A stretch of DNA of 64,000 nucleotides from Candidatus Multivoradales bacterium (lineage in GTDB: Bacteria > Acidobacteriota > Thermoanaerobaculia > Multivoradales > JAHEKO01): contig CBDCXM010000008.1 in NCBI GenBank assembly GCA_965223855.1, forward strand, positions 224,001 to 288,000, in the 5' to 3' direction. Below, piece by piece: positions 1 to 64,000 of this stretch. Each line of letters opens with the position of its first letter. Position 1 is the first letter of the stretch. A model generated the notes under the pieces. The model ran no database searches. It had not been told where the DNA came from and was given only the letters and a program-made list of their open reading frames with translations. The position numbers and the translations under genes are program-made.

Positions 1-826
1 CTTCCACTTCCCAGAGCCCCGCTGTGCGGAGAAAGACCAGGGCCTTACCCCTGCTGGGATCGTTGCCGACGTGGGCCGAGTACGCTCCGACTAGAGTTCT
101 CTCTCCGCTGAGATCTACGGCCCAGCCGAAGAGGTCAGAGCACTCTCCCTTAGGGTCAAGCAGCTTCTCCTCTTCTGCCCAACTCGCACCATCAAAGACG
201 AAGACGTAAGCCGCCCCCGTCTCGCAACCCTCAGCTTCGAGCCCACTCTCCTCGAAAGGCGCTCCCGCGACAACTCTCGGCGCGTCGAATGCAACGTGCT
301 GCCCAAACCGATCCTGGGCATCACCGTCTGAAGCCAGAAGTACCGCCGACTCAGACCAAGCAGTACCCGTCCTCTCAAAGACGTATACGGCTCCCTCGAA
401 CGCCAGGCCCTGAGGCGCAGCGAAAGGAGCGCCGACGACGGCGATGTCGCCCTGAAGCGCCACAGAGAATCCAAAGCCATCGCCCTCGCTCGCGTCGGAG
501 GCGACCAGTTGCGCCTCCTGCGCCCAACCGTCCTCTCCTCGGACAAAGACGTACACGGCCCCCTGCTCATCGAGACCCTGCGGTGCGGCGCGGTCGGCGC
601 CTACCAGAAGTGTGTCACCGTCGATTGCCAGAGCGTGTCCGAAGCCCCAAAACTGCTGTTGATCGGCACCGAAGATGCGCGCCTCCAGCTCCAGCTTGGA
701 GGGCGCCTGAGCGCCAACTGACGAAGCAACGAAGAAGAAGATAGCTAGGAGCCGAGTAGCCGCTGCCGGTAGCCACTCGCTCGAGCGGCCACTTAAGAAG
801 CCCCGGCAACACTCTCTAGGGGACAC
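1..826 (-). CDS. Secreted FG-GAP repeat (integrin-alpha-like beta-propeller) protein, 3' end runs off the window
   Basis: Not in the ORF track. Manual minus-strand translation gives signal-like RLLAIFFFVASSVGAQ, then repeats FGHALAIDGDTLLVGA..GAVYVF, FGFSVALQGDIAVVGAP, GAAYVF..FGWAVDLSGERTLVGA. GTG start at 826 is tentative. Confidence 0.85.
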   Translation of the reverse strand, partial: MSPRECCRGFLSGRSSEWLPAAATRLLAIFFFVASSVGAQAPSKLELEARIFGADQQQFWGFGHALAIDGDTLLVGADRAAPQGLDEQGAVYVFVRGEDGWAQEAQLVASDASEGDGFGFSVALQGDIAVVGAPFAAPQGLAFEGAVYVFERTGTAWSESAVLLASDGDAQDRFGQHVAFDAPRVVAGAPFEESGLEAEGCETGAAYVFVFDGASWAEEEKLLDPKGECSDLFGWAVDLSGERTLVGAYSAHVGNDPSRGKALVFLRTAGLWEVE

Positions 827-2942
827 AGGGAAGCGCACCGCTGTGATGCAGGCGTACCTCGAACCTGTCGAGATCCAGCTCGACCTCTCTGTCGTGGTTC
901 GGGTGATTCCTGAAGACCAGCTGCCAAGGGCCTCCTACTGACGAACGTCCATTGAGGTCGGCGAGTGCTTCGGCCGCCGGACTCGTGTCGTCGTCGTAGA
1001 TCGTCTTCCACGGATCCTCAAAGTCCTTCAGCAGCACTTCTGCTCCCCCAGTTCCAGGCGAGACGATACTGATCGAGAACGGAGGCCCATTGCCCCCGGT
1101 CTTGACCGGGAAACTCAGGTCGATCGCCACGTCCACATCGTCGATGATCGAGCTCCCGCCCGTCGGCACGACGGTCAGGGGCTGAGAGTGCTCACCTCCG
1201 AAGGGAGCCAGAACAACTGCCTCCGGGAGAGTGAGGTCCGGCGTGATCTCACGGCAATGGTCGAAGATCACGTTGCGTACCTGCTCGCATTCGGGCTCCG
1301 AGCAAGCGTCGGTAGCAAACGTCACGGTTCCGGTTCTAACGCCCGGCGCGAGGCCGCTACCGTTGAGTGTGACCGGCACGCTTACCAGTGGCGCCTCCTG
1401 GTACTTGCCGGGCAAAGTCTCCTGCAGTACGGCCGGTAGCGAAGGCGAACCCAACTCCATCCAAGAAGCGCTGGGGCTCGGCGTAATGGTCACGTCCTGA
1501 ACCCCGATCCAGCGGTTGACGAAGGTATAGGTCTGCACCGAGCCGTGTGGAGCTCCGGGACCCTCGCCGACGAAATCGAGCGGAGGCGACAGAGTAAAGC
1601 CGTTGATGCCAACGTGAGCGCGGTGGGTCACCGGATCGCTGGTGCCGTAGGTCAGGTCCCAGACACGAATCTCCTCCTCGTACAGACCCGGGGTTGCTAC
1701 CAGCGCGTCGCTCGGCAGGAAGGACAGGCTCTCCGACAGCCCGTCTCCCAGGGTGCCGGAGGTCGGGCCGTTGACGACCTCGAACGGGTGGGGCGGGCTC
1801 CCGTCGCGGTCCAGGGTCCAGTCGATTCCAGGCAGCGTCGCAGGGACGTTGCTCGCAGAGAGAGTCAACGACCAGGCCTCGTAGTCGATGGAGGCGCCGG
1901 GCGGGCCGTAGTAGTCGACGAGAGAGCCGCTCGGCAACCCCGCTTGAAGGCCGATGATCGGAAGCTCGTTGAGCCAGGCGCTAGAGAGGGTTCAGGAAGT
2001 CGTATCGCCGTCGCATTCAAAGCAGAGCTCGGCACAACCGTCAAGCGGTGGCCCCCCGAGGATCGTGATCCAGGGATAACCGTCATGCACGTTGGTCGCA
2101 TTGCTGAAGACCTTGCCCGTTCTGAGGTTGACCATCGGACTGCCCGAGCTGCCACCGAGGACATGGAGGTTCGTGCGAAGCCCGGCAGTCGTGACGGTCG
2201 AGATCTCCGCTTTCATCGGAATGCGAGCCGGGTGCCCAAGAATGAGTACCGGATCTCCAAGCTCGGTCTGGGGATGGCGCTCGACCACCATCGGAAGGCG
2301 ATCTTCAACGTCTGCAACGAGCTCGATCAAAGCCCAGTCAGCACCCAATGTCAGCTCGCTCTGCTGGATATCCTCGTTCAAGCTCGATGACGTGTCGACC
2401 AGTACCCGCGAGCATCGAACGGCATTGTCGGAAGGGATGAACACTGTCCCGGGACCGGAAATCGGGGCCTGATCGGCATAGTCGAAAATCACCCAGCGGT
2501 TCGGACAGTCGTAAGGTGCCGGATTGCTTGGTCCCTGCGGATCATTGATGCAGTGGCCGGCGGTCACGACCAGGTTGGGTGCGACGAGGAATCCGGAGCA
2601 GCCCTTCACACCTCCGGGAGGACGCGCAATCGTCGGCTGGCCATAGAAGTCCTCCATCGGGTCACAGATCAGCTTGCTATCGAGCCCTCCGTGCAGCCTT
2701 GTCCATGGGTCCACGGCCATGAGATAGCCGCCCGATACTGGAGTAAGGTCAGCGTTGGTCGCCAGAAGAACTTCGGCACCCGCCAAGCGCTCTCCAGTGG
2801 TGGGAGCTGCCGTCTGTCCGGCCAGCGAGAGATCAGCCAGCTCTATCCATGGGAGCTGCTGAGCGTTGGCCACCGTCGCCATTAACCCGACCAGGACAGC
2901 CCCCCCCTGCCGCACCCATCGACTGCTTGTTCTTGAGATCAC
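816..2942 (-). CDS. Secreted trypsin-like serine protease with C-terminal P-domain-like region, interrupted by one in-frame TGA at 1992-1994
   Basis: Signal peptide, CSGFLVAPNLVVTAGHC, DWAL and GGSSGSP motifs. ORFs 1992..2942 and 816..1937 share a frame and the gap reads TLSSAWLNELPIIGLQAG without stops. The C-terminus resembles a proprotein-convertase P domain. Confidence 0.7.
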
Positions 2943-3042
2943 GTTTCCTCCGATCTCGGGCCTCCCTCAGTCTAGCGGCAACCTGGATCGATCGTCGATG
3001 TCGAGGATCGCCGCGCGAGCCATCCCGATCTCTGGCAAGAAC

Positions 3043-3066
3043 AAAAGGGCCGCCCGAAGGCGGCCC
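3043..3066 (-). terminator. Intrinsic terminator after rplQ
   Basis: GGGCCGCC-TTCG-GGCGGCCC followed by TTTT on the minus strand. Confidence 0.85.
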
Positions 3067-3092
3067 CTCCTCAACTGCGCTGTGTGCAGTCG

Positions 3093-3455
3093 TCAGTCGC
3101 CCTGATCGACGAACTCGAGGATCGCCATCTCTGCGGCGTCGCCCTTGCGGGGACCGAGCTTGACGATGCGCGTGTAGCCGCCCGGGCGGGTGGCGAAGCG
3201 CGGCGAGATCTCGTCGAAGAGCTTCTTGACGTCGGTGCGGTCGGGCAGCCAGCGGCGCACCTGCCGGCGCGCGTGGACGGTGTCCTCGCGCCCCTTGGTG
3301 ACGACACGCTCGGCGACCGGCCGCAGCGCCTTGGCCTTGGCGAGCGTCGTGCGGATGCGGCCGTGCCGCACCAGCGAGGTGAGCTGGTTGCGGAACATCG
3401 CGATCCGGTGGGACGACGTCCGCCCGAGCTTTCTTCCGTGAACGTTGTGACGCAT
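3093..3455 (-). CDS. rplQ: 50S ribosomal protein L17
   Basis: MRH..GRKLGRTSSHR; RPGGYTRIVKLG. Confidence 0.98.
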   Translation of the reverse strand: MRHNVHGRKLGRTSSHRIAMFRNQLTSLVRHGRIRTTLAKAKALRPVAERVVTKGREDTVHARRQVRRWLPDRTDVKKLFDEISPRFATRPGGYTRIVKLGPRKGDAAEMAILEFVDQGD

Positions 3456-3497
3456 GTCGGTTCTCCTTGGCCTGAGCGCGTGGCCGGTCAGGCCGGC

Positions 3498-4472
3498 TTA
3501 GGCGGAGGCTCCGCTCTCCGGCACGTCCATGCCGAGCCGCAGGCCGAACTCCTCGAGGATCCCCTGGACCTCGTCCAGCGAGCGCTGGCCGAAGTTCTTG
3601 GTCTCGAGCATCTCCTTCTCGGTCCGCCGCACGAGGTCGCGCAGGGTGTGAATGCGGGCGTTCTTGAGGCAGTTGGCGGAGCGAGCCGAGAGCGCGAGCT
3701 CGTCGATGCTCTTCGCCAGCAGTCCGTCGAGGCCGGTCGGCTCCTCGGGAGCCTCTTCCGGCTCCTCGGCGGCCGCCTCCTCGGACTCCATGAAGATCGT
3801 CAGGTGATCCTTCAGGAGCGACGAGGCGTGCGACAGCGCCTGCTCGGGCGCCAGCGTGCCGTTGGTCCAGATCTCGATCACCAGCCGCTCGTAGTCGGTG
3901 GCGCGACCGACGCGGGCCGCCTCGACTGTGTAGTTGACACGGCGTACCGGCGAGTGCGAGGAGTCGAGCGGAATCCAGCCGATTCCCATGCTCTCGTCGA
4001 AGTTCTGCTCGGCGCTGACATAGCCGCGGCCGTTCCTCACCTGAGCCTGGAGCTTGAGGTGACCCTCCTCGTTGACGGTCGCCACCGGAGCGTCGGGATC
4101 GCAGACCTCGACCTCCGAGTCGCCCAGGAGCTGCCCGGCCGTAGCCTCACCGGGGCCCTCGAGGTCGATCGTGATCACCCGCGGCTCCTCGGAGTGCAGG
4201 CGAATCGGGATCTGCTTGAGATTGAGCGTGAGCTCGGTCATGTCCTGGACGACGCCGGGAATCGACGAGAACTCGTGCAGGACGCCTTCGAGCTGAACGG
4301 CGGTGATCGCCGCTCCCTCGATCGAGGACAGCAGGCAGCGGCGCAGGGCGTTGCCGACGGTGGTCGCGAAGCCCTGCTCGAACGGCTGAGCGACGAAGCG
4401 ACCGTAGGTCTCGGTCAGCGTGTCGTGGTCGACCTCGACTCGCTGGGGACGCTGAAAACCCTTCCAAAGCAT
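3498..4472 (-). CDS. rpoA: RNA polymerase alpha subunit
   Basis: GFATTVGNALRR, LHEFSSIPGV, LSARSANCL. Confidence 0.98.
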   Translation of the reverse strand: MLWKGFQRPQRVEVDHDTLTETYGRFVAQPFEQGFATTVGNALRRCLLSSIEGAAITAVQLEGVLHEFSSIPGVVQDMTELTLNLKQIPIRLHSEEPRVITIDLEGPGEATAGQLLGDSEVEVCDPDAPVATVNEEGHLKLQAQVRNGRGYVSAEQNFDESMGIGWIPLDSSHSPVRRVNYTVEAARVGRATDYERLVIEIWTNGTLAPEQALSHASSLLKDHLTIFMESEEAAAEEPEEAPEEPTGLDGLLAKSIDELALSARSANCLKNARIHTLRDLVRRTEKEMLETKNFGQRSLDEVQGILEEFGLRLGMDVPESGASA

Positions 4473-4531
4473 CGGGGAACTCCTTGTGGTGTGACGCCGG
4501 GCGCGGCAGCGCCCGAGGGGAATGCGAATTC

Positions 4532-5161
4532 TTAACGGCTGTAGAGCTCGACGATGAGCTGCTCTTCGATCGGCAGCTTCACGTCGTCACGGGTCGGCAG
4601 GTTGTTGACCTTGCCGGCAAAGTTCTCGACATCGAGGTCGAGCCAGACCGGGATGCCCCGGCCACGCGCCGATTCGATGCTGGCGCGAATGAAGTCGTTC
4701 TTGCGGCTCTTCTCGCGGACCGAGATCTCCTGCCCGACCCGCAGCTGATACGACGGAATCGTCGTCTTGCTTCCGTCGACCAGGATATGTCCGTGCCGCA
4801 CGAGCTGCCGCGCCTGAGCGCGCGAGGAAGCGAAGCCGAGGTTGTAGACCACGCTGTCGAGCCTCCGCTCGAGGGTCACGAGCAGCGATTCACCGGTGAC
4901 GCCCTTCGAGCGCGCCGCCTGCTTGAAGTAGGTACGGAACTGCTTCTCGAGCACTCCGTACATGCGCTTGACCTTCTGCTTCTCGCGAAGCTGCGGGCCA
5001 TAGCCCTGCGGCCGGCGGCCGCGGCGCTGGCCGTGCTGGCCGGGCGGGTAAGCCCGACGCTCGATCGCGCACTTCTCCTTGAAACAGCGGTCGCCCTTGA
5101 GGAAGAGCTTCATCCGCTCGCGGCGGCAGAGCCGGCAGACGGGTCCTGTGTAACGTGCCAT
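4532..5161 (-). CDS. rpsD: 30S ribosomal protein S4 (Zn-binding C+ type)
   Basis: [31 protein letters not shown]. Confidence 0.98.
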
Positions 5162-5180
5162 CTTCGCTTCTCCTGTCCGC

Positions 5181-5582
5181 TCAGACTCTCCGGCGCTTCG
5201 GCGGCCGGCATCCGTTGTGAGGAATCGGGGTGACGTCGCGGATCGACTTCACGTAGAGGCCGCTTGCCGACAGGGCACGGACCGCGGACTCGCGACCGCC
5301 ACCGGCGCCCTTGAGCTCCACGTCGAGCGAGCGCATCCCCAGATCGCGCGCCGTCTGGGCGGCGTTCTGAGCGGCAACCTGGGCTGCGAAGGGCGTGCCC
5401 TTCCGCGAACCCTTGAAGCCGATCTTGCCGGCCGACGACCAGGCGACGACGTTGCCTTCCGGGTCGGAAATGGTGATGAGGGTGTTGTTGAACGTCGCCT
5501 TGATGTGCGCCATCCCGTGGGGGACGAGGCGCTTCTCCTTGCGGCGACGATCCTTCTTGCCAGTTTTCTTGTCTTTCGCCAT
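5181..5582 (-). CDS. rpsK: 30S ribosomal protein S11
   Basis: [24 protein letters not shown]. Confidence 0.98.
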
Positions 5583-5591
5583 TTCGACCTC

Positions 5592-5972
5592 TTACTTCTT
5601 GACCTTCTTCTTGCCTGCGACCGCGAGCTTGCGCGGACCCTTGCGGCCTCGAGCGTTGGTCGAGGTGCGCTGCCCCCGCACCGGCAGCCCGCGGCGGTGA
5701 CGGACACCCCGGTAGCTCCCGATCTCCATCAGCCGCTTGATGTTCTCGGCGACGATCTTGCGCAGATCGCCCTCGACGGCTCCGCCTTCCTGAATGACCT
5801 CGCGAATGCGACGAGCCTCGTCCTCGGTGAGGTCCTTGACCTTCGTCGCCTCCTCGACCTGGGCGCGCGAGAGGATCGACTTCGACCGCGTGCGGCCGAT
5901 GCCGTGGATGTAGGTCAGTCCGACCCAGATCTGCTTGGACGGCGGGAGATCCACGCCTGCGATTCGTGCCAT
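5592..5972 (-). CDS. rpsM: 30S ribosomal protein S13
   Basis: [23 protein letters not shown]. Confidence 0.98.
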
Positions 5973-5978
5973 CTTTGA

Positions 5979-6092
5979 CTACCCCTGACGCTGCTTGTGC
6001 TTCGGGTTCTCGCAGATCACCCGCACCACACCGTGGCGGCGAACGACCTTGCACTTCGGACACATCTTCTTCACTGAGGCTCGCACTTTCAT
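5979..6092 (-). CDS. rpmJ: 50S ribosomal protein L36 (C+ type)
   Basis: Manual translation [37 protein letters not shown]; too short for the ORF track. Confidence 0.97.
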
Positions 6093-6105
6093 CAGTCCGA
6101 CTCCC

Positions 6106-6327
6106 CTAGCTCTTGAGCCTGTAGACGATTCGGCCGCGGTCGAGATCGTAGGGCGACAGCTCCACCCGGACCTTGTCGCCCGGGAGAATCCGGATGAAGA
6201 ACTTGCGCATCTTCCCGGAGACGTGAGCGAGCACCTTGTGCCCGTTCTCCAGCTCCACCGTGAACTGCGCGTTCGGCAGTTGTTCCGTGACTGTCGCTTC
6301 GACTTCGATTGCGTCTTCTTTGGGCAA
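6106..6327 (-). CDS. infA: Translation initiation factor IF-1
   Basis: TTG start; [38 protein letters not shown]. Confidence 0.96.
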
Positions 6328-6362
6328 AACCTTGAAACCTCTTTCGATACGTTCGGCAGCCG

Positions 6363-7124
6363 TCAGGCCGCCAGTGCAAATCCGGGTCGTCCGAGGACCC
6401 GCGGGCCGCTCTCGGTCACCGCGACCGACACCTCGAAATGGGCGGCGAGCGACCCGTCGGCCGATCGGGCGGTCCAGCCGTCCGCATCGACCTTCATTCC
6501 CGGCGCCCCGGCATTGACCATCGGCTCGATGGCCAACACGAGCCCGGGCTTGAGGCGCGGACCGCGGCCCGGCCTCCCGTAGTTCGGCACCTGCGGCTCC
6601 TCGTGCAACGACGAACCGATCCCGTGCCCCGCGAATTCTCTCACAATCGAGAACCCTTGTGCCTCCACCGCCTGCTGCACCGCATGGCCGATGTCGGAAA
6701 GCCGCCCGCCGGGCCGTACCTGCTCCACCGCCCGGTGGAGCGACTCGCGGGTCACGTCGAGCAGCCGCGCCGCCTCGGGAGAGATCGAACCGACGGCGAA
6801 GGTGCGCGCCGCATCCCCATAGTACCCCTTGTAGATGACGCCGCAATCGACGCCGACGATGTCTCCCTCGTCGAGCGGCGCGTCGTTGGGGATGCCGTGC
6901 ACGATCACGTCGTTGACCGACGTGCAAAGGGTCGCCGGGAAGCCACGGTAGTTGAGGAACGCCGGCACGCCGCCGGCCTCACGAATGAGCTGCTCGGCCA
7001 TCGTGTCGAGCTCGCGCGTCGAGACGCCCGGCGCGACCCGCTCGGCCACCGCGTCGAGGACGCGATGGACGATCGTGTTCGCCTCGTCCATGAGGTCGAT
7101 CTCGCCGGTGTGCTTGAGGACCAT
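6363..7124 (-). CDS. map: Methionine aminopeptidase type I
   Basis: [32 protein letters not shown]; start overlaps the adk stop. Confidence 0.96.
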
Positions 7125-7696
7125 CAGGCTGCCACTCCCAGCGTCTCGAGGATCGACGCCGTCACCGCCTCGATCGCCTGATCGCCGTCGATCGGCTGGA
7201 GCAAGCCAAGCTCGCGGTAGTGATCGACGAGCGGCGCGGTGTTCTCTTCGTAGACCTCGAAACGCCGCCGGATCACCTCCTCGGTGTCGTCGGCGCGTTG
7301 CCGTGCGAGAGCGCGTCGCACCAGTTCGTCTTCCGGCACGATGATCTGCAGCACGCAGTCGAGCTCGCTCTCGGAACGGTCCAGGATGGCCGCCAGCGTG
7401 TCCGCCTGCGGCAGAGTGCGCGGATAGCCGTCGAGCAGGTAGCCGGAAGCGGCATCCTCCTGCGCCAGACGGTCGGTCACGACTTCCGCCATGGTGTCGT
7501 CGTCGACCAGCTCCCCCGAATCGAGGATGCTGCCGACGCGCTGCCCCAGCTCGGTGCCGGCCGCAACGGCCGCACGCAGCATGTCCCCGGTCGAGATCGC
7601 CGGGATGCCGAGAGCCTCGGAGATGCGGGCGGCCTGTGTGCCTTTCCCGCATCCCGGCGCTCCCAGGAGCACGATGCGCTCACCCGCGACGGCCAC
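7124..7696 (-). CDS. adk: Adenylate kinase (short-LID type)
   Basis: GAPGCGKGTQA, STGDMLR, LDGYPRT, RADD. Confidence 0.97.
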   Translation of the reverse strand: MAVAGERIVLLGAPGCGKGTQAARISEALGIPAISTGDMLRAAVAAGTELGQRVGSILDSGELVDDDTMAEVVTDRLAQEDAASGYLLDGYPRTLPQADTLAAILDRSESELDCVLQIIVPEDELVRRALARQRADDTEEVIRRRFEVYEENTAPLVDHYRELGLLQPIDGDQAIEAVTASILETLGVAA

Positions 7697-9065
7697 GAAT
7701 CCTTCCTCGCTTGAGGAGCCCGTCGTAGTTGCGCATCACGAGCTGGCTCTCGACCTGCTGGACGAAGTCCATCGCCACGCCGACGACGATCAGGAGCGAC
7801 GTACCGCCGAAGTAGAAGTTGATCCCCATGCCTTCGGTGAACCAGTTCGGCAACGCTCCCTCGAGCGACTCGCCGACGAACGGCAGGCCGCCGACCTTGA
7901 AACCGCTGAGCAGGAACTCGGGCAGCACCGTGACGGCGGCGAGGTACAGCGAACCGACGAGCGTCAGCCTGGTGAGGATGCGATCGATGTAGTCGGACGT
8001 TCGGCGACCTGAGCGGATGCCGGGGATGAACCCGCCGTACTTGCGCAGGTTCTCGGCGGTGTCGGCCGGGTTGAAGATGATCGAGACGTAGAAGTACGAG
8101 AAGAAGATGATCGCCGCGATCGAAAGCAGGTAGTGCACCGGCTGGCCGTAGCCGAGATAGAAGGAGAGGCGCTGGAGCCACTCCTGGCCCTGGAAGAGGC
8201 CCGCAATCGTCGTCGGCAGGATGACGACCGAACTGGCGAAGATCACCGGGATGACGCCGCCGGTGTTGACCCGCAGCGGCAGGTAGGTGTTCTGCCCGCC
8301 GTAGATCTTGCGACCGACCACCCGCTTGGCGTACTGCACGGGGATGCGACGCTGGCCGCGCTCCATGTAGACGATGAAGCCGGTCACCAGGATCATCACG
8401 ACCACCAGGATCAGCACCCGGAGGATGCCGAGACTGCCGTTCTGAATGCTCTGGATCGTGCTGAAGATTGCACCCGGCAGGCCGACGACGATGCCGGCGA
8501 AGATGATGAGCGAGATGCCGTTGCCGACGCCGCGCTCGCTGATCTGCTCACCGAGCCACATGACGAACGCACAGCCGGTCGTCAGCGTCAGGATCGTCAT
8601 CAGCCGGAAGCCCCAACCGGGGTTCGGTACCAGGGTAGCGCCGCCGGGCGTCGTCACCCGCTCGAGCCAGATGGCGATCGATGTCGACTGGATGATCGAG
8701 ATCAGCATCGTCCCGTAGCGGGTGTACTGAGTGATCTTGCGCCGGCCGAGCTCACCCTCCTTCGACAGCTTCTCGAGGTAGGGCCAGACCACGGTCAGGA
8801 GCTGCAGGATGATCGACGAGGTGATGTACGGCATGATGCCGAGAGCGAAGATCGCCACCCGCTCGAGGCTTCCGCCGGTGAAGGTGTTGACGAACCCGAG
8901 GATCGTCCCCTTCTGGGACTCCATGAACTCGAGCAACCCAGCGGGATCGATACCCGGCGTGGGGATGATGCAGCCCACCCGGTACACCGCGAGCAGTGCG
9001 AAGGTAAAGAGCACCCGCTTGCGCAGGTCCGGGATGGCGAAGATATTGCGGAAACTATCGATCAC
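7680..9065 (-). CDS. secY: Preprotein translocase SecY
   Basis: [45 protein letters not shown]. Confidence 0.98.
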
Positions 9066-9499
9066 CGATCCAGAACCTCGCAGCTTCCGCCGGCGGCTTC
9101 GATCTTCTCGCGCGCCGTCTTGCTGAACTTGTGAGCCGAGACTTTGAGGGCTCCGGAGACCTCGCCGTTGCCGAGGATCTTCACAGGTCGGCCCTTGCGG
9201 ACCATCCCCTTCTCCGCCAGCGCATCGGGGGTGACGTCACCCTCGAACCCGTCCAGTCGCGACAGGTTCACCACCGCGTACTCGACCCGGAAGATGTTCG
9301 TGAAGCCACGCTTCGGCACCCGTCGGACGAGCGGCATCTGACCGCCCTCGAAGCCGAACCGCTGCGAGAACCCGGAGCGCGAGCGCTGGCCCTTGTGACC
9401 GCGCCCGGCCGTCTTGCCGTTGCCCGAGCCGGGGCCGCGCCCGATTCGCTTGCGATCACGCTTCGAGCCCGGTGCCGGGGAAAGGTCGTGCAGCTTCAT
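9062..9499 (-). CDS. rplO: 50S ribosomal protein L15
   Basis: [27 protein letters not shown]. Confidence 0.98.
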
Positions 9500-9693
9500 G
9501 CTCCGTCCTCCACGATCTCGACCAGGTGAGGGATCTTCGCGACCATCCCGCGCACCGCCGGCGAATCCTCCCGCTCGACGGTGTGACGGATGCGGCGCAG
9601 TCCCAGGCTCCTCAGCACCTCACGCTGCCCTCGCGGGCGGCCGATGGCGCTGCGGACCTGGCGGACCTTAATCATCTTGCTCTTCTTCGCCAC
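9496..9693 (-). CDS. rpmD: 50S ribosomal protein L30
   Basis: VRSAIGR..LGLRRI..AVRGMV; spc operon position. Confidence 0.95.
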
Positions 9694-10222
9694 TGTTCAC
9701 ACTCTCTTCCGGCTCCGGAGCCTCTTCGACCGCGGCCAGACCGCGCTCCTTGCGCACCATCTTCTCGTTGCGCAGGCTCAGGAGCCCCTGCATCGTCGCC
9801 TTGACGACGTTCTGGGGATTCTTGGATCCGAGCGACTTGGTGAGGATGTCCCCGATGCCGGCACTCTCGATGACGGCACGCACGGCACCGCCGGCGATCA
9901 CGCCGGTACCTTCGGAAGCCGGCTTGAGCATCACCCGGCTGGCGCTGAACTCGCCGATCACCTCGTGGGGGATCGTGCTGCCCTTGCGCAGCACCCGAAC
10001 CATCCCCTTCTTGGCGCTCTCGACACCCTTGCGGATCGCCACCGGCACTTCCTTCGCCTTGCCGGAACCGTAGCCGACCTTGCCGTTGCCGTCGCCGATC
10101 ACCACGAGAGCGGTGAACGAGAAGTTCTTGCCGCCCTTGACCACCTTGGTCACGCGGTTGATGTCGATGACCTGCTCGAAGAATTCCGGTTCGCTGCGTC
10201 TGAAATCTCTACCCACGCTCAT
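9668..10222 (-). CDS. rpsE: 30S ribosomal protein S5
   Basis: [23 protein letters not shown]. Confidence 0.98.
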
Positions 10223-10228
10223 ACCCTC

Positions 10229-10600
10229 CTAGAACTCGAGACCCTTGTCCCGGGCTCCGTCGGCAACTTCCTTGACCTTGCCGTGATAGACGTACCCGCC
10301 GCGATCGAAGACCACCTGCTTGACCCCCTTGTCGAGGGCGCGCTCGGCGATCGACTCGCCCACCAGCCGGGCCGCCGACCGTGTCTTCGCGCTCCCCTCC
10401 GCCTTCTTCGCGATCGCACCCTCCCGGGAGCTCGCGGCAGCCACCGTGTGACCGGCGTCGTCGTTGATGAGTTGCGCGTAGACGAAACGCGCACTCTTGT
10501 AGACCGACAGGCGCGGCCGATCGGCGGTGCCGCGGACCGTGGCGCGGATCCTCTGATGCGCCCGTTCGCGGCGCTGTCTCTTCTTCTTGGCTCTGTCCAT
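10229..10600 (-). CDS. rplR: 50S ribosomal protein L18
   Basis: [23 protein letters not shown]. Confidence 0.98.
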
Positions 10601-10632
10601 CGTCTTCGTTCCTTGGCTGCGGAAGCGACCGC

Positions 10633-11178
10633 TCAGGCGGCGGCGCCCGCCTTGCCGACCTTGCGGCGAATGACCTCGTCCACGTACTTGATGCCCTTGC
10701 CCTTGTAGGGCTCCGGCTTGCGCAGGCTGCGGATCTCCGCCGCCACCTGACCGACCTTCTGACGATCCGGCCCGTGGACCCTGATCCGGTTGGCCTTCGG
10801 ATCGACGTCGGCGTCCACCCCTTCCGGCAACGCATAGACAACCGGGTGCGAGTAGCCGAGCGCCATGTGGATCTCACGCCCCTGAGCCTCGGCCTTGTAG
10901 CCGACGCCGTTGATCTCGAGCTCCTTGGACCAGCCGTTGGTGACTCCCTCGATGGCGTTCGCCACGAGGGCCCGCATCAGCCCGTGCCGGGCGCGATGGT
11001 CCCTGGTCTCGCCGGTGCGTTTGATCTCGATCGTCGAATCTTCGATCGACGCTTCGACCTCCGGCAGCAGGTTCTGCGACAGCTTGCCCTTCGGGCCCTC
11101 CGCCGTCAGAACGCCGTCGGCGATCTCTACCTTGACCCCCGAGGGGACGTTGATGGGTTCTTTTCCGATCCGTGACAT
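10633..11178 (-). CDS. rplF: 50S ribosomal protein L6
   Basis: MSRIGK, RKPEPYKGKGIKY. Confidence 0.98.
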   Translation of the reverse strand: MSRIGKEPINVPSGVKVEIADGVLTAEGPKGKLSQNLLPEVEASIEDSTIEIKRTGETRDHRARHGLMRALVANAIEGVTNGWSKELEINGVGYKAEAQGREIHMALGYSHPVVYALPEGVDADVDPKANRIRVHGPDRQKVGQVAAEIRSLRKPEPYKGKGIKYVDEVIRRKVGKAGAAA

Positions 11179-11187
11179 CTTCGACTC

Positions 11188-11583
11188 CTACCAGATCTCG
11201 CAGAGCACTTCGCCGCCGACCCGGCGCTCGCGCGCCTCGGCGTCGGTGAGAAGCCCCTGCGATGTCGAAACGATCCCGATTCCGAGCCCGTTGAGCACCG
11301 GCTTGATGTCGTCGCTGCGCTTGTAGACCCGTCGACCCGGCTTGCTGACCCGGCCCATGTGACGGATCACCGGCTCCCCATCGTGATACTTCAGGAAGAT
11401 CCGGATGAGGTCGCGCGGCTCGCTCTCGACCGCCTCGTGGCGCTCGATGTAGCCCTCGCGCTCGAGCACCTTGCAGAGCTCCGTCTTGAGCTTGGAGGTC
11501 GGCACGTCGAGCCGGTCGTGGCTGGCGATGTGGGCGTTGCGGATGCGCGCCAGCAGGTCGGAGATGGGATCAGTCATGCTCAT
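11188..11583 (-). CDS. rpsH: 30S ribosomal protein S8
   Basis: MTDPISDLLARIRNA, SKPGRRVY, GGEVLCEIW. Confidence 0.98.
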   Translation of the reverse strand: MSMTDPISDLLARIRNAHIASHDRLDVPTSKLKTELCKVLEREGYIERHEAVESEPRDLIRIFLKYHDGEPVIRHMGRVSKPGRRVYKRSDDIKPVLNGLGIGIVSTSQGLLTDAEARERRVGGEVLCEIW

Positions 11584-11603
11584 CGTCGGTTACTCCGCCT
11601 TCG

Positions 11604-12197
11604 TCAGCTCTCGGAGCGCGGCCGCCGGAACGGCATGCCGAGCTCTCGCAGCAGGTAGAAGGCCTTCTCGTCGTTGTCGGCCGTCGTGACCATCGTCACG
11701 TTGAGCCCTTTCGGGCTGTTGACCTTGTGGTAGTCGACATCGGGGAAGATCAGGTGATCCTTGATCCCCAGCGTGTAGTTGCCCCGCCCGTCGAAGCTCC
11801 CTGCGGGAACGCCGCGGAAGTCGCGCACCCGAGGCAGTGCCACCGAGATCAGGCGATCGAGGAACTCCCACATCCGGAAGCCTCGCAGGGTGACGCGGCA
11901 GCCGATCGGCATCCCTTCTCTGAGCTTGAACGCCGCGATCGACTTCTTGGCGCGGGTGATCACGGGGCGTTGCCCGGCGAGTTGCGCCAACTCCTCGACC
12001 GCCTCGTCGAGAACCTTGACGTTCTGGGTCGCCTCGCCCATGCCCATGTTGAGGACGATCTTCTCGAGACGTGGAATCGCCATGCTGTTCTCGATGCCGA
12101 ACTCGGTTGCGAGCTTGACGGCGATCTCCGTCTCGTACTGCTGCTTCAGCCTCGGGACGTAGCCCGCCGGCATCGCTGCTGTTTCGGTATTGGCCAT
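11604..12197 (-). CDS. rplE: 50S ribosomal protein L5
   Basis: [29 protein letters not shown]. Confidence 0.98.
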
Positions 12198-12229
12198 CTT
12201 CTACCTCGTTACTTCTGCGTTCCGCCGGC

Positions 12230-12556
12230 TCAGTTCAGGGTGGTGCCGGAGACCTTCGCCACCCGCGCACCGGAACCGTCTTCGAGCCTCTTGCGACCGA
12301 CCCGCGTCGGCCTTCCCGAATCGGGATCGATCAGCTTCAGGTTCGACAGTCGGATCGGCGCCTCGCGCTCGAGCACCCCGCCCTGCACGTTGCGCTGCGG
12401 GTTCGGCCGGGTGTGGCGCTTGATCATGTTGATGCGCTCGACGATCGCAGTGCCGTCGTTCGGGAAGACACGCAACACCTTGCCGCGCGCTCCCTTGTCC
12501 TTGCCGCGAATGACGAGCACTTCGTCGTTCTTCTTGATCTTCGTCTTCTTCATCAC
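12230..12556 (-). CDS. rplX: 50S ribosomal protein L24
   Basis: KOW motif [16 protein letters not shown]; EAPIRLSN. Confidence 0.97.
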
Positions 12557-12587
12557 TCTCCACCTTGGTCGGGCTGCGATCGCCCGA

Positions 12588-12956
12588 TCAGAGGACCTCC
12601 GGCGCCAGCGAGACGATCTTCATGAACCGCTTCTCGCGCAGCTCGCGGGCGATCGGACCGAAAACGCGGGTGCCGACCGGCTCGCCCGTCTCGTTGATCA
12701 GCACCGCCGAGTTGGTGTCGAAACGGATGTAGCTGCCGTCGCGGCGACGCTGCGCACGCCGGGTGCGGACGATCACGGCGCTCACGACCTGCCCCTTCTT
12801 GACCGTACCCTCGGGCGTCGCCTCCTTCACCGACGCGGTGATCACGTCGCCGAGGCCGCCGTACTGACCGGAGGAGCCACCCTTGAGGTGGATGCAGGCG
12901 ATCTTGCGGGCACCGGAGTTGTCCGCCACGTCGAGCATGCTGCCCATCTGGATCAT
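12588..12956 (-). CDS. rplN: 50S ribosomal protein L14
   Basis: [30 protein letters not shown]. Confidence 0.98.
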
Positions 12957-12960
12957 CGGC

Positions 12961-13236
12961 TCACCCCTCCGCCTTCTGGAGCACCTCGCGCACCCGCCAC
13001 CGCTTGAGCTTCGACAGCGGGCGGGTCGCAACGATCTGGACGCGATCGCCCTCGCGGCAGGTGTTGCCGGCGTCGTGCGCGTGGTAGGTCGAGGTCTTCT
13101 TCATCCGCCGACGGTAGAGCGGGTGGAGCACCACCCTCTCGACCGCGACGACGACGGTCTTGTCCATCTTGTCGCTGACGACCTTGCCCACCAGGGTCTG
13201 CCGTTGCTTGCGCTCGGTCTGGGTCGCTTCACTCAT
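12961..13236 (-). CDS. rpsQ: 30S ribosomal protein S17
   Basis: [21 protein letters not shown]. Confidence 0.98.
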
Positions 13237-13465
13237 CGTTCGAAGCTCCGGTGGCCTGGGCGCTCGTGGACGCCTTCTCGGCCTTCTTCTCGTTCATCAC
13301 CGTCATCACGCGGGCGAGGTCGCGCCGCACGTTGCCGATCTTGGCCGGATTGTCGAGCTGTCCGGTCACCTTCTGCAGTCGCAACGCGAAGAGCTGCTCC
13401 GCGAGCGCCGTTTCCTTGTCCTGAAGGTCTTCGACCGTCAGGTCTCTGAGTTCGAAAGCTTTCAT
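13229..13465 (-). CDS. rpmC: 50S ribosomal protein L29
   Basis: [23 protein letters not shown]. Confidence 0.96.
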
Positions 13466-13472
13466 CCCATCC

Positions 13473-13895
<423 letters not shown>

Positions 13896-13926
13896 GATGT
13901 CTTCTCCCCGTGCTTACCGTGCCGGC

Positions 13927-14577
13927 CTACAGACTCACCGGGCGGGTCTTCTCCCGCAGCAGGTCACCCTTGTAGATCCACACCTTGACGCCGATCACGC
14001 CGTAGGTCGTGTGAGCTTCGGTGAAGCCGTAGTCGATGTCCGCCTTGAGGGTGTGGAGCGGCAGACGACCGTCCTGGTACCACTCGGTGCGCGCGATCTC
14101 GTGACCGCCGAGACGACCGGCGATCATGATCTTGGCGCCCTTGGCGCCGAAGCGGAAGGCCGACTCCATCGCCTTGCGCATGGCGCGCCGGAACGCGATC
14201 CGACGGGTGAGCTGATGCGCCACGTTCTGAGCCACCAGCTGGGCATCGAGCTCGGGCCGGCTGATCTCCTGAATGTTGATGTGGACTTCGCGTCCCATCT
14301 GCTTCTGGAGATCGTCGCGCAGCTTGTCGACCTCGGCCCCCTTGCGGCCGATGATGATGCCCGGACGCGAGGTGTAGATCGTCACGCGCAGCTTGTCGGC
14401 AGCGCGCTCGATGTCGACCTCCGAGACCCCGGCGTGCGACAGGCGCTTCTTGAGCCCCTCACGCAGCTCGACGTCCTCCTTGAGGAGCTTCGCGTAGTCC
14501 TTCTCGGCGTACCAGCGCGAGTGCCACGGCTTGTTGTAGACGAGGCGGAAGCCGTACGGATGTGTCTTCTGGCCCAC
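13927..14577 (-). CDS. rpsC: 30S ribosomal protein S3
   Basis: [23 protein letters not shown]. Confidence 0.98.
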
Positions 14578-14578
14578 T

Positions 14579-14935
14579 CTAGTTCTCCTTGCCTTCCGCC
14601 TTGCGGGTATCGAGCTTGATCGTGATGTGGCTCTGCCGCTTGAGGATCCGGAACGCCCGCCCCTGCGGCTGGGGGCGAAGGCGCTTGAGGGTCGGCCCGC
14701 CGTCGACGAAGCACTCCTTGACGTAGAGCCGGTCGATATCGACCTGCTCGTCGCGATCCTCGGCGTTCGCGATCGCCGACTTGAGCAGCTTCTGCACCGG
14801 ACGGGCCGCAGCCTTCTTCGAGAACTGCAGGATGTTGCTCGCCTCCTGCACGTCCTTGCCGCGAATGAGGTCGATCACGAGACGCACCTTCTGCGGCGAC
14901 GCCTGGTGGTAGCGGAGCTTTGCAGTGACTTCCAT
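14579..14935 (-). CDS. rplV: 50S ribosomal protein L22
   Basis: [23 protein letters not shown]. Confidence 0.97.
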
Positions 14936-14945
14936 CGCTTCCCTC

Positions 14946-15233
14946 CTAGCGCGCGCGAGCGCCCTTCTCCTTGCGGCCGCCCGAGTGCCCACGGAAGGTG
15001 CGCGTCATGGCGAACTCACCGAGCTTGTGGCCGACCATGTTCTCGGAGACGTACACCGGCACGAAGCGCATGCCGTTGTGGACGGCAATGGTGTGGCCGA
15101 CCATCTCCGGAATGATCGTCGAGCGCCTCGACCAGGTCTTGATGACCCGCTTCTGGCCGCTGTCGTTCATCGCCTCCACCTTGTCCTGCAGGTGGTGGTC
15201 GATGAAGAAACCCTTCTTGAGTGAACGCGACAT
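14946..15233 (-). CDS. rpsS: 30S ribosomal protein S19
   Basis: [16 protein letters not shown]. Confidence 0.98.
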
Positions 15234-15252
15234 GTCTGCCCTGCTTCCTGGC

Positions 15253-16080
15253 TTACTTGCGGTTGCGTCGACGGACGATCATGCCGTCGGTGCGCTTGTT
15301 GTTTCTCGTCTTGTATCCCTTGGTCGGCACGCCCCACGGGGTACACGGATGCCGTCCGCCGGAGCTGCGCCCTTCACCACCGCCCATCGGATGATCGACC
15401 GGGTTCATCGTCACGCCGCGGTTGTGCGGCCGCTTGCCGAGCCAGCGGCTGCGGCCGGCCTTGCCGTCCGAGCGGTTGGAATGATCGGAGTTGCCGAGCC
15501 GGCCGATCGTGGCATAGCAGTTGAGATGAACGCGGCGCTGCTCACCCGAAGGGAGCTTCACCTGGCAGTAGGCGCCCTCCTTGGCCATCAGCTGCGCGCC
15601 GGCGCCGGCGGAGCGAACCATCTGCCCGCCCTTGCCGATCTTGAGCTCGATGTTGTGGATCTGCGTACCGAGCGGGATGGCCGACAGCGGCATCGCATTG
15701 CCGACGTTGACCGGCGCCTCGGGCCCCGAGACGACTTCGTCGCCGACCGAGAGGCCCGACGGCCACAGGATGTAGCGCTTCTCGCCGTCCGCGTAGTGCA
15801 GCAGCGCGATTCGCGCCGAACGGTTGGGGTCGTACTCGATCGAGGCGACCTTCGCCGGCACTCCGTGCTTGTCGCGCCGGAAGTCGACCTCGCGGTAGCG
15901 CCGCTTGTGACCGCCACCACGGAAACGGATCGTGATCCGCCCCTTGTTGTTGCGGCCCGAGATCTTCTTCTTGCCGCTCGTCAGAGGCTTGTGCGGGCTG
16001 GAGGCCGTCACCTCGGCGAAATCCGGCGTCTCCTGAAACCGGCTCGCCGGGTTCGTCGGCTTGCGCTTCTTGATTCCCAT
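15253..16080 (-). CDS. rplB: 50S ribosomal protein L2
   Basis: [25 protein letters not shown]. Confidence 0.98.
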
Positions 16081-16084
16081 CGCC

Positions 16085-16375
16085 TTACACTCCCTCGAAG
16101 AACTCGATCGTCTTCTCGCCGTCGGCGAGTCGCACGTAGGCCTTCTTCCAGTCCGGCCGGCGCCCGACGTAGCGGCCCTGACGACGGACCTTGCCGTGCA
16201 TCGACGCGATCCGCACGTCCGCGACCTTGACCTTGAACTGCGCCTCGACGGCGCGCTTGACGTCGATCTTGTTGGCCGCTCTCGCCACCTCGAACGCGAC
16301 GATGTTGTTGTCGTCGCGCAGCTCGGTCGACTTCTCGGTAATGAGCGGCCGGCGGATGATCTCCTGAATCCTCAT
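16085..16375 (-). CDS. rplW: 50S ribosomal protein L23
   Basis: [15 protein letters not shown]. Confidence 0.98.
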
Positions 16376-16995
16376 TTGGAAAGCACCCCCACGAGGCGAT
16401 CGAGCGCCCCTTCGCTGAAGACGACGCTGGCCCGATCGACGACGTCGTACACGTTGACGGCCAGTGCATCGACCGCCTTGAGACGCGGGTTGTTGCGCGC
16501 CGCCAGCGCCAGGTTGTCGTTGTCGTGACCATCGACGAGGAGCGCCTTGCCGTCGATCCCGAGCGCCTTGAGCGCACGGTCGAGATCACCGGTCTTCGCG
16601 TTCTCGAGCTCGAGCGAGTCGAGCACGACGATTCCCTCGTCGCGGAGCTTGCGGGCGAGCGCCGACTTGAGCGCGTTGCGCTTCTCGCGCGGCGTCAGCT
16701 TGTCGGCCCACGACTTGGGGCGCGGGCCGTGAACGGTACCGCCGGAGCGCCGCAGCGGCGACGTGATGCTGCCGGCGCGGGCACGACCGGTGCCCTTCTG
16801 GCGGTAAAGCTTGCTCCGCGAACCGCGCACTTCACCGCGCTCCTTGGTCTTGGCCGAGCCAGAACGCTGCGCTGCGAGATACGACTGCACCGCCAGGTGC
16901 ACCAAGTGCTCCTTGAACGGATAGTCGAACACCGCCTCGGGCAGGTCGACGTCCTTGACCTTCTGGTTCGACAGGCTCTTGACTGCGATCTTCAT
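16372..16995 (-). CDS. rplD: 50S ribosomal protein L4
   Basis: RQKGTGRARAGS, GGTVHGPRP. Confidence 0.98.
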   Translation of the reverse strand: MKIAVKSLSNQKVKDVDLPEAVFDYPFKEHLVHLAVQSYLAAQRSGSAKTKERGEVRGSRSKLYRQKGTGRARAGSITSPLRRSGGTVHGPRPKSWADKLTPREKRNALKSALARKLRDEGIVVLDSLELENAKTGDLDRALKALGIDGKALLVDGHDNDNLALAARNNPRLKAVDALAVNVYDVVDRASVVFSEGALDRLVGVLSK

Positions 16996-16997
16996 CC

Positions 16998-17627
16998 TCA
17001 GCCTCGCTTCGCCCGACGGATCTTGAGGTAGCCCTGCTTCGGCCCCGGCACCGCGCCGCGAACGAACAGGAGGTTGCGGTCCTCGTCGACCTTGACGATG
17101 CGCAGGTTCTTGACCGTGACCCGCTTGTTGCCGGTCTGGCCGGGCATCCGGGTGCCGGGGAAGACGCGCGACGGATCCGACGCCTGGCCGATCGAGCCCG
17201 GGGCGCGATGAAACATCGAGCCGTGGGTCGCGCGACCGCCGCCGAAGCCGTGGCGCTTCATCACGCCCTGGAACCCCTTACCCTTGCTCGTTCCGATGAC
17301 GTCGACGTAGTCGTCGACCTCGAACAACGAGCAGCGAACCTCGTCGCCCGGCTTCCACTCCGCCTCGGGGTCGATCTCGAACTCGTTGATCTTCCGCGTC
17401 GGGGTGGCGTTGTGGGCCTTGAAGTGGCCGTTCATCGGCTGGTTGACGTGCCTGGGGGCGCGCTCCTCGACGAGCCCGAGCTGGACGGAGTCGTACCCGT
17501 CCTTCTCGGCCGCCTTGCGCTGCACCACCAGGCAGGGGCCGGCCTGGATGACCGTCACGGGGACGGCGGCGCCGTCGTCCGTGAAGATCTGGGTCATCCC
17601 GACCTTCTTGCCTAGCAAGCCTTCCAT
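16998..17627 (-). CDS. rplC: 50S ribosomal protein L3
   Basis: [23 protein letters not shown]. Confidence 0.98.
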
Positions 17628-17640
17628 GTCCTCGGGACCT

Positions 17641-17958
17641 CTACTTTCCGAAAGCCTTGATCTCGACATCGACGCCCGCGGGAAGCTCGAGCTTCATCAG
17701 GGCGTCCACGGTCTGCGTGGTCGGCTCGAAGATGTCGAGCAACCGCTTGTGCGTCCGGATCTCGAACTGCTCCCGCGACTTCTTGTCGATGTGCGGGCCG
17801 CGGTTCACCGTGTAGCGCGAGATGTGCGTCGGCAGCGGAATCGGGCCGACAACCCTCGCCCCGGTACGGCGCGCGGTGTCGACGATCTCGTTCGTCGACG
17901 TGTCGAGCACGCGATAGTCGTACGCCTTGAGGCGGATGCGAATCTTCTCGTTGACCAT
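17641..17958 (-). CDS. rpsJ: 30S ribosomal protein S10
   Basis: [23 protein letters not shown]. Confidence 0.98.
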
Positions 17959-17987
17959 GACCGTCGTCTTTCTCCAGCGACTGCGAA

Positions 17988-19178
<1,191 letters not shown>

Positions 19179-19207
19179 GATTCCTCCAGAAACTCCGTCC
19201 TACGAGC

Positions 19208-21280
19208 TCAGCCCGCCGCCTTGGCGACGACCTCCTCGCTGACTGCCTTGGGTGCCTGCTCGTAGTTCGCAAACTGCATGGTGTAGTTGGCCCGACCCTG
19301 GGTGATTGAACGCAGGTCGGTGGCGTAGCCGAACATCTCCGAAAGAGGCACCGAGCAGGTGACGACCTGCGCATTGCCCCGTGCTTCCATCTGCTGCACA
19401 CGGCCGCGTCGCGACGTGATGTCGCCGATGACGTCGCCCATGTACTCCTCGGGAGTGACGACTTCGACGTCCATCACCGGCTCGAGGAGCACCGCCCCCG
19501 CGGGACCGCAGGCGTTCTTGAACGCCATCGAGCCGGCGACCTTGAATGCCATCTCCGAGGAGTCGACGTCATGGAACGAGCCGTCGTAGAGATCGATCTC
19601 GATGTTCGACATCGGGTAGCCGGCCAGCGGGCCGGTCTCCATCGCCTCGCGAATCCCCTGCTCAACCGGCTTGATGAACTCGCGCGGGATGACGCCGCCC
19701 TTGATCATGTCGTTGAAGACGAACTCTTCCTCGCTCGGGCGGACGCGGATCTTGCAGTGACCGAACTGACCGCGGCCGCCGCTCTGGCGGACGAAACGGC
19801 CCTCCGCCTCGGCTTCGCGGGTGATCGCCTCCTTGTAGGCGACCTGAGGACGGCCGATGTTCGCGCCGACCTTGAACTCGCGCAGCAGGCGATCGGTGAT
19901 GATCTCGAGGTGCAGCTCGCCCATGCCCGAGATCAGCGTCTGCGCCGTGTCCGGGTCGGTGTGCACGCGGAAGGTCGGATCCTCCTGCTGCAGCTTGGCG
20001 AGCGCGACCGAGAGCTTCTCCTGGTCCGCCTTGGTCTTGGGCTCGATCGACACCGCGATCACCGGCTCCGGAAAGCTCATCGACTCGAGCACGACCGGCG
20101 CCTTGGGATCACAGATGGTGTCGCCCGTCGTCACGCCCTTGAGGCCGACCGCCGCGGCGATGTCGCCGGCGCGGACCGCTTCGATCTCTTCGCGCTTGTC
20201 GGCGTGCATCTTCAGCAGACGACCGACGCGCTCGTTCTTGCCGCGGGTGGTGTTGAGCACCGAACCGCCGGCCTCGACGACGCCCGAATAGACCCGGAAG
20301 TAGGCCAGGTGGCCGACGAACGGATCGCTCATGATCTTGAAGACCAGGGCCGAGAACGGCTCGTCGTCCGAAGCGGGCCGCTCGGCCGGCTCGTCGTTGT
20401 CGGGGTTGACTCCCTGAATCGCCGGCACGTCGATCGGCGACGGAAGGAAGTGCACCACCGCGTCGAGCAGCGGCTGCACGCCCTTGTTCTTGAAGGCGCT
20501 ACCGCACAGCACCGGCTGGAGCTGGCTCGAGATCGTCGCCCGGCGCAACGCCTGGATCAGCTCGTCGTTGGTGACCTCGTCACCGGAGAGGTACTTCTCG
20601 AGCAGCGCGTCGTCGGTCTCGGCGATCGCCTCGACCATCTCCTCGCGCGCCTTGAGCGCCGCATCGGCGAGCTCGGCGGGAATCTCCACCGTCTCGTAGT
20701 CGGCGCCGAGGCTCTCGTCCTTGTAGGCGATCGCCTCCATCGCCACCAGATCGATGATCCCCTGGAGATGATCCTCTTTGCCCCACGGGAGCTGCACGAC
20801 CACCGGCGACGCGCCGAGTCGCGACCGCATCATCGACACGCAGCGCTCGAAGTCGGCGCCGGTGCGATCCATCTTGTTGACGAACGCGATCCGCGGCACC
20901 GAGTACTTGTCGGCCTGACGCCAGACGGTCTCGGACTGCGGCTCGACGCCGGCGACCGCGTCGAACACGGCGACCGCGCCGTCGAGGACGCGCAGCGAGC
21001 GCTCCACCTCGGCAGTGAAGTCGACGTGACCGGGAGTGTCGATGATGTTGATCCGGATGTCGTTCCAGAAGCAGGTCGTCGCAGCGGCGGTGATGGTGAT
21101 GCCGCGCTCCTGCTCCTGCACCATCCAGTCCATGGTGGCGGTGCCTTCGTGCACCTCACCGATCTTGTAGCTCACTCCGGTGTAGTAGAGGATCCGCTCG
21201 GTCGTGGTCGTCTTCCCGGCATCGATGTGCGCCATGATGCCGATGTTGCGGATCTTCTCTAGGGGTACTTGCCTGGCCAT
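19208..21280 (-). CDS. fusA: Elongation factor G
   Basis: [25 protein letters not shown]. Confidence 0.99.
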
Positions 21281-21419
21281 TTGTCTCGTCTCTTCTTCGT
21301 TCGCTCAAAGCCCCGGAGGGCGGCCCCGAGGGGCAGAACAGCGACAGCGGGCGGCCCGCTGTCGCTGAGCACTTCAACCGGCTTGCGCGCTCGCGAGCGC
21401 GCGATGAGTCCGGTGCCGA

Positions 21420-21890
21420 CTACCAGCGGTAGTGGGCGAATGCCTTGTTGGCATCGGCCATACGGTGGGTATCCTCACGCTTCTTCATGGCTGCGCCGCG
21501 GCGCTCCGCGGCATCCATCAGCTCGCCGGCGAGCTTCTGGCGCATCGTCTTCTCACTGCGACTCTTGGCGGCGGCGATCAGCCAGCGGAACGACAGCGCC
21601 AGCCGTCGCCCGGGCCGCACCTCGACCGGCACCTGATAGGTCGAACCGCCGACGCGACGCGACTTGACCTCGACCGCCGGCTTCACGTTCTCGATCGCCT
21701 GCTTGAAGATCACCATCGGGTCGTCGCCCTTCTTCTCGCGGATCTCCTCGAGCGCGTCATAGAGGATGCGCTCGGCGACCGTCTTCTTCCCGTCCTTCAT
21801 GACGACGTTGATGAATTTCGTCAGGAGCTGCGAGTTGTAGACCGGATCCGGCAGGATCTCTCGCTTCTGGGCCTTGATTCGTCTCGACAT
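21420..21890 (-). CDS. rpsG: 30S ribosomal protein S7
   Basis: [25 protein letters not shown]. Confidence 0.98.
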
Positions 21891-21917
21891 CGGTCTGCCT
21901 TCTCTCTACCTGTCCCG

Positions 21918-22295
21918 CTACTGGGCCTTGGGGCGCTTGGCGCCGTACTTGGACCGGCTCTGCCGCCGCGCCTCGACACCGACGGCGTCGAGCGTTCCGC
22001 GAACGACGTGATACCGCACCCCGGGAAGGTCCTTCACACGACCGCCGCGGATGAGCACGATCGAGTGCTCCTGCAGGTTGTGGCCCACCCCGGGAATGTA
22101 GGTCGTCACCTCGATGCCGTTGGTGAGGCGGACGCGGGCGACCTTGCGGAGCGCCGAGTTCGGCTTCTTCGGCGTCTGGGTGTAAACGCGTACGCACACG
22201 CCACGCTTCTGCGGTGACGCCTGCAGAGCAGGACTCTTCGTCTTCGAGACGAGCTTCTTGCGCCCCTTGCGGACGAGCTGATGAATGGTTGGCAT
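21918..22295 (-). CDS. rpsL: 30S ribosomal protein S12
   Basis: [28 protein letters not shown]. Confidence 0.98.
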
Positions 22296-22362
22296 CCGGT
22301 GACTCCTGGTTCTTCTGAATCGCGCAGTCGTGCCTGCAGAACGTCGAGGTTGCTCCGCCGGC

Positions 22363-22404
22363 AAAAAAAACAAACCCCTGCCCCCGACGGGCTACTGAGG
22401 TTTG
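22363..22404 (-). terminator. Terminator-like hairpin with T8 tract inside the rpsL leader
   Basis: Minus strand CAAACCTCAGTAGCCC-GTC-GGGGGCAGGGGTTTG followed by TTTTTTTT. Confidence 0.6.
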
Positions 22405-22469
22405 TCTGTAATTGATGGGAGCCCAGGCGGGTCCTCTACCTCTGGAGGACCACTAGGCGGAACCGGCGA

Positions 22470-22499
22470 ATAGTACTCAAGCGCCGGACGCCGCGTCAA
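22470..22499 (-). promoter_or_regulatory. Sigma70-type promoter for the str operon
   Basis: TTGACG-N18-TACTAT upstream of rpsL. Confidence 0.65.
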
Positions 22500-22503
22500 C
22501 CCC

Positions 22504-24612
22504 TCAGGGTACGTCGACTGCCCCGTCCCCTGGGCGCGTTTCCGGGTCGGCTGTCCGCGCCCGACCGCGAAGACGCCAACGCTCGAGCACTGCGACCGCC
22601 CTGTCGGAGGCGAGTTCCGGCGGACCGGTGATCTCCCAGGCGAGTGGAGCCCCCGCCTCGAATCCACTCCCGGGTTCGAGCTTGTCCGTCAGGAACTCGA
22701 GGTCTCCGGCATGAACCGCCCCGGCGTACATCGGCCGCGACTGCCCCTCCACCCTCAAGGATGCGGCAGGAGCGCCTCCCACGGCCGGCAGAGCGATCCG
22801 AATCGACAGCGCCTCGTCCGAAGGACCGATGGCATCGGCAGCCAGGCGCCGGCAGACCAGCCCCTCCTCCAGCTCCCTCTCGGCGATGCAACGCTCCCAC
22901 CGGAGCGGTTCCGGAGCAGCGAGCTTGCGGCGAGGCCTGCGGACAGCCAGCAGTGAAGGCCCGCGGTGGCGAAAGGGTGCCGGCTCGAAGGTCGCCCGCA
23001 GCTCCTCCCGGAAGCGATGGACGCGACGCTCGAGATCGGTCTCCGACCCGGCACCGGGGCTCTGATCCTCCGACCGGCGATCCTCCGACCGGCGATCCTC
23101 GGCCCACAGCCACACCTCGCCGTCGAGCCGATCGAGCCACTCCCTGTCGGAGGTCAAGTAGCCGGCGACCTCGACCAGGGCGCTGCTGCCGTCGGCGAAG
23201 CGCTCGTGTCCGAACCAGGCCGGCCGACCGATCGCGTGCCGCTCGACGGCCACCAGACGACCCTCCGGCGAGAGAAGCCCCTTCTCCAGGAAGCGAACCG
23301 CAGCGTCGAGCGTCGTCGGGATAACACTGTTGTAGGCGTAGCCGACGCCTCGCCAGGCGAGTGGGATGACGAGCAGCAAGGCGGCGCTCGCGACAAGAGG
23401 AGCGCGAGCGCCCGTCAGGCGGCGCGAAGCCGCTCGTAAGCCCTCTATGACCGGCGCCGCCACCAGGAGGCACGCCACCGGAACCAGCGGCAGGAAGTTG
23501 TTCGGTTTGAAGTAGGCGGTGGTCCAGGCGTAGCTCCCTGTCCAGATGAGCGGCAGGCTCAGCAGCAAGGCGGTCGCCGCTCCTGACCGCAGGCCGGGGA
23601 AGCCGCGCACGAGCGCCACGACGACGCCGAGCGTCATCGCCAGACCGGCGGCACCGCCGATGGCGATGCCGAGCGTGAAGTCGTCGCGCAGGAACTCGAG
23701 GACCCTTGCCGGCAAGGCGAGCTTCGTCATTCCAGCGAGCTCGGCGCGACCGGCATAGTCCCGGCCGAGGCTGCCGAGCCAGTTGAGATAGCTCCTCCAG
23801 TAGGGGTTGAGCGCGACGAAGAAGGCGCAGCTCGAGACTGCGGCGATCCCGAGACCGAAGATCGTCCTCCACGGCCGCTCCCCGCTGCGAGCGGCCGTCA
23901 GCGCCGCGACGAACGCGGCCGCGGCGACCGAGACCGCTACGGCCGCCCCCGTGAGCTTGCTGCTCATCGCCAGCGCAATCCCCAACCCGACGAGCACCCA
24001 TCGGCCGGGTCTGAGTGCTCGACCGCCGCGGCTGCGAGGCTCCGGCGGCTCCAGAGCCCGTGCCGCCCACAGCAGGGCGAGGAGCACCATCGCGGTCAAC
24101 TGCGCGTCCGGCTTGAAGTAGCCGGAAGCGTGCACGTGCCACGGGACGAAGGCGAGCCACCCGGCCGCCAGCAGCCCGACCTCGGGCGAGGCGACCCTGC
24201 GCGCCAGGAGATAGACGAGCCACAGCGCCAGGGCGCCGTAGAGACACTGCAGCCAGCGGCAGAGCAGGTAGGTCGCGGGAGCCGAGCGCCCCGGGCCCTT
24301 CGCCGTCCGCAGGCTCTCGAAGCCGGTGATTCGATGGAGCGCGTCGCTCGCCATCACCAGGAGCGCCGGCGGCACGTTGAACAGCGGGTACGGGTAGTAG
24401 GTGCTCGCCGGCTCGAGGGTGCCCAGCGCAACGATCGAGCGCACGTTGCGGAGGCTGAAGCGTTCGTCCTCGAAACGGCCGTGGCGCGGGCCGTAGCTGG
24501 CGAAGAAGAGCCGCAGGGCGAGGCCGGCGAGCACGATCGTCACCAGGACGACCCGATGCCAACGCCGATCCGGCGCCACGGTCGGCACCTCGGTTGTCGA
24601 ACTCATGCCCAT
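22504..24612 (-). CDS. GT-C membrane glycosyltransferase (ArnT/PMT, GT39/GT83-like) with extracytoplasmic C-terminal region
   Basis: First TM ends GLALRL, followed by acidic FEDE loop and YYPYPLF; KPDA; GLGIALAMSSK; many TM helices. Confidence 0.75.
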   Translation of the reverse strand: MGMSSTTEVPTVAPDRRWHRVVLVTIVLAGLALRLFFASYGPRHGRFEDERFSLRNVRSIVALGTLEPASTYYPYPLFNVPPALLVMASDALHRITGFESLRTAKGPGRSAPATYLLCRWLQCLYGALALWLVYLLARRVASPEVGLLAAGWLAFVPWHVHASGYFKPDAQLTAMVLLALLWAARALEPPEPRSRGGRALRPGRWVLVGLGIALAMSSKLTGAAVAVSVAAAAFVAALTAARSGERPWRTIFGLGIAAVSSCAFFVALNPYWRSYLNWLGSLGRDYAGRAELAGMTKLALPARVLEFLRDDFTLGIAIGGAAGLAMTLGVVVALVRGFPGLRSGAATALLLSLPLIWTGSYAWTTAYFKPNNFLPLVPVACLLVAAPVIEGLRAASRRLTGARAPLVASAALLLVIPLAWRGVGYAYNSVIPTTLDAAVRFLEKGLLSPEGRLVAVERHAIGRPAWFGHERFADGSSALVEVAGYLTSDREWLDRLDGEVWLWAEDRRSEDRRSEDQSPGAGSETDLERRVHRFREELRATFEPAPFRHRGPSLLAVRRPRRKLAAPEPLRWERCIAERELEEGLVCRRLAADAIGPSDEALSIRIALPAVGGAPAASLRVEGQSRPMYAGAVHAGDLEFLTDKLEPGSGFEAGAPLAWEITGPPELASDRAVAVLERWRLRGRARTADPETRPGDGAVDVP

Positions 24613-24674
24613 GCGGCGGCCAGTCTAAGCCCGTTGCAGGCGTGCGCCTCCCGGCGATCTCCTAGAATCCGCTC

Positions 24675-26333
24675 GTGGCCCGCCCCGCTCCAATCCAGGC
24701 CTCGATCCAGGCCTCAATCCACGCTGTCCTGATGTTGACGGCGGCTGCCGTCGGCTGCTCCCGCCCCCTCCCCGAGGCCTTCGTCGACGTCTCGCGAGAG
24801 ACCGGCCTCGAGTTCGTCCACGACAACGGCAGCATCGGTGAGCGCTACTTCAGCGAAGTCGTCGGACCGGGTGCCGCCTGGACGGACTACGACGGTGACG
24901 GCGATCTCGACCTCTATCTGGTGCAGGGGGGCAGCCTCGACCCGGCCGGCGATCCGGCCGAACGCCCGTCGGACGTGCTCCTGCGCAACGACGTCACGGC
25001 GGGCGGCCCGCGCTGGGTGGACGTCTCGGCCAGAGCCGGCATCGTCGAGCACGGCTACGGCATGGGGATCGCCGCCGGCGACATCGACGGCGACGGCGAC
25101 GTCGATCTCTATGTCACCAACTTCGGCCGCAACCTCCTGTGGAGCAATGCCGGCGACGGGACGTTCGTCGATACGACCACTCCGACACTCGCGGAGCCGC
25201 GCTGGACGACGAGTGCCGCCTTCCTGGACTACGACGGCGACGGCGACCTCGACCTCTTCGCCGCCAACTACGTCGAATACCGCCTCGCGCAGCACCGGCC
25301 GTGCCTCAACGCGGCCGGAGCGATCGAGTACTGCGGTCCCGCGAGTTTCCCGCCGGAGACCGACCGCTTGTGGCGCAACGACGGCACAGGCGGCTTCGAG
25401 GACGTCACCGGCCAGGCCGGTCTTCTGGGTCATGCCGGCAGCGGGCTCGGTGTCGTCAGCGCCGACTTCGACGGCAACGGCCTGCCCGACCTCTACGTGG
25501 CCAACGACCTGATGCCGAACTTCCTGTGGATCAACCAGGGGGACGGCTCCTTTCGTGAGGACGCGCTGCTCGCCGGCTGCGCGGTCAACGAGCAGGGCGC
25601 TCCGGAGGCGAGCATGGGGGTGGCGGTCGCCGACTTCGACCGGGACGGCGACGAGGACCTCTTCATGACCCACCTCGACACCGAGACCAACACCGCCTAC
25701 GCCAACGACCGCGGTCTCTTCACCGACGTTTCCAACGAGTGGGGGCTGACGGTCCCTTCGCTCGGGCTCACCGGCTTCGGCACAGTCGCTCTCGACTACG
25801 ACAGCGACGGCTGGATCGACCTCGCCGCGGCCAACGGTGCGGTCAAGACGCTCCCGGACCAGCGTGCTGCCGGCGATCCGCTGCCGCTGCGGGAGCCCAA
25901 CCTGTTGCTGCGGAACGAAGCCGGAAGCTTCGTCGACCGCACCGAGACGGCACCGGTGCTGCTCGAGAAAGACGTGAGCCGCGGACTCGCGGCGGGAGAC
26001 TTCGACAACGACGGCGATACGGACCTGGTTGTGCTCAACAACGGCGGCCGAGCGATGCTCCTGCGCAACGAGGCCAAAGACGGCTTCGACTGGGCCGGAG
26101 TCGAGCTGATCCCGGGCGCCGGTGCCCCCGCGCTGGGAGCCGAAGTCCGGCGTTCCGGCGAAGATCTATCGATCGCCACCGTGCGCAGCGCCGCGAGCTA
26201 CTGCTCGGCCCAGGACACCCGTCTGCGGCTGGGTGGGCAGATCTCCGGCACCGAGCTGACCCTGGGACGGACCGGCCGCCGGCCGTTGCGTCTCTCGCAG
26301 ACACCTGCGCACCGCTACCTGAGATTCCCGTGA
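24675..26333 (+). CDS. CRTAC1-family FG-GAP/VCBS repeat lipoprotein with ASPIC/UnbV C-terminus
   Basis: Lipobox AVGC; repeated D-[YF]-D-x-D-G-D-x-D-L motifs; C-terminal SYCSAQDTRL. TAGAAT at 24663-24668 suggests a leaderless start. Confidence 0.85.
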   Translation: MARPAPIQASIQASIHAVLMLTAAAVGCSRPLPEAFVDVSRETGLEFVHDNGSIGERYFSEVVGPGAAWTDYDGDGDLDLYLVQGGSLDPAGDPAERPSDVLLRNDVTAGGPRWVDVSARAGIVEHGYGMGIAAGDIDGDGDVDLYVTNFGRNLLWSNAGDGTFVDTTTPTLAEPRWTTSAAFLDYDGDGDLDLFAANYVEYRLAQHRPCLNAAGAIEYCGPASFPPETDRLWRNDGTGGFEDVTGQAGLLGHAGSGLGVVSADFDGNGLPDLYVANDLMPNFLWINQGDGSFREDALLAGCAVNEQGAPEASMGVAVADFDRDGDEDLFMTHLDTETNTAYANDRGLFTDVSNEWGLTVPSLGLTGFGTVALDYDSDGWIDLAAANGAVKTLPDQRAAGDPLPLREPNLLLRNEAGSFVDRTETAPVLLEKDVSRGLAAGDFDNDGDTDLVVLNNGGRAMLLRNEAKDGFDWAGVELIPGAGAPALGAEVRRSGEDLSIATVRSAASYCSAQDTRLRLGGQISGTELTLGRTGRRPLRLSQTPAHRYLRFP

Positions 26334-28045
26334 ACTCGCGCACTCTAGTTGCCGGGGCAGTCCTCGCTGCCACTCTCGGCTGCGCAGATGAAGGCGTGGA
26401 TTCGCTCCGCCTCCCGGTCGGCATCGCAGAGGCGGAAGCGGGAATCCGGGACGATCTCGAGCGCGGTCACGCCGCCGCGATCGCCGCCCTCGGGGATCCC
26501 GAGAACGACGACGTGAATCGCGCGGCGAGCGTCGGTGACTACGGGGTCTCACTCCTGGCCCACGGCTTCTTCCAGCAGGCGACAGAGAGCTTCGCGCTCG
26601 CACGACAGCTCGACCCCGGTGAGTTTCAGTGGCACTATTTCTTCGGGCATGCCGCGCGCCGCACCGGCGACGCCGAAGCGGCGACCGAAGGCTTCACCGC
26701 CGCCCTCGCGGCCGACCCCTTCAGCCTGCCTGCGAAGCTGTGGCGGGCCGAAACTCTCCTCCATCGCGAGCGACTCGACGAGGCCGAGGAAGACTTCCGG
26801 AGGGCCCTCGAACAGGATCCGTACTGCGGCCAGGCATTCACCGGCCTCGGCAAGATCGAACTGTCTCGCGGCGACTTCGAGAGAGCCGAGCCGCTGCTGC
26901 GCCAGGCGCTCGAACATCAGCCCAGGTCGCCGCGCGCCCGCTACAGCCTGGCACTCGCTCTTCGAGGCCAGGGGCGCACCGAGGAGGCGCGACGCGAGTT
27001 CTCACGACTCGAGGGCGAGAACTACTCGCTCACGCTGACCTGCTTCGAGGATCCCTGGATCACCCGGATGCGGCGACGCCAGACCGGAACGCGGAGCCAT
27101 CAGGATCGGGCCATGCAGGCGATGGAGCGAGGCCTGCCCGCCACGGCACTCGTCGAGTTGCAGGCGGCGGTCAGGGCCAATCCGAACCGCTACCCCGCGC
27201 GCGTCGACATCGCCGGCCTCCTCGCCCGGCTGGGCCGGATCGAAGAGGCGAAAGAGGAATTGCGGACGCTCCTCGAAGCCAGACCCGAGTACCCGGCGGC
27301 TCTCCTCATGCTCGCGCAGCTCTCGCTCGACGAAGGTGACCTCGAAAGCGCAGAGCGGTTCGCGACTCGCGCGATCGCTGCTGATCCCGAGGCCGAGGCG
27401 CACCACGAAGTCTCCGGTTCGATCGCGCTGGCGCGGCAAGACTGGCACGCGGCTCTGGAGGCGTTCGATCGTTCCCTCACGCTCGACCCCGCCTCCCGCC
27501 GCTCCCTGCTCGGGAAGGCAGAGGCGGTCTACCGGATCCACGGGGCGGACGCGGCCTACGAGGGGCTCCTGACGGCACAGCGAGGCCTCGGAGCCGGAGC
27601 CCGAAGTCTCGCAGCCTCGGGCCGCCTCGATGACTCGGGCCTCGGGAACTCGCACCAGGCCGGCTCGAGCACCGGAGACGAGCTGTCGAGCGCCCTCGCT
27701 CTTCTGGCCCTCGAAGCCGATCGCCCGCTCGCCGAAGCCCTCGATCATGCGCGACGAGGCAACCGCGAGCCGTCGGTGATCGGGTCCGCCGTACTGGCGA
27801 AGGTCCTCTCGCTCGCCGGCGACCTGAGCGCTGCGCTCGAGTGGCAGCGGCGCGCGCTCGACTCGGTGCCCGGAGGTCTGCGGTTCGCAGACCAGCGGCA
27901 ACGACTCGTCGAAGACCTCGCCCGCCTCGAGGCCGGTCGCGCGACCGGGATAGAGTTCTCCCTGGCCTCGTTCGGTGAACCGCTGGGACTGACCCGATCG
28001 AGCTCGCCTGCCCGGCCGGACGGAGGCCGGGAAGACGGCTCGTAG
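26330..28045 (+). CDS. Tetratricopeptide-repeat lipoprotein
   Basis: GTG overlapping the upstream stop; lipobox TLGC; multiple TPR units (A...F..AL..DP). Confidence 0.85.
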   Translation: MNSRTLVAGAVLAATLGCADEGVDSLRLPVGIAEAEAGIRDDLERGHAAAIAALGDPENDDVNRAASVGDYGVSLLAHGFFQQATESFALARQLDPGEFQWHYFFGHAARRTGDAEAATEGFTAALAADPFSLPAKLWRAETLLHRERLDEAEEDFRRALEQDPYCGQAFTGLGKIELSRGDFERAEPLLRQALEHQPRSPRARYSLALALRGQGRTEEARREFSRLEGENYSLTLTCFEDPWITRMRRRQTGTRSHQDRAMQAMERGLPATALVELQAAVRANPNRYPARVDIAGLLARLGRIEEAKEELRTLLEARPEYPAALLMLAQLSLDEGDLESAERFATRAIAADPEAEAHHEVSGSIALARQDWHAALEAFDRSLTLDPASRRSLLGKAEAVYRIHGADAAYEGLLTAQRGLGAGARSLAASGRLDDSGLGNSHQAGSSTGDELSSALALLALEADRPLAEALDHARRGNREPSVIGSAVLAKVLSLAGDLSAALEWQRRALDSVPGGLRFADQRQRLVEDLARLEAGRATGIEFSLASFGEPLGLTRSSSPARPDGGREDGS

Positions 28046-28077
28046 AGAAGCCCGCCCCCAAGAGAAAACGGTCCTCG

Positions 28078-29925
28078 ATGACAGGAACCATGCCCGTTCG
28101 CCGCTCACTCCTTCACCTGCTGCCCGCCATCCTCGTCGGCTGCGCCGCTCCGTCCCCCGAAGGCGAGGTGCTCGCACGATATCCGGGCGGAGAGATCACG
28201 ACCTGGGAGTACCAGGCTCTCACCCGCCAGCGAGGCTCCCTCTCCCCCGAAGAGGGCCTCGCCCAGGCGGCGATGACCGAGCAGCTCGCGGCTGCCGCTC
28301 GGGAGGCCGGCCTCGATCGGGAGCCGGGCATCGCCCTTCAGCTTCACCGCATCGAAGACCAACCCTGGGTGGAGGCGTTGGAGGGGCGTGTCAGGAGCGA
28401 TCACCAGCCGACCGAGGAAGCGGTCCTCGAGTATCTCGACGAGCGCCGGCACCAGCTCGAGAAGCCCGAGAAGCGCCGGCTGTCGAATCTCTTCAAGCGC
28501 GTTCCGGAGGACAGCACCCCGGAGGAACGTGAGGCGGTAAGGAGCCTCATGCAGGCGCTACGGGACCGGATCATCGCCGGAGAGGAGTTCTCGGCTCTCG
28601 CGCGTGCCGAGTCCGAGGGCGTCAACAGGCATCGTGGTGGTCGGATGGGGGCGGTGCCGAAGGGCCAGTTGAGGAAGGACGTCGAGGACGTCGCATTCGC
28701 ACTCGAGGTCGGCGAGGTCAGCCCGGTGCTGCCGATCCCTCAGGGATTCGTCCTGCTCACCTGCACCGAGGTCCTCCCGCCGACGACCCTTTCGGAGGAG
28801 GAGGCGATCGAGCGGATCCGGGCGGCACTCGGCCGTTGGAACTTCGAGGACGCGATCGAGGCACTCCGCGCCGAGCTGCTGGAGGCTGGTGCGACGCTGG
28901 CCGAACCGAAGGAGATCGAGGCGGCGGATGCCGGCACGGTGATCGCGACCGTCGAAGGACGAGAGGTCACCTACGGCGCCGTCGAGTCGATGCTCAGCTC
29001 CCACGGTGGCGCCACCCGACCAGCGACGCAGGACGGACCGACGCCGTTCCGCGTGCTGGCGGCGCTCGAACGCTACGCCTACCAGCGGCTCGCCGCGCAG
29101 CGGGCTCGCGAGATGGGGCTGGAGCCGTCGGCCGCCGATCTTGTCCGTTCCGAGGCCGCCGCCGATCGTATGCTGGCTCTCGCCGAACTGACCCGACGCG
29201 CGAGCGACTCCGGAATCGAGGCGACAGAGGCGGAGGCCCTCGCCTACTACGAGAGCCAGCCGCGACGGTTCGCAGTGCCGGAGCGCCACGATGTGAGCGT
29301 GATCCAGCTCCGTCTCGACAGCACCGAGCCGGAGTTCCTGCGAGACCGCACGGAGCTGGCCTGGGAGGCGGTGCGCCGGATTCGCTCCGGGCGTGCGAGT
29401 TTCGCCCAGGTCGCGCGGGAGATCTCCGAGCATCCCTCAGCCGAGGACGGCGGGCAGCTCGGTCTCAAGCCGCGCCGCTGGGCGGCCGGACTGGGGCCCA
29501 ACGTCCTGGCCGCTTTCGACCCGCTGGGTCCCGGTGACATCACCGACCCGATTCGTCAGGACCACCTCTGGATCCTCGGCAAGGGGCATTCGGAGCCCGC
29601 CTACACCGTTGCGTGGGCGGAGGCCAGGGAGGCCGCACGCGCGAGCGTCGTCGAGGCCAAGCTGCAGCAGGCGAGCGCCCGACTCGAAGCCGAGCTGCGC
29701 AGTGAAGTGCTCGCGGAGCTCGAAATCGTGCAGCTGCCCGAGACGCTGCAGCTCCCCGCTCGGCGACGACCCGGGCAATTCCGGCGCGCGTCCGGGCAGA
29801 CAGAAGAGGGCGCGCCGGTCCGGTCAGGACGGCGGTCAGGACGGCGGTCAGGACGACAGTGCGGCCGGTATCACCGAGCCGCAGCCGGAATCCCCCAGCG
29901 CCTCAGGCGGCCGGTAGGCCGATGA
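28078..29925 (+). CDS. Tandem parvulin (PpiC) peptidyl-prolyl isomerase/foldase lipoprotein
   Basis: Lipobox LVGC; two parvulin motifs FSALARAESE..GGRMG and FAQVAREISEHPSAEDGGQLG. Confidence 0.85.
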   Translation: MTGTMPVRRSLLHLLPAILVGCAAPSPEGEVLARYPGGEITTWEYQALTRQRGSLSPEEGLAQAAMTEQLAAAAREAGLDREPGIALQLHRIEDQPWVEALEGRVRSDHQPTEEAVLEYLDERRHQLEKPEKRRLSNLFKRVPEDSTPEEREAVRSLMQALRDRIIAGEEFSALARAESEGVNRHRGGRMGAVPKGQLRKDVEDVAFALEVGEVSPVLPIPQGFVLLTCTEVLPPTTLSEEEAIERIRAALGRWNFEDAIEALRAELLEAGATLAEPKEIEAADAGTVIATVEGREVTYGAVESMLSSHGGATRPATQDGPTPFRVLAALERYAYQRLAAQRAREMGLEPSAADLVRSEAAADRMLALAELTRRASDSGIEATEAEALAYYESQPRRFAVPERHDVSVIQLRLDSTEPEFLRDRTELAWEAVRRIRSGRASFAQVAREISEHPSAEDGGQLGLKPRRWAAGLGPNVLAAFDPLGPGDITDPIRQDHLWILGKGHSEPAYTVAWAEAREAARASVVEAKLQQASARLEAELRSEVLAELEIVQLPETLQLPARRRPGQFRRASGQTEEGAPVRSGRRSGRRSGRQCGRYHRAAAGIPQRLRRPVGR

Positions 29926-31789
29926 TCTCCCGCAGGTAGGCGTCGAGCGCGGCTTCGTGAAGCTCGAAGCCGTTGGCCGCGAGAAGTTCACTCGAGAACT
30001 CCTCGAACAGGGACTCTCCATGGGCCTCCAGGTACGCCTCGACCACCCTCTCCTCGACCTCGCCGAGAGCCGGCACCTCGAGCGGCCCCCGCTCGATCAC
30101 TTCGAACAGCTCGACTTCCCGCCCGTTCGAGTGAGGGTCGGAGAACTCACCGGCACCGACCGCGGCGAGGGAGCGACGGATGCCTCCCCCCTCCTCCACC
30201 AGCCGCTCTAGGGACGACCATTGCGGCGGCTCGACCGTTGCCCCGACCTCGGCGGCGAGGTCGGTCAGGGAGAGAGATCCGGACCTGAGTGCCGGAAGGG
30301 CCCTCACGAGATCCGTCATGATCCGACCGGCGTCGGCGTCGATCGGTCTGGCGAGCCGCCGGTAGCGCAACCGGGGCGACCCGGCAAACCTGGCCGCCTC
30401 GCGACCGAAGAACGCCTCGAGGGCAGCCCGGTCCTCCAGCACCCTGGTCTCGAGCTCCCGGGTGAGACCGAGATTGTAGAGCAGGGCGTTCCGTGATTCC
30501 TCGAGCACCGGCAGGAACTCTTCCTCCTCGAGAATACCGGCCTCGGCCGCCAGCACCGCCACCCGCTCCCTCCTCGCGCGGCCCACCAGCCACTCGTGAG
30601 CCCGCTCCGGCTGCGCGACGTCCAGGACCGATCCGGCGCCCTCGAGCTCCTCGGCGAGCTCCTCCGCAGTCAGCACCAGCCCGCCGACTCTCAGCACCAC
30701 CGCCATCGGATCACCGCCGACGAGCAACGCCGCCAGTTCCTCGGAGCTCGGCACGAAGTCGGCCGGCCCCGTCGGTCGGGACTCCACGAATTGCTGGACC
30801 GCCGCCTCCTGCCTCTGCTGCCAGAGCCGCTGTCGCACCGCGGAGCGAGACGTCTCGAGATTGGCCGGTTGCGCCTCGACGATCCGAGCCGCATAGAAGA
30901 GGTGCGCACCCGAAGCGGTCGTCATGACGTCGCTGGGGACAGCCTCCTCCAGGCCGAAGACGATTCGATCGAGATTCGGAGAAAGCTGGCCGGGAACCAC
31001 CCAACCGAGAGCGCCGTCACCCCGCTTGAGCTGGGACTCGGAGTGCTCGCGAGCGAGCAACGGAAACGGCGTTCCCGCGACAGCCCGATCTCGCAACTCC
31101 TGCGCGCGCACCAAGAGTTGAGCCCTGGACTCCCCCGGGCGGGGGCGCAGGAACAGGTGATAGACCTCCCGCCTCTCGGGCCGGGCGAAGGACTCGCGGT
31201 GCTCCTCGAAGTAGGACTCGACCTCCTCTGCCGACGGCGCCTCGACCTCCACCTCGCGGCGCAGATAGGTCGAGACCGCCAGCTGAGTTCGGGTCGCCTC
31301 CCATGTGGAAGCGTTCTCGGGGATCTCCAGCAGGCGGTCCTCACGACCCGATCGCACGACGATGTCCCTCACGGCGATTCGCCGCACCATCTCACCGACG
31401 AAGTCCCGCAACTCGCCGGGCGCCGAAGGTCGTGAATCCTCGGGAACCGCCAGCAGCGCCTGATCGAGGTCCGCCGCACTCACCGCACCGCCCCGATAGG
31501 AAGCCACTCCTTCCGGATCGCCGCCGCGCGGCGCACAGCCCCCCACCGCGAGGCCCAGGAGAGCCGCGGCGAAGGCGGAGGCGGTCCGTGTGCCGAGACG
31601 ATGGCGCCAGGAACCAGGGCGCGACGCACTGGGACGCAAGGTCTCGAGGCTCAAGGTGCTGCCCTTCCGTACACACCTGGCCTTCCGGGTACTGGCCTTC
31701 GGGGTACAGGCACTCCAGGCACTGGCACTCCAGGCACTGGCACTCCAGGCACTAGGACGCAACAGCCCGATCGAACGCGACTCGCGCAT
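29903..31789 (-). CDS. Tandem parvulin peptidyl-prolyl isomerase/foldase lipoprotein
   Basis: Lipobox VGGC; FPLLAREHSES..GDGALGWV; second degenerate unit. Start uncertain (ATG 31789 or TTG 31654). Confidence 0.8.
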   Translation of the reverse strand: MRESRSIGLLRPSAWSASAWSASAWSACTPKASTRKARCVRKGSTLSLETLRPSASRPGSWRHRLGTRTASAFAAALLGLAVGGCAPRGGDPEGVASYRGGAVSAADLDQALLAVPEDSRPSAPGELRDFVGEMVRRIAVRDIVVRSGREDRLLEIPENASTWEATRTQLAVSTYLRREVEVEAPSAEEVESYFEEHRESFARPERREVYHLFLRPRPGESRAQLLVRAQELRDRAVAGTPFPLLAREHSESQLKRGDGALGWVVPGQLSPNLDRIVFGLEEAVPSDVMTTASGAHLFYAARIVEAQPANLETSRSAVRQRLWQQRQEAAVQQFVESRPTGPADFVPSSEELAALLVGGDPMAVVLRVGGLVLTAEELAEELEGAGSVLDVAQPERAHEWLVGRARRERVAVLAAEAGILEEEEFLPVLEESRNALLYNLGLTRELETRVLEDRAALEAFFGREAARFAGSPRLRYRRLARPIDADAGRIMTDLVRALPALRSGSLSLTDLAAEVGATVEPPQWSSLERLVEEGGGIRRSLAAVGAGEFSDPHSNGREVELFEVIERGPLEVPALGEVEERVVEAYLEAHGESLFEEFSSELLAANGFELHEAALDAYLREIIGLPAA

Positions 31790-33887
31790 CTCGACTCTCC
31801 TCCGACTCGGGAGCGACGCGCTCGAGTTCCTCGAGCTCCCGTCTCGCACCGTCCAGATCGTTCAACTGCAGCCGGGTCACGACGATCGCCAGCCGCGCGG
31901 CCAGGTAGCCGGGGGCGATCTCCGCCGCACGCAGGAAGCGCGGAAGCGCCGCCTGCACGTCGCCCTGCTCGAGCAGAAAGGCGCCGTAGTTGTAGTGGCC
32001 CTTCGGATAGAAGGGGTCTCCTTCGAGCGCAGCCGCGAAGTGGCTGCGAGCCTCTTCCGTCCGCCCGGCCATCGCGTGCTGGATGGCCAGATCCACTCGC
32101 GCCTCGACATGCAACGGATCCGCTTCGACCGCGGCCTCGAGGGCCTCGAGGGTCGCGGCGACGTCTCCGATGGCCCGGTGGGCCGAGGCGAGGTGGTATC
32201 TGGCACCCGCAGACCCGTCGAGCTCCACCGCCTTCTCCAGGAACTCCATCGCCTCCTCCGGACGTCCCGTGGCCACGAGTCTCCCTCCCACCGCCAGAAG
32301 AACCCCGACCGACGCTTCGCGGCCGCGCGGAGCCTCGACGAGCTGCCGCAGCTCGGCGACCGCCTCGTCGAGATCGCCGGCGAGCATCGCCGCCTGCACG
32401 AGGAGCTCGCGATAGAAGGCGTTCCCGGGATCGCGCTCCAGCAGTTCGATCGCGACCTGCCTTGCGGCGCCCCCCCGACCTGCCGTCAGCAGGTTGCGCG
32501 CTTCACTCGACAGGTTGATGTCGACCACCCGGTCCTGAGGGGCGATCCCACCCTCCAGAAGCGTCTCTACGATCGGCTCGCTGTCGCCGCTGCCGCTCAG
32601 GTAGCCGAGCGCCATCAACTTGGCGCGCGTTTCGTCGTCGATCGGCTGTGTCGAGGCCGCCGTCGCCGCAGCCGTCTCCTCGATCAGCCTCTCCAGCGCC
32701 TGCCGCATCTCGGAGGCGTCCGCCTGGCGAGCGGCATTGAGGTCGTCGAGTTCGTTCGGGTCGGCACCCAGGTCGTAGAGCTCCGGCCGTGGTCCGTAGA
32801 CGTACTTGAGGTCACCCTGGTAGAGCGAGCGCAGCTCCCCCCAACCGTGCGAGAGCCGAGGCGACAGCGTCTCGGCGTAGAACTGCCGATTGGCGGGCAC
32901 CCCCGGCCCGCCCGAGAGATACCCAGCAAGGCTGTGACCGTGCAGCGACTCGGGAACCTCGAGCCCGAGTGCGTCGAGCACCGTCGGCGTAACGTCGACC
33001 CCGGCGACGAGGTCGGCCGTGCGGAGCGGTTCCATCCCGCCGGGAGGCCGGATCACCATCGGTACCCGCAGAGTGGTCTCGTAGTTGAGAAGCGAGTGGG
33101 TCGATTCGTTGTGCTCGCCCAGCCCCTCCCCGTGGTCCGCAGTCATGACGACGAGGGTGTCGTCGTAGACGCCCAGCTCGCGCAGCTTGTCGAGTAGCTG
33201 GCCGAGCGCTTCGTCCGTGTAGGCGATCTCCGCCAGGTACGGGTCGTCCGCGTAGAGCTCATCGTACGGAGCGGGGGCGTTCCAGGGTCGGTGGGGGTCG
33301 TAGTAGTGGACCCAGGCGAAGAACGGCTGCGATGCATGTTCCGCAAGCCAGGGGAGGATCGCCTCGTTCGTGCGCCCGGCCTGGCGCTCCTCGAAATAGA
33401 GGCTCGGTCGGCGCGGGCGGCGACCGAGGAAGTCCTCGTCCTGGCGGCGCAGATCGTCGTCGTAGAAGTCGAATCCCTGATCGAGGTTGAAGCGCTCGAC
33501 CAACGGGAAGCCGCTGATCGAGGCAGCGGTGGCGTACCCCACCTCCTTCAAACGTTCGGCGAGGGTCACGACCTCGTCCGAGAGGATGAACAGGCCGTTG
33601 TCGCGGATCCCGTGCCCCGTCGGGTAGAGCCCGGTCAGGATCGTCGTGTGTGACGGCAGGGTGAGCGGGATCGAGGCGTGCGCGTTCGTGAACGCGACCC
33701 CTTCGGCCGCCAGGCCATCGACCGCCGGCGTCGCGACCCGGTCGTTGCCGAACACCCCGATGTGATCGGCCCGCGTCGTATCGAACGTGACGATCAGGAC
33801 GTTGGCACGCCGCTCCTGTCCGCAGCCGACGAGGACCGTCAGCGCGAACAGGAGGGCGACCGGCAGTCTGCGCCGCCGGCCCGGCAT
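31752..33887 (-). CDS. Sulfatase-fold (alkaline phosphatase superfamily) hydrolase/transferase with C-terminal TPRs, lipoprotein
   Basis: Lipobox LVGC; DTTRADH, PLTLPSH, HYYDPH, ADHGE, LMALGY; TPRs. Confidence 0.85.
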   Translation of the reverse strand: MPGRRRRLPVALLFALTVLVGCGQERRANVLIVTFDTTRADHIGVFGNDRVATPAVDGLAAEGVAFTNAHASIPLTLPSHTTILTGLYPTGHGIRDNGLFILSDEVVTLAERLKEVGYATAASISGFPLVERFNLDQGFDFYDDDLRRQDEDFLGRRPRRPSLYFEERQAGRTNEAILPWLAEHASQPFFAWVHYYDPHRPWNAPAPYDELYADDPYLAEIAYTDEALGQLLDKLRELGVYDDTLVVMTADHGEGLGEHNESTHSLLNYETTLRVPMVIRPPGGMEPLRTADLVAGVDVTPTVLDALGLEVPESLHGHSLAGYLSGGPGVPANRQFYAETLSPRLSHGWGELRSLYQGDLKYVYGPRPELYDLGADPNELDDLNAARQADASEMRQALERLIEETAAATAASTQPIDDETRAKLMALGYLSGSGDSEPIVETLLEGGIAPQDRVVDINLSSEARNLLTAGRGGAARQVAIELLERDPGNAFYRELLVQAAMLAGDLDEAVAELRQLVEAPRGREASVGVLLAVGGRLVATGRPEEAMEFLEKAVELDGSAGARYHLASAHRAIGDVAATLEALEAAVEADPLHVEARVDLAIQHAMAGRTEEARSHFAAALEGDPFYPKGHYNYGAFLLEQGDVQAALPRFLRAAEIAPGYLAARLAIVVTRLQLNDLDGARRELEELERVAPESEESRDARVAFDRAVAS

Positions 33888-33893
33888 CTCGAC

Positions 33894-38075
<4,182 letters not shown>

Positions 38076-38086
38076 CACGACCCCCT

Positions 38087-42334
<4,248 letters not shown>

Positions 42335-42364
42335 AGACCCATCCTGTGGCTGGTACTCGAGAAG

Positions 42365-42420
42365 ATAAAAGGGCAAACGACGCCCCGACGGCGCAATTCA
42401 CGCCGTCCGCAGGGCGCCCC
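42365..42420 (-). promoter_or_regulatory. Possible rplL-rpoB attenuator hairpin
   Basis: GACGGCG-TGAATTG-CGCCGTC stem with outer GC pairing, followed by a T-rich stretch; same position as the E. coli rplL-rpoB attenuator. Confidence 0.4.
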
Positions 42421-42455
42421 TGCCGACTCTCCGAAACCGCTGGAAAGAGTCAGGG

Positions 42456-42842
42456 CTACTTGAGCTCCACCTGAGCTCCGGCCTCTTCGAACTTCTTCTT
42501 GATCTCCTCGGCCTCGTCCTTGGAGACGCCTTCCTTGACCGCGACGGGCGCCGACTCGACCATGTCCTTGGCGTCCTTCAGACCGAGGCTCGTGACCTCG
42601 CGGACCGCCTTGATGACGTTGATCTTCTTGTCGCCGACGGCGGTGAGCATGACGTTGAACTCGTCCTTCTCCTCCGCTGCCGCCTCACCACCCCCGGCAG
42701 CCGCTCCGGCCGCCGCGACGGGCACCGCAGCCGCAGCCGCGGAAACGCCGTAGTGATCCTCGAGCGCCTTGACGAGGTCGTTGAGCTCGAGCACCGACAG
42801 CTCGTCGATCTGCTTGATGAAATCTTCGGTCGCAATTGCCAT
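42456..42842 (-). CDS. rplL: 50S ribosomal protein L7/L12
   Basis: [20 protein letters not shown]. Confidence 0.98.
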
Positions 42843-42907
42843 TTTGCTCTCCTTCGACTCCGTCAGGCCACCTGCCGGAGTCTGTGTTCAAACATCCAAC
42901 CCGGCAC

Positions 42908-43438
42908 TCAGGCCGAGGCGTTTTCCTTCTGCTGACGAATCTGCTCGAGAACGAGCACGAAATCCCGCGGCAGCGCCGCCAGGGTGCGCACGAAGCGCGT
43001 CACCGGCGACTGCAGCAGGAAGAGGAGCTTGGCGATCAGCTCATCGCGGCTCGGCAGGTCGGCGATGGCGCTCACCTGCTCCGCACTGATCGGCTGACCG
43101 TCGACCAGCCCCCCCTTGAACTCGAAGGTCGGAACGTCCTTCGAGAATTCAGTGAGTGTCTTGGCGATCGACACCGGGTCGTCGCCGAACGCGATCGCGG
43201 TGGGCCCGACGAACTGATCCTGCAGTCCCTCCAGAGCCGCCCCCTCGATCGCACGGCGGGCGATCCGGTTCTTGACCACCACATACGTGCCACCCGATTC
43301 GCGCACCTTGTCGCGAAGCGCGGTGATCTGAGGCACGGTGATCCCCTGAGCGTTGATCAGGAAGGCATGCGGCGCGGCCGCCACCCCTTCCTTGTAGAGC
43401 TCGAGGAGCTCCTCTTTCTTCTCGCGTGTCAGTGCCAT
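42908..43438 (-). CDS. rplJ: 50S ribosomal protein L10
   Basis: VVKNRIARRA, LPSRDELIAKL. Confidence 0.97.
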   Translation of the reverse strand: MALTREKKEELLELYKEGVAAAPHAFLINAQGITVPQITALRDKVRESGGTYVVVKNRIARRAIEGAALEGLQDQFVGPTAIAFGDDPVSIAKTLTEFSKDVPTFEFKGGLVDGQPISAEQVSAIADLPSRDELIAKLLFLLQSPVTRFVRTLAALPRDFVLVLEQIRQQKENASA

Positions 43439-43473
43439 CTTCCGTCTCTCCGCTGACTCGTTTCGCTACCGTC

Positions 43474-44176
43474 TCAGGCGTCGCCGACGACCATCGCCGC
43501 GTCGTCGAGGCGGATGCCCGGGCCCATCGTGCTCGAGATCACCGCCGACTTGACGTACTTGCCCTTCGACGCGGCGGGCTTCGCCTTGAGGATCGCTCCG
43601 ATGAGTGCGCGGGCGTTCTCGAGCAGCTGCTCGGCGCTGAACGAAGCCTTGCCGAACGGCGCATGGATGATGCCGGCCTTCTCGACCCGGAACTCGATCT
43701 TTCCCGCCTTGATCTGACCGATCGCCTCGGCGAGATCGAAGGTCACGGTGCCCGTCTTCGGATTGGGCATCATCCCTCGCGGACCCAGTACCCGACCGAG
43801 CTTGCCGGCGACACCCATCATGTCGGGTGTCGAGACGACGGTGTCGAAATCGACCCAGCCGCCCTCGATCTTCTTCGCCAGCTCCTCGCCACCGACATAG
43901 TCGGCTCCGGCGTCCTCCGCCTCCTTGACCTTCTCGCCCTGCGCGAACACGAGCACCTTCGATGCCTTGCCGGTGCCGTGCGGCAGCACGAGAGTGCCCT
44001 CGCACCATCTGGTCCGCGTGCCGGGGATCGACCCCCAGACGCAGCGCCATCTCGAGCGTTTCATCGAACTTGGCGGTCGCGTTGCCTTTCGCCAGCTCGA
44101 CAGCCTCCTGGAGCTCGTAGACGCGGTCTTCGACCTTCTCGGCCGCCGCGTTGTACTTCTTTCCGTGCTTCGCCAT
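43474..44176 (-). CDS. rplA: 50S ribosomal protein L1, split by a one-base insertion near 43997-43999
   Basis: N-terminus ..[13 protein letters not shown] in one frame; [26 protein letters not shown] in another. Confidence 0.93.
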
Positions 44177-44190
44177 CAGATCTCTCCCGC

Positions 44191-44613
44191 TCAGCGGACC
44201 TCGATCCCCATCGAACGCGCCGTGCCCTCGATGATGCGCACGGCGGCGTCGAGAGAGGCCGCGTTGAGGTCTTCCATCTTGGTCTGGGCGATCTCCTCGA
44301 GCTGCGCCCGATCGACCTTCGCCACCTTCTCGCGATTCGGTTCCCCGGAGCCCTTGTCGATACCCGCCGCCTTCTTGAGCAGCACCGCCGCCGGCGGAGT
44401 CTTCGTGATGAAGGTGTAGCTGCGGTCGGCGTAGACCGTGATCACGACGGGGATGATCATCCCCGGCTGGTTCTGCGTACGGGCGTTGAACGCCTTGCAG
44501 AAGTCCATGATGTTGAGACCGGCCTGACCCAGCGCGGGACCGACCGGCGGTGCCGGACTCGCCTGTCCCGCGGGAATCTGCAGCTTGACCTGCCCGATGA
44601 CTTTCTTTGCCAT
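44191..44613 (-). CDS. rplK: 50S ribosomal protein L11
   Basis: [18 protein letters not shown]. Confidence 0.98.
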
Positions 44614-44671
44614 TGCGATGCTTCCTTACGCTGTACGTCTCGTGATCTCTTCGCCGACCCGGGGTCGCGCC

Positions 44672-45349
44672 CTAGAGCTTCTGCACCTGACTGAAGTCGA
44701 GTTCGACCGGCGTCGCGCGACCGAAGATCGTCACCATGACCTTCAGCGTGTTGCGATCCAGATTCACTTCTTCCACCACACCGGTGAAGTTGTTGAACGG
44801 CCCGTCGATGATCTTGACCGGCTCCGCCTTGTCGAAGATGTACTTCGGCTTCGGCTTCTCCTTGGCGCTGACCACCTGCTCGAGAATCTGATTGACCTCG
44901 TCCTGGGACATCGGCGTCGGCTTCTTGCCGCTGCCGACGAAGCCGGTGACCTTGGGCGTGTTCTTCACCACGTGCCAGGTGTCGTCGGACATCGCCATCT
45001 GAACGAGGATGTAGCCGGGGAAAAACTTCCGCTGCAGTTCGCGCTTCTTGCCGCCCCGGTACTCGACGATCGTCTCGGTCGGGATCCGGATGTCACCGAA
45101 GGCCTCGGCCTGATTGAGCGCCTCGGCACGCTGCCGCAGCGTCTCCTTCACCCGATCCTCGAACCCGGAATAGGTATGAACGATGTACCACTGCATCCCC
45201 GGCCGGTCCTCCGCCGGCTGCGGCGAGGGATCGACCTCGTCGGCACCTGGGCGCAGGGTGTCCGGCACCTCGGCCACGACGTCCTGCGACGGGCGCGCCA
45301 ACGGATCCGCGGTCGGATCGAGCCGAGAACCTGTCCGGTCGCTGCTCAT
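44672..45349 (-). CDS. nusG: Transcription termination/antitermination factor NusG
   Basis: [22 protein letters not shown] domain, [10 protein letters not shown]. Start is either 45349 (overlapping the secE stop) or the internal MQWY. Confidence 0.97.
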
Positions 45350-45552
45350 CCGGTCACCACCTTCACGATGAACTCATAGCCCCTCGCGATCACGAAGTCG
45401 GCCGCGAAGAGAAAGAAGGCGAACACGAAGCTCGTCACGAGCACGACGGCAGTCGTGGCGACCACCTCCTCGCGCGAAGGAAAGGTGACCTTCTTGATCT
45501 CGGAACGCACTTCCGACAGGAAGGTCCGGAACTGTGAAATCTTGCTGAGCAT
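45346..45552 (-). CDS. secE: Preprotein translocase SecE
   Basis: EIKKVTFPSREE followed by one TM helix; upstream of nusG. Confidence 0.96.
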   Translation of the reverse strand: MLSKISQFRTFLSEVRSEIKKVTFPSREEVVATTAVVLVTSFVFAFFLFAADFVIARGYEFIVKVVTG

Positions 45553-45608
45553 CGTCGTCGCCTCGACTCGTCACTCGGAAGGACGGCAGGAACACCGTCG
45601 GAAATCGC

Positions 45609-45685
45609 TGGCAGGCCAGGAGGGATTCGAACCCCCAACCCTCGGTTTTGGAGACCGATGCTCTACCAGTTCGAGCTACTGGCCT
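45609..45685 (-). tRNA. tRNA-Trp (CCA)
   Basis: Cloverleaf AGGCCAG..TCGGT-CTCCAAA-ACCGA..GTTCGAATC..CTGGCCTGCCA. Confidence 0.97.
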
Positions 45686-45698
45686 GTGTTGAAACTCC

Positions 45699-46889
<1,191 letters not shown>

Positions 46890-47061
46890 GGCGTCCTGCT
46901 TCCTCCTGAAATCCCATCGCCCGCAGGGTAGTCGAGGCGGGCCCCGATCGACGCCGGTCCGGAGACCGGTGCCGTGATCCGAGTCGCCGGTCGCGACTCG
47001 AGATCGAGATGGCTGTTATCGATGCTGGTTGAGAGTTGTCGCTTCCAGGCTGCTGTTCCGG

Positions 47062-47136
47062 TGGAGCCCACGACCGGATTTGAACCGGTGACCCCTTCCT
47101 TACCAAGGAAGTGCTCTACCCCTGAGCCACGTGGGC
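47062..47136 (-). tRNA. tRNA-Thr (GGT)
   Basis: GCCCACG..TTCCT-TGGTA-AGGAA..GTTCAAATC..CGTGGGCTCCA. Confidence 0.97.
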
Positions 47137-47196
47137 AAATCTACCGGCAGCCCTCCTCTGTCGGCCAGAGAGAGGGTCGACCGGCGAAACCCGCCG

Positions 47197-47225
47197 ATTG
47201 TACAGCGGTAGGTCTGTGCTGTAAA
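47197..47225 (-). promoter_or_regulatory. Sigma70-type promoter for tRNA-Thr-tuf
   Basis: TTTACA-N17-TACAAT followed by GC-rich discriminator CGGCGG. Confidence 0.8.
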
Positions 47226-47438
47226 CCCCCGAAACCGGGTACAGCCAGCGGTTCCAGAGAGCATGCCACACCCGGCCTCTCCCGTCCAGATCCCGGGGGC
47301 AGAACCGGCCGTGTGCAACATTTCGGTCGTCTCGCGCGCCCATCTGGACGGGGGCGATTCCGCGCACGGGACTGTGACGCGGTACACTCGCTCTCTCCGT
47401 TCTATCGCTGACCTGAGAATTCGAGCCCGGAGCCGCCG

Positions 47439-49838
47439 ATGGCAGTGCCTGAGCTACAGCGCATCGAGGGCAAGTTCGAGATCCTCGACAAGATCCGTGA
47501 AGGGGGCATGGGGGCGATCTACAAGGTTCGCCACCGCCTGCTGGACGAAGTCCGCGTCATCAAGGTGATCCGGCCTCAACTCGGAGAAGACGAGAGCCTG
47601 CGCGAGCGCTTCCTCGCCGAGGCGAAGTCCACCGTCCGGCTGCGCCATCCCAACATCGCCACCATCTTCGACTTCACGGTCGACGAAGACGGCGTCGCCT
47701 TCATGGTGATGGAGTACATCGAGGGGGAGGATCTCGCTCGCAAACTCGCGCGGATGGGACGGCTTCAGATCGCGCAGACGATGACAGTCTCGGTGCAGGC
47801 GCTCAAGGCGCTTCACTATCTCCACCGCAGCAACTTCGTCCACCGCGACGTCTCGCCCGACAACATCATGGTCACCAAGGACGTCGACGACGACGACCTC
47901 GTGAAGCTCATCGATCTCGGCATCGCCAAGCAGCTCGAGAGCGACGCGACCAACCTGACCCAGGAAGGCTTCTTCCTCGGCAAGATCAAGTACGCCTCAC
48001 CCGAGCAGTTCGGCGGCCGCGGCGAGCTCGACGGGCGCAGCGATCTCTATTCTTTCGGGGTGATGCTCTACGAGCTGCTGACCGGCATGCACCCCTTCCC
48101 CGCCGACTCGCAGGAGGCGATGCTCGCCGGGCATCTCTTCCATCCGCCGCGGGAGTTCACCGAGAGCGACCCCGACGCCAGGATTCCCGAGGAGCTCAGG
48201 CAGATCGTCCTCAGGGCGCTCGCCAAAGAGCGGGACGATCGCTTTCAGACCGCCAAGGACATGGCACAGGCGATCCAGAAGATTCGCCGCAACTGGGTCG
48301 ACCCCGAGCCGGTCGACGAGGGCAGCAACGACGCCACGATCCTCGAACCGATGCCGTCGCCACTGCCGCCCGGATCGACGCAGCGCCGTCTCGATCGTCA
48401 GTTCGCTCCCGCGACGACTCCGCCGCCGATCCAGGCCGTCGAGGATCCTCCCGGCACACCAGCCGGAACCTCGGCCGCGAGCCCGGGAACGGCGGACGAC
48501 GCCACGCGGCTGGGAGCCCCCCCGTCCGCCGGCCGGAGTGCGCCGGCGCCCGATCCGACCCGGATGGCTCCGTCGCCCGGGACCGCGACTCCTGGGGCGA
48601 CCCCACCGGCGGACGCCACGCGCCTCTCGCCCGGCGGCGCTCCGCCGATCGACGCGACACGGATGGCCGCGCCACCGGCAGCGGACGCCACGCAACTTGC
48701 CGATGCACGCCTCGCCCCGGCGCCGCGCCACGTTCCCGCACCGGAAACCGCTCCGGCCGCCGAAACGCGCCGCGGCCTTCCGTGGTGGATTCCGGTTGCG
48801 GCGCTTTTCGTCGTCGGCCTGGGAGCCGGTCTCTTCTTCTTCGGCCGAGGTGGCGGCGAGACGACGGCAACCGACTCGATGCTCGAGGCTCTCGAAGATC
48901 CGACGCTGGCCACCGCAGGCGCGGGAGACCTCGCTGCCGGCCTCGCCGGCGCCCAGGCGGCCCTCGACGGCGACAGGTACCGTGCAGCACTGCAGCAACT
49001 CACGGCGCTCGAGGCGAACCATCCCGACGAACCGGGGATCGATTCGATTCTCACGGCGCTCGACGGCAAGGTCCGGGCGCGTCACCAGTCGATTCTGGAG
49101 CGCGCGACCACTCTCGAATCGCAGCGGCGCGCCTCGCGCGTCTTCGGTCGCGCCGACGCCGCCGCGAAGAAGGGCGACGCCGCGCTGGCCCAGGGCGATC
49201 TCGCCGCTTCGGTCGGCGCCGTGCTGGACGCTACTTCGCTCCTCGAGGAGGCCAACGAAGTCGCCGAGCAGGTGGCCGCCGACGAGGCGGCGGCACAGCA
49301 GCGCCAGGAAGAGCAGGCCCGTCAGGAGCGCGAGCGTCTGGCACAGATCGAGCGGGAGCGACGCCGGACCGCCTCGCAGCCGGCGCCGGTGACGCAGACA
49401 CCGCAGCGGGCCACCGAGACCGCACCCCAGGAGGCAGCACCTCAGCCGGCCCCGTCGCAACAGGTACCGTCGCAGCGGACCGCGACCCCGCCCCCGACGA
49501 CCCCAGCACCTCAGAAGGACGAGACTCCGGCCGTCGCCGCGGCCATCCAGCGACTCGCGGCGGCCCACACGGCGCTCGACATCAACGCCGTCAAGGCGGT
49601 GTGGCCGTCGCTCGGCGGCTCCCGGCTCCAGGCGATCGAGAACTCCTTCCAGGGGGCGCGGTCGATCGTCATGAGCCTCGACGGCTGCAACATCACAGTG
49701 AACGGCGAGCGTGCAACCGCATCCTGCAAGATGCGCCAGGCGTACCGACCGAAGCGCGGGACCCGGCAGTCGATCGAGCGCGACGTCACCATCCGGCTGC
49801 GCAAGACGGGCAGCAGCTGGGTGGTGGAAGACTACTGA
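47439..49838 (+). CDS. Membrane-anchored Hanks-type Ser/Thr protein kinase
   Basis: GGMGAIY, VIK, HRDVSPDN, DLGIAK, YASPEQ; Pro/Ala linker; TM WIPVAALFVVGLGAGLFFF; extracytoplasmic helical region and NTF2-like end. Confidence 0.93.
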   Translation: MAVPELQRIEGKFEILDKIREGGMGAIYKVRHRLLDEVRVIKVIRPQLGEDESLRERFLAEAKSTVRLRHPNIATIFDFTVDEDGVAFMVMEYIEGEDLARKLARMGRLQIAQTMTVSVQALKALHYLHRSNFVHRDVSPDNIMVTKDVDDDDLVKLIDLGIAKQLESDATNLTQEGFFLGKIKYASPEQFGGRGELDGRSDLYSFGVMLYELLTGMHPFPADSQEAMLAGHLFHPPREFTESDPDARIPEELRQIVLRALAKERDDRFQTAKDMAQAIQKIRRNWVDPEPVDEGSNDATILEPMPSPLPPGSTQRRLDRQFAPATTPPPIQAVEDPPGTPAGTSAASPGTADDATRLGAPPSAGRSAPAPDPTRMAPSPGTATPGATPPADATRLSPGGAPPIDATRMAAPPAADATQLADARLAPAPRHVPAPETAPAAETRRGLPWWIPVAALFVVGLGAGLFFFGRGGGETTATDSMLEALEDPTLATAGAGDLAAGLAGAQAALDGDRYRAALQQLTALEANHPDEPGIDSILTALDGKVRARHQSILERATTLESQRRASRVFGRADAAAKKGDAALAQGDLAASVGAVLDATSLLEEANEVAEQVAADEAAAQQRQEEQARQERERLAQIERERRRTASQPAPVTQTPQRATETAPQEAAPQPAPSQQVPSQRTATPPPTTPAPQKDETPAVAAAIQRLAAAHTALDINAVKAVWPSLGGSRLQAIENSFQGARSIVMSLDGCNITVNGERATASCKMRQAYRPKRGTRQSIERDVTIRLRKTGSSWVVEDY

Positions 49839-49896
49839 GCAGCAACCCTCGCAGCCGCCCTGCGCAACCCGACGCCAACCTGGTCGGAGCGAGCCC

Positions 49897-50640
49897 GTGA
49901 CGGAGCCAGACATCGTCGAAAGAGGGGAGCCTCATCGACGCTTCCCCCAACGCCCTCACTTCTCGGTCGGCATCCCCGTCTACAACGAAGAGGAGCTGCT
50001 GGAGGTGCATACCGACCGGCTGCTGCGGTTTCTGGAGTCGCTCGAGCGACCGTTCGAGGTCCTCCTCGGCAGCAACGGCTCGACCGACCGCACCGTTGAG
50101 ATCGCGCAGCGCCTCGCGGTCGGAGATCCCCGCATCGACGCGTTCTCGATCGACCATCGAGCGCCCGGAGCCGCCTTCCGCGGCTTCATCCACCGCGCAA
50201 GCTCGCCGCTGCTGATCTCGCTCGACATGGATCTGTCGATCGACCTCGACTTCGTGCCGCGTGCCCTCGAACTACTCGAGCACTGCGACCTCGTCGTCGG
50301 AGCGAAGCAGACGGGGGAGCAGAAGCGCTCGTGGCTGCGGAGAACGGGAAGCGGCACGTTCATCGCCGTCGCCAGGCGATGCGGTCTGCCGTTCCAGGAT
50401 TACTCGATGGCCGCCAAGGGCTATCGGATCGCAGCCCTCGAGCCCCACCTCGAGACGCTGGTCGACGGCACCGCCTACGTGCTCTACGCGATCGCCGCAG
50501 TCCAGGCCGCCGGCGGCGAGGTGGTCGAGATCCCCGTCGACTGCGACGACCGGCGCCGCAGCCGTTTCAGCCTGCCTCGAGAAGCGTTGCACAAGTTCTT
50601 CCACCTCGCGCGGTGGATGTGGAGCCGGCCGCGCTCGTGA
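49897..50640 (+). CDS. GT2 glycosyltransferase (polyprenyl-phosphate sugar synthase-like)
   Basis: IPVYNEE, NGSTDRT, DMD motif, EIPV..RRSRF; GTG start with RBS. Confidence 0.85.
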   Translation: MTEPDIVERGEPHRRFPQRPHFSVGIPVYNEEELLEVHTDRLLRFLESLERPFEVLLGSNGSTDRTVEIAQRLAVGDPRIDAFSIDHRAPGAAFRGFIHRASSPLLISLDMDLSIDLDFVPRALELLEHCDLVVGAKQTGEQKRSWLRRTGSGTFIAVARRCGLPFQDYSMAAKGYRIAALEPHLETLVDGTAYVLYAIAAVQAAGGEVVEIPVDCDDRRRSRFSLPREALHKFFHLARWMWSRPRS

Positions 50641-52119
50641 GCTCGTGGACCGTCGTGACCAACAGCGCGCGGCCGTTCCTGCGGCGGCGCTGGCCCGAAA
50701 CGGTGCTCGCCCTCGCCATCGCCGGCTACGTGACGCTCTTCGCCTGGAAGCAGTACCTGAAGCTCTACGCCCTCCACTACCCCGACTTCGATCTGGCGAT
50801 CTTCTACCAGGGAGTCTGGCTGCTGAGCCGCGGGGAGACTCCCTTCGTCACGGTTCGAGGCCTGCATCTGTTCGCCGACCACGCGACCTTCGTCAACCTG
50901 CTCCTCGCGTTGCCGATGCGGCTGGTCGCCCATCCCCTCGTGCTGTTGTGGGCGAAGACGGCGGCGCTCGGGTTGGCTGCGCTGCCGCTCTACTCGATCG
51001 CGCGACGCGAGCTCGAGTCGCGCCGGCAGGCTCTCGCCGTAGCCGCCTGCTACCTCCTCCACCCAGCCGTCCATCACCTCAACCTCGACAGCTACCACAC
51101 GAGCGCCTTCGCGGTGCCCCTCGGGCTGCTCGTCTGGCTCGCCGCGGCCGGCGGCAGACCTCGCCTCCTGATCGCCTCCGCGCTCGCACTCGTCCTGGTC
51201 AAGGAGAACATGGGACTGGTGCTGGCGAGCCTCGGCCTCCTGATGTGGGTCCGGGGCGACCGGCGGGGTCGCTGGGTCGCCGCAGGCGGCATCGCCGCTA
51301 CCCTGCTGATCGTGACGGTCGTCATTCCCGCCATCGCCGCCGACCACGACTACATCTACGGTGGACGGATGACCACGGCGAGGGCGGTACTGTCCGGGGA
51401 GCTCGGGATCGCCGAGTTCGTCGGCGATCACCTCGTCACCCCGGCCAACCTCGTCTTCCTCCGCGACCTGACGGTGTCGCTCGGCTTCCTGCCGTGGGCC
51501 TCACCCGTGCCGCTCGTCCTCAATCCGATGCTCGGGCTGTCGCTGGCCTCCGACTGGCCCTACGCCAAGGAGATCCTGTACCACTACACGAGCGGGCTTC
51601 TCCCCTCCCTCTTTCTCGCCTTCGTCTTCGGTTGGGGTCGCGTTCGTGACTGGCTGCGTCGCCGGAAAGTCCGCTGGCGCCTCGCGGCTACCTGCGTCGC
51701 TGTGCTGACGATGAGTCGCAGGCCTCGCCTACGGTCATCTCGCGCGCGGGCCTCGGATCGTGAGGTGGGACCAGGCGCTTCGACCGGTGCCGGAGATCGA
51801 CCCGCAGGTTCACATCGACCTCGAACAGGTCCGATCGCGGGTCGGCGACGATGCCGTCAGCGCGAGCTACGACCTGCTGCCGTTTCTCGCCGAGCGCAAG
51901 CAGCTCTTCATGTGGCCCAACCCGTTCGAGCCTCGGTACTTCGGTCCCGACGGCGAGACCCGCACCACCTCGCGCCCCGAATGGCTCGTCTTCTCCGCCC
52001 GCCTTCACGGCGACGAGATGCCTGCCATGGCCGAGCGCGCCGTCGCCGTCGGCTTCGAGGAGTGGGCGGTACTGCCGACGATCCGCCTGTTCCGCCGGCA
52101 GAGTCGGGAAGACGCCTGA
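50637..52119 (+). CDS. DUF2079-like multi-pass membrane protein (putative GT-C), one-base frameshift near 51714
   Basis: FDLAIFYQGVW, DHATF, LVKE, LYHY; C-terminal AVSASYDLLPFLAERKQLFMWP continues in the shifted frame. Confidence 0.7.
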
Positions 52120-52124
52120 CGCCC

Positions 52125-52303
52125 GACACCGCTTCGTGTCAGTCGACTGAGAACGCTAGCTAGTTCTTCTCACGCCGCTCCGGCCTGGTGGGTCGTAGGT
52201 TGCCGAAGATCCGAGGCCTACGGTCGCGAGCACCACAGGCGTAGCCGTAGCTACGTCGAGGAGCACAGCGACCGGAGAACGAAGTAGATTCAGTGACATA
52301 CGG
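52125..52303. other. Palindrome-rich intergenic element (REP/MITE-like or structured RNA)
   Basis: TCAGTCGACTGA palindrome; CGGTCGC..GCGACCG stem enclosing a CGTAGC-CGTA-GCTACG hairpin; lies between convergent genes. Confidence 0.35.
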
Positions 52304-52304
52304 C

Positions 52305-54848
52305 CTACCGAGGTGAGGCGGCGGGAGAAGGACGGGCTAGAAGCAGATCGATGTCATCGAGCCAGTCGCTCTCGGGGTGTCGATCTCGCAGCTCCCGGAA
52401 GGTCGCCGAGGCTGCCTCGACGTCGCCCAGCCGGTAGAGGCTCTCACCCCAGCGGAACCAAGCTTCGGCTACGTACGGATGGCGGGGGTAGTCGATCGCG
52501 AAGCGGCGCGACCATTCCCGCGCCGACCTCCAGTTGCCGTCCGAGGCGTCGCAACGGGCCAGATGGATGACCCCTTCGAGGGCATGCCTCGACGCCGGGA
52601 AGTCCTCCACGATCGAAGCGAACTTCGGCCAGGCCGGCGCGCAACCCTCCTCGCGGTAGAGACTCATCGCCTCATCGAGCCGCCGATCCTCGGTAGGGAC
52701 CTCCCACGGGGCGCACGCCAAGATCATCGCCAGGCCATAGCTCCCCAGAAGGCAACCGCGCAGAACACTCTCGACCGACGCCGCCACCCACCGGGAGTGC
52801 CCCTCCCGCCCGCCACCCCGCCGGCGCCGGAGGATGAGGCCGACCACCAGGACCGACACGACGGAGATCGAGAGTCCGGCGATCTCGACTCCCGTCCGCT
52901 CGAATCGCAGCTCGAGCTGCCGGGATCGAGGAACGACCAGCATCAGACTCGGCGCCGCCAGATGCACGGCACTGCCGTCCGACGCCCGCCAACGCGGGTG
53001 ATAGGAGACCTTCACCAGAAGCGGATGACCCGGCGTTTCGGTTTCGAGCCGGATCGACCGGCGCCCGAGGCGGGCGCTCGCCCGCGGCGGCGACGGGAAA
53101 GGGACGCCGTCCCAGAAGTCGGGCAGCTCCCTGACCTTGCGACCGAGCTCGGACGCGCCCGGAGTGCCGCTCCAGACCAGAGGCCTCGAAGTCCAACCAT
53201 CACGCCGGAACCAGCGGTAGCTCGCCCCCTTCCAGTCGGCCAGCGGCGCGTCGATCACCAGCGGCCTCTGCTCCAGCGGCTCCACGTAGCGGGGAGGCTC
53301 CCCTTTCAGGCGGTAGACCGAGTACGGGGGGACCCGGGAGACGAGCTCGTAGCTCGACGAACTCTCGTAGGCGTCGATCGCACGATCGCTGCGCACGATC
53401 ACCTCGCCCGCCGCGAAGGTTCGCAGTCGTGGTGCCGCACCGTCCGGGTCGAGCCAGGAACAGCCGAAGTTGGGGAACGGGCACGACTGGAGGCTCGAAA
53501 TCTGACTCTGCAACAGGAAGAGGAACGGCGAGCTCAGAGAGGACTGGCCGTACAGGCCCTCGAGTGTGGCCCTGCCGGAGAAACGCGGCACACTCTCGAA
53601 GGCCCGGATCGTGCCGACGGTGTCGTAGAGCGGTGAGTGCTCCCAGGCGACTCGCGAGTCTCCGAGGTCACCCCTGACCTCCTCCATCACGCGCGAGAAC
53701 TCCGCCCATCCCGGAGCCCCCTCGAACCCGCGGTAGTTCCAGTCGGCCCAGCCGGGGATCCGCGAGGGCGCCATCACTTGGCCGACCGCCACGGCGAGGA
53801 AGGCGATCCAGGTCAGGAGCAGCGGCGCCCGGCTCGCCTCCGCGATCCTCCCGAGGGCACACGCCCCGAGCAGGACCAGCGCAAGCTGGCCGAAGGGCGG
53901 GAACCTGATGTCGACCAGCCCGAGAAACCAGGCGGCGCGAAAGAGCACGAAGGACACCAGCGGCGTCACGAGAAGCGGCAACAACCATCCATCCTGCTTC
54001 CGGATTCTTCCCCACCCGCACAGGGCGACGACTCCCCAACCGACGGCGAGCAGCATCCACGGGACGAGGGAGGGCGGCAGCACCGAACCCCAGCCGGTCG
54101 AGCCCCACTCGTCACCGTACGCCGTGCCGTACGGAGCATAGGCGAGCGAGGGCACGAGCCAGAACGCGGTGAGCCCGAGCCCGAGAACGACGGTGCCCGC
54201 AGCCCGTACCGCGCCTCGCGGCACCACCAGCAGGAAGGCGGGGGCCACCGCCATCGCCACCACGAAGGGGTAACCGTGAGAGAGGGCCAGTCCGGCGAGC
54301 GCCGACGCCGGCCAGACGACGGACTCCCGTTCACGGAGACAGCGGCCGAGGAGCCCGAGGAAGAGCAGAAACCAGACGACTCCGTGGGAGTAGGCGAACT
54401 CGCCGGCCAGCACACTGAGGAGATTGCCGCCCCACACCACGTGACTCTCGTGCAGCAGAAAGGCGACCGCTCCGACCGCGCCGCACAGCGCCACGATCCG
54501 GGACTGCCCGAGCCACCTGAGGCAGCACCAGGCAGCTGGTGGGAGAGCGAAAACACCGACGAGCGAACCCAGGTTGAACGCCGTCTCCGGCCCCAGGACC
54601 GGCGCCGCCGCCGCCATGAGCAGGAACGGCAGCGGGAAGTACGGCTGGAAGAGCGGGAAGCCTGCCAACGCTTCCGGCATCCAATCGAGCAGCCGCCCCT
54701 CCGGCAGCGACTCCAGAAGATGCAGCAGCGTCTGGTAGTGAGAGGCGAGGTCCCCTCCGGTCGCCGCACGGCCGCTGAAGATGGCACCGCCCACGACCGC
54801 CAGCAGCAGCAGCTCGAGCGCTGCCAGCAGGGCGAGGTGGGGCGTCAT
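52305..54848 (-). CDS. YfhO/'PTPS-related' multi-pass membrane protein (putative GT-C glycosyltransferase) with C-terminal TPR
   Basis: TGGDLASH, W.PE..AGFPLF..YFPLP, many TM helices, KVSYHPRW; BamD/CpoB-like TPR (YPRHPYVAEAWFRWG). Start uncertain (54848 or 54920). Confidence 0.7.
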   Translation of the reverse strand: MTPHLALLAALELLLLAVVGGAIFSGRAATGGDLASHYQTLLHLLESLPEGRLLDWMPEALAGFPLFQPYFPLPFLLMAAAAPVLGPETAFNLGSLVGVFALPPAAWCCLRWLGQSRIVALCGAVGAVAFLLHESHVVWGGNLLSVLAGEFAYSHGVVWFLLFLGLLGRCLRERESVVWPASALAGLALSHGYPFVVAMAVAPAFLLVVPRGAVRAAGTVVLGLGLTAFWLVPSLAYAPYGTAYGDEWGSTGWGSVLPPSLVPWMLLAVGWGVVALCGWGRIRKQDGWLLPLLVTPLVSFVLFRAAWFLGLVDIRFPPFGQLALVLLGACALGRIAEASRAPLLLTWIAFLAVAVGQVMAPSRIPGWADWNYRGFEGAPGWAEFSRVMEEVRGDLGDSRVAWEHSPLYDTVGTIRAFESVPRFSGRATLEGLYGQSSLSSPFLFLLQSQISSLQSCPFPNFGCSWLDPDGAAPRLRTFAAGEVIVRSDRAIDAYESSSSYELVSRVPPYSVYRLKGEPPRYVEPLEQRPLVIDAPLADWKGASYRWFRRDGWTSRPLVWSGTPGASELGRKVRELPDFWDGVPFPSPPRASARLGRRSIRLETETPGHPLLVKVSYHPRWRASDGSAVHLAAPSLMLVVPRSRQLELRFERTGVEIAGLSISVVSVLVVGLILRRRRGGGREGHSRWVAASVESVLRGCLLGSYGLAMILACAPWEVPTEDRRLDEAMSLYREEGCAPAWPKFASIVEDFPASRHALEGVIHLARCDASDGNWRSAREWSRRFAIDYPRHPYVAEAWFRWGESLYRLGDVEAASATFRELRDRHPESDWLDDIDLLLARPSPAASPR

Positions 54849-54969
54849 CCCTTGGGCGAGCCTCTGCCCCGGGACCGGCTTTCCGGGCGTGGGCTTGCCC
54901 AGACTAGGCTTGCCCGGCATTGGCGTCGAAGGGGTGACTCCCTGGCTCAAGGCGACCCCGTGCCGCCGC

Positions 54970-55758
54970 TCAGCGCCGACGGAACTGAAGGAGGGCGAAG
55001 GCCGCGACACTCCCCGCCAGCGCCGCCAGCAGTGCCCAGGTGAGCCACGGCCGTTGCGGTGGAGCGACAATCGTCAACGTCGTCCCGACGACCCGGGTGA
55101 TCGAGCGGCCCTCTGCCTTCGTCTCGACGAGCGCAAAGATCGGATAGCTGCTGCCGGCAAGACCGCTGCGATTGCGAATCGAAACCGCTATGTCGGCCGA
55201 TCGAAGGGGGCCCAGCTCCACCCGCGAAGGCTCGCCGAACTCGAGCTCGTCGGGAGCCCACCACGAGATCGTCGCCGAACGCGCCTCGTCGACCCGGCTC
55301 ACGAGGTTGGCGACCGCGCGCCCCCGAGTCGCGAGAGGTGAGGCCTCGAACGTGCCGGCGACCGGCGGCTCGACGCTCCCGTCGATCACTGCCTCCAGCG
55401 CCGACACCGCGCTGAGGGCATAGTCGTTGGCGTCGCGATATCGCACCCTCAAGAGCACGGCGACCCGAGCCGCCGCAGGGAGCGCCTCCTCGAAGGAGCG
55501 CACCTCCTCCGCACCGGGAGAGAGGTCGGTCGCCTCCCAGGAGTGAGTCGCGTCGCCGATGCGAAGCTCGAGGCGCGGCGCGACCGCAGCCTCCTCACCG
55601 CTGTTGCGAACGCTGGCGAGGCACTCGAACATCGCCTCCGACGGCGTACAGCTCAGCGCGAGATCGAGGGAGATCCGCCCGGCGCTCGCGGTGGCGGGCA
55701 ACGTCGCCGCGACGGCGACGAGCCATCCCGCCACTCGCCCGGCGCGACGGGCGTCCAT
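54970..55758 (-). CDS. Exported beta-rich (Ig-like) protein with C-terminal membrane anchor
   Basis: Signal peptide ..ATASA; VRNSGE/IRNRSG Ig-like strands; C-terminal TM helix followed by RRR. Confidence 0.7.
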   Translation of the reverse strand: MDARRAGRVAGWLVAVAATLPATASAGRISLDLALSCTPSEAMFECLASVRNSGEEAAVAPRLELRIGDATHSWEATDLSPGAEEVRSFEEALPAAARVAVLLRVRYRDANDYALSAVSALEAVIDGSVEPPVAGTFEASPLATRGRAVANLVSRVDEARSATISWWAPDELEFGEPSRVELGPLRSADIAVSIRNRSGLAGSSYPIFALVETKAEGRSITRVVGTTLTIVAPPQRPWLTWALLAALAGSVAAFALLQFRRR

Positions 55759-55783
55759 TGAACGGCGTCCCTCCACCCGGCCG

Positions 55784-56596
55784 TCAGGGGCAGACGGCGC
55801 CGTCGTTGCACCAGTCGAGCACGGTCTGACAGTCCGAACCGCTACAGCCGGTTCCGGAAATGTCGAACTGGTTGTGCTCCAGGCCGCCGTGCGCACAGCC
55901 ATTCGTCGCGGGCTTGCAGACGATCTCGCTGACCATCATGTTGCACGAACCGGTGTCGAGACGGCTCAGGATGTTGTTGCAGGCCGCCGAGGGCGTGGTG
56001 TCGAGCAGCAGATTGCCCGACGGACTCCCACCGGTGTGGCAATCGATGCACTGATTCTCACCGGTCGGGAGCGGAGGCCGGCCTTCCGACCACAGTGGAT
56101 GCACGTCCAGGGTGTAGTCCGTTCCCATGGTCGTGGTCGTAGTGGTCGTGGTGGTGGTCGTCGTTGTGGTCGTCGTCGTGGTGGTCGTAGTGGTTGTGGT
56201 CGTGCTCGTCGTGCTCGTCGAAGACGTCGAGCTGGTGCTCGATGAGGTGGTCGACGAGGTGCTCGAGGTCGTGCCGGTGGTGGACGTCGTCGCTGTGGTC
56301 GACGTGGTCCCGGTCGTGGAAGTCGTCGCCGTCGTGGTGGTCGTCGTGGACGTGGTCGACGTAGTGCTCGTCGAGGTCGACGAAGTCGACGTGGAGGTCG
56401 AGGCCGTCGTCGTCGTGGTCGTGGTGGTCGTCGTCGTGGTGGTGGTCGTCGTCGTGGTCGTGCTGGTCACGTTCGGATCACCGGCCGGGGTCGGGTCCGT
56501 CGGCGATCGACGCTTGCTGTTGCAGCCCGGCCCCGCAAGGGCGACGACGAGGACGCACAAGACGAGCGTCCAGAGTGGGAGATGCGATCTTTCCAA
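55784..56596 (-). CDS. Lipoprotein with ~110-aa Thr/Ser stalk and C-terminal monoheme c-type cytochrome domain
   Basis: Hydrophobic signal ending LAGPGC; poly-Thr written with mixed ACN codons; DVHPLW..CIDCH..NLLLD..VLDW..GA resembles the planctomycete cytochrome c domain. TTG start tentative. Confidence 0.8.
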   Translation of the reverse strand: MERSHLPLWTLVLCVLVVALAGPGCNSKRRSPTDPTPAGDPNVTSTTTTTTTTTTTTTTTTTTTASTSTSTSSTSTSTTSTTSTTTTTTATTSTTGTTSTTATTSTTGTTSSTSSTTSSSTSSTSSTSTTSTTTTTTTTTTTTTTTTTTTTTTTTTMGTDYTLDVHPLWSEGRPPLPTGENQCIDCHTGGSPSGNLLLDTTPSAACNNILSRLDTGSCNMMVSEIVCKPATNGCAHGGLEHNQFDISGTGCSGSDCQTVLDWCNDGAVCP

Positions 56597-56611
56597 GAGT
56601 TCGATCTTTCG

Positions 56612-56664
56612 TTGACGGACTTCCGGGGCCTCGACTATTGTAACAACCAAGCCGTTGCCAGCAA
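56612..56664. promoter_or_regulatory. Overlapping divergent promoter candidates
   Basis: Plus strand TTGACG-N18-TATTGT; minus strand TTGCTG-N16-TACAAT with extended TG. Confidence 0.45.
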
Positions 56665-56730
56665 CTATCCTGCACGTAGGCCCCGATCGCCGGAGCCTCG
56701 ACGAAGAATCGACATGAGTAGGGGGCTCCC

Positions 56731-58059
56731 GTGAGACGAACCATCCAAGTTGCCGTGATTCTGGGCCTGCTGGGCACGGCGGGCATCGCGCACGGCCAGC
56801 AGTCCGAGCTGGCCTTCGTCATCCAGAACCTGTTCGGCACCATCGAACTCGACAACGACTTTCACGAGGCCCACTTCTCGGGCGAACAGCAGCTCGAGCT
56901 GATCAACGACACCTTCGTCGCCGCCTTCGCACCGGCGCTGACAACGCTCCCGGTCGGTTCGCCCGGCGGCGGCTTCGCCTACAACTACGACCCGGACACC
57001 GGCGTCTTCACGCGGGCCAGTGAGTCCTTCGGCTCGCTCTTCTCGGAGCGTGCTCTGACGATCGGCCGCGGCAAGTGGAACATCGGTCTCTCGGCCCAGT
57101 CGGTCGAGTTCGACGACTACGGCTCGATCGAGCTGTCGCGGCGCGGCGTCAACTTCCAGCTCCTCCATCTCGACACCGGCGAGAACGGCCGGCTCAATCC
57201 GTTCTTCGAGGGCGATGTCATCTCGACTCAGATGCAGGTCGATCTCGCGACCGACTCGACGGTGCTGGTCGTGACCTACGGCGTCACCGACAAGTTCGAC
57301 GTCTCGTTCGCCGTGCCGCAGGTCGAGACGCAGCTCGACGTCGAAGCTCGCCTCGACATCCTGCGGCTCTCCAGTGACGAGCTCGGGTCGGCGATCCACG
57401 GCTTCAATCTCAACGACCCGAACCTTCAGGTACTCAACGAAGACTCGGCCATCGCACGCAGCTCCGCCAGCGCATCCGGAATCGGAGACGTCCTCGTGCG
57501 TGGCAAGTACCGCTTCCGCGACGCCCCCGGCGGCGGCATGGCCGCAGGAGTCGATCTGCGGCTGGCGACCGGCGACGAGCGCAAGCTCCTCGGCACCGGC
57601 GGCACCCAGGTCAAGATGTTCCTGATCGGCAGCCGCGAGTTCGGCAGGTTCGCCCCCTTGTTCAACCTCGGCTACACCTTCTCCGGCGTCGGCGGCCAGG
57701 TGCTCGACACCCTGCCGGACGAGATCAACTACTCGGTCGGTTTCGCGATCGCCGCCGGCCAGCGCTTCACCATCAACGGCGACCTCGTCGGCCGCCGCCT
57801 GCTCGACGCCCCCGGCCTTCGGCAGTCGAGCGACGACTTCTTCTTCGCCATGAGCAACGGCGGCGAGGTGTTCGACACCCGGCTGCCGACCGTCGATCGC
57901 ACCATCGACGACCAGGACATCTCCTTCGGCTCCATCGGCTTCCGCCTCAACCCGAAGGGCTCGCTGCTGATCTCCGCCAACGCGATCTTCTCGCTCTCCG
58001 ACGACGGCCTGATCGACCAGGACGTCATCCCGGTCTTCTCGATCGACTACAGCTTCTAG
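56731..58059 (+). CDS. Outer-membrane beta-barrel protein (COG4313/Phenol_MetA_deg-like 'transporter')
   Basis: Signal peptide; amphipathic strands; SGIGDVLVRGKYRF, LATGD..LGTG; C-terminal FSIDYSF BAM signature. Confidence 0.75.
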   Translation: MRRTIQVAVILGLLGTAGIAHGQQSELAFVIQNLFGTIELDNDFHEAHFSGEQQLELINDTFVAAFAPALTTLPVGSPGGGFAYNYDPDTGVFTRASESFGSLFSERALTIGRGKWNIGLSAQSVEFDDYGSIELSRRGVNFQLLHLDTGENGRLNPFFEGDVISTQMQVDLATDSTVLVVTYGVTDKFDVSFAVPQVETQLDVEARLDILRLSSDELGSAIHGFNLNDPNLQVLNEDSAIARSSASASGIGDVLVRGKYRFRDAPGGGMAAGVDLRLATGDERKLLGTGGTQVKMFLIGSREFGRFAPLFNLGYTFSGVGGQVLDTLPDEINYSVGFAIAAGQRFTINGDLVGRRLLDAPGLRQSSDDFFFAMSNGGEVFDTRLPTVDRTIDDQDISFGSIGFRLNPKGSLLISANAIFSLSDDGLIDQDVIPVFSIDYSF

Positions 58060-58083
58060 GAGGGCGTCAGCCCCGAAGAACCC

Positions 58084-58109
58084 AGGCGGCCCCGCGGGGC
58101 CGCCTTTTT
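58084..58109 (+). terminator. Intrinsic terminator after the barrel gene
   Basis: AGGCGGCCCC-GC-GGGGCCGCCT followed by TTTT. Confidence 0.85.
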
Positions 58110-58167
58110 CCTGTAGCCGAGGCCGGGTGCCGCGAGAGCAGAACCGGCGACTAAGCCAGCGTCGAAC

Positions 58168-58389
58168 CTCCGCCTCACGAGCGAAGCGAGTGAGCCACCG
58201 AGGGAATCGCTCCTGAGCACGCACCTGCGCGTGCGACGACCGATCCCCGTCTCCCGCTCCATGAGCGGCAGCGGCTCGTTGAACTCCGTCTCACGAGCGA
58301 AGCGAGTGAACCACCAAGGGAATCGCTCCTGAGCACGCGCCTGCGCGTGCGACGACCGATTCCCGTCTCTCGCTCCATGAGCGGCAGCG
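58168..58389. repeat. Two tandem ~106-bp units (116-bp period), each with an inverted copy of the tRNA-Gly 3' end
   Basis: 58168-58273 and 58284-58389 are near-identical; 58241-58261 and 58357-58377 each match the reverse complement of 58392-58412 at 20 of 21 positions. Confidence 0.9.
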
Positions 58390-58391
58390 AA

Positions 58392-58466
58392 TGGAGCGGG
58401 AGACGGGAATCGAACCCGCGACCAACGGCTTGGAAGGCCGAGACTCTACCACTGAGTTACTCCCGC
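58392..58466 (-). tRNA. tRNA-Gly (TCC)
   Basis: GCGGGAG..CGGC-CTTCCAA-GCCG..GTTCGATTC..CTCCCGCTCCA. Confidence 0.97.
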
Positions 58467-58582
58467 GATCGGCGACCGCCATGGTGGGCGGCGACCGCCG
58501 CCGAGCGGACTTTACCACCCCGCGAAGGAACCGAGCGGCGACCGCCCGGCAAGGACGGGGCCCTTGCTAGGTTAAGCCTCCG

Positions 58583-60235
58583 ATGCCTCGAAGCCTTACC
58601 AGCACGGCCGCCATCCTCGGCGCCCTCGCCCTGTCGACGAGCTTGTCGAACGCAACCGATGAGGCAGGCTCCTCGGTGTCGGACGACCTGCGCTGCCACG
58701 TCCTCGCGCCCCTCGTGGCCGGCGATGGCCTACCCGAAGTCGAAGCTTCGAAGCCCACCGCTGAACCGGGCCCCGAAGACCTGCTGCGCACCGTACGCAG
58801 CCGGCTCGTCGACTACGAGCTCGCCGAGGAAGCCAGGCGATCGGGCTTCGACGCGACGCCGGAGGTGGCCGAACTCCTTTCCCGTGTGAGAAGACGACAC
58901 CTCGTAGAATCAGCGGAAGCCTCCTTCGTCTCCGAGCGGACGATCGGCGACGACGAGATCCAGACCTACTTCGCCGCCCATCCGCAACGCTTCTCGATCG
59001 ACGAGCGCATCGCCACGCGCTTCCTGATGCTCAAGCTGCCGCCCGAGGCGTCGGCCGAGGCCGTCGACGCGACGCGGCGTCGTCTGGAGGACCTGAGGGA
59101 GAGAATCGTCGCCGGAGAGAGATTCACCGACCTCGCCCGGGAGCACAGCGAGGCCGAGAACGCACGGCGCGGCGGGGCGGTTCAGGCGAGCCCTCGCGGC
59201 ACCCTGCTCGAAGAGTACGAGGCGGCCGCCTGGGAGCTCCAGCCGGGTGAGGTGAGCGACATCGTCGAGCTTCCCGGAGGGCTGGCGTTGATCCTGCTCG
59301 ACGCTCGATTCCCGGCGCGCACCCTCGAGCTCGACGCGGCTCGGCCGCGGATCGAAGCGGAGCTGCGCGATCTGGAGCGGGAGCGACGCCGAAGCGAAGC
59401 GCTCGCGGAGGCCGAACGTCGCTGGCCCCTCCGACGGGACGACGAGGCGAAGACGGTCACCCTCGGAGAGCGCACGCTGACCTTCGAGGAGCTCGGCGTC
59501 GGCGGCCGGCCGCCGCGCTTCGAGGAACGGCTTCAGGCGGCGATCGACGAGCAGCGCCTCGCCCGCTGGGCGCTCGAGTCGGGGGTTGCGGACACGCCGG
59601 AGACCAAAGCACGCTGGAGCAGCGTCGCCGACCGCCTGCTGGCGGGCGAGCTCCTGCGCGCCTCCGCGCGACGCTCGGAGCTCGCTGCAGAGCCGGCCGA
59701 CGAGGCGCGGCTGCGGGCGATGTACGAGCGCCGCGGCGCGAGCCTCGCCGGTCCCGAGCTGCGGGAGTTCGAGGTCGCCTTCGTCGCGGCCGCGAGCGGT
59801 CGGCTGCGCCCCGCTCATGCCGAGGCGACGCGAATCGCCACCGCCTGGCGGGAAGGCTTCCCTCCTCCGCCAGAGACCCTCGAGCGCTGGGGTCCGCTGC
59901 CGAGGAAGCTCCTCGGCAACCGCGTCTCACCCGCCGTCGCCGCTGCCGCCTTCGGGCTGTCAGAGGGCGAAATCAGCCCCGTGCTCCGCATGGAGCGCTA
60001 CGTCCCCGAGCGGGCCCGCTTCGAGCCCGAGGGGTTCATCGTCCTGCGGCTCGTGGCGAAGACGAGTCCCCACCCCCCGACCTACGAGGAGGCGCGACCG
60101 GGGCTCGAGGACGAGCTGCTCGCCGGGCGGATCGACGACAGGGTGCGGCGGCTGCGCGACGAGCGCGGGGCCGCGATCGCGGTGGAAGCGATCCTCGCCG
60201 GTTGCGGGATCACCCTTCCGGCCGGGTTGCGGTAG
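58583..60235 (+). CDS. Exported tandem parvulin peptidyl-prolyl isomerase/foldase
   Basis: Signal peptide; FTDLAREHSEAENARRGG, AWELQPGEVSDIV; second unit AFGLSEGEISPV. Confidence 0.85.
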   Translation: MPRSLTSTAAILGALALSTSLSNATDEAGSSVSDDLRCHVLAPLVAGDGLPEVEASKPTAEPGPEDLLRTVRSRLVDYELAEEARRSGFDATPEVAELLSRVRRRHLVESAEASFVSERTIGDDEIQTYFAAHPQRFSIDERIATRFLMLKLPPEASAEAVDATRRRLEDLRERIVAGERFTDLAREHSEAENARRGGAVQASPRGTLLEEYEAAAWELQPGEVSDIVELPGGLALILLDARFPARTLELDAARPRIEAELRDLERERRRSEALAEAERRWPLRRDDEAKTVTLGERTLTFEELGVGGRPPRFEERLQAAIDEQRLARWALESGVADTPETKARWSSVADRLLAGELLRASARRSELAAEPADEARLRAMYERRGASLAGPELREFEVAFVAAASGRLRPAHAEATRIATAWREGFPPPPETLERWGPLPRKLLGNRVSPAVAAAAFGLSEGEISPVLRMERYVPERARFEPEGFIVLRLVAKTSPHPPTYEEARPGLEDELLAGRIDDRVRRLRDERGAAIAVEAILAGCGITLPAGLR

Positions 60236-62360
60236 ACGACGCCTCGAGCTCGGCGAGCAGACGCTTCGCCTCGGCGATCGCCGACTCCCGCCGCGCCTCG
60301 CCCGCCAGTCGGGTGAGCAGTTCCTTCGCCCTCGCCGTCTCGCCGAGTTCAATCCACGCGGAGGCGAGCCCGAGCGTGGCCGCCGGATACGGCTGCTGGT
60401 AGCGCAGGGCGCGCTCGAAAGCGTCGGCCGCCGGCGACGGCCTGCCGGAGCGCATCTCGAGCAGGCCGAGGTTGTAGTGCGCCCGAGCCGAGAAGGGGGC
60501 CACCTCGAGAGAACGCACGAGGGCCTCGCGAGCCTCGTCGAGTCGATCGAGACGGCCGAGAGCGATGCCGAGGCCGATCCAGCTGTCGCGGTGGCTCGGG
60601 TCGATCTCCAGCGTCCGGCGGTAGGCCTCGACGGCGGTCTCCTGGCGCCCCTCCCGGGACTCGAGATCGGCGGTGAGGAACGCCGCCGTCAGGTGAGAGG
60701 GGGCCACCTGCCGCGCCGCGGAGAGCAGGTCGCGTGCCGAGTCGGCCTCACCGCGGTCATACTCGAGCTGGGCGAGCGCCACGAGAGTCTCGGGATCTTC
60801 CGGATCCGCAGCCTGGGCCTGCCGGAAGAGCGAAAACGCGGCTTCGGAGCGGCCCAGCTTGCGCTCGAGATTGGCGAGGCTGCCGAGGAAGGTCGGGTTG
60901 GAGGGATCGAGCGGCACAAGGACGTTCGAGTAGATCTCGGCCGCCTCCCGCAGTTGCCCCCGGCCGGCGAGCGCGTTGGCGAGGTAGTAGTCAGCGAGGA
61001 AGGTGATCCCCTCGTTGGGGCTCCTGAGTCCGGTCGGTTCGCGGGGAGTGAGCTCGGCGTCGCTCGCCGAGCCGCCCGTCAGGTAGCCGAGCGCCTCGAG
61101 CCGGCGGCGCACGTCGTCGGACATCTCTCCCGCGGCCTCGGAGCTGTCGGTCGCCTCCTCCTCGACCCAGCGGAAGAGCAGCCCCTCCATCGCCGCGGCC
61201 CGTTCCGGCTCGCGATCGACGAGGTTGTACAGCTCGTCAGGATCCGACTGGAGGTCGTAGAGCTCCGGTCTCGGCGCGCGGATGTACTTCCAGCCGTCGG
61301 CCCGCACTCCGAAGAGCGACTCCCAGCCGAACGAGAATCTCGGCAGCGCGCACTCGAAGTAGGCGGGACGGCTGCCGAAGCGCCCGCTCGCGGCCTGGAG
61401 GAGGTCGCGTCCGCGAAGGTCGGACCCGCTGTCGAGGCCGCCGAGGGCGGCGAAGGTCGTGAAGATGTCGAGATGGGAGACCGGCTCCTCGATTCTCGCG
61501 GGCGCCGGTCTGCCGCCCGGTGGCTTCACCATCATCGGCACCCGCAGCGTCGCGTCGTAGGCGAGCACCCCGTGCGTGGCCTCGCCGTGCTGACCGAAGC
61601 CCTCGCCGTGATCGGCCGTCACGAGGATCGCGGTGCGCTCCCACTCGCCCCGCTCCCGGATTCGCTCGAAGAGCCGGGCGATCTGCGAGTCCATGAAGGC
61701 GATCTCACCGTCGTAGGGGCTCTGCGGAAAGCGTTGATCGAAGGGTCGCGGTGGGGCGTAGCGCTGGTGCGGATCGTAGTAGTGCACCCAGAGGAAGTAG
61801 GGCTCGCGGCGATCCCCGTCGAGCCACTCGAGCGCCCGATCGGTCGTCTGGTCGGCCGGACGGTCGGTCACCATCTGGTTGTAGATCCTCGCGTCCCGAA
61901 GCTTGCTCTCGCTCCACCGGTCGGTGAAGGCGTCGTCGTAGAGGTCGAATCCGCGATCGAGGCCGAATCGGGAGTCGAGAACGAAGCCGCTGACGAACGC
62001 CGCGGTCTCGAAGCCGCGCTCGCTCAGGAGAACCGGAAGCGTCTCCAGATCGTCCGGCACGACGAATCTGCCGTTGTCCCTCACCCCATGAGCGAGCGGC
62101 GCGAGACCCGAGAGCATCGAAGTGTGCGCCGGGAGCGTGACGGGCACCATCGAGAAGGCGTTGTCGAAGACGAGGCTCTCGGCGCCCAGAGCATCGAGGG
62201 TCGGCGACGTGCCTTCGGGGTAGCCGTAAAGACCGAGGCGATCCGCGCGGGTCGTGTCGAGCGTGACGAGGACGAGGTTGGGCGGCGCTTCCGAGCCGCA
62301 GCCGACGAGCGCAGAGACGCCCAGCGCAACGAGCGCCGCCCGGCGAGTGAGAGCGCTCAT
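60210..62360 (-). CDS. Sulfatase-fold hydrolase/transferase with C-terminal TPRs, lipoprotein (paralog of 31752-33887)
   Basis: Lipobox LVGC; DTTRAD, PVTLPAH, HYYDPH, ADHGE, LEALGY; TPRs; ATGA overlap with the upstream gene. Confidence 0.85.
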   Translation of the reverse strand: MSALTRRAALVALGVSALVGCGSEAPPNLVLVTLDTTRADRLGLYGYPEGTSPTLDALGAESLVFDNAFSMVPVTLPAHTSMLSGLAPLAHGVRDNGRFVVPDDLETLPVLLSERGFETAAFVSGFVLDSRFGLDRGFDLYDDAFTDRWSESKLRDARIYNQMVTDRPADQTTDRALEWLDGDRREPYFLWVHYYDPHQRYAPPRPFDQRFPQSPYDGEIAFMDSQIARLFERIRERGEWERTAILVTADHGEGFGQHGEATHGVLAYDATLRVPMMVKPPGGRPAPARIEEPVSHLDIFTTFAALGGLDSGSDLRGRDLLQAASGRFGSRPAYFECALPRFSFGWESLFGVRADGWKYIRAPRPELYDLQSDPDELYNLVDREPERAAAMEGLLFRWVEEEATDSSEAAGEMSDDVRRRLEALGYLTGGSASDAELTPREPTGLRSPNEGITFLADYYLANALAGRGQLREAAEIYSNVLVPLDPSNPTFLGSLANLERKLGRSEAAFSLFRQAQAADPEDPETLVALAQLEYDRGEADSARDLLSAARQVAPSHLTAAFLTADLESREGRQETAVEAYRRTLEIDPSHRDSWIGLGIALGRLDRLDEAREALVRSLEVAPFSARAHYNLGLLEMRSGRPSPAADAFERALRYQQPYPAATLGLASAWIELGETARAKELLTRLAGEARRESAIAEAKRLLAELEASSTATRPEG

Positions 62361-64000
62361 CGCGCGTCGAGCTCGCGGACGTAGGAGTCGATGGCGCCGG
62401 TGTGAAGTTCGAACTCCTCCTCCTCCAGCAGCCGCGCAGCGACTTCCCGATCGAGGCGTCGCACCTCTTCCGCGGCCAGCGTCGAGATGACGTCGTCCCG
62501 CGCGTCGATCCAGGAGCGGGCCTGCGGCTCTGTCCGGCCGAAGAGCTTCACCAGGGCGTAGCGAGGGTGGGGCCCATCCTGGAAGAGCATCGGCTCGGAA
62601 ACCTCGTCGAGTTCCAGCCCGAGGGCGGCCGTCGTCGCTCGCGTGCCGACGAGCGTCCGGACCCTCGGCAGTGGAAGCATGCCGAGCCTGCCGCCGTCGT
62701 CGGCGCTGCGGTGGTCCGACAACGTCTGCGCCAGCGTCTCGAACGACTCGCCCGACAACAGGCGAGCACGGGCCTGTCTCGCCCGCTCGAGAGCGGCCCG
62801 GCGCCCAGGCCGGCCTTCGCCGTCGACGAGCAGCAGGCCGAGATCGAGTTCGAGCTCGGACCGGAAGCGGTCGCGATGCTCCTCGAAGTAGGCCTTCAGC
62901 TCCCCTTCGGGCCGGGTCTCGACCGACCGTCTCCGCTCCGCACGCCACTGCCGGTCGATGAGGAGGCGTTCGAGCGCTGCCTGCTGCAACTTCCCGAACG
63001 GCTCGGCCAGGGTCGGGTCGGCGTCGAGCGCCTCGCGGGTGAGGAGCACCGCCTCGCCGAACTGCCGCAGCAGCTCACCGGGCTGCGGCAGCCAGAGCAG
63101 CGGCTCGCCGTCCGGAGACAGCCCCTCGAGTTCCGGTGCCGTGAAGCTCTCCTCGCCGACGATGAGAGAGGGCCGACCGGCTGCGGTGGGGTCGAGAAGC
63201 GCCTCACGATCGACGAGGATGGGCGAGACCTCTGCCAGTCCGGCCAGCACCTCTCGGCCGCACTGCTCGAAGGCGGCGAGCCGAAGCGCCTGCTCGAGCT
63301 CCTGGCGTACCTCCTCGAGGGCCGGCCGCACGGTGGTGCCCGACGCCTCTCGCAGAAGCAGGTGCATTCCGTTGCCGGTCTCGACGACGCCGCTCACTTC
63401 TCCGTCGCCGAGCGCCCACGCCGCTTCGAGGACCGTCTCGTCCACCGGTGCGGACCTCGACAGACGCCCGATCAGTCCGCCCTCCTTCGCCGTTTCCGAC
63501 TCGGAATGAAGGCGAGCCAGCTCGAGGAAGCTCGCACCGGCTTCGATCTCCCGGTCGAGATCTTCGAGCCGCTCGCGAGCCGCGGCTCGCTCTTGCGGAT
63601 CGGCACCGGCGCGCCTGTAGATATGCCGCAGGAGGATCCACTCCTGTCGGGGCTCGGGATGGCGCTTGCGCCACGCCGCCTCGATCTGCTCCTCGGGCAC
63701 CTCGACGTCGCCGCACCTCCGCGCCATGTACCCTCTGCCGATCTCGCGACTGGCCCCGAAGCGGGTTCTCAGGCGATCCGCCGCGGTCACGCTCTGGGAC
63801 TGTTCCGCCCGGCGGCTGACGATCTCCTCCACCGCGAGCTCGCGCACCCGCTCGGAGACCCAGTCCGTCAGCGAGGAGGCCTCGGCAGCTTGACGCTCTG
63901 GGGCGCTCGCCGCACGCACGCCGGCGTCGAGAGCCTCGACGGTGATCCGGCCTCCCCGCCACGAAGCGAGGGCGCCGGTCTCGTCAGGCGGCTCGCAGCC
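62357..64000 (-). CDS. Tandem parvulin foldase lipoprotein, 5' end outside the window
   Basis: Frame is open to the edge (GCEPPDETGALASWRGGRIT); FLELARLHSESETAKEGGLIG and FETLAQTLSDHRSADDGGRLG. Confidence 0.85.
   Translation of the reverse strand, partial: GCEPPDETGALASWRGGRITVEALDAGVRAASAPERQAAEASSLTDWVSERVRELAVEEIVSRRAEQSQSVTAADRLRTRFGASREIGRGYMARRCGDVEVPEEQIEAAWRKRHPEPRQEWILLRHIYRRAGADPQERAAARERLEDLDREIEAGASFLELARLHSESETAKEGGLIGRLSRSAPVDETVLEAAWALGDGEVSGVVETGNGMHLLLREASGTTVRPALEEVRQELEQALRLAAFEQCGREVLAGLAEVSPILVDREALLDPTAAGRPSLIVGEESFTAPELEGLSPDGEPLLWLPQPGELLRQFGEAVLLTREALDADPTLAEPFGKLQQAALERLLIDRQWRAERRRSVETRPEGELKAYFEEHRDRFRSELELDLGLLLVDGEGRPGRRAALERARQARARLLSGESFETLAQTLSDHRSADDGGRLGMLPLPRVRTLVGTRATTAALGLELDEVSEPMLFQDGPHPRYALVKLFGRTEPQARSWIDARDDVISTLAAEEVRRLDREVAARLLEEEEFELHTGAIDSYVRELDAR

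Follow-up and report, generated by a model that had tools for sequence, protein, structure and literature searches.

Tandem-parvulin foldases and a TPR-fused, sulfatase-fold lipoprotein in a recurrent gene cassette with a new tailed partner

Two tandem-parvulin foldases and a lipid-anchored, TPR-fused enzyme of the PF00884 (sulfatase) fold are encoded together at four places in the genome studied here, and the same trio is kept across phyla, mostly in the company of a small secreted protein with a conserved C-terminal tail. These genes very probably make up a real functional unit, and we infer an envelope folding-plus-modification module in which the tailed protein would be a client or a partner. 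What emerges is a compact envelope system of four genes, shared between phyla, whose function is undescribed and which includes an undescribed protein family. It is also directly testable, since the module is single-copy in the cultured and fully sequenced Marinicella sp. W31 and is present in Wenzhouxiangella as well.

The cassette in its genome

Two of the four foldase/enzyme cassettes lie in the window (the whole 64,000-nucleotide stretch that was analysed), and a genome search placed a third at C8:377557-382915 and a fourth at C9:195476-203386, both outside it. The first-pass annotation had reported the two window copies, and both are present as it described: in each, a plus-strand foldase gene converges on a minus-strand foldase/enzyme pair, with 3' overlaps of 23 and 26 nucleotides (given there as about 25), and the two minus-strand genes stand in opposite order in the two copies. 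They are diverged, old paralogues, as had also been proposed, with 35% identity between the enzymes across 690 aa and about 30-33% between the foldases in alignments that cover part of their length. What the annotation understated is how often the cassette recurs.

In copy 1, the type A foldase (28078..29925, +; Pfam Rotamase, E 3.7e-25, two stretches) is a lipoprotein with the lipobox ILVGC, and consists of two SurA/PrsA-like units, each with a helical chaperone part and a parvulin domain; its last ~65 aa form an Arg-rich extension that its homologues do not have. The enzyme (31752..33887, -; motif T-L-P-S-H) is a lipoprotein (lipobox LVGC) with a PF00884 domain at aa 29-308 (Sulfatase, E 1.2e-47) and C-terminal TPRs at aa ~538-700, and downstream of its gene, in the same direction, lies that of the type B foldase (29903..31654, -; Pfam Rotamase_2, E 1.1e-11), likewise a lipoprotein (AVGGC). 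The ORF of the latter is listed as 29903-31849 (-), and its true start is likely a TTG at 31654 or 31639, to judge from their position just before the lipobox. Adjoining copy 1 are an FG-GAP β-propeller protein (24675..26333, +; FG-GAP_3, E 7.2e-46) and a TPR-only protein (25739..28045, +; TPR families, E down to 5e-30); the listed start of the latter overlaps the propeller gene and the true one is probably later, and a homologue is found in five other loci (cluster 3 of an all-against-all comparison).

In copy 2, the convergent foldase (58583..60235, +; Rotamase_2, E 3.8e-24, two stretches) has a plain signal-like N-terminus without a lipobox. The other foldase, a lipoprotein encoded upstream of the enzyme (62357..64000, -; Rotamase, E 2.6e-23, two stretches), continues past the end of the window, where the genome provides an ATG 57 nt further on and the lipobox AASGC. 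Between them, the enzyme (60210..62360, -; Sulfatase, E 5.7e-44, plus TPRs) carries T-L-P-A-H; its lipobox LVGC follows a Met at ORF residue 197, and the ORF as listed, to 62948, includes an upstream extension. The stop codon of the upstream foldase and the start codon of the enzyme overlap as ATGA. All the window foldases but the one at 58583 do have, after a lipobox Cys, the sequence A-x-[YW]-x-G-G-x-[IV]-[TS], as noted previously for three of the four.

A genome-wide count places this adjacency far above what the sizes of the two families would give. The 4.5-Mb genome holds 43 PF00884 matches, and 12 parvulin matches spread over 11 ORFs; eight of these 11 parvulin genes sit in the four cassettes, and eight have a PF00884 match within 4 kb, where random placement gave a mean of 0.75 and reached that value in 0 of 20,000 placements. 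By coincidence, one housekeeping PpiD-like parvulin lies 2 kb from an unrelated sulfatase.

Foldases and enzyme

The parvulin (PPIC-type) domain is found above the Pfam cut-offs in each of the four window foldases. The earlier description of them as tandem parvulins is borne out by the two Pfam parvulin stretches present in three of the four, and by profile comparison of N-terminal with C-terminal halves, which match with a probability of 99.4% in type A and 97.3% in type B. On this sequence evidence, a unit of the SurA/PrsA/PEB4 type is duplicated in tandem within each foldase; in type B the second parvulin domain is, by eye, without the conserved catalytic signature. Sequence matches are to HP0175 (over 243 aa), PEB4 and PrsA, and the model of a type B homologue from locus L009 (pLDDT 85.8) has two repeats and a helical chaperone module, with SurA, PEB4 (TM-score 0.52 on the target), HP0175 and PrsA as its top fold matches. 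Shared with SurA, PrsA, PEB4 (Cbf2) and HP0175 are helical chaperone segments on either side of a parvulin domain and the N-terminal 'A-x-[YW]-x-G-G-x-I-T' strand, and shared with PrsA in particular is lipoprotein anchoring, whereas the foldases described here duplicate the whole unit, and a single enzyme gene is accompanied by two types of them, A and B, that have diverged. PrsA, PEB4 and HP0175 form homodimers, and by analogy the tandem foldases could possibly be a fused version of such a dimer, i.e. a pseudo-dimer.

The best relatives of the enzyme among solved structures are S1 sulfatases (5g2v, an N-acetylglucosamine-6-sulfatase, E 1.7e-53), with which it shares the PF00884 fold family and the closest sequence. 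However, the TPR fusion and the lipid anchor set it apart from these formylglycine sulfatases, as does the motif itself: T-L-P-S-H or T-L-P-A-H replaces C/S-x-P-x-R in the window enzymes, at the position where 5g2v and the solved S1 sulfatases have S-G-P-S-R. D36, T76, H80, D251 and H252 are invariant: two alignments, of 12 and of 81 sequences, have the Thr and the His in every row, and likewise the Asp, the Thr and the Asp-His. The first-pass annotation had read T-L-P-x-H correctly, in what it called a sulfatase-fold/TPR lipoprotein; the motif argues against sulfatase chemistry, and a formylglycine sulfatase is improbable in spite of the fold.

Judged from its motifs, the enzyme is probably a Thr-nucleophile phosphoesterase or phosphotransferase, TPR-fused and lipid-anchored. 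The Thr-nucleophile phosphotransferases of PF00884, LtaS, EptA/MCR and OpgB, have an acid...Thr...Asp-His metal site, and the known transferases of this type take head-groups from lipids and have a membrane domain. To these (and to YejM/PbgA) the enzyme is alike in the Thr at the nucleophile position and in the acid...Thr...Asp-His arrangement, whose metal-site roles are assigned here by analogy, and it gives local NCBIfam matches to LtaS, YejM, MCR and EptA. It is unlike them in scoring far under the cut-offs (LtaS 44.5 vs 970 bits, EptA 22.6 vs 561, YejM 31.4 vs 825), in a sequence that is overall nearer to sulfatases, and in having no N-terminal multi-pass membrane domain, what lies ahead of the catalytic domain being no more than a lipoprotein signal. 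The family comprises more than 6,000 clusters, named 'arylsulfatase A-like' or 'sulfatase' at source, and all aligned members are without the sulfatase nucleophile motif; counting these genes as sulfatases in marine or soil metagenome studies is probably wrong. The host bacterium in our case is itself marine.

Conservation and the tailed partner

Conservation in other genomes, which the first-pass annotation had proposed as a check, is found across phyla: long double-parvulin genes lie within 8 kb of an enzyme relative in 17 of 79 loci, in Acidobacteriota, Gammaproteobacteria and Verrucomicrobiota (Thermoanaerobaculia, Wenzhouxiangellaceae and Marinicellaceae, with MAGs of Alcanivoracaceae, Lysobacterales and Verrucomicrobia). 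In quick-search trees, with SH-aLRT as the sole support measure, two changes suffice to place the foldase-linked label on the 112-row enzyme tree, where shuffled labels need 19.5 on average and 0 of 500 shuffles came as low, and 14 foldase-linked rows form a core clade together with one short contig (support 100). The foldase tree (40 rows) has a type A clade encoded on the opposite strand (SH-aLRT 99), which contains the 28078..29925 foldase, and a type B group, co-directional with and adjacent to the enzyme, which contains the second foldase of copy 1 and whose inner branching is as in the enzyme tree; the 58583..60235 foldase falls in a third, mixed group, and both the type B and the third group have weak support (85). 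This mirroring of the two trees fits inheritance and transfer as one unit. Translational coupling is seen in L009 too, where the enzyme gene (ending at 10157) and the foldase gene (starting at 10154) overlap as ATGA. Enzyme relatives as such occur in 112 of the 121 genomes of the class, most of them without a dedicated foldase, so the enzyme fold needs none; full-length type B foldases beside core-clade enzymes are found in three of the 121 (G000, G005 and G070).

A search beside other copies for a shared client, also suggested with the first-pass annotation, brought up a candidate. Of the 17 foldase-positive loci, 13 have next to the trio a member of a family of small secreted β-sandwich proteins ending in PVELMxFxV[D/E]-COOH, which is present in 2 of the 62 others; two of the four foldase-positive loci in which it is missing are on truncated contigs. 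Within the class, the family is found in 3 of 121 genomes, the same three as the trio, and five further genomes have exactly one copy each, adjoining the module; in G011 an enzyme-foldase pair is present and the family absent. The family is undescribed, comprises 271 representative clusters in a set of 1.84 billion proteins, and is a new fourth partner of the trio. Of its 150 best representatives, 129 retain the ten-residue tail, which contains no transmembrane segment and has no defined structure in the model of the monomer (pLDDT below 50); in that model, the protein weakly matches carbohydrate-binding and lectin-like β-sandwiches. Two fused members of the family end in a hydrophobic-basic anchor. 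Twelve ORFs of the present genome end with the tail, vs one in a shifted control; the bodies of four are unrelated to the family, and no tail-bearing gene lies near either window copy. Outside this genome the strict pattern is found only on the module's own gene, so a general role as a 'tag' is seen in one genome only.

Possible functions of the module

How might these parts work together? We picture a self-contained envelope module, inherited and horizontally transferred as one unit, in which the type A and type B foldases would hold and fold the exported tailed protein and, in this genome, also its paralogues and a few unrelated tail-carrying proteins. The lipid-anchored enzyme, with Thr in place of formylglycine, would most likely make or break phosphate rather than sulfate esters; tethered to a putative peptide-binding TPR domain, it could add or remove a phospho-group on the tailed protein, perhaps within a physical complex, with the PVELMxFxV[D/E] tail as a recognition handle. 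The TPR part matches the TPRs of OGT by sequence. OGT and TMTC are TPR-tethered protein-modifying enzymes, and Hop-EEVD and PEX5-PTS1 are pairs in which TPRs read C-terminal peptides; the likeness to the former lies in the joining of a catalytic domain to an array of TPRs, and to the latter in a candidate partner with a conserved acidic free C-terminus, tail reading by the TPR domain being a conjecture. As a whole, this mechanism (foldases plus an enzyme acting on the tailed protein) is tentative, and somewhat more apt to need revision than to stand as drawn. Should the enzyme's substrate indeed be a protein, the reaction would represent a new type of protein modification in the periplasm, one equipped with dedicated folding helpers.

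A bolder version, which we consider unlikely, has the tail as a new anchor-free C-terminal tag read by the enzyme's TPR arm, with the enzyme and two pseudo-dimeric SurA-like foldases covalently marking (by phospho-group transfer) or sorting tagged exported proteins. Were this true, diderm bacteria would have a previously unknown system of protein maturation and sorting that has spread by horizontal transfer, and that this genome has enlarged to four machines, with tagged proteins of at least five kinds.

A different division of labour, possible if rather doubtful, would make the foldases private maturases of the enzyme, which would itself act on a non-protein phosphoester (an envelope glycan, a lipid head-group or dissolved organic phosphorus), with the tailed protein as a lectin-like, substrate-binding accessory. 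Dedicated foldase-client gene pairs include PrtM-PrtP, Lif-LipA and NifM-NifH, and the cassette is alike in encoding a private foldase beside the protein it would mature. The translational coupling of enzyme and foldase genes fits this, as do the mirrored trees, with each enzyme paralogue keeping its own foldase pair, and the lectin-like matches of the tailed protein; NifM is also the best NCBIfam match of the foldases, below its cut-off (88.6 vs 168.2 bits), none of them reaching any NCBIfam equivalog cut-off. On the other hand, the many relatives of the enzyme in the class manage without such foldases, two different foldases for one enzyme would be unusual, and the conserved free C-terminal tail, with its spread to unrelated secreted proteins here, is left unexplained. 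The unit departs from those pairs, moreover, in its two foldases, its additional TPR domain and its tailed fourth member, and the client in it is a candidate.

The neighbourhood offers another, improbable reading, in which the cassette belongs, as an auxiliary part, to the nutrient-capture clusters of propeller and TPR genes in this lineage. A polymer caught by these would lose its ester groups to the enzyme, and the large FG-GAP/UnbV_ASPIC propellers would be the clients of the foldases. FG-GAP propellers, usually with an UnbV_ASPIC domain, do stand beside three of the four cassettes of this genome, where TPR genes flank them too, and occur in 11 of the 17 foldase-positive loci vs 6 of the 62 others; two foldase-less enzyme paralogues lie at or near a supercluster of 12 propellers. 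However, there is no propeller near copy 2 or in 6 of the 17 loci, only 3 of the 20 UnbV_ASPIC matches in the genome are beside cassettes, and the association with the trio is much tighter for the tailed family than for propellers.

The first-pass annotation had itself suggested folding plus modification of surface proteins or glycans, loosely analogous to PEP-CTERM loci. That the genes form a dedicated, exported or lipid-anchored unit is supported by adjacency far above chance and by its persistence across phyla, and folding plus modification we would keep as a reading; the analogy did not survive. Similarity there is: in both, genes for a PPIase and for a TPR lipoprotein accompany secreted proteins with a common C-terminal motif, there are weak matches to EpsD and PrsT, and the two fused family members have a hydrophobic-basic anchor. 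However, the scores are under the cut-offs (EpsD 36.3 vs 108.9 bits, PrsT 64-102.3 vs 312.2), the tail is without a membrane anchor, and no exosortase (PF09721) is matched in a genome that is 92.5% complete, as the annotation had already remarked for the window. PF07589 (PEP-CTERM) had no match in the genome, but the control of this search matched in no genome either, so that its result is uninformative. A variant of PEP-CTERM/exosortase exopolysaccharide-linked sorting, with EpsD-like PPIases and a PrsT-like TPR lipoprotein, is very improbable. Finally, that the adjacency is mere chance, both gene families being large and the genome rich in paralogues, is a reading for which the number of PF00884 matches and the PpiD-like coincidence could be invoked; it is refuted by the permutation, by an arrangement kept across phyla with mirrored trees, and by the label test on the enzyme tree, and its likelihood is negligible.

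Four cassettes in one genome

Both copies of the trio that had been described in the window, each comprising a PF00884 lipoprotein with TPRs (hereafter the enzyme) and two double-parvulin foldases, were recovered with every feature of the first-pass annotation: coordinates, overlaps, swapped gene order and lipobox motif. Copy 1 has the fusA/tuf genes on one side and rpoC on the other; in it, a plus-strand foldase (28078-29925) converges with a 23-nt overlap on a minus-strand foldase (29903-31849, with a probable TTG start at 31654 or 31639), next to the minus-strand enzyme (31752-33887). In copy 2, a plus-strand foldase (58583-60235) overlaps the minus-strand enzyme (60210-62360) by 26 nt, and the second foldase runs on the minus strand from 62357 to past the window end; the minus-strand pair is in the opposite order to that of copy 1, and an ATGA joins the foldase stop to the enzyme start. 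Three of the four window foldases carry a lipobox Cys followed by A-x-[YW]-x-G-G-x-[IV]-[TS].

Several smaller observations concern this region, in a window that spans C8:224001-288000 and has a G+C content of about 65-70%. Compared with the housekeeping genes on either side, the inserted stretch at 22-34 kb has a G+C content that is 3-5% higher. The rpoBC/ribosomal region, into which cassette 1 is inserted between fusA and rpoC, is bordered by two tuf (EF-Tu) genes (17988-19178 and 45699-46889) whose D2 and D3 domains score identically in Pfam. The plus-strand foldase of copy 1 has an Arg/Gly-rich C-terminal extension of ~65 aa (29730-29925), absent in homologues and running into the convergent gene, which may be genuine, a disordered tail, or may reflect an assembly error, either a missed stop or a frameshift. 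At 31709-31753, a perfect tandem repeat (15 bp x 3) takes in both the copy 1 enzyme's stop codon and the spacer that separates it from the type B foldase.

Across the genome, PF00884 matches number 43 and parvulin matches 12, the latter spread over 11 ORFs. When the six window proteins were compared with all ORFs by BLAST, two more cassettes (3 and 4) emerged, both confirmed by Pfam: one at C8:377557-382915, on the contig of the window, with foldase, enzyme and foldase on the same strand, and one on a second contig at C9:195476-203386. Together, the four cassettes contain 8 of the 11 parvulin genes; the remaining three are housekeeping genes, PpiD- or SurA-like. The adjacency of parvulin and PF00884 genes is indeed above chance expectation, as eight of the 11 parvulin genes have a PF00884 match no more than 4 kb away, against a random mean of 0.75, and none of 20,000 random placements reached eight. 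A fifth proximity (C9:696-702 kb) was rejected as a coincidence: here, a PLP enzyme separates an unrelated sulfatase from a PpiD-like housekeeping gene. The genome encodes eight full-length enzyme-TPR paralogues, and the four that have foldases are mutual best matches.

A co-inherited unit of exported proteins

We considered 79 loci with enzyme relatives, drawn from contigs of one genome per species, and found long double-parvulin genes within 8 kb of the enzyme relative in 17 of them. These foldase-positive loci come from Thermoanaerobaculia MAGs, from Wenzhouxiangella and other Wenzhouxiangellaceae, from a Marinicellaceae MAG and Marinicella sp. W31, and from MAGs of Alcanivoracaceae, Lysobacterales and Verrucomicrobia. 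In Marinicella sp. W31, the module (locus L015) is found on NZ_CP171822.1 at about 793.9-800.3 kb. In a quick-search tree of the catalytic domain, with 112 rows and SH-aLRT as the only support, foldase linkage requires two changes, compared with a mean of 19.5 after shuffling, and none of 500 shuffles went that low. Of the 15 rows in one fully supported clade, 14 are linked enzymes and the other is on a 4.9-kb contig, too short to judge.

The foldases themselves (40 rows) fall into three groups: a type A clade (support 99) of opposite-strand genes, including 28078-29925; a type B group (support 85) of adjacent co-directional genes, including 29903-31654; and a mixed third group containing both copy 2 foldases. 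Because the inner branching of the foldase tree is that of the enzyme tree, these sequence comparisons fit a trio that moved between lineages as a whole unit; a Thermoanaerobaculia MAG is the sister of Wenzhouxiangellaceae in all three trees. Within the class, an enzyme relative (E ≤ 1e-60) is present in 112 of 121 sampled genomes, and full-length type B foldases occur in only three (G000, the genome of the window, G005 and G070), each adjoining an enzyme of the core clade, whilst a further genome (G011) has a more distant enzyme-foldase pair. Two unpublished genomes (G004 and G104) are counted in these tallies; each has an enzyme relative, neither has a match to type B foldases or to the tailed family discussed below, and nothing else reported here depends on them. 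Taken together, the analysis shows that the trio is a co-inherited unit of exported proteins, in which each enzyme paralogue has its own foldase pair.

Foldases, enzyme and a tailed fourth member

Each foldase is an internal duplication of a unit made of a strand, a helical region and a parvulin domain, with the N- and C-terminal halves recognising each other in type A (99.4% probability, E 2.6e-21) and in type B (97.3%, E 2.4e-11), whose second parvulin no longer shows the usual signature. The half-units match HP0175, PEB4/Cbf2 and PrsA in sequence, and a model of one type B protein (locus L009, pLDDT 85.8) has two complete repeats, with SurA, PEB4, HP0175 and PrsA as its top fold matches.

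Among solved structures, the nearest sequence relatives of the enzyme are S1 sulfatases. However, where these carry S/C-x-P-x-R, the enzyme has T-L-P-S-H, and Asp36, Thr76, His80 and Asp251-His252 are invariant in the aligned enzymes. We take this pattern to be that of the Thr-nucleophile phosphoryl-transfer enzymes of the alkaline-phosphatase superfamily; judged by its motifs, it is not that of a formylglycine sulfatase. The enzyme bears a lipoprotein signal and no membrane domain, and its C-terminal 250 residues form the TPRs. The enzyme-TPR family exceeds 6,000 clusters at 90% identity, many of them labelled 'arylsulfatase A-like' by their sources.

An all-against-all comparison of neighbours brought out a fourth member, a protein of 200-300 aa directly adjoining the trio. 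It has a cleavable signal peptide and is modelled (pLDDT 69) as a short helix, a linker and a beta-sandwich, followed by an unstructured C-terminus, PVELMxFxV[D/E]. On the helix, [ML]-[TSNP]-x-x-[QE]-R recurs (columns ~60-110 of our alignment), a motif resembling the LTxxQ of CpxP/Spy-type periplasmic proteins. None of 15 members had a meaningful Pfam match, even at E up to 1, NCBIfam returned none, and the Atlas offered, apart from one DUF7451 lead, nothing but 'hypothetical protein' clusters. The Foldseek matches of the pLDDT-69 model were all weak, to jelly-roll, capsid and CBM folds. The module includes an undescribed protein family. This tailed family occurs in 13 of the 17 foldase-positive loci versus 2 of the 62 others, leaving 60 loci with neither tailed family nor foldases. 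In the class sample, it is found in 3 of 121 genomes, namely G000, G005 and G070, and five other module-bearing genomes have exactly one copy each, beside the module. Together, this shows that the tailed secreted protein tracks the trio almost perfectly. Among 1.84 billion proteins, the family numbers 271 representatives at E ≤ 0.001, and in 129 of the best 150 the tail lies within the last 18 residues; in a few long members, its position runs on into DUF11 repeats and a hydrophobic anchor.

In the genome of the window, 12 ORFs end in the tail, compared with one when a control window is set 40 residues further upstream, and 4 of the 12 match the family in the tail only. A family member lies upstream of cassette 3, and downstream of cassette 4 is a 197-aa protein with the same tail on an unrelated body; neither cassette inside the window has a tail-bearing neighbour. 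No partner recurs across the neighbourhoods of the 10 dispersed tail-bearing genes. This is the only genome in which a general tag role is seen, as a strict tail-plus-stop DNA pattern in the five other module-bearing genomes occurred only on the module's own gene, in two of them. One of the tail-bearing genes adjoins a DUF11 protein.

Possible roles and neighbouring genes

We tentatively posit a line of folding plus modification, in which the tailed protein would be chaperoned by the SurA-like pseudo-dimer foldases and would gain or lose a phospho-group through the TPR-tethered Thr-type enzyme, and the tail would serve as a handle. A complex prediction for the L009 enzyme (aa 24-720) and its tailed neighbour (aa 22-263), with alignments as input and without controls, scored 0.00 and speaks neither for nor against this. 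The main rival, in which the enzyme is itself what the foldases mature and the small tailed protein is a lectin-like accessory, seems somewhat less likely. A link to propeller/TPR capture clusters is less likely still, although FG-GAP/UnbV_ASPIC propellers and TPR-only proteins flank three of the four own cassettes and occur at 11 of the 17 foldase-positive loci versus 6 of the 62 others. The suggested analogy to PEP-CTERM loci did not hold, with scores below the family cut-offs and no exosortase match in the genome. For the module as a whole, the nearest known kinds are dedicated foldase-client modules and TPR-tethered enzymes. In the portion of the literature covered by our search, neither the trio nor Thr-type sulfatase-TPR fusions nor bacterial CRTAC1/TPR clusters were described.

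Other neighbours recur in gammaproteobacterial loci and flank none of the four own cassettes: a fused MFS/spermidine-synthase (NCBIfam NF037959, ~1,030-1,060 aa; L007:10101-13238, L011:3804-6899, L017:9982-13038 and L052:13565-16747), and Peptidase_C25 (gingipain/PorU-family) with a five-DUF11-repeat protein (L005:10240-15373, L015:13353-18111, L011:3-2129, L052:17101-17700 and L085:8860-11103). Given this absence, the latter two were rejected as core members; together with the DUF11 neighbour of one tail-bearing gene and the DUF11 repeats of the long family members, their association may hint at strand donation, or attachment, to DUF11 surface proteins.

The window also encodes three large membrane proteins of the glycosyltransferase-C type, one with PMT_2/PMT directly adjoining cassette 1 (22504-24612, minus strand), one with DUF2079 (50331-52163, plus) and one with PTPS_related and a C-terminal TPR (52305-55070, minus), which, with the TPR-tethered enzyme, hint at periplasmic protein glycosylation or modification. 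A type ISP restriction-modification gene (Type_ISP_C and N6_Mtase; L003:2560-5940, C8:290560-293940) lies 2.4 kb past the window end. Finally, a Ser/Thr protein kinase gene (47439-49838, plus), also found near the module elsewhere (L009:1621-3039 and L010:3347-4564), possibly has a regulatory link to it.
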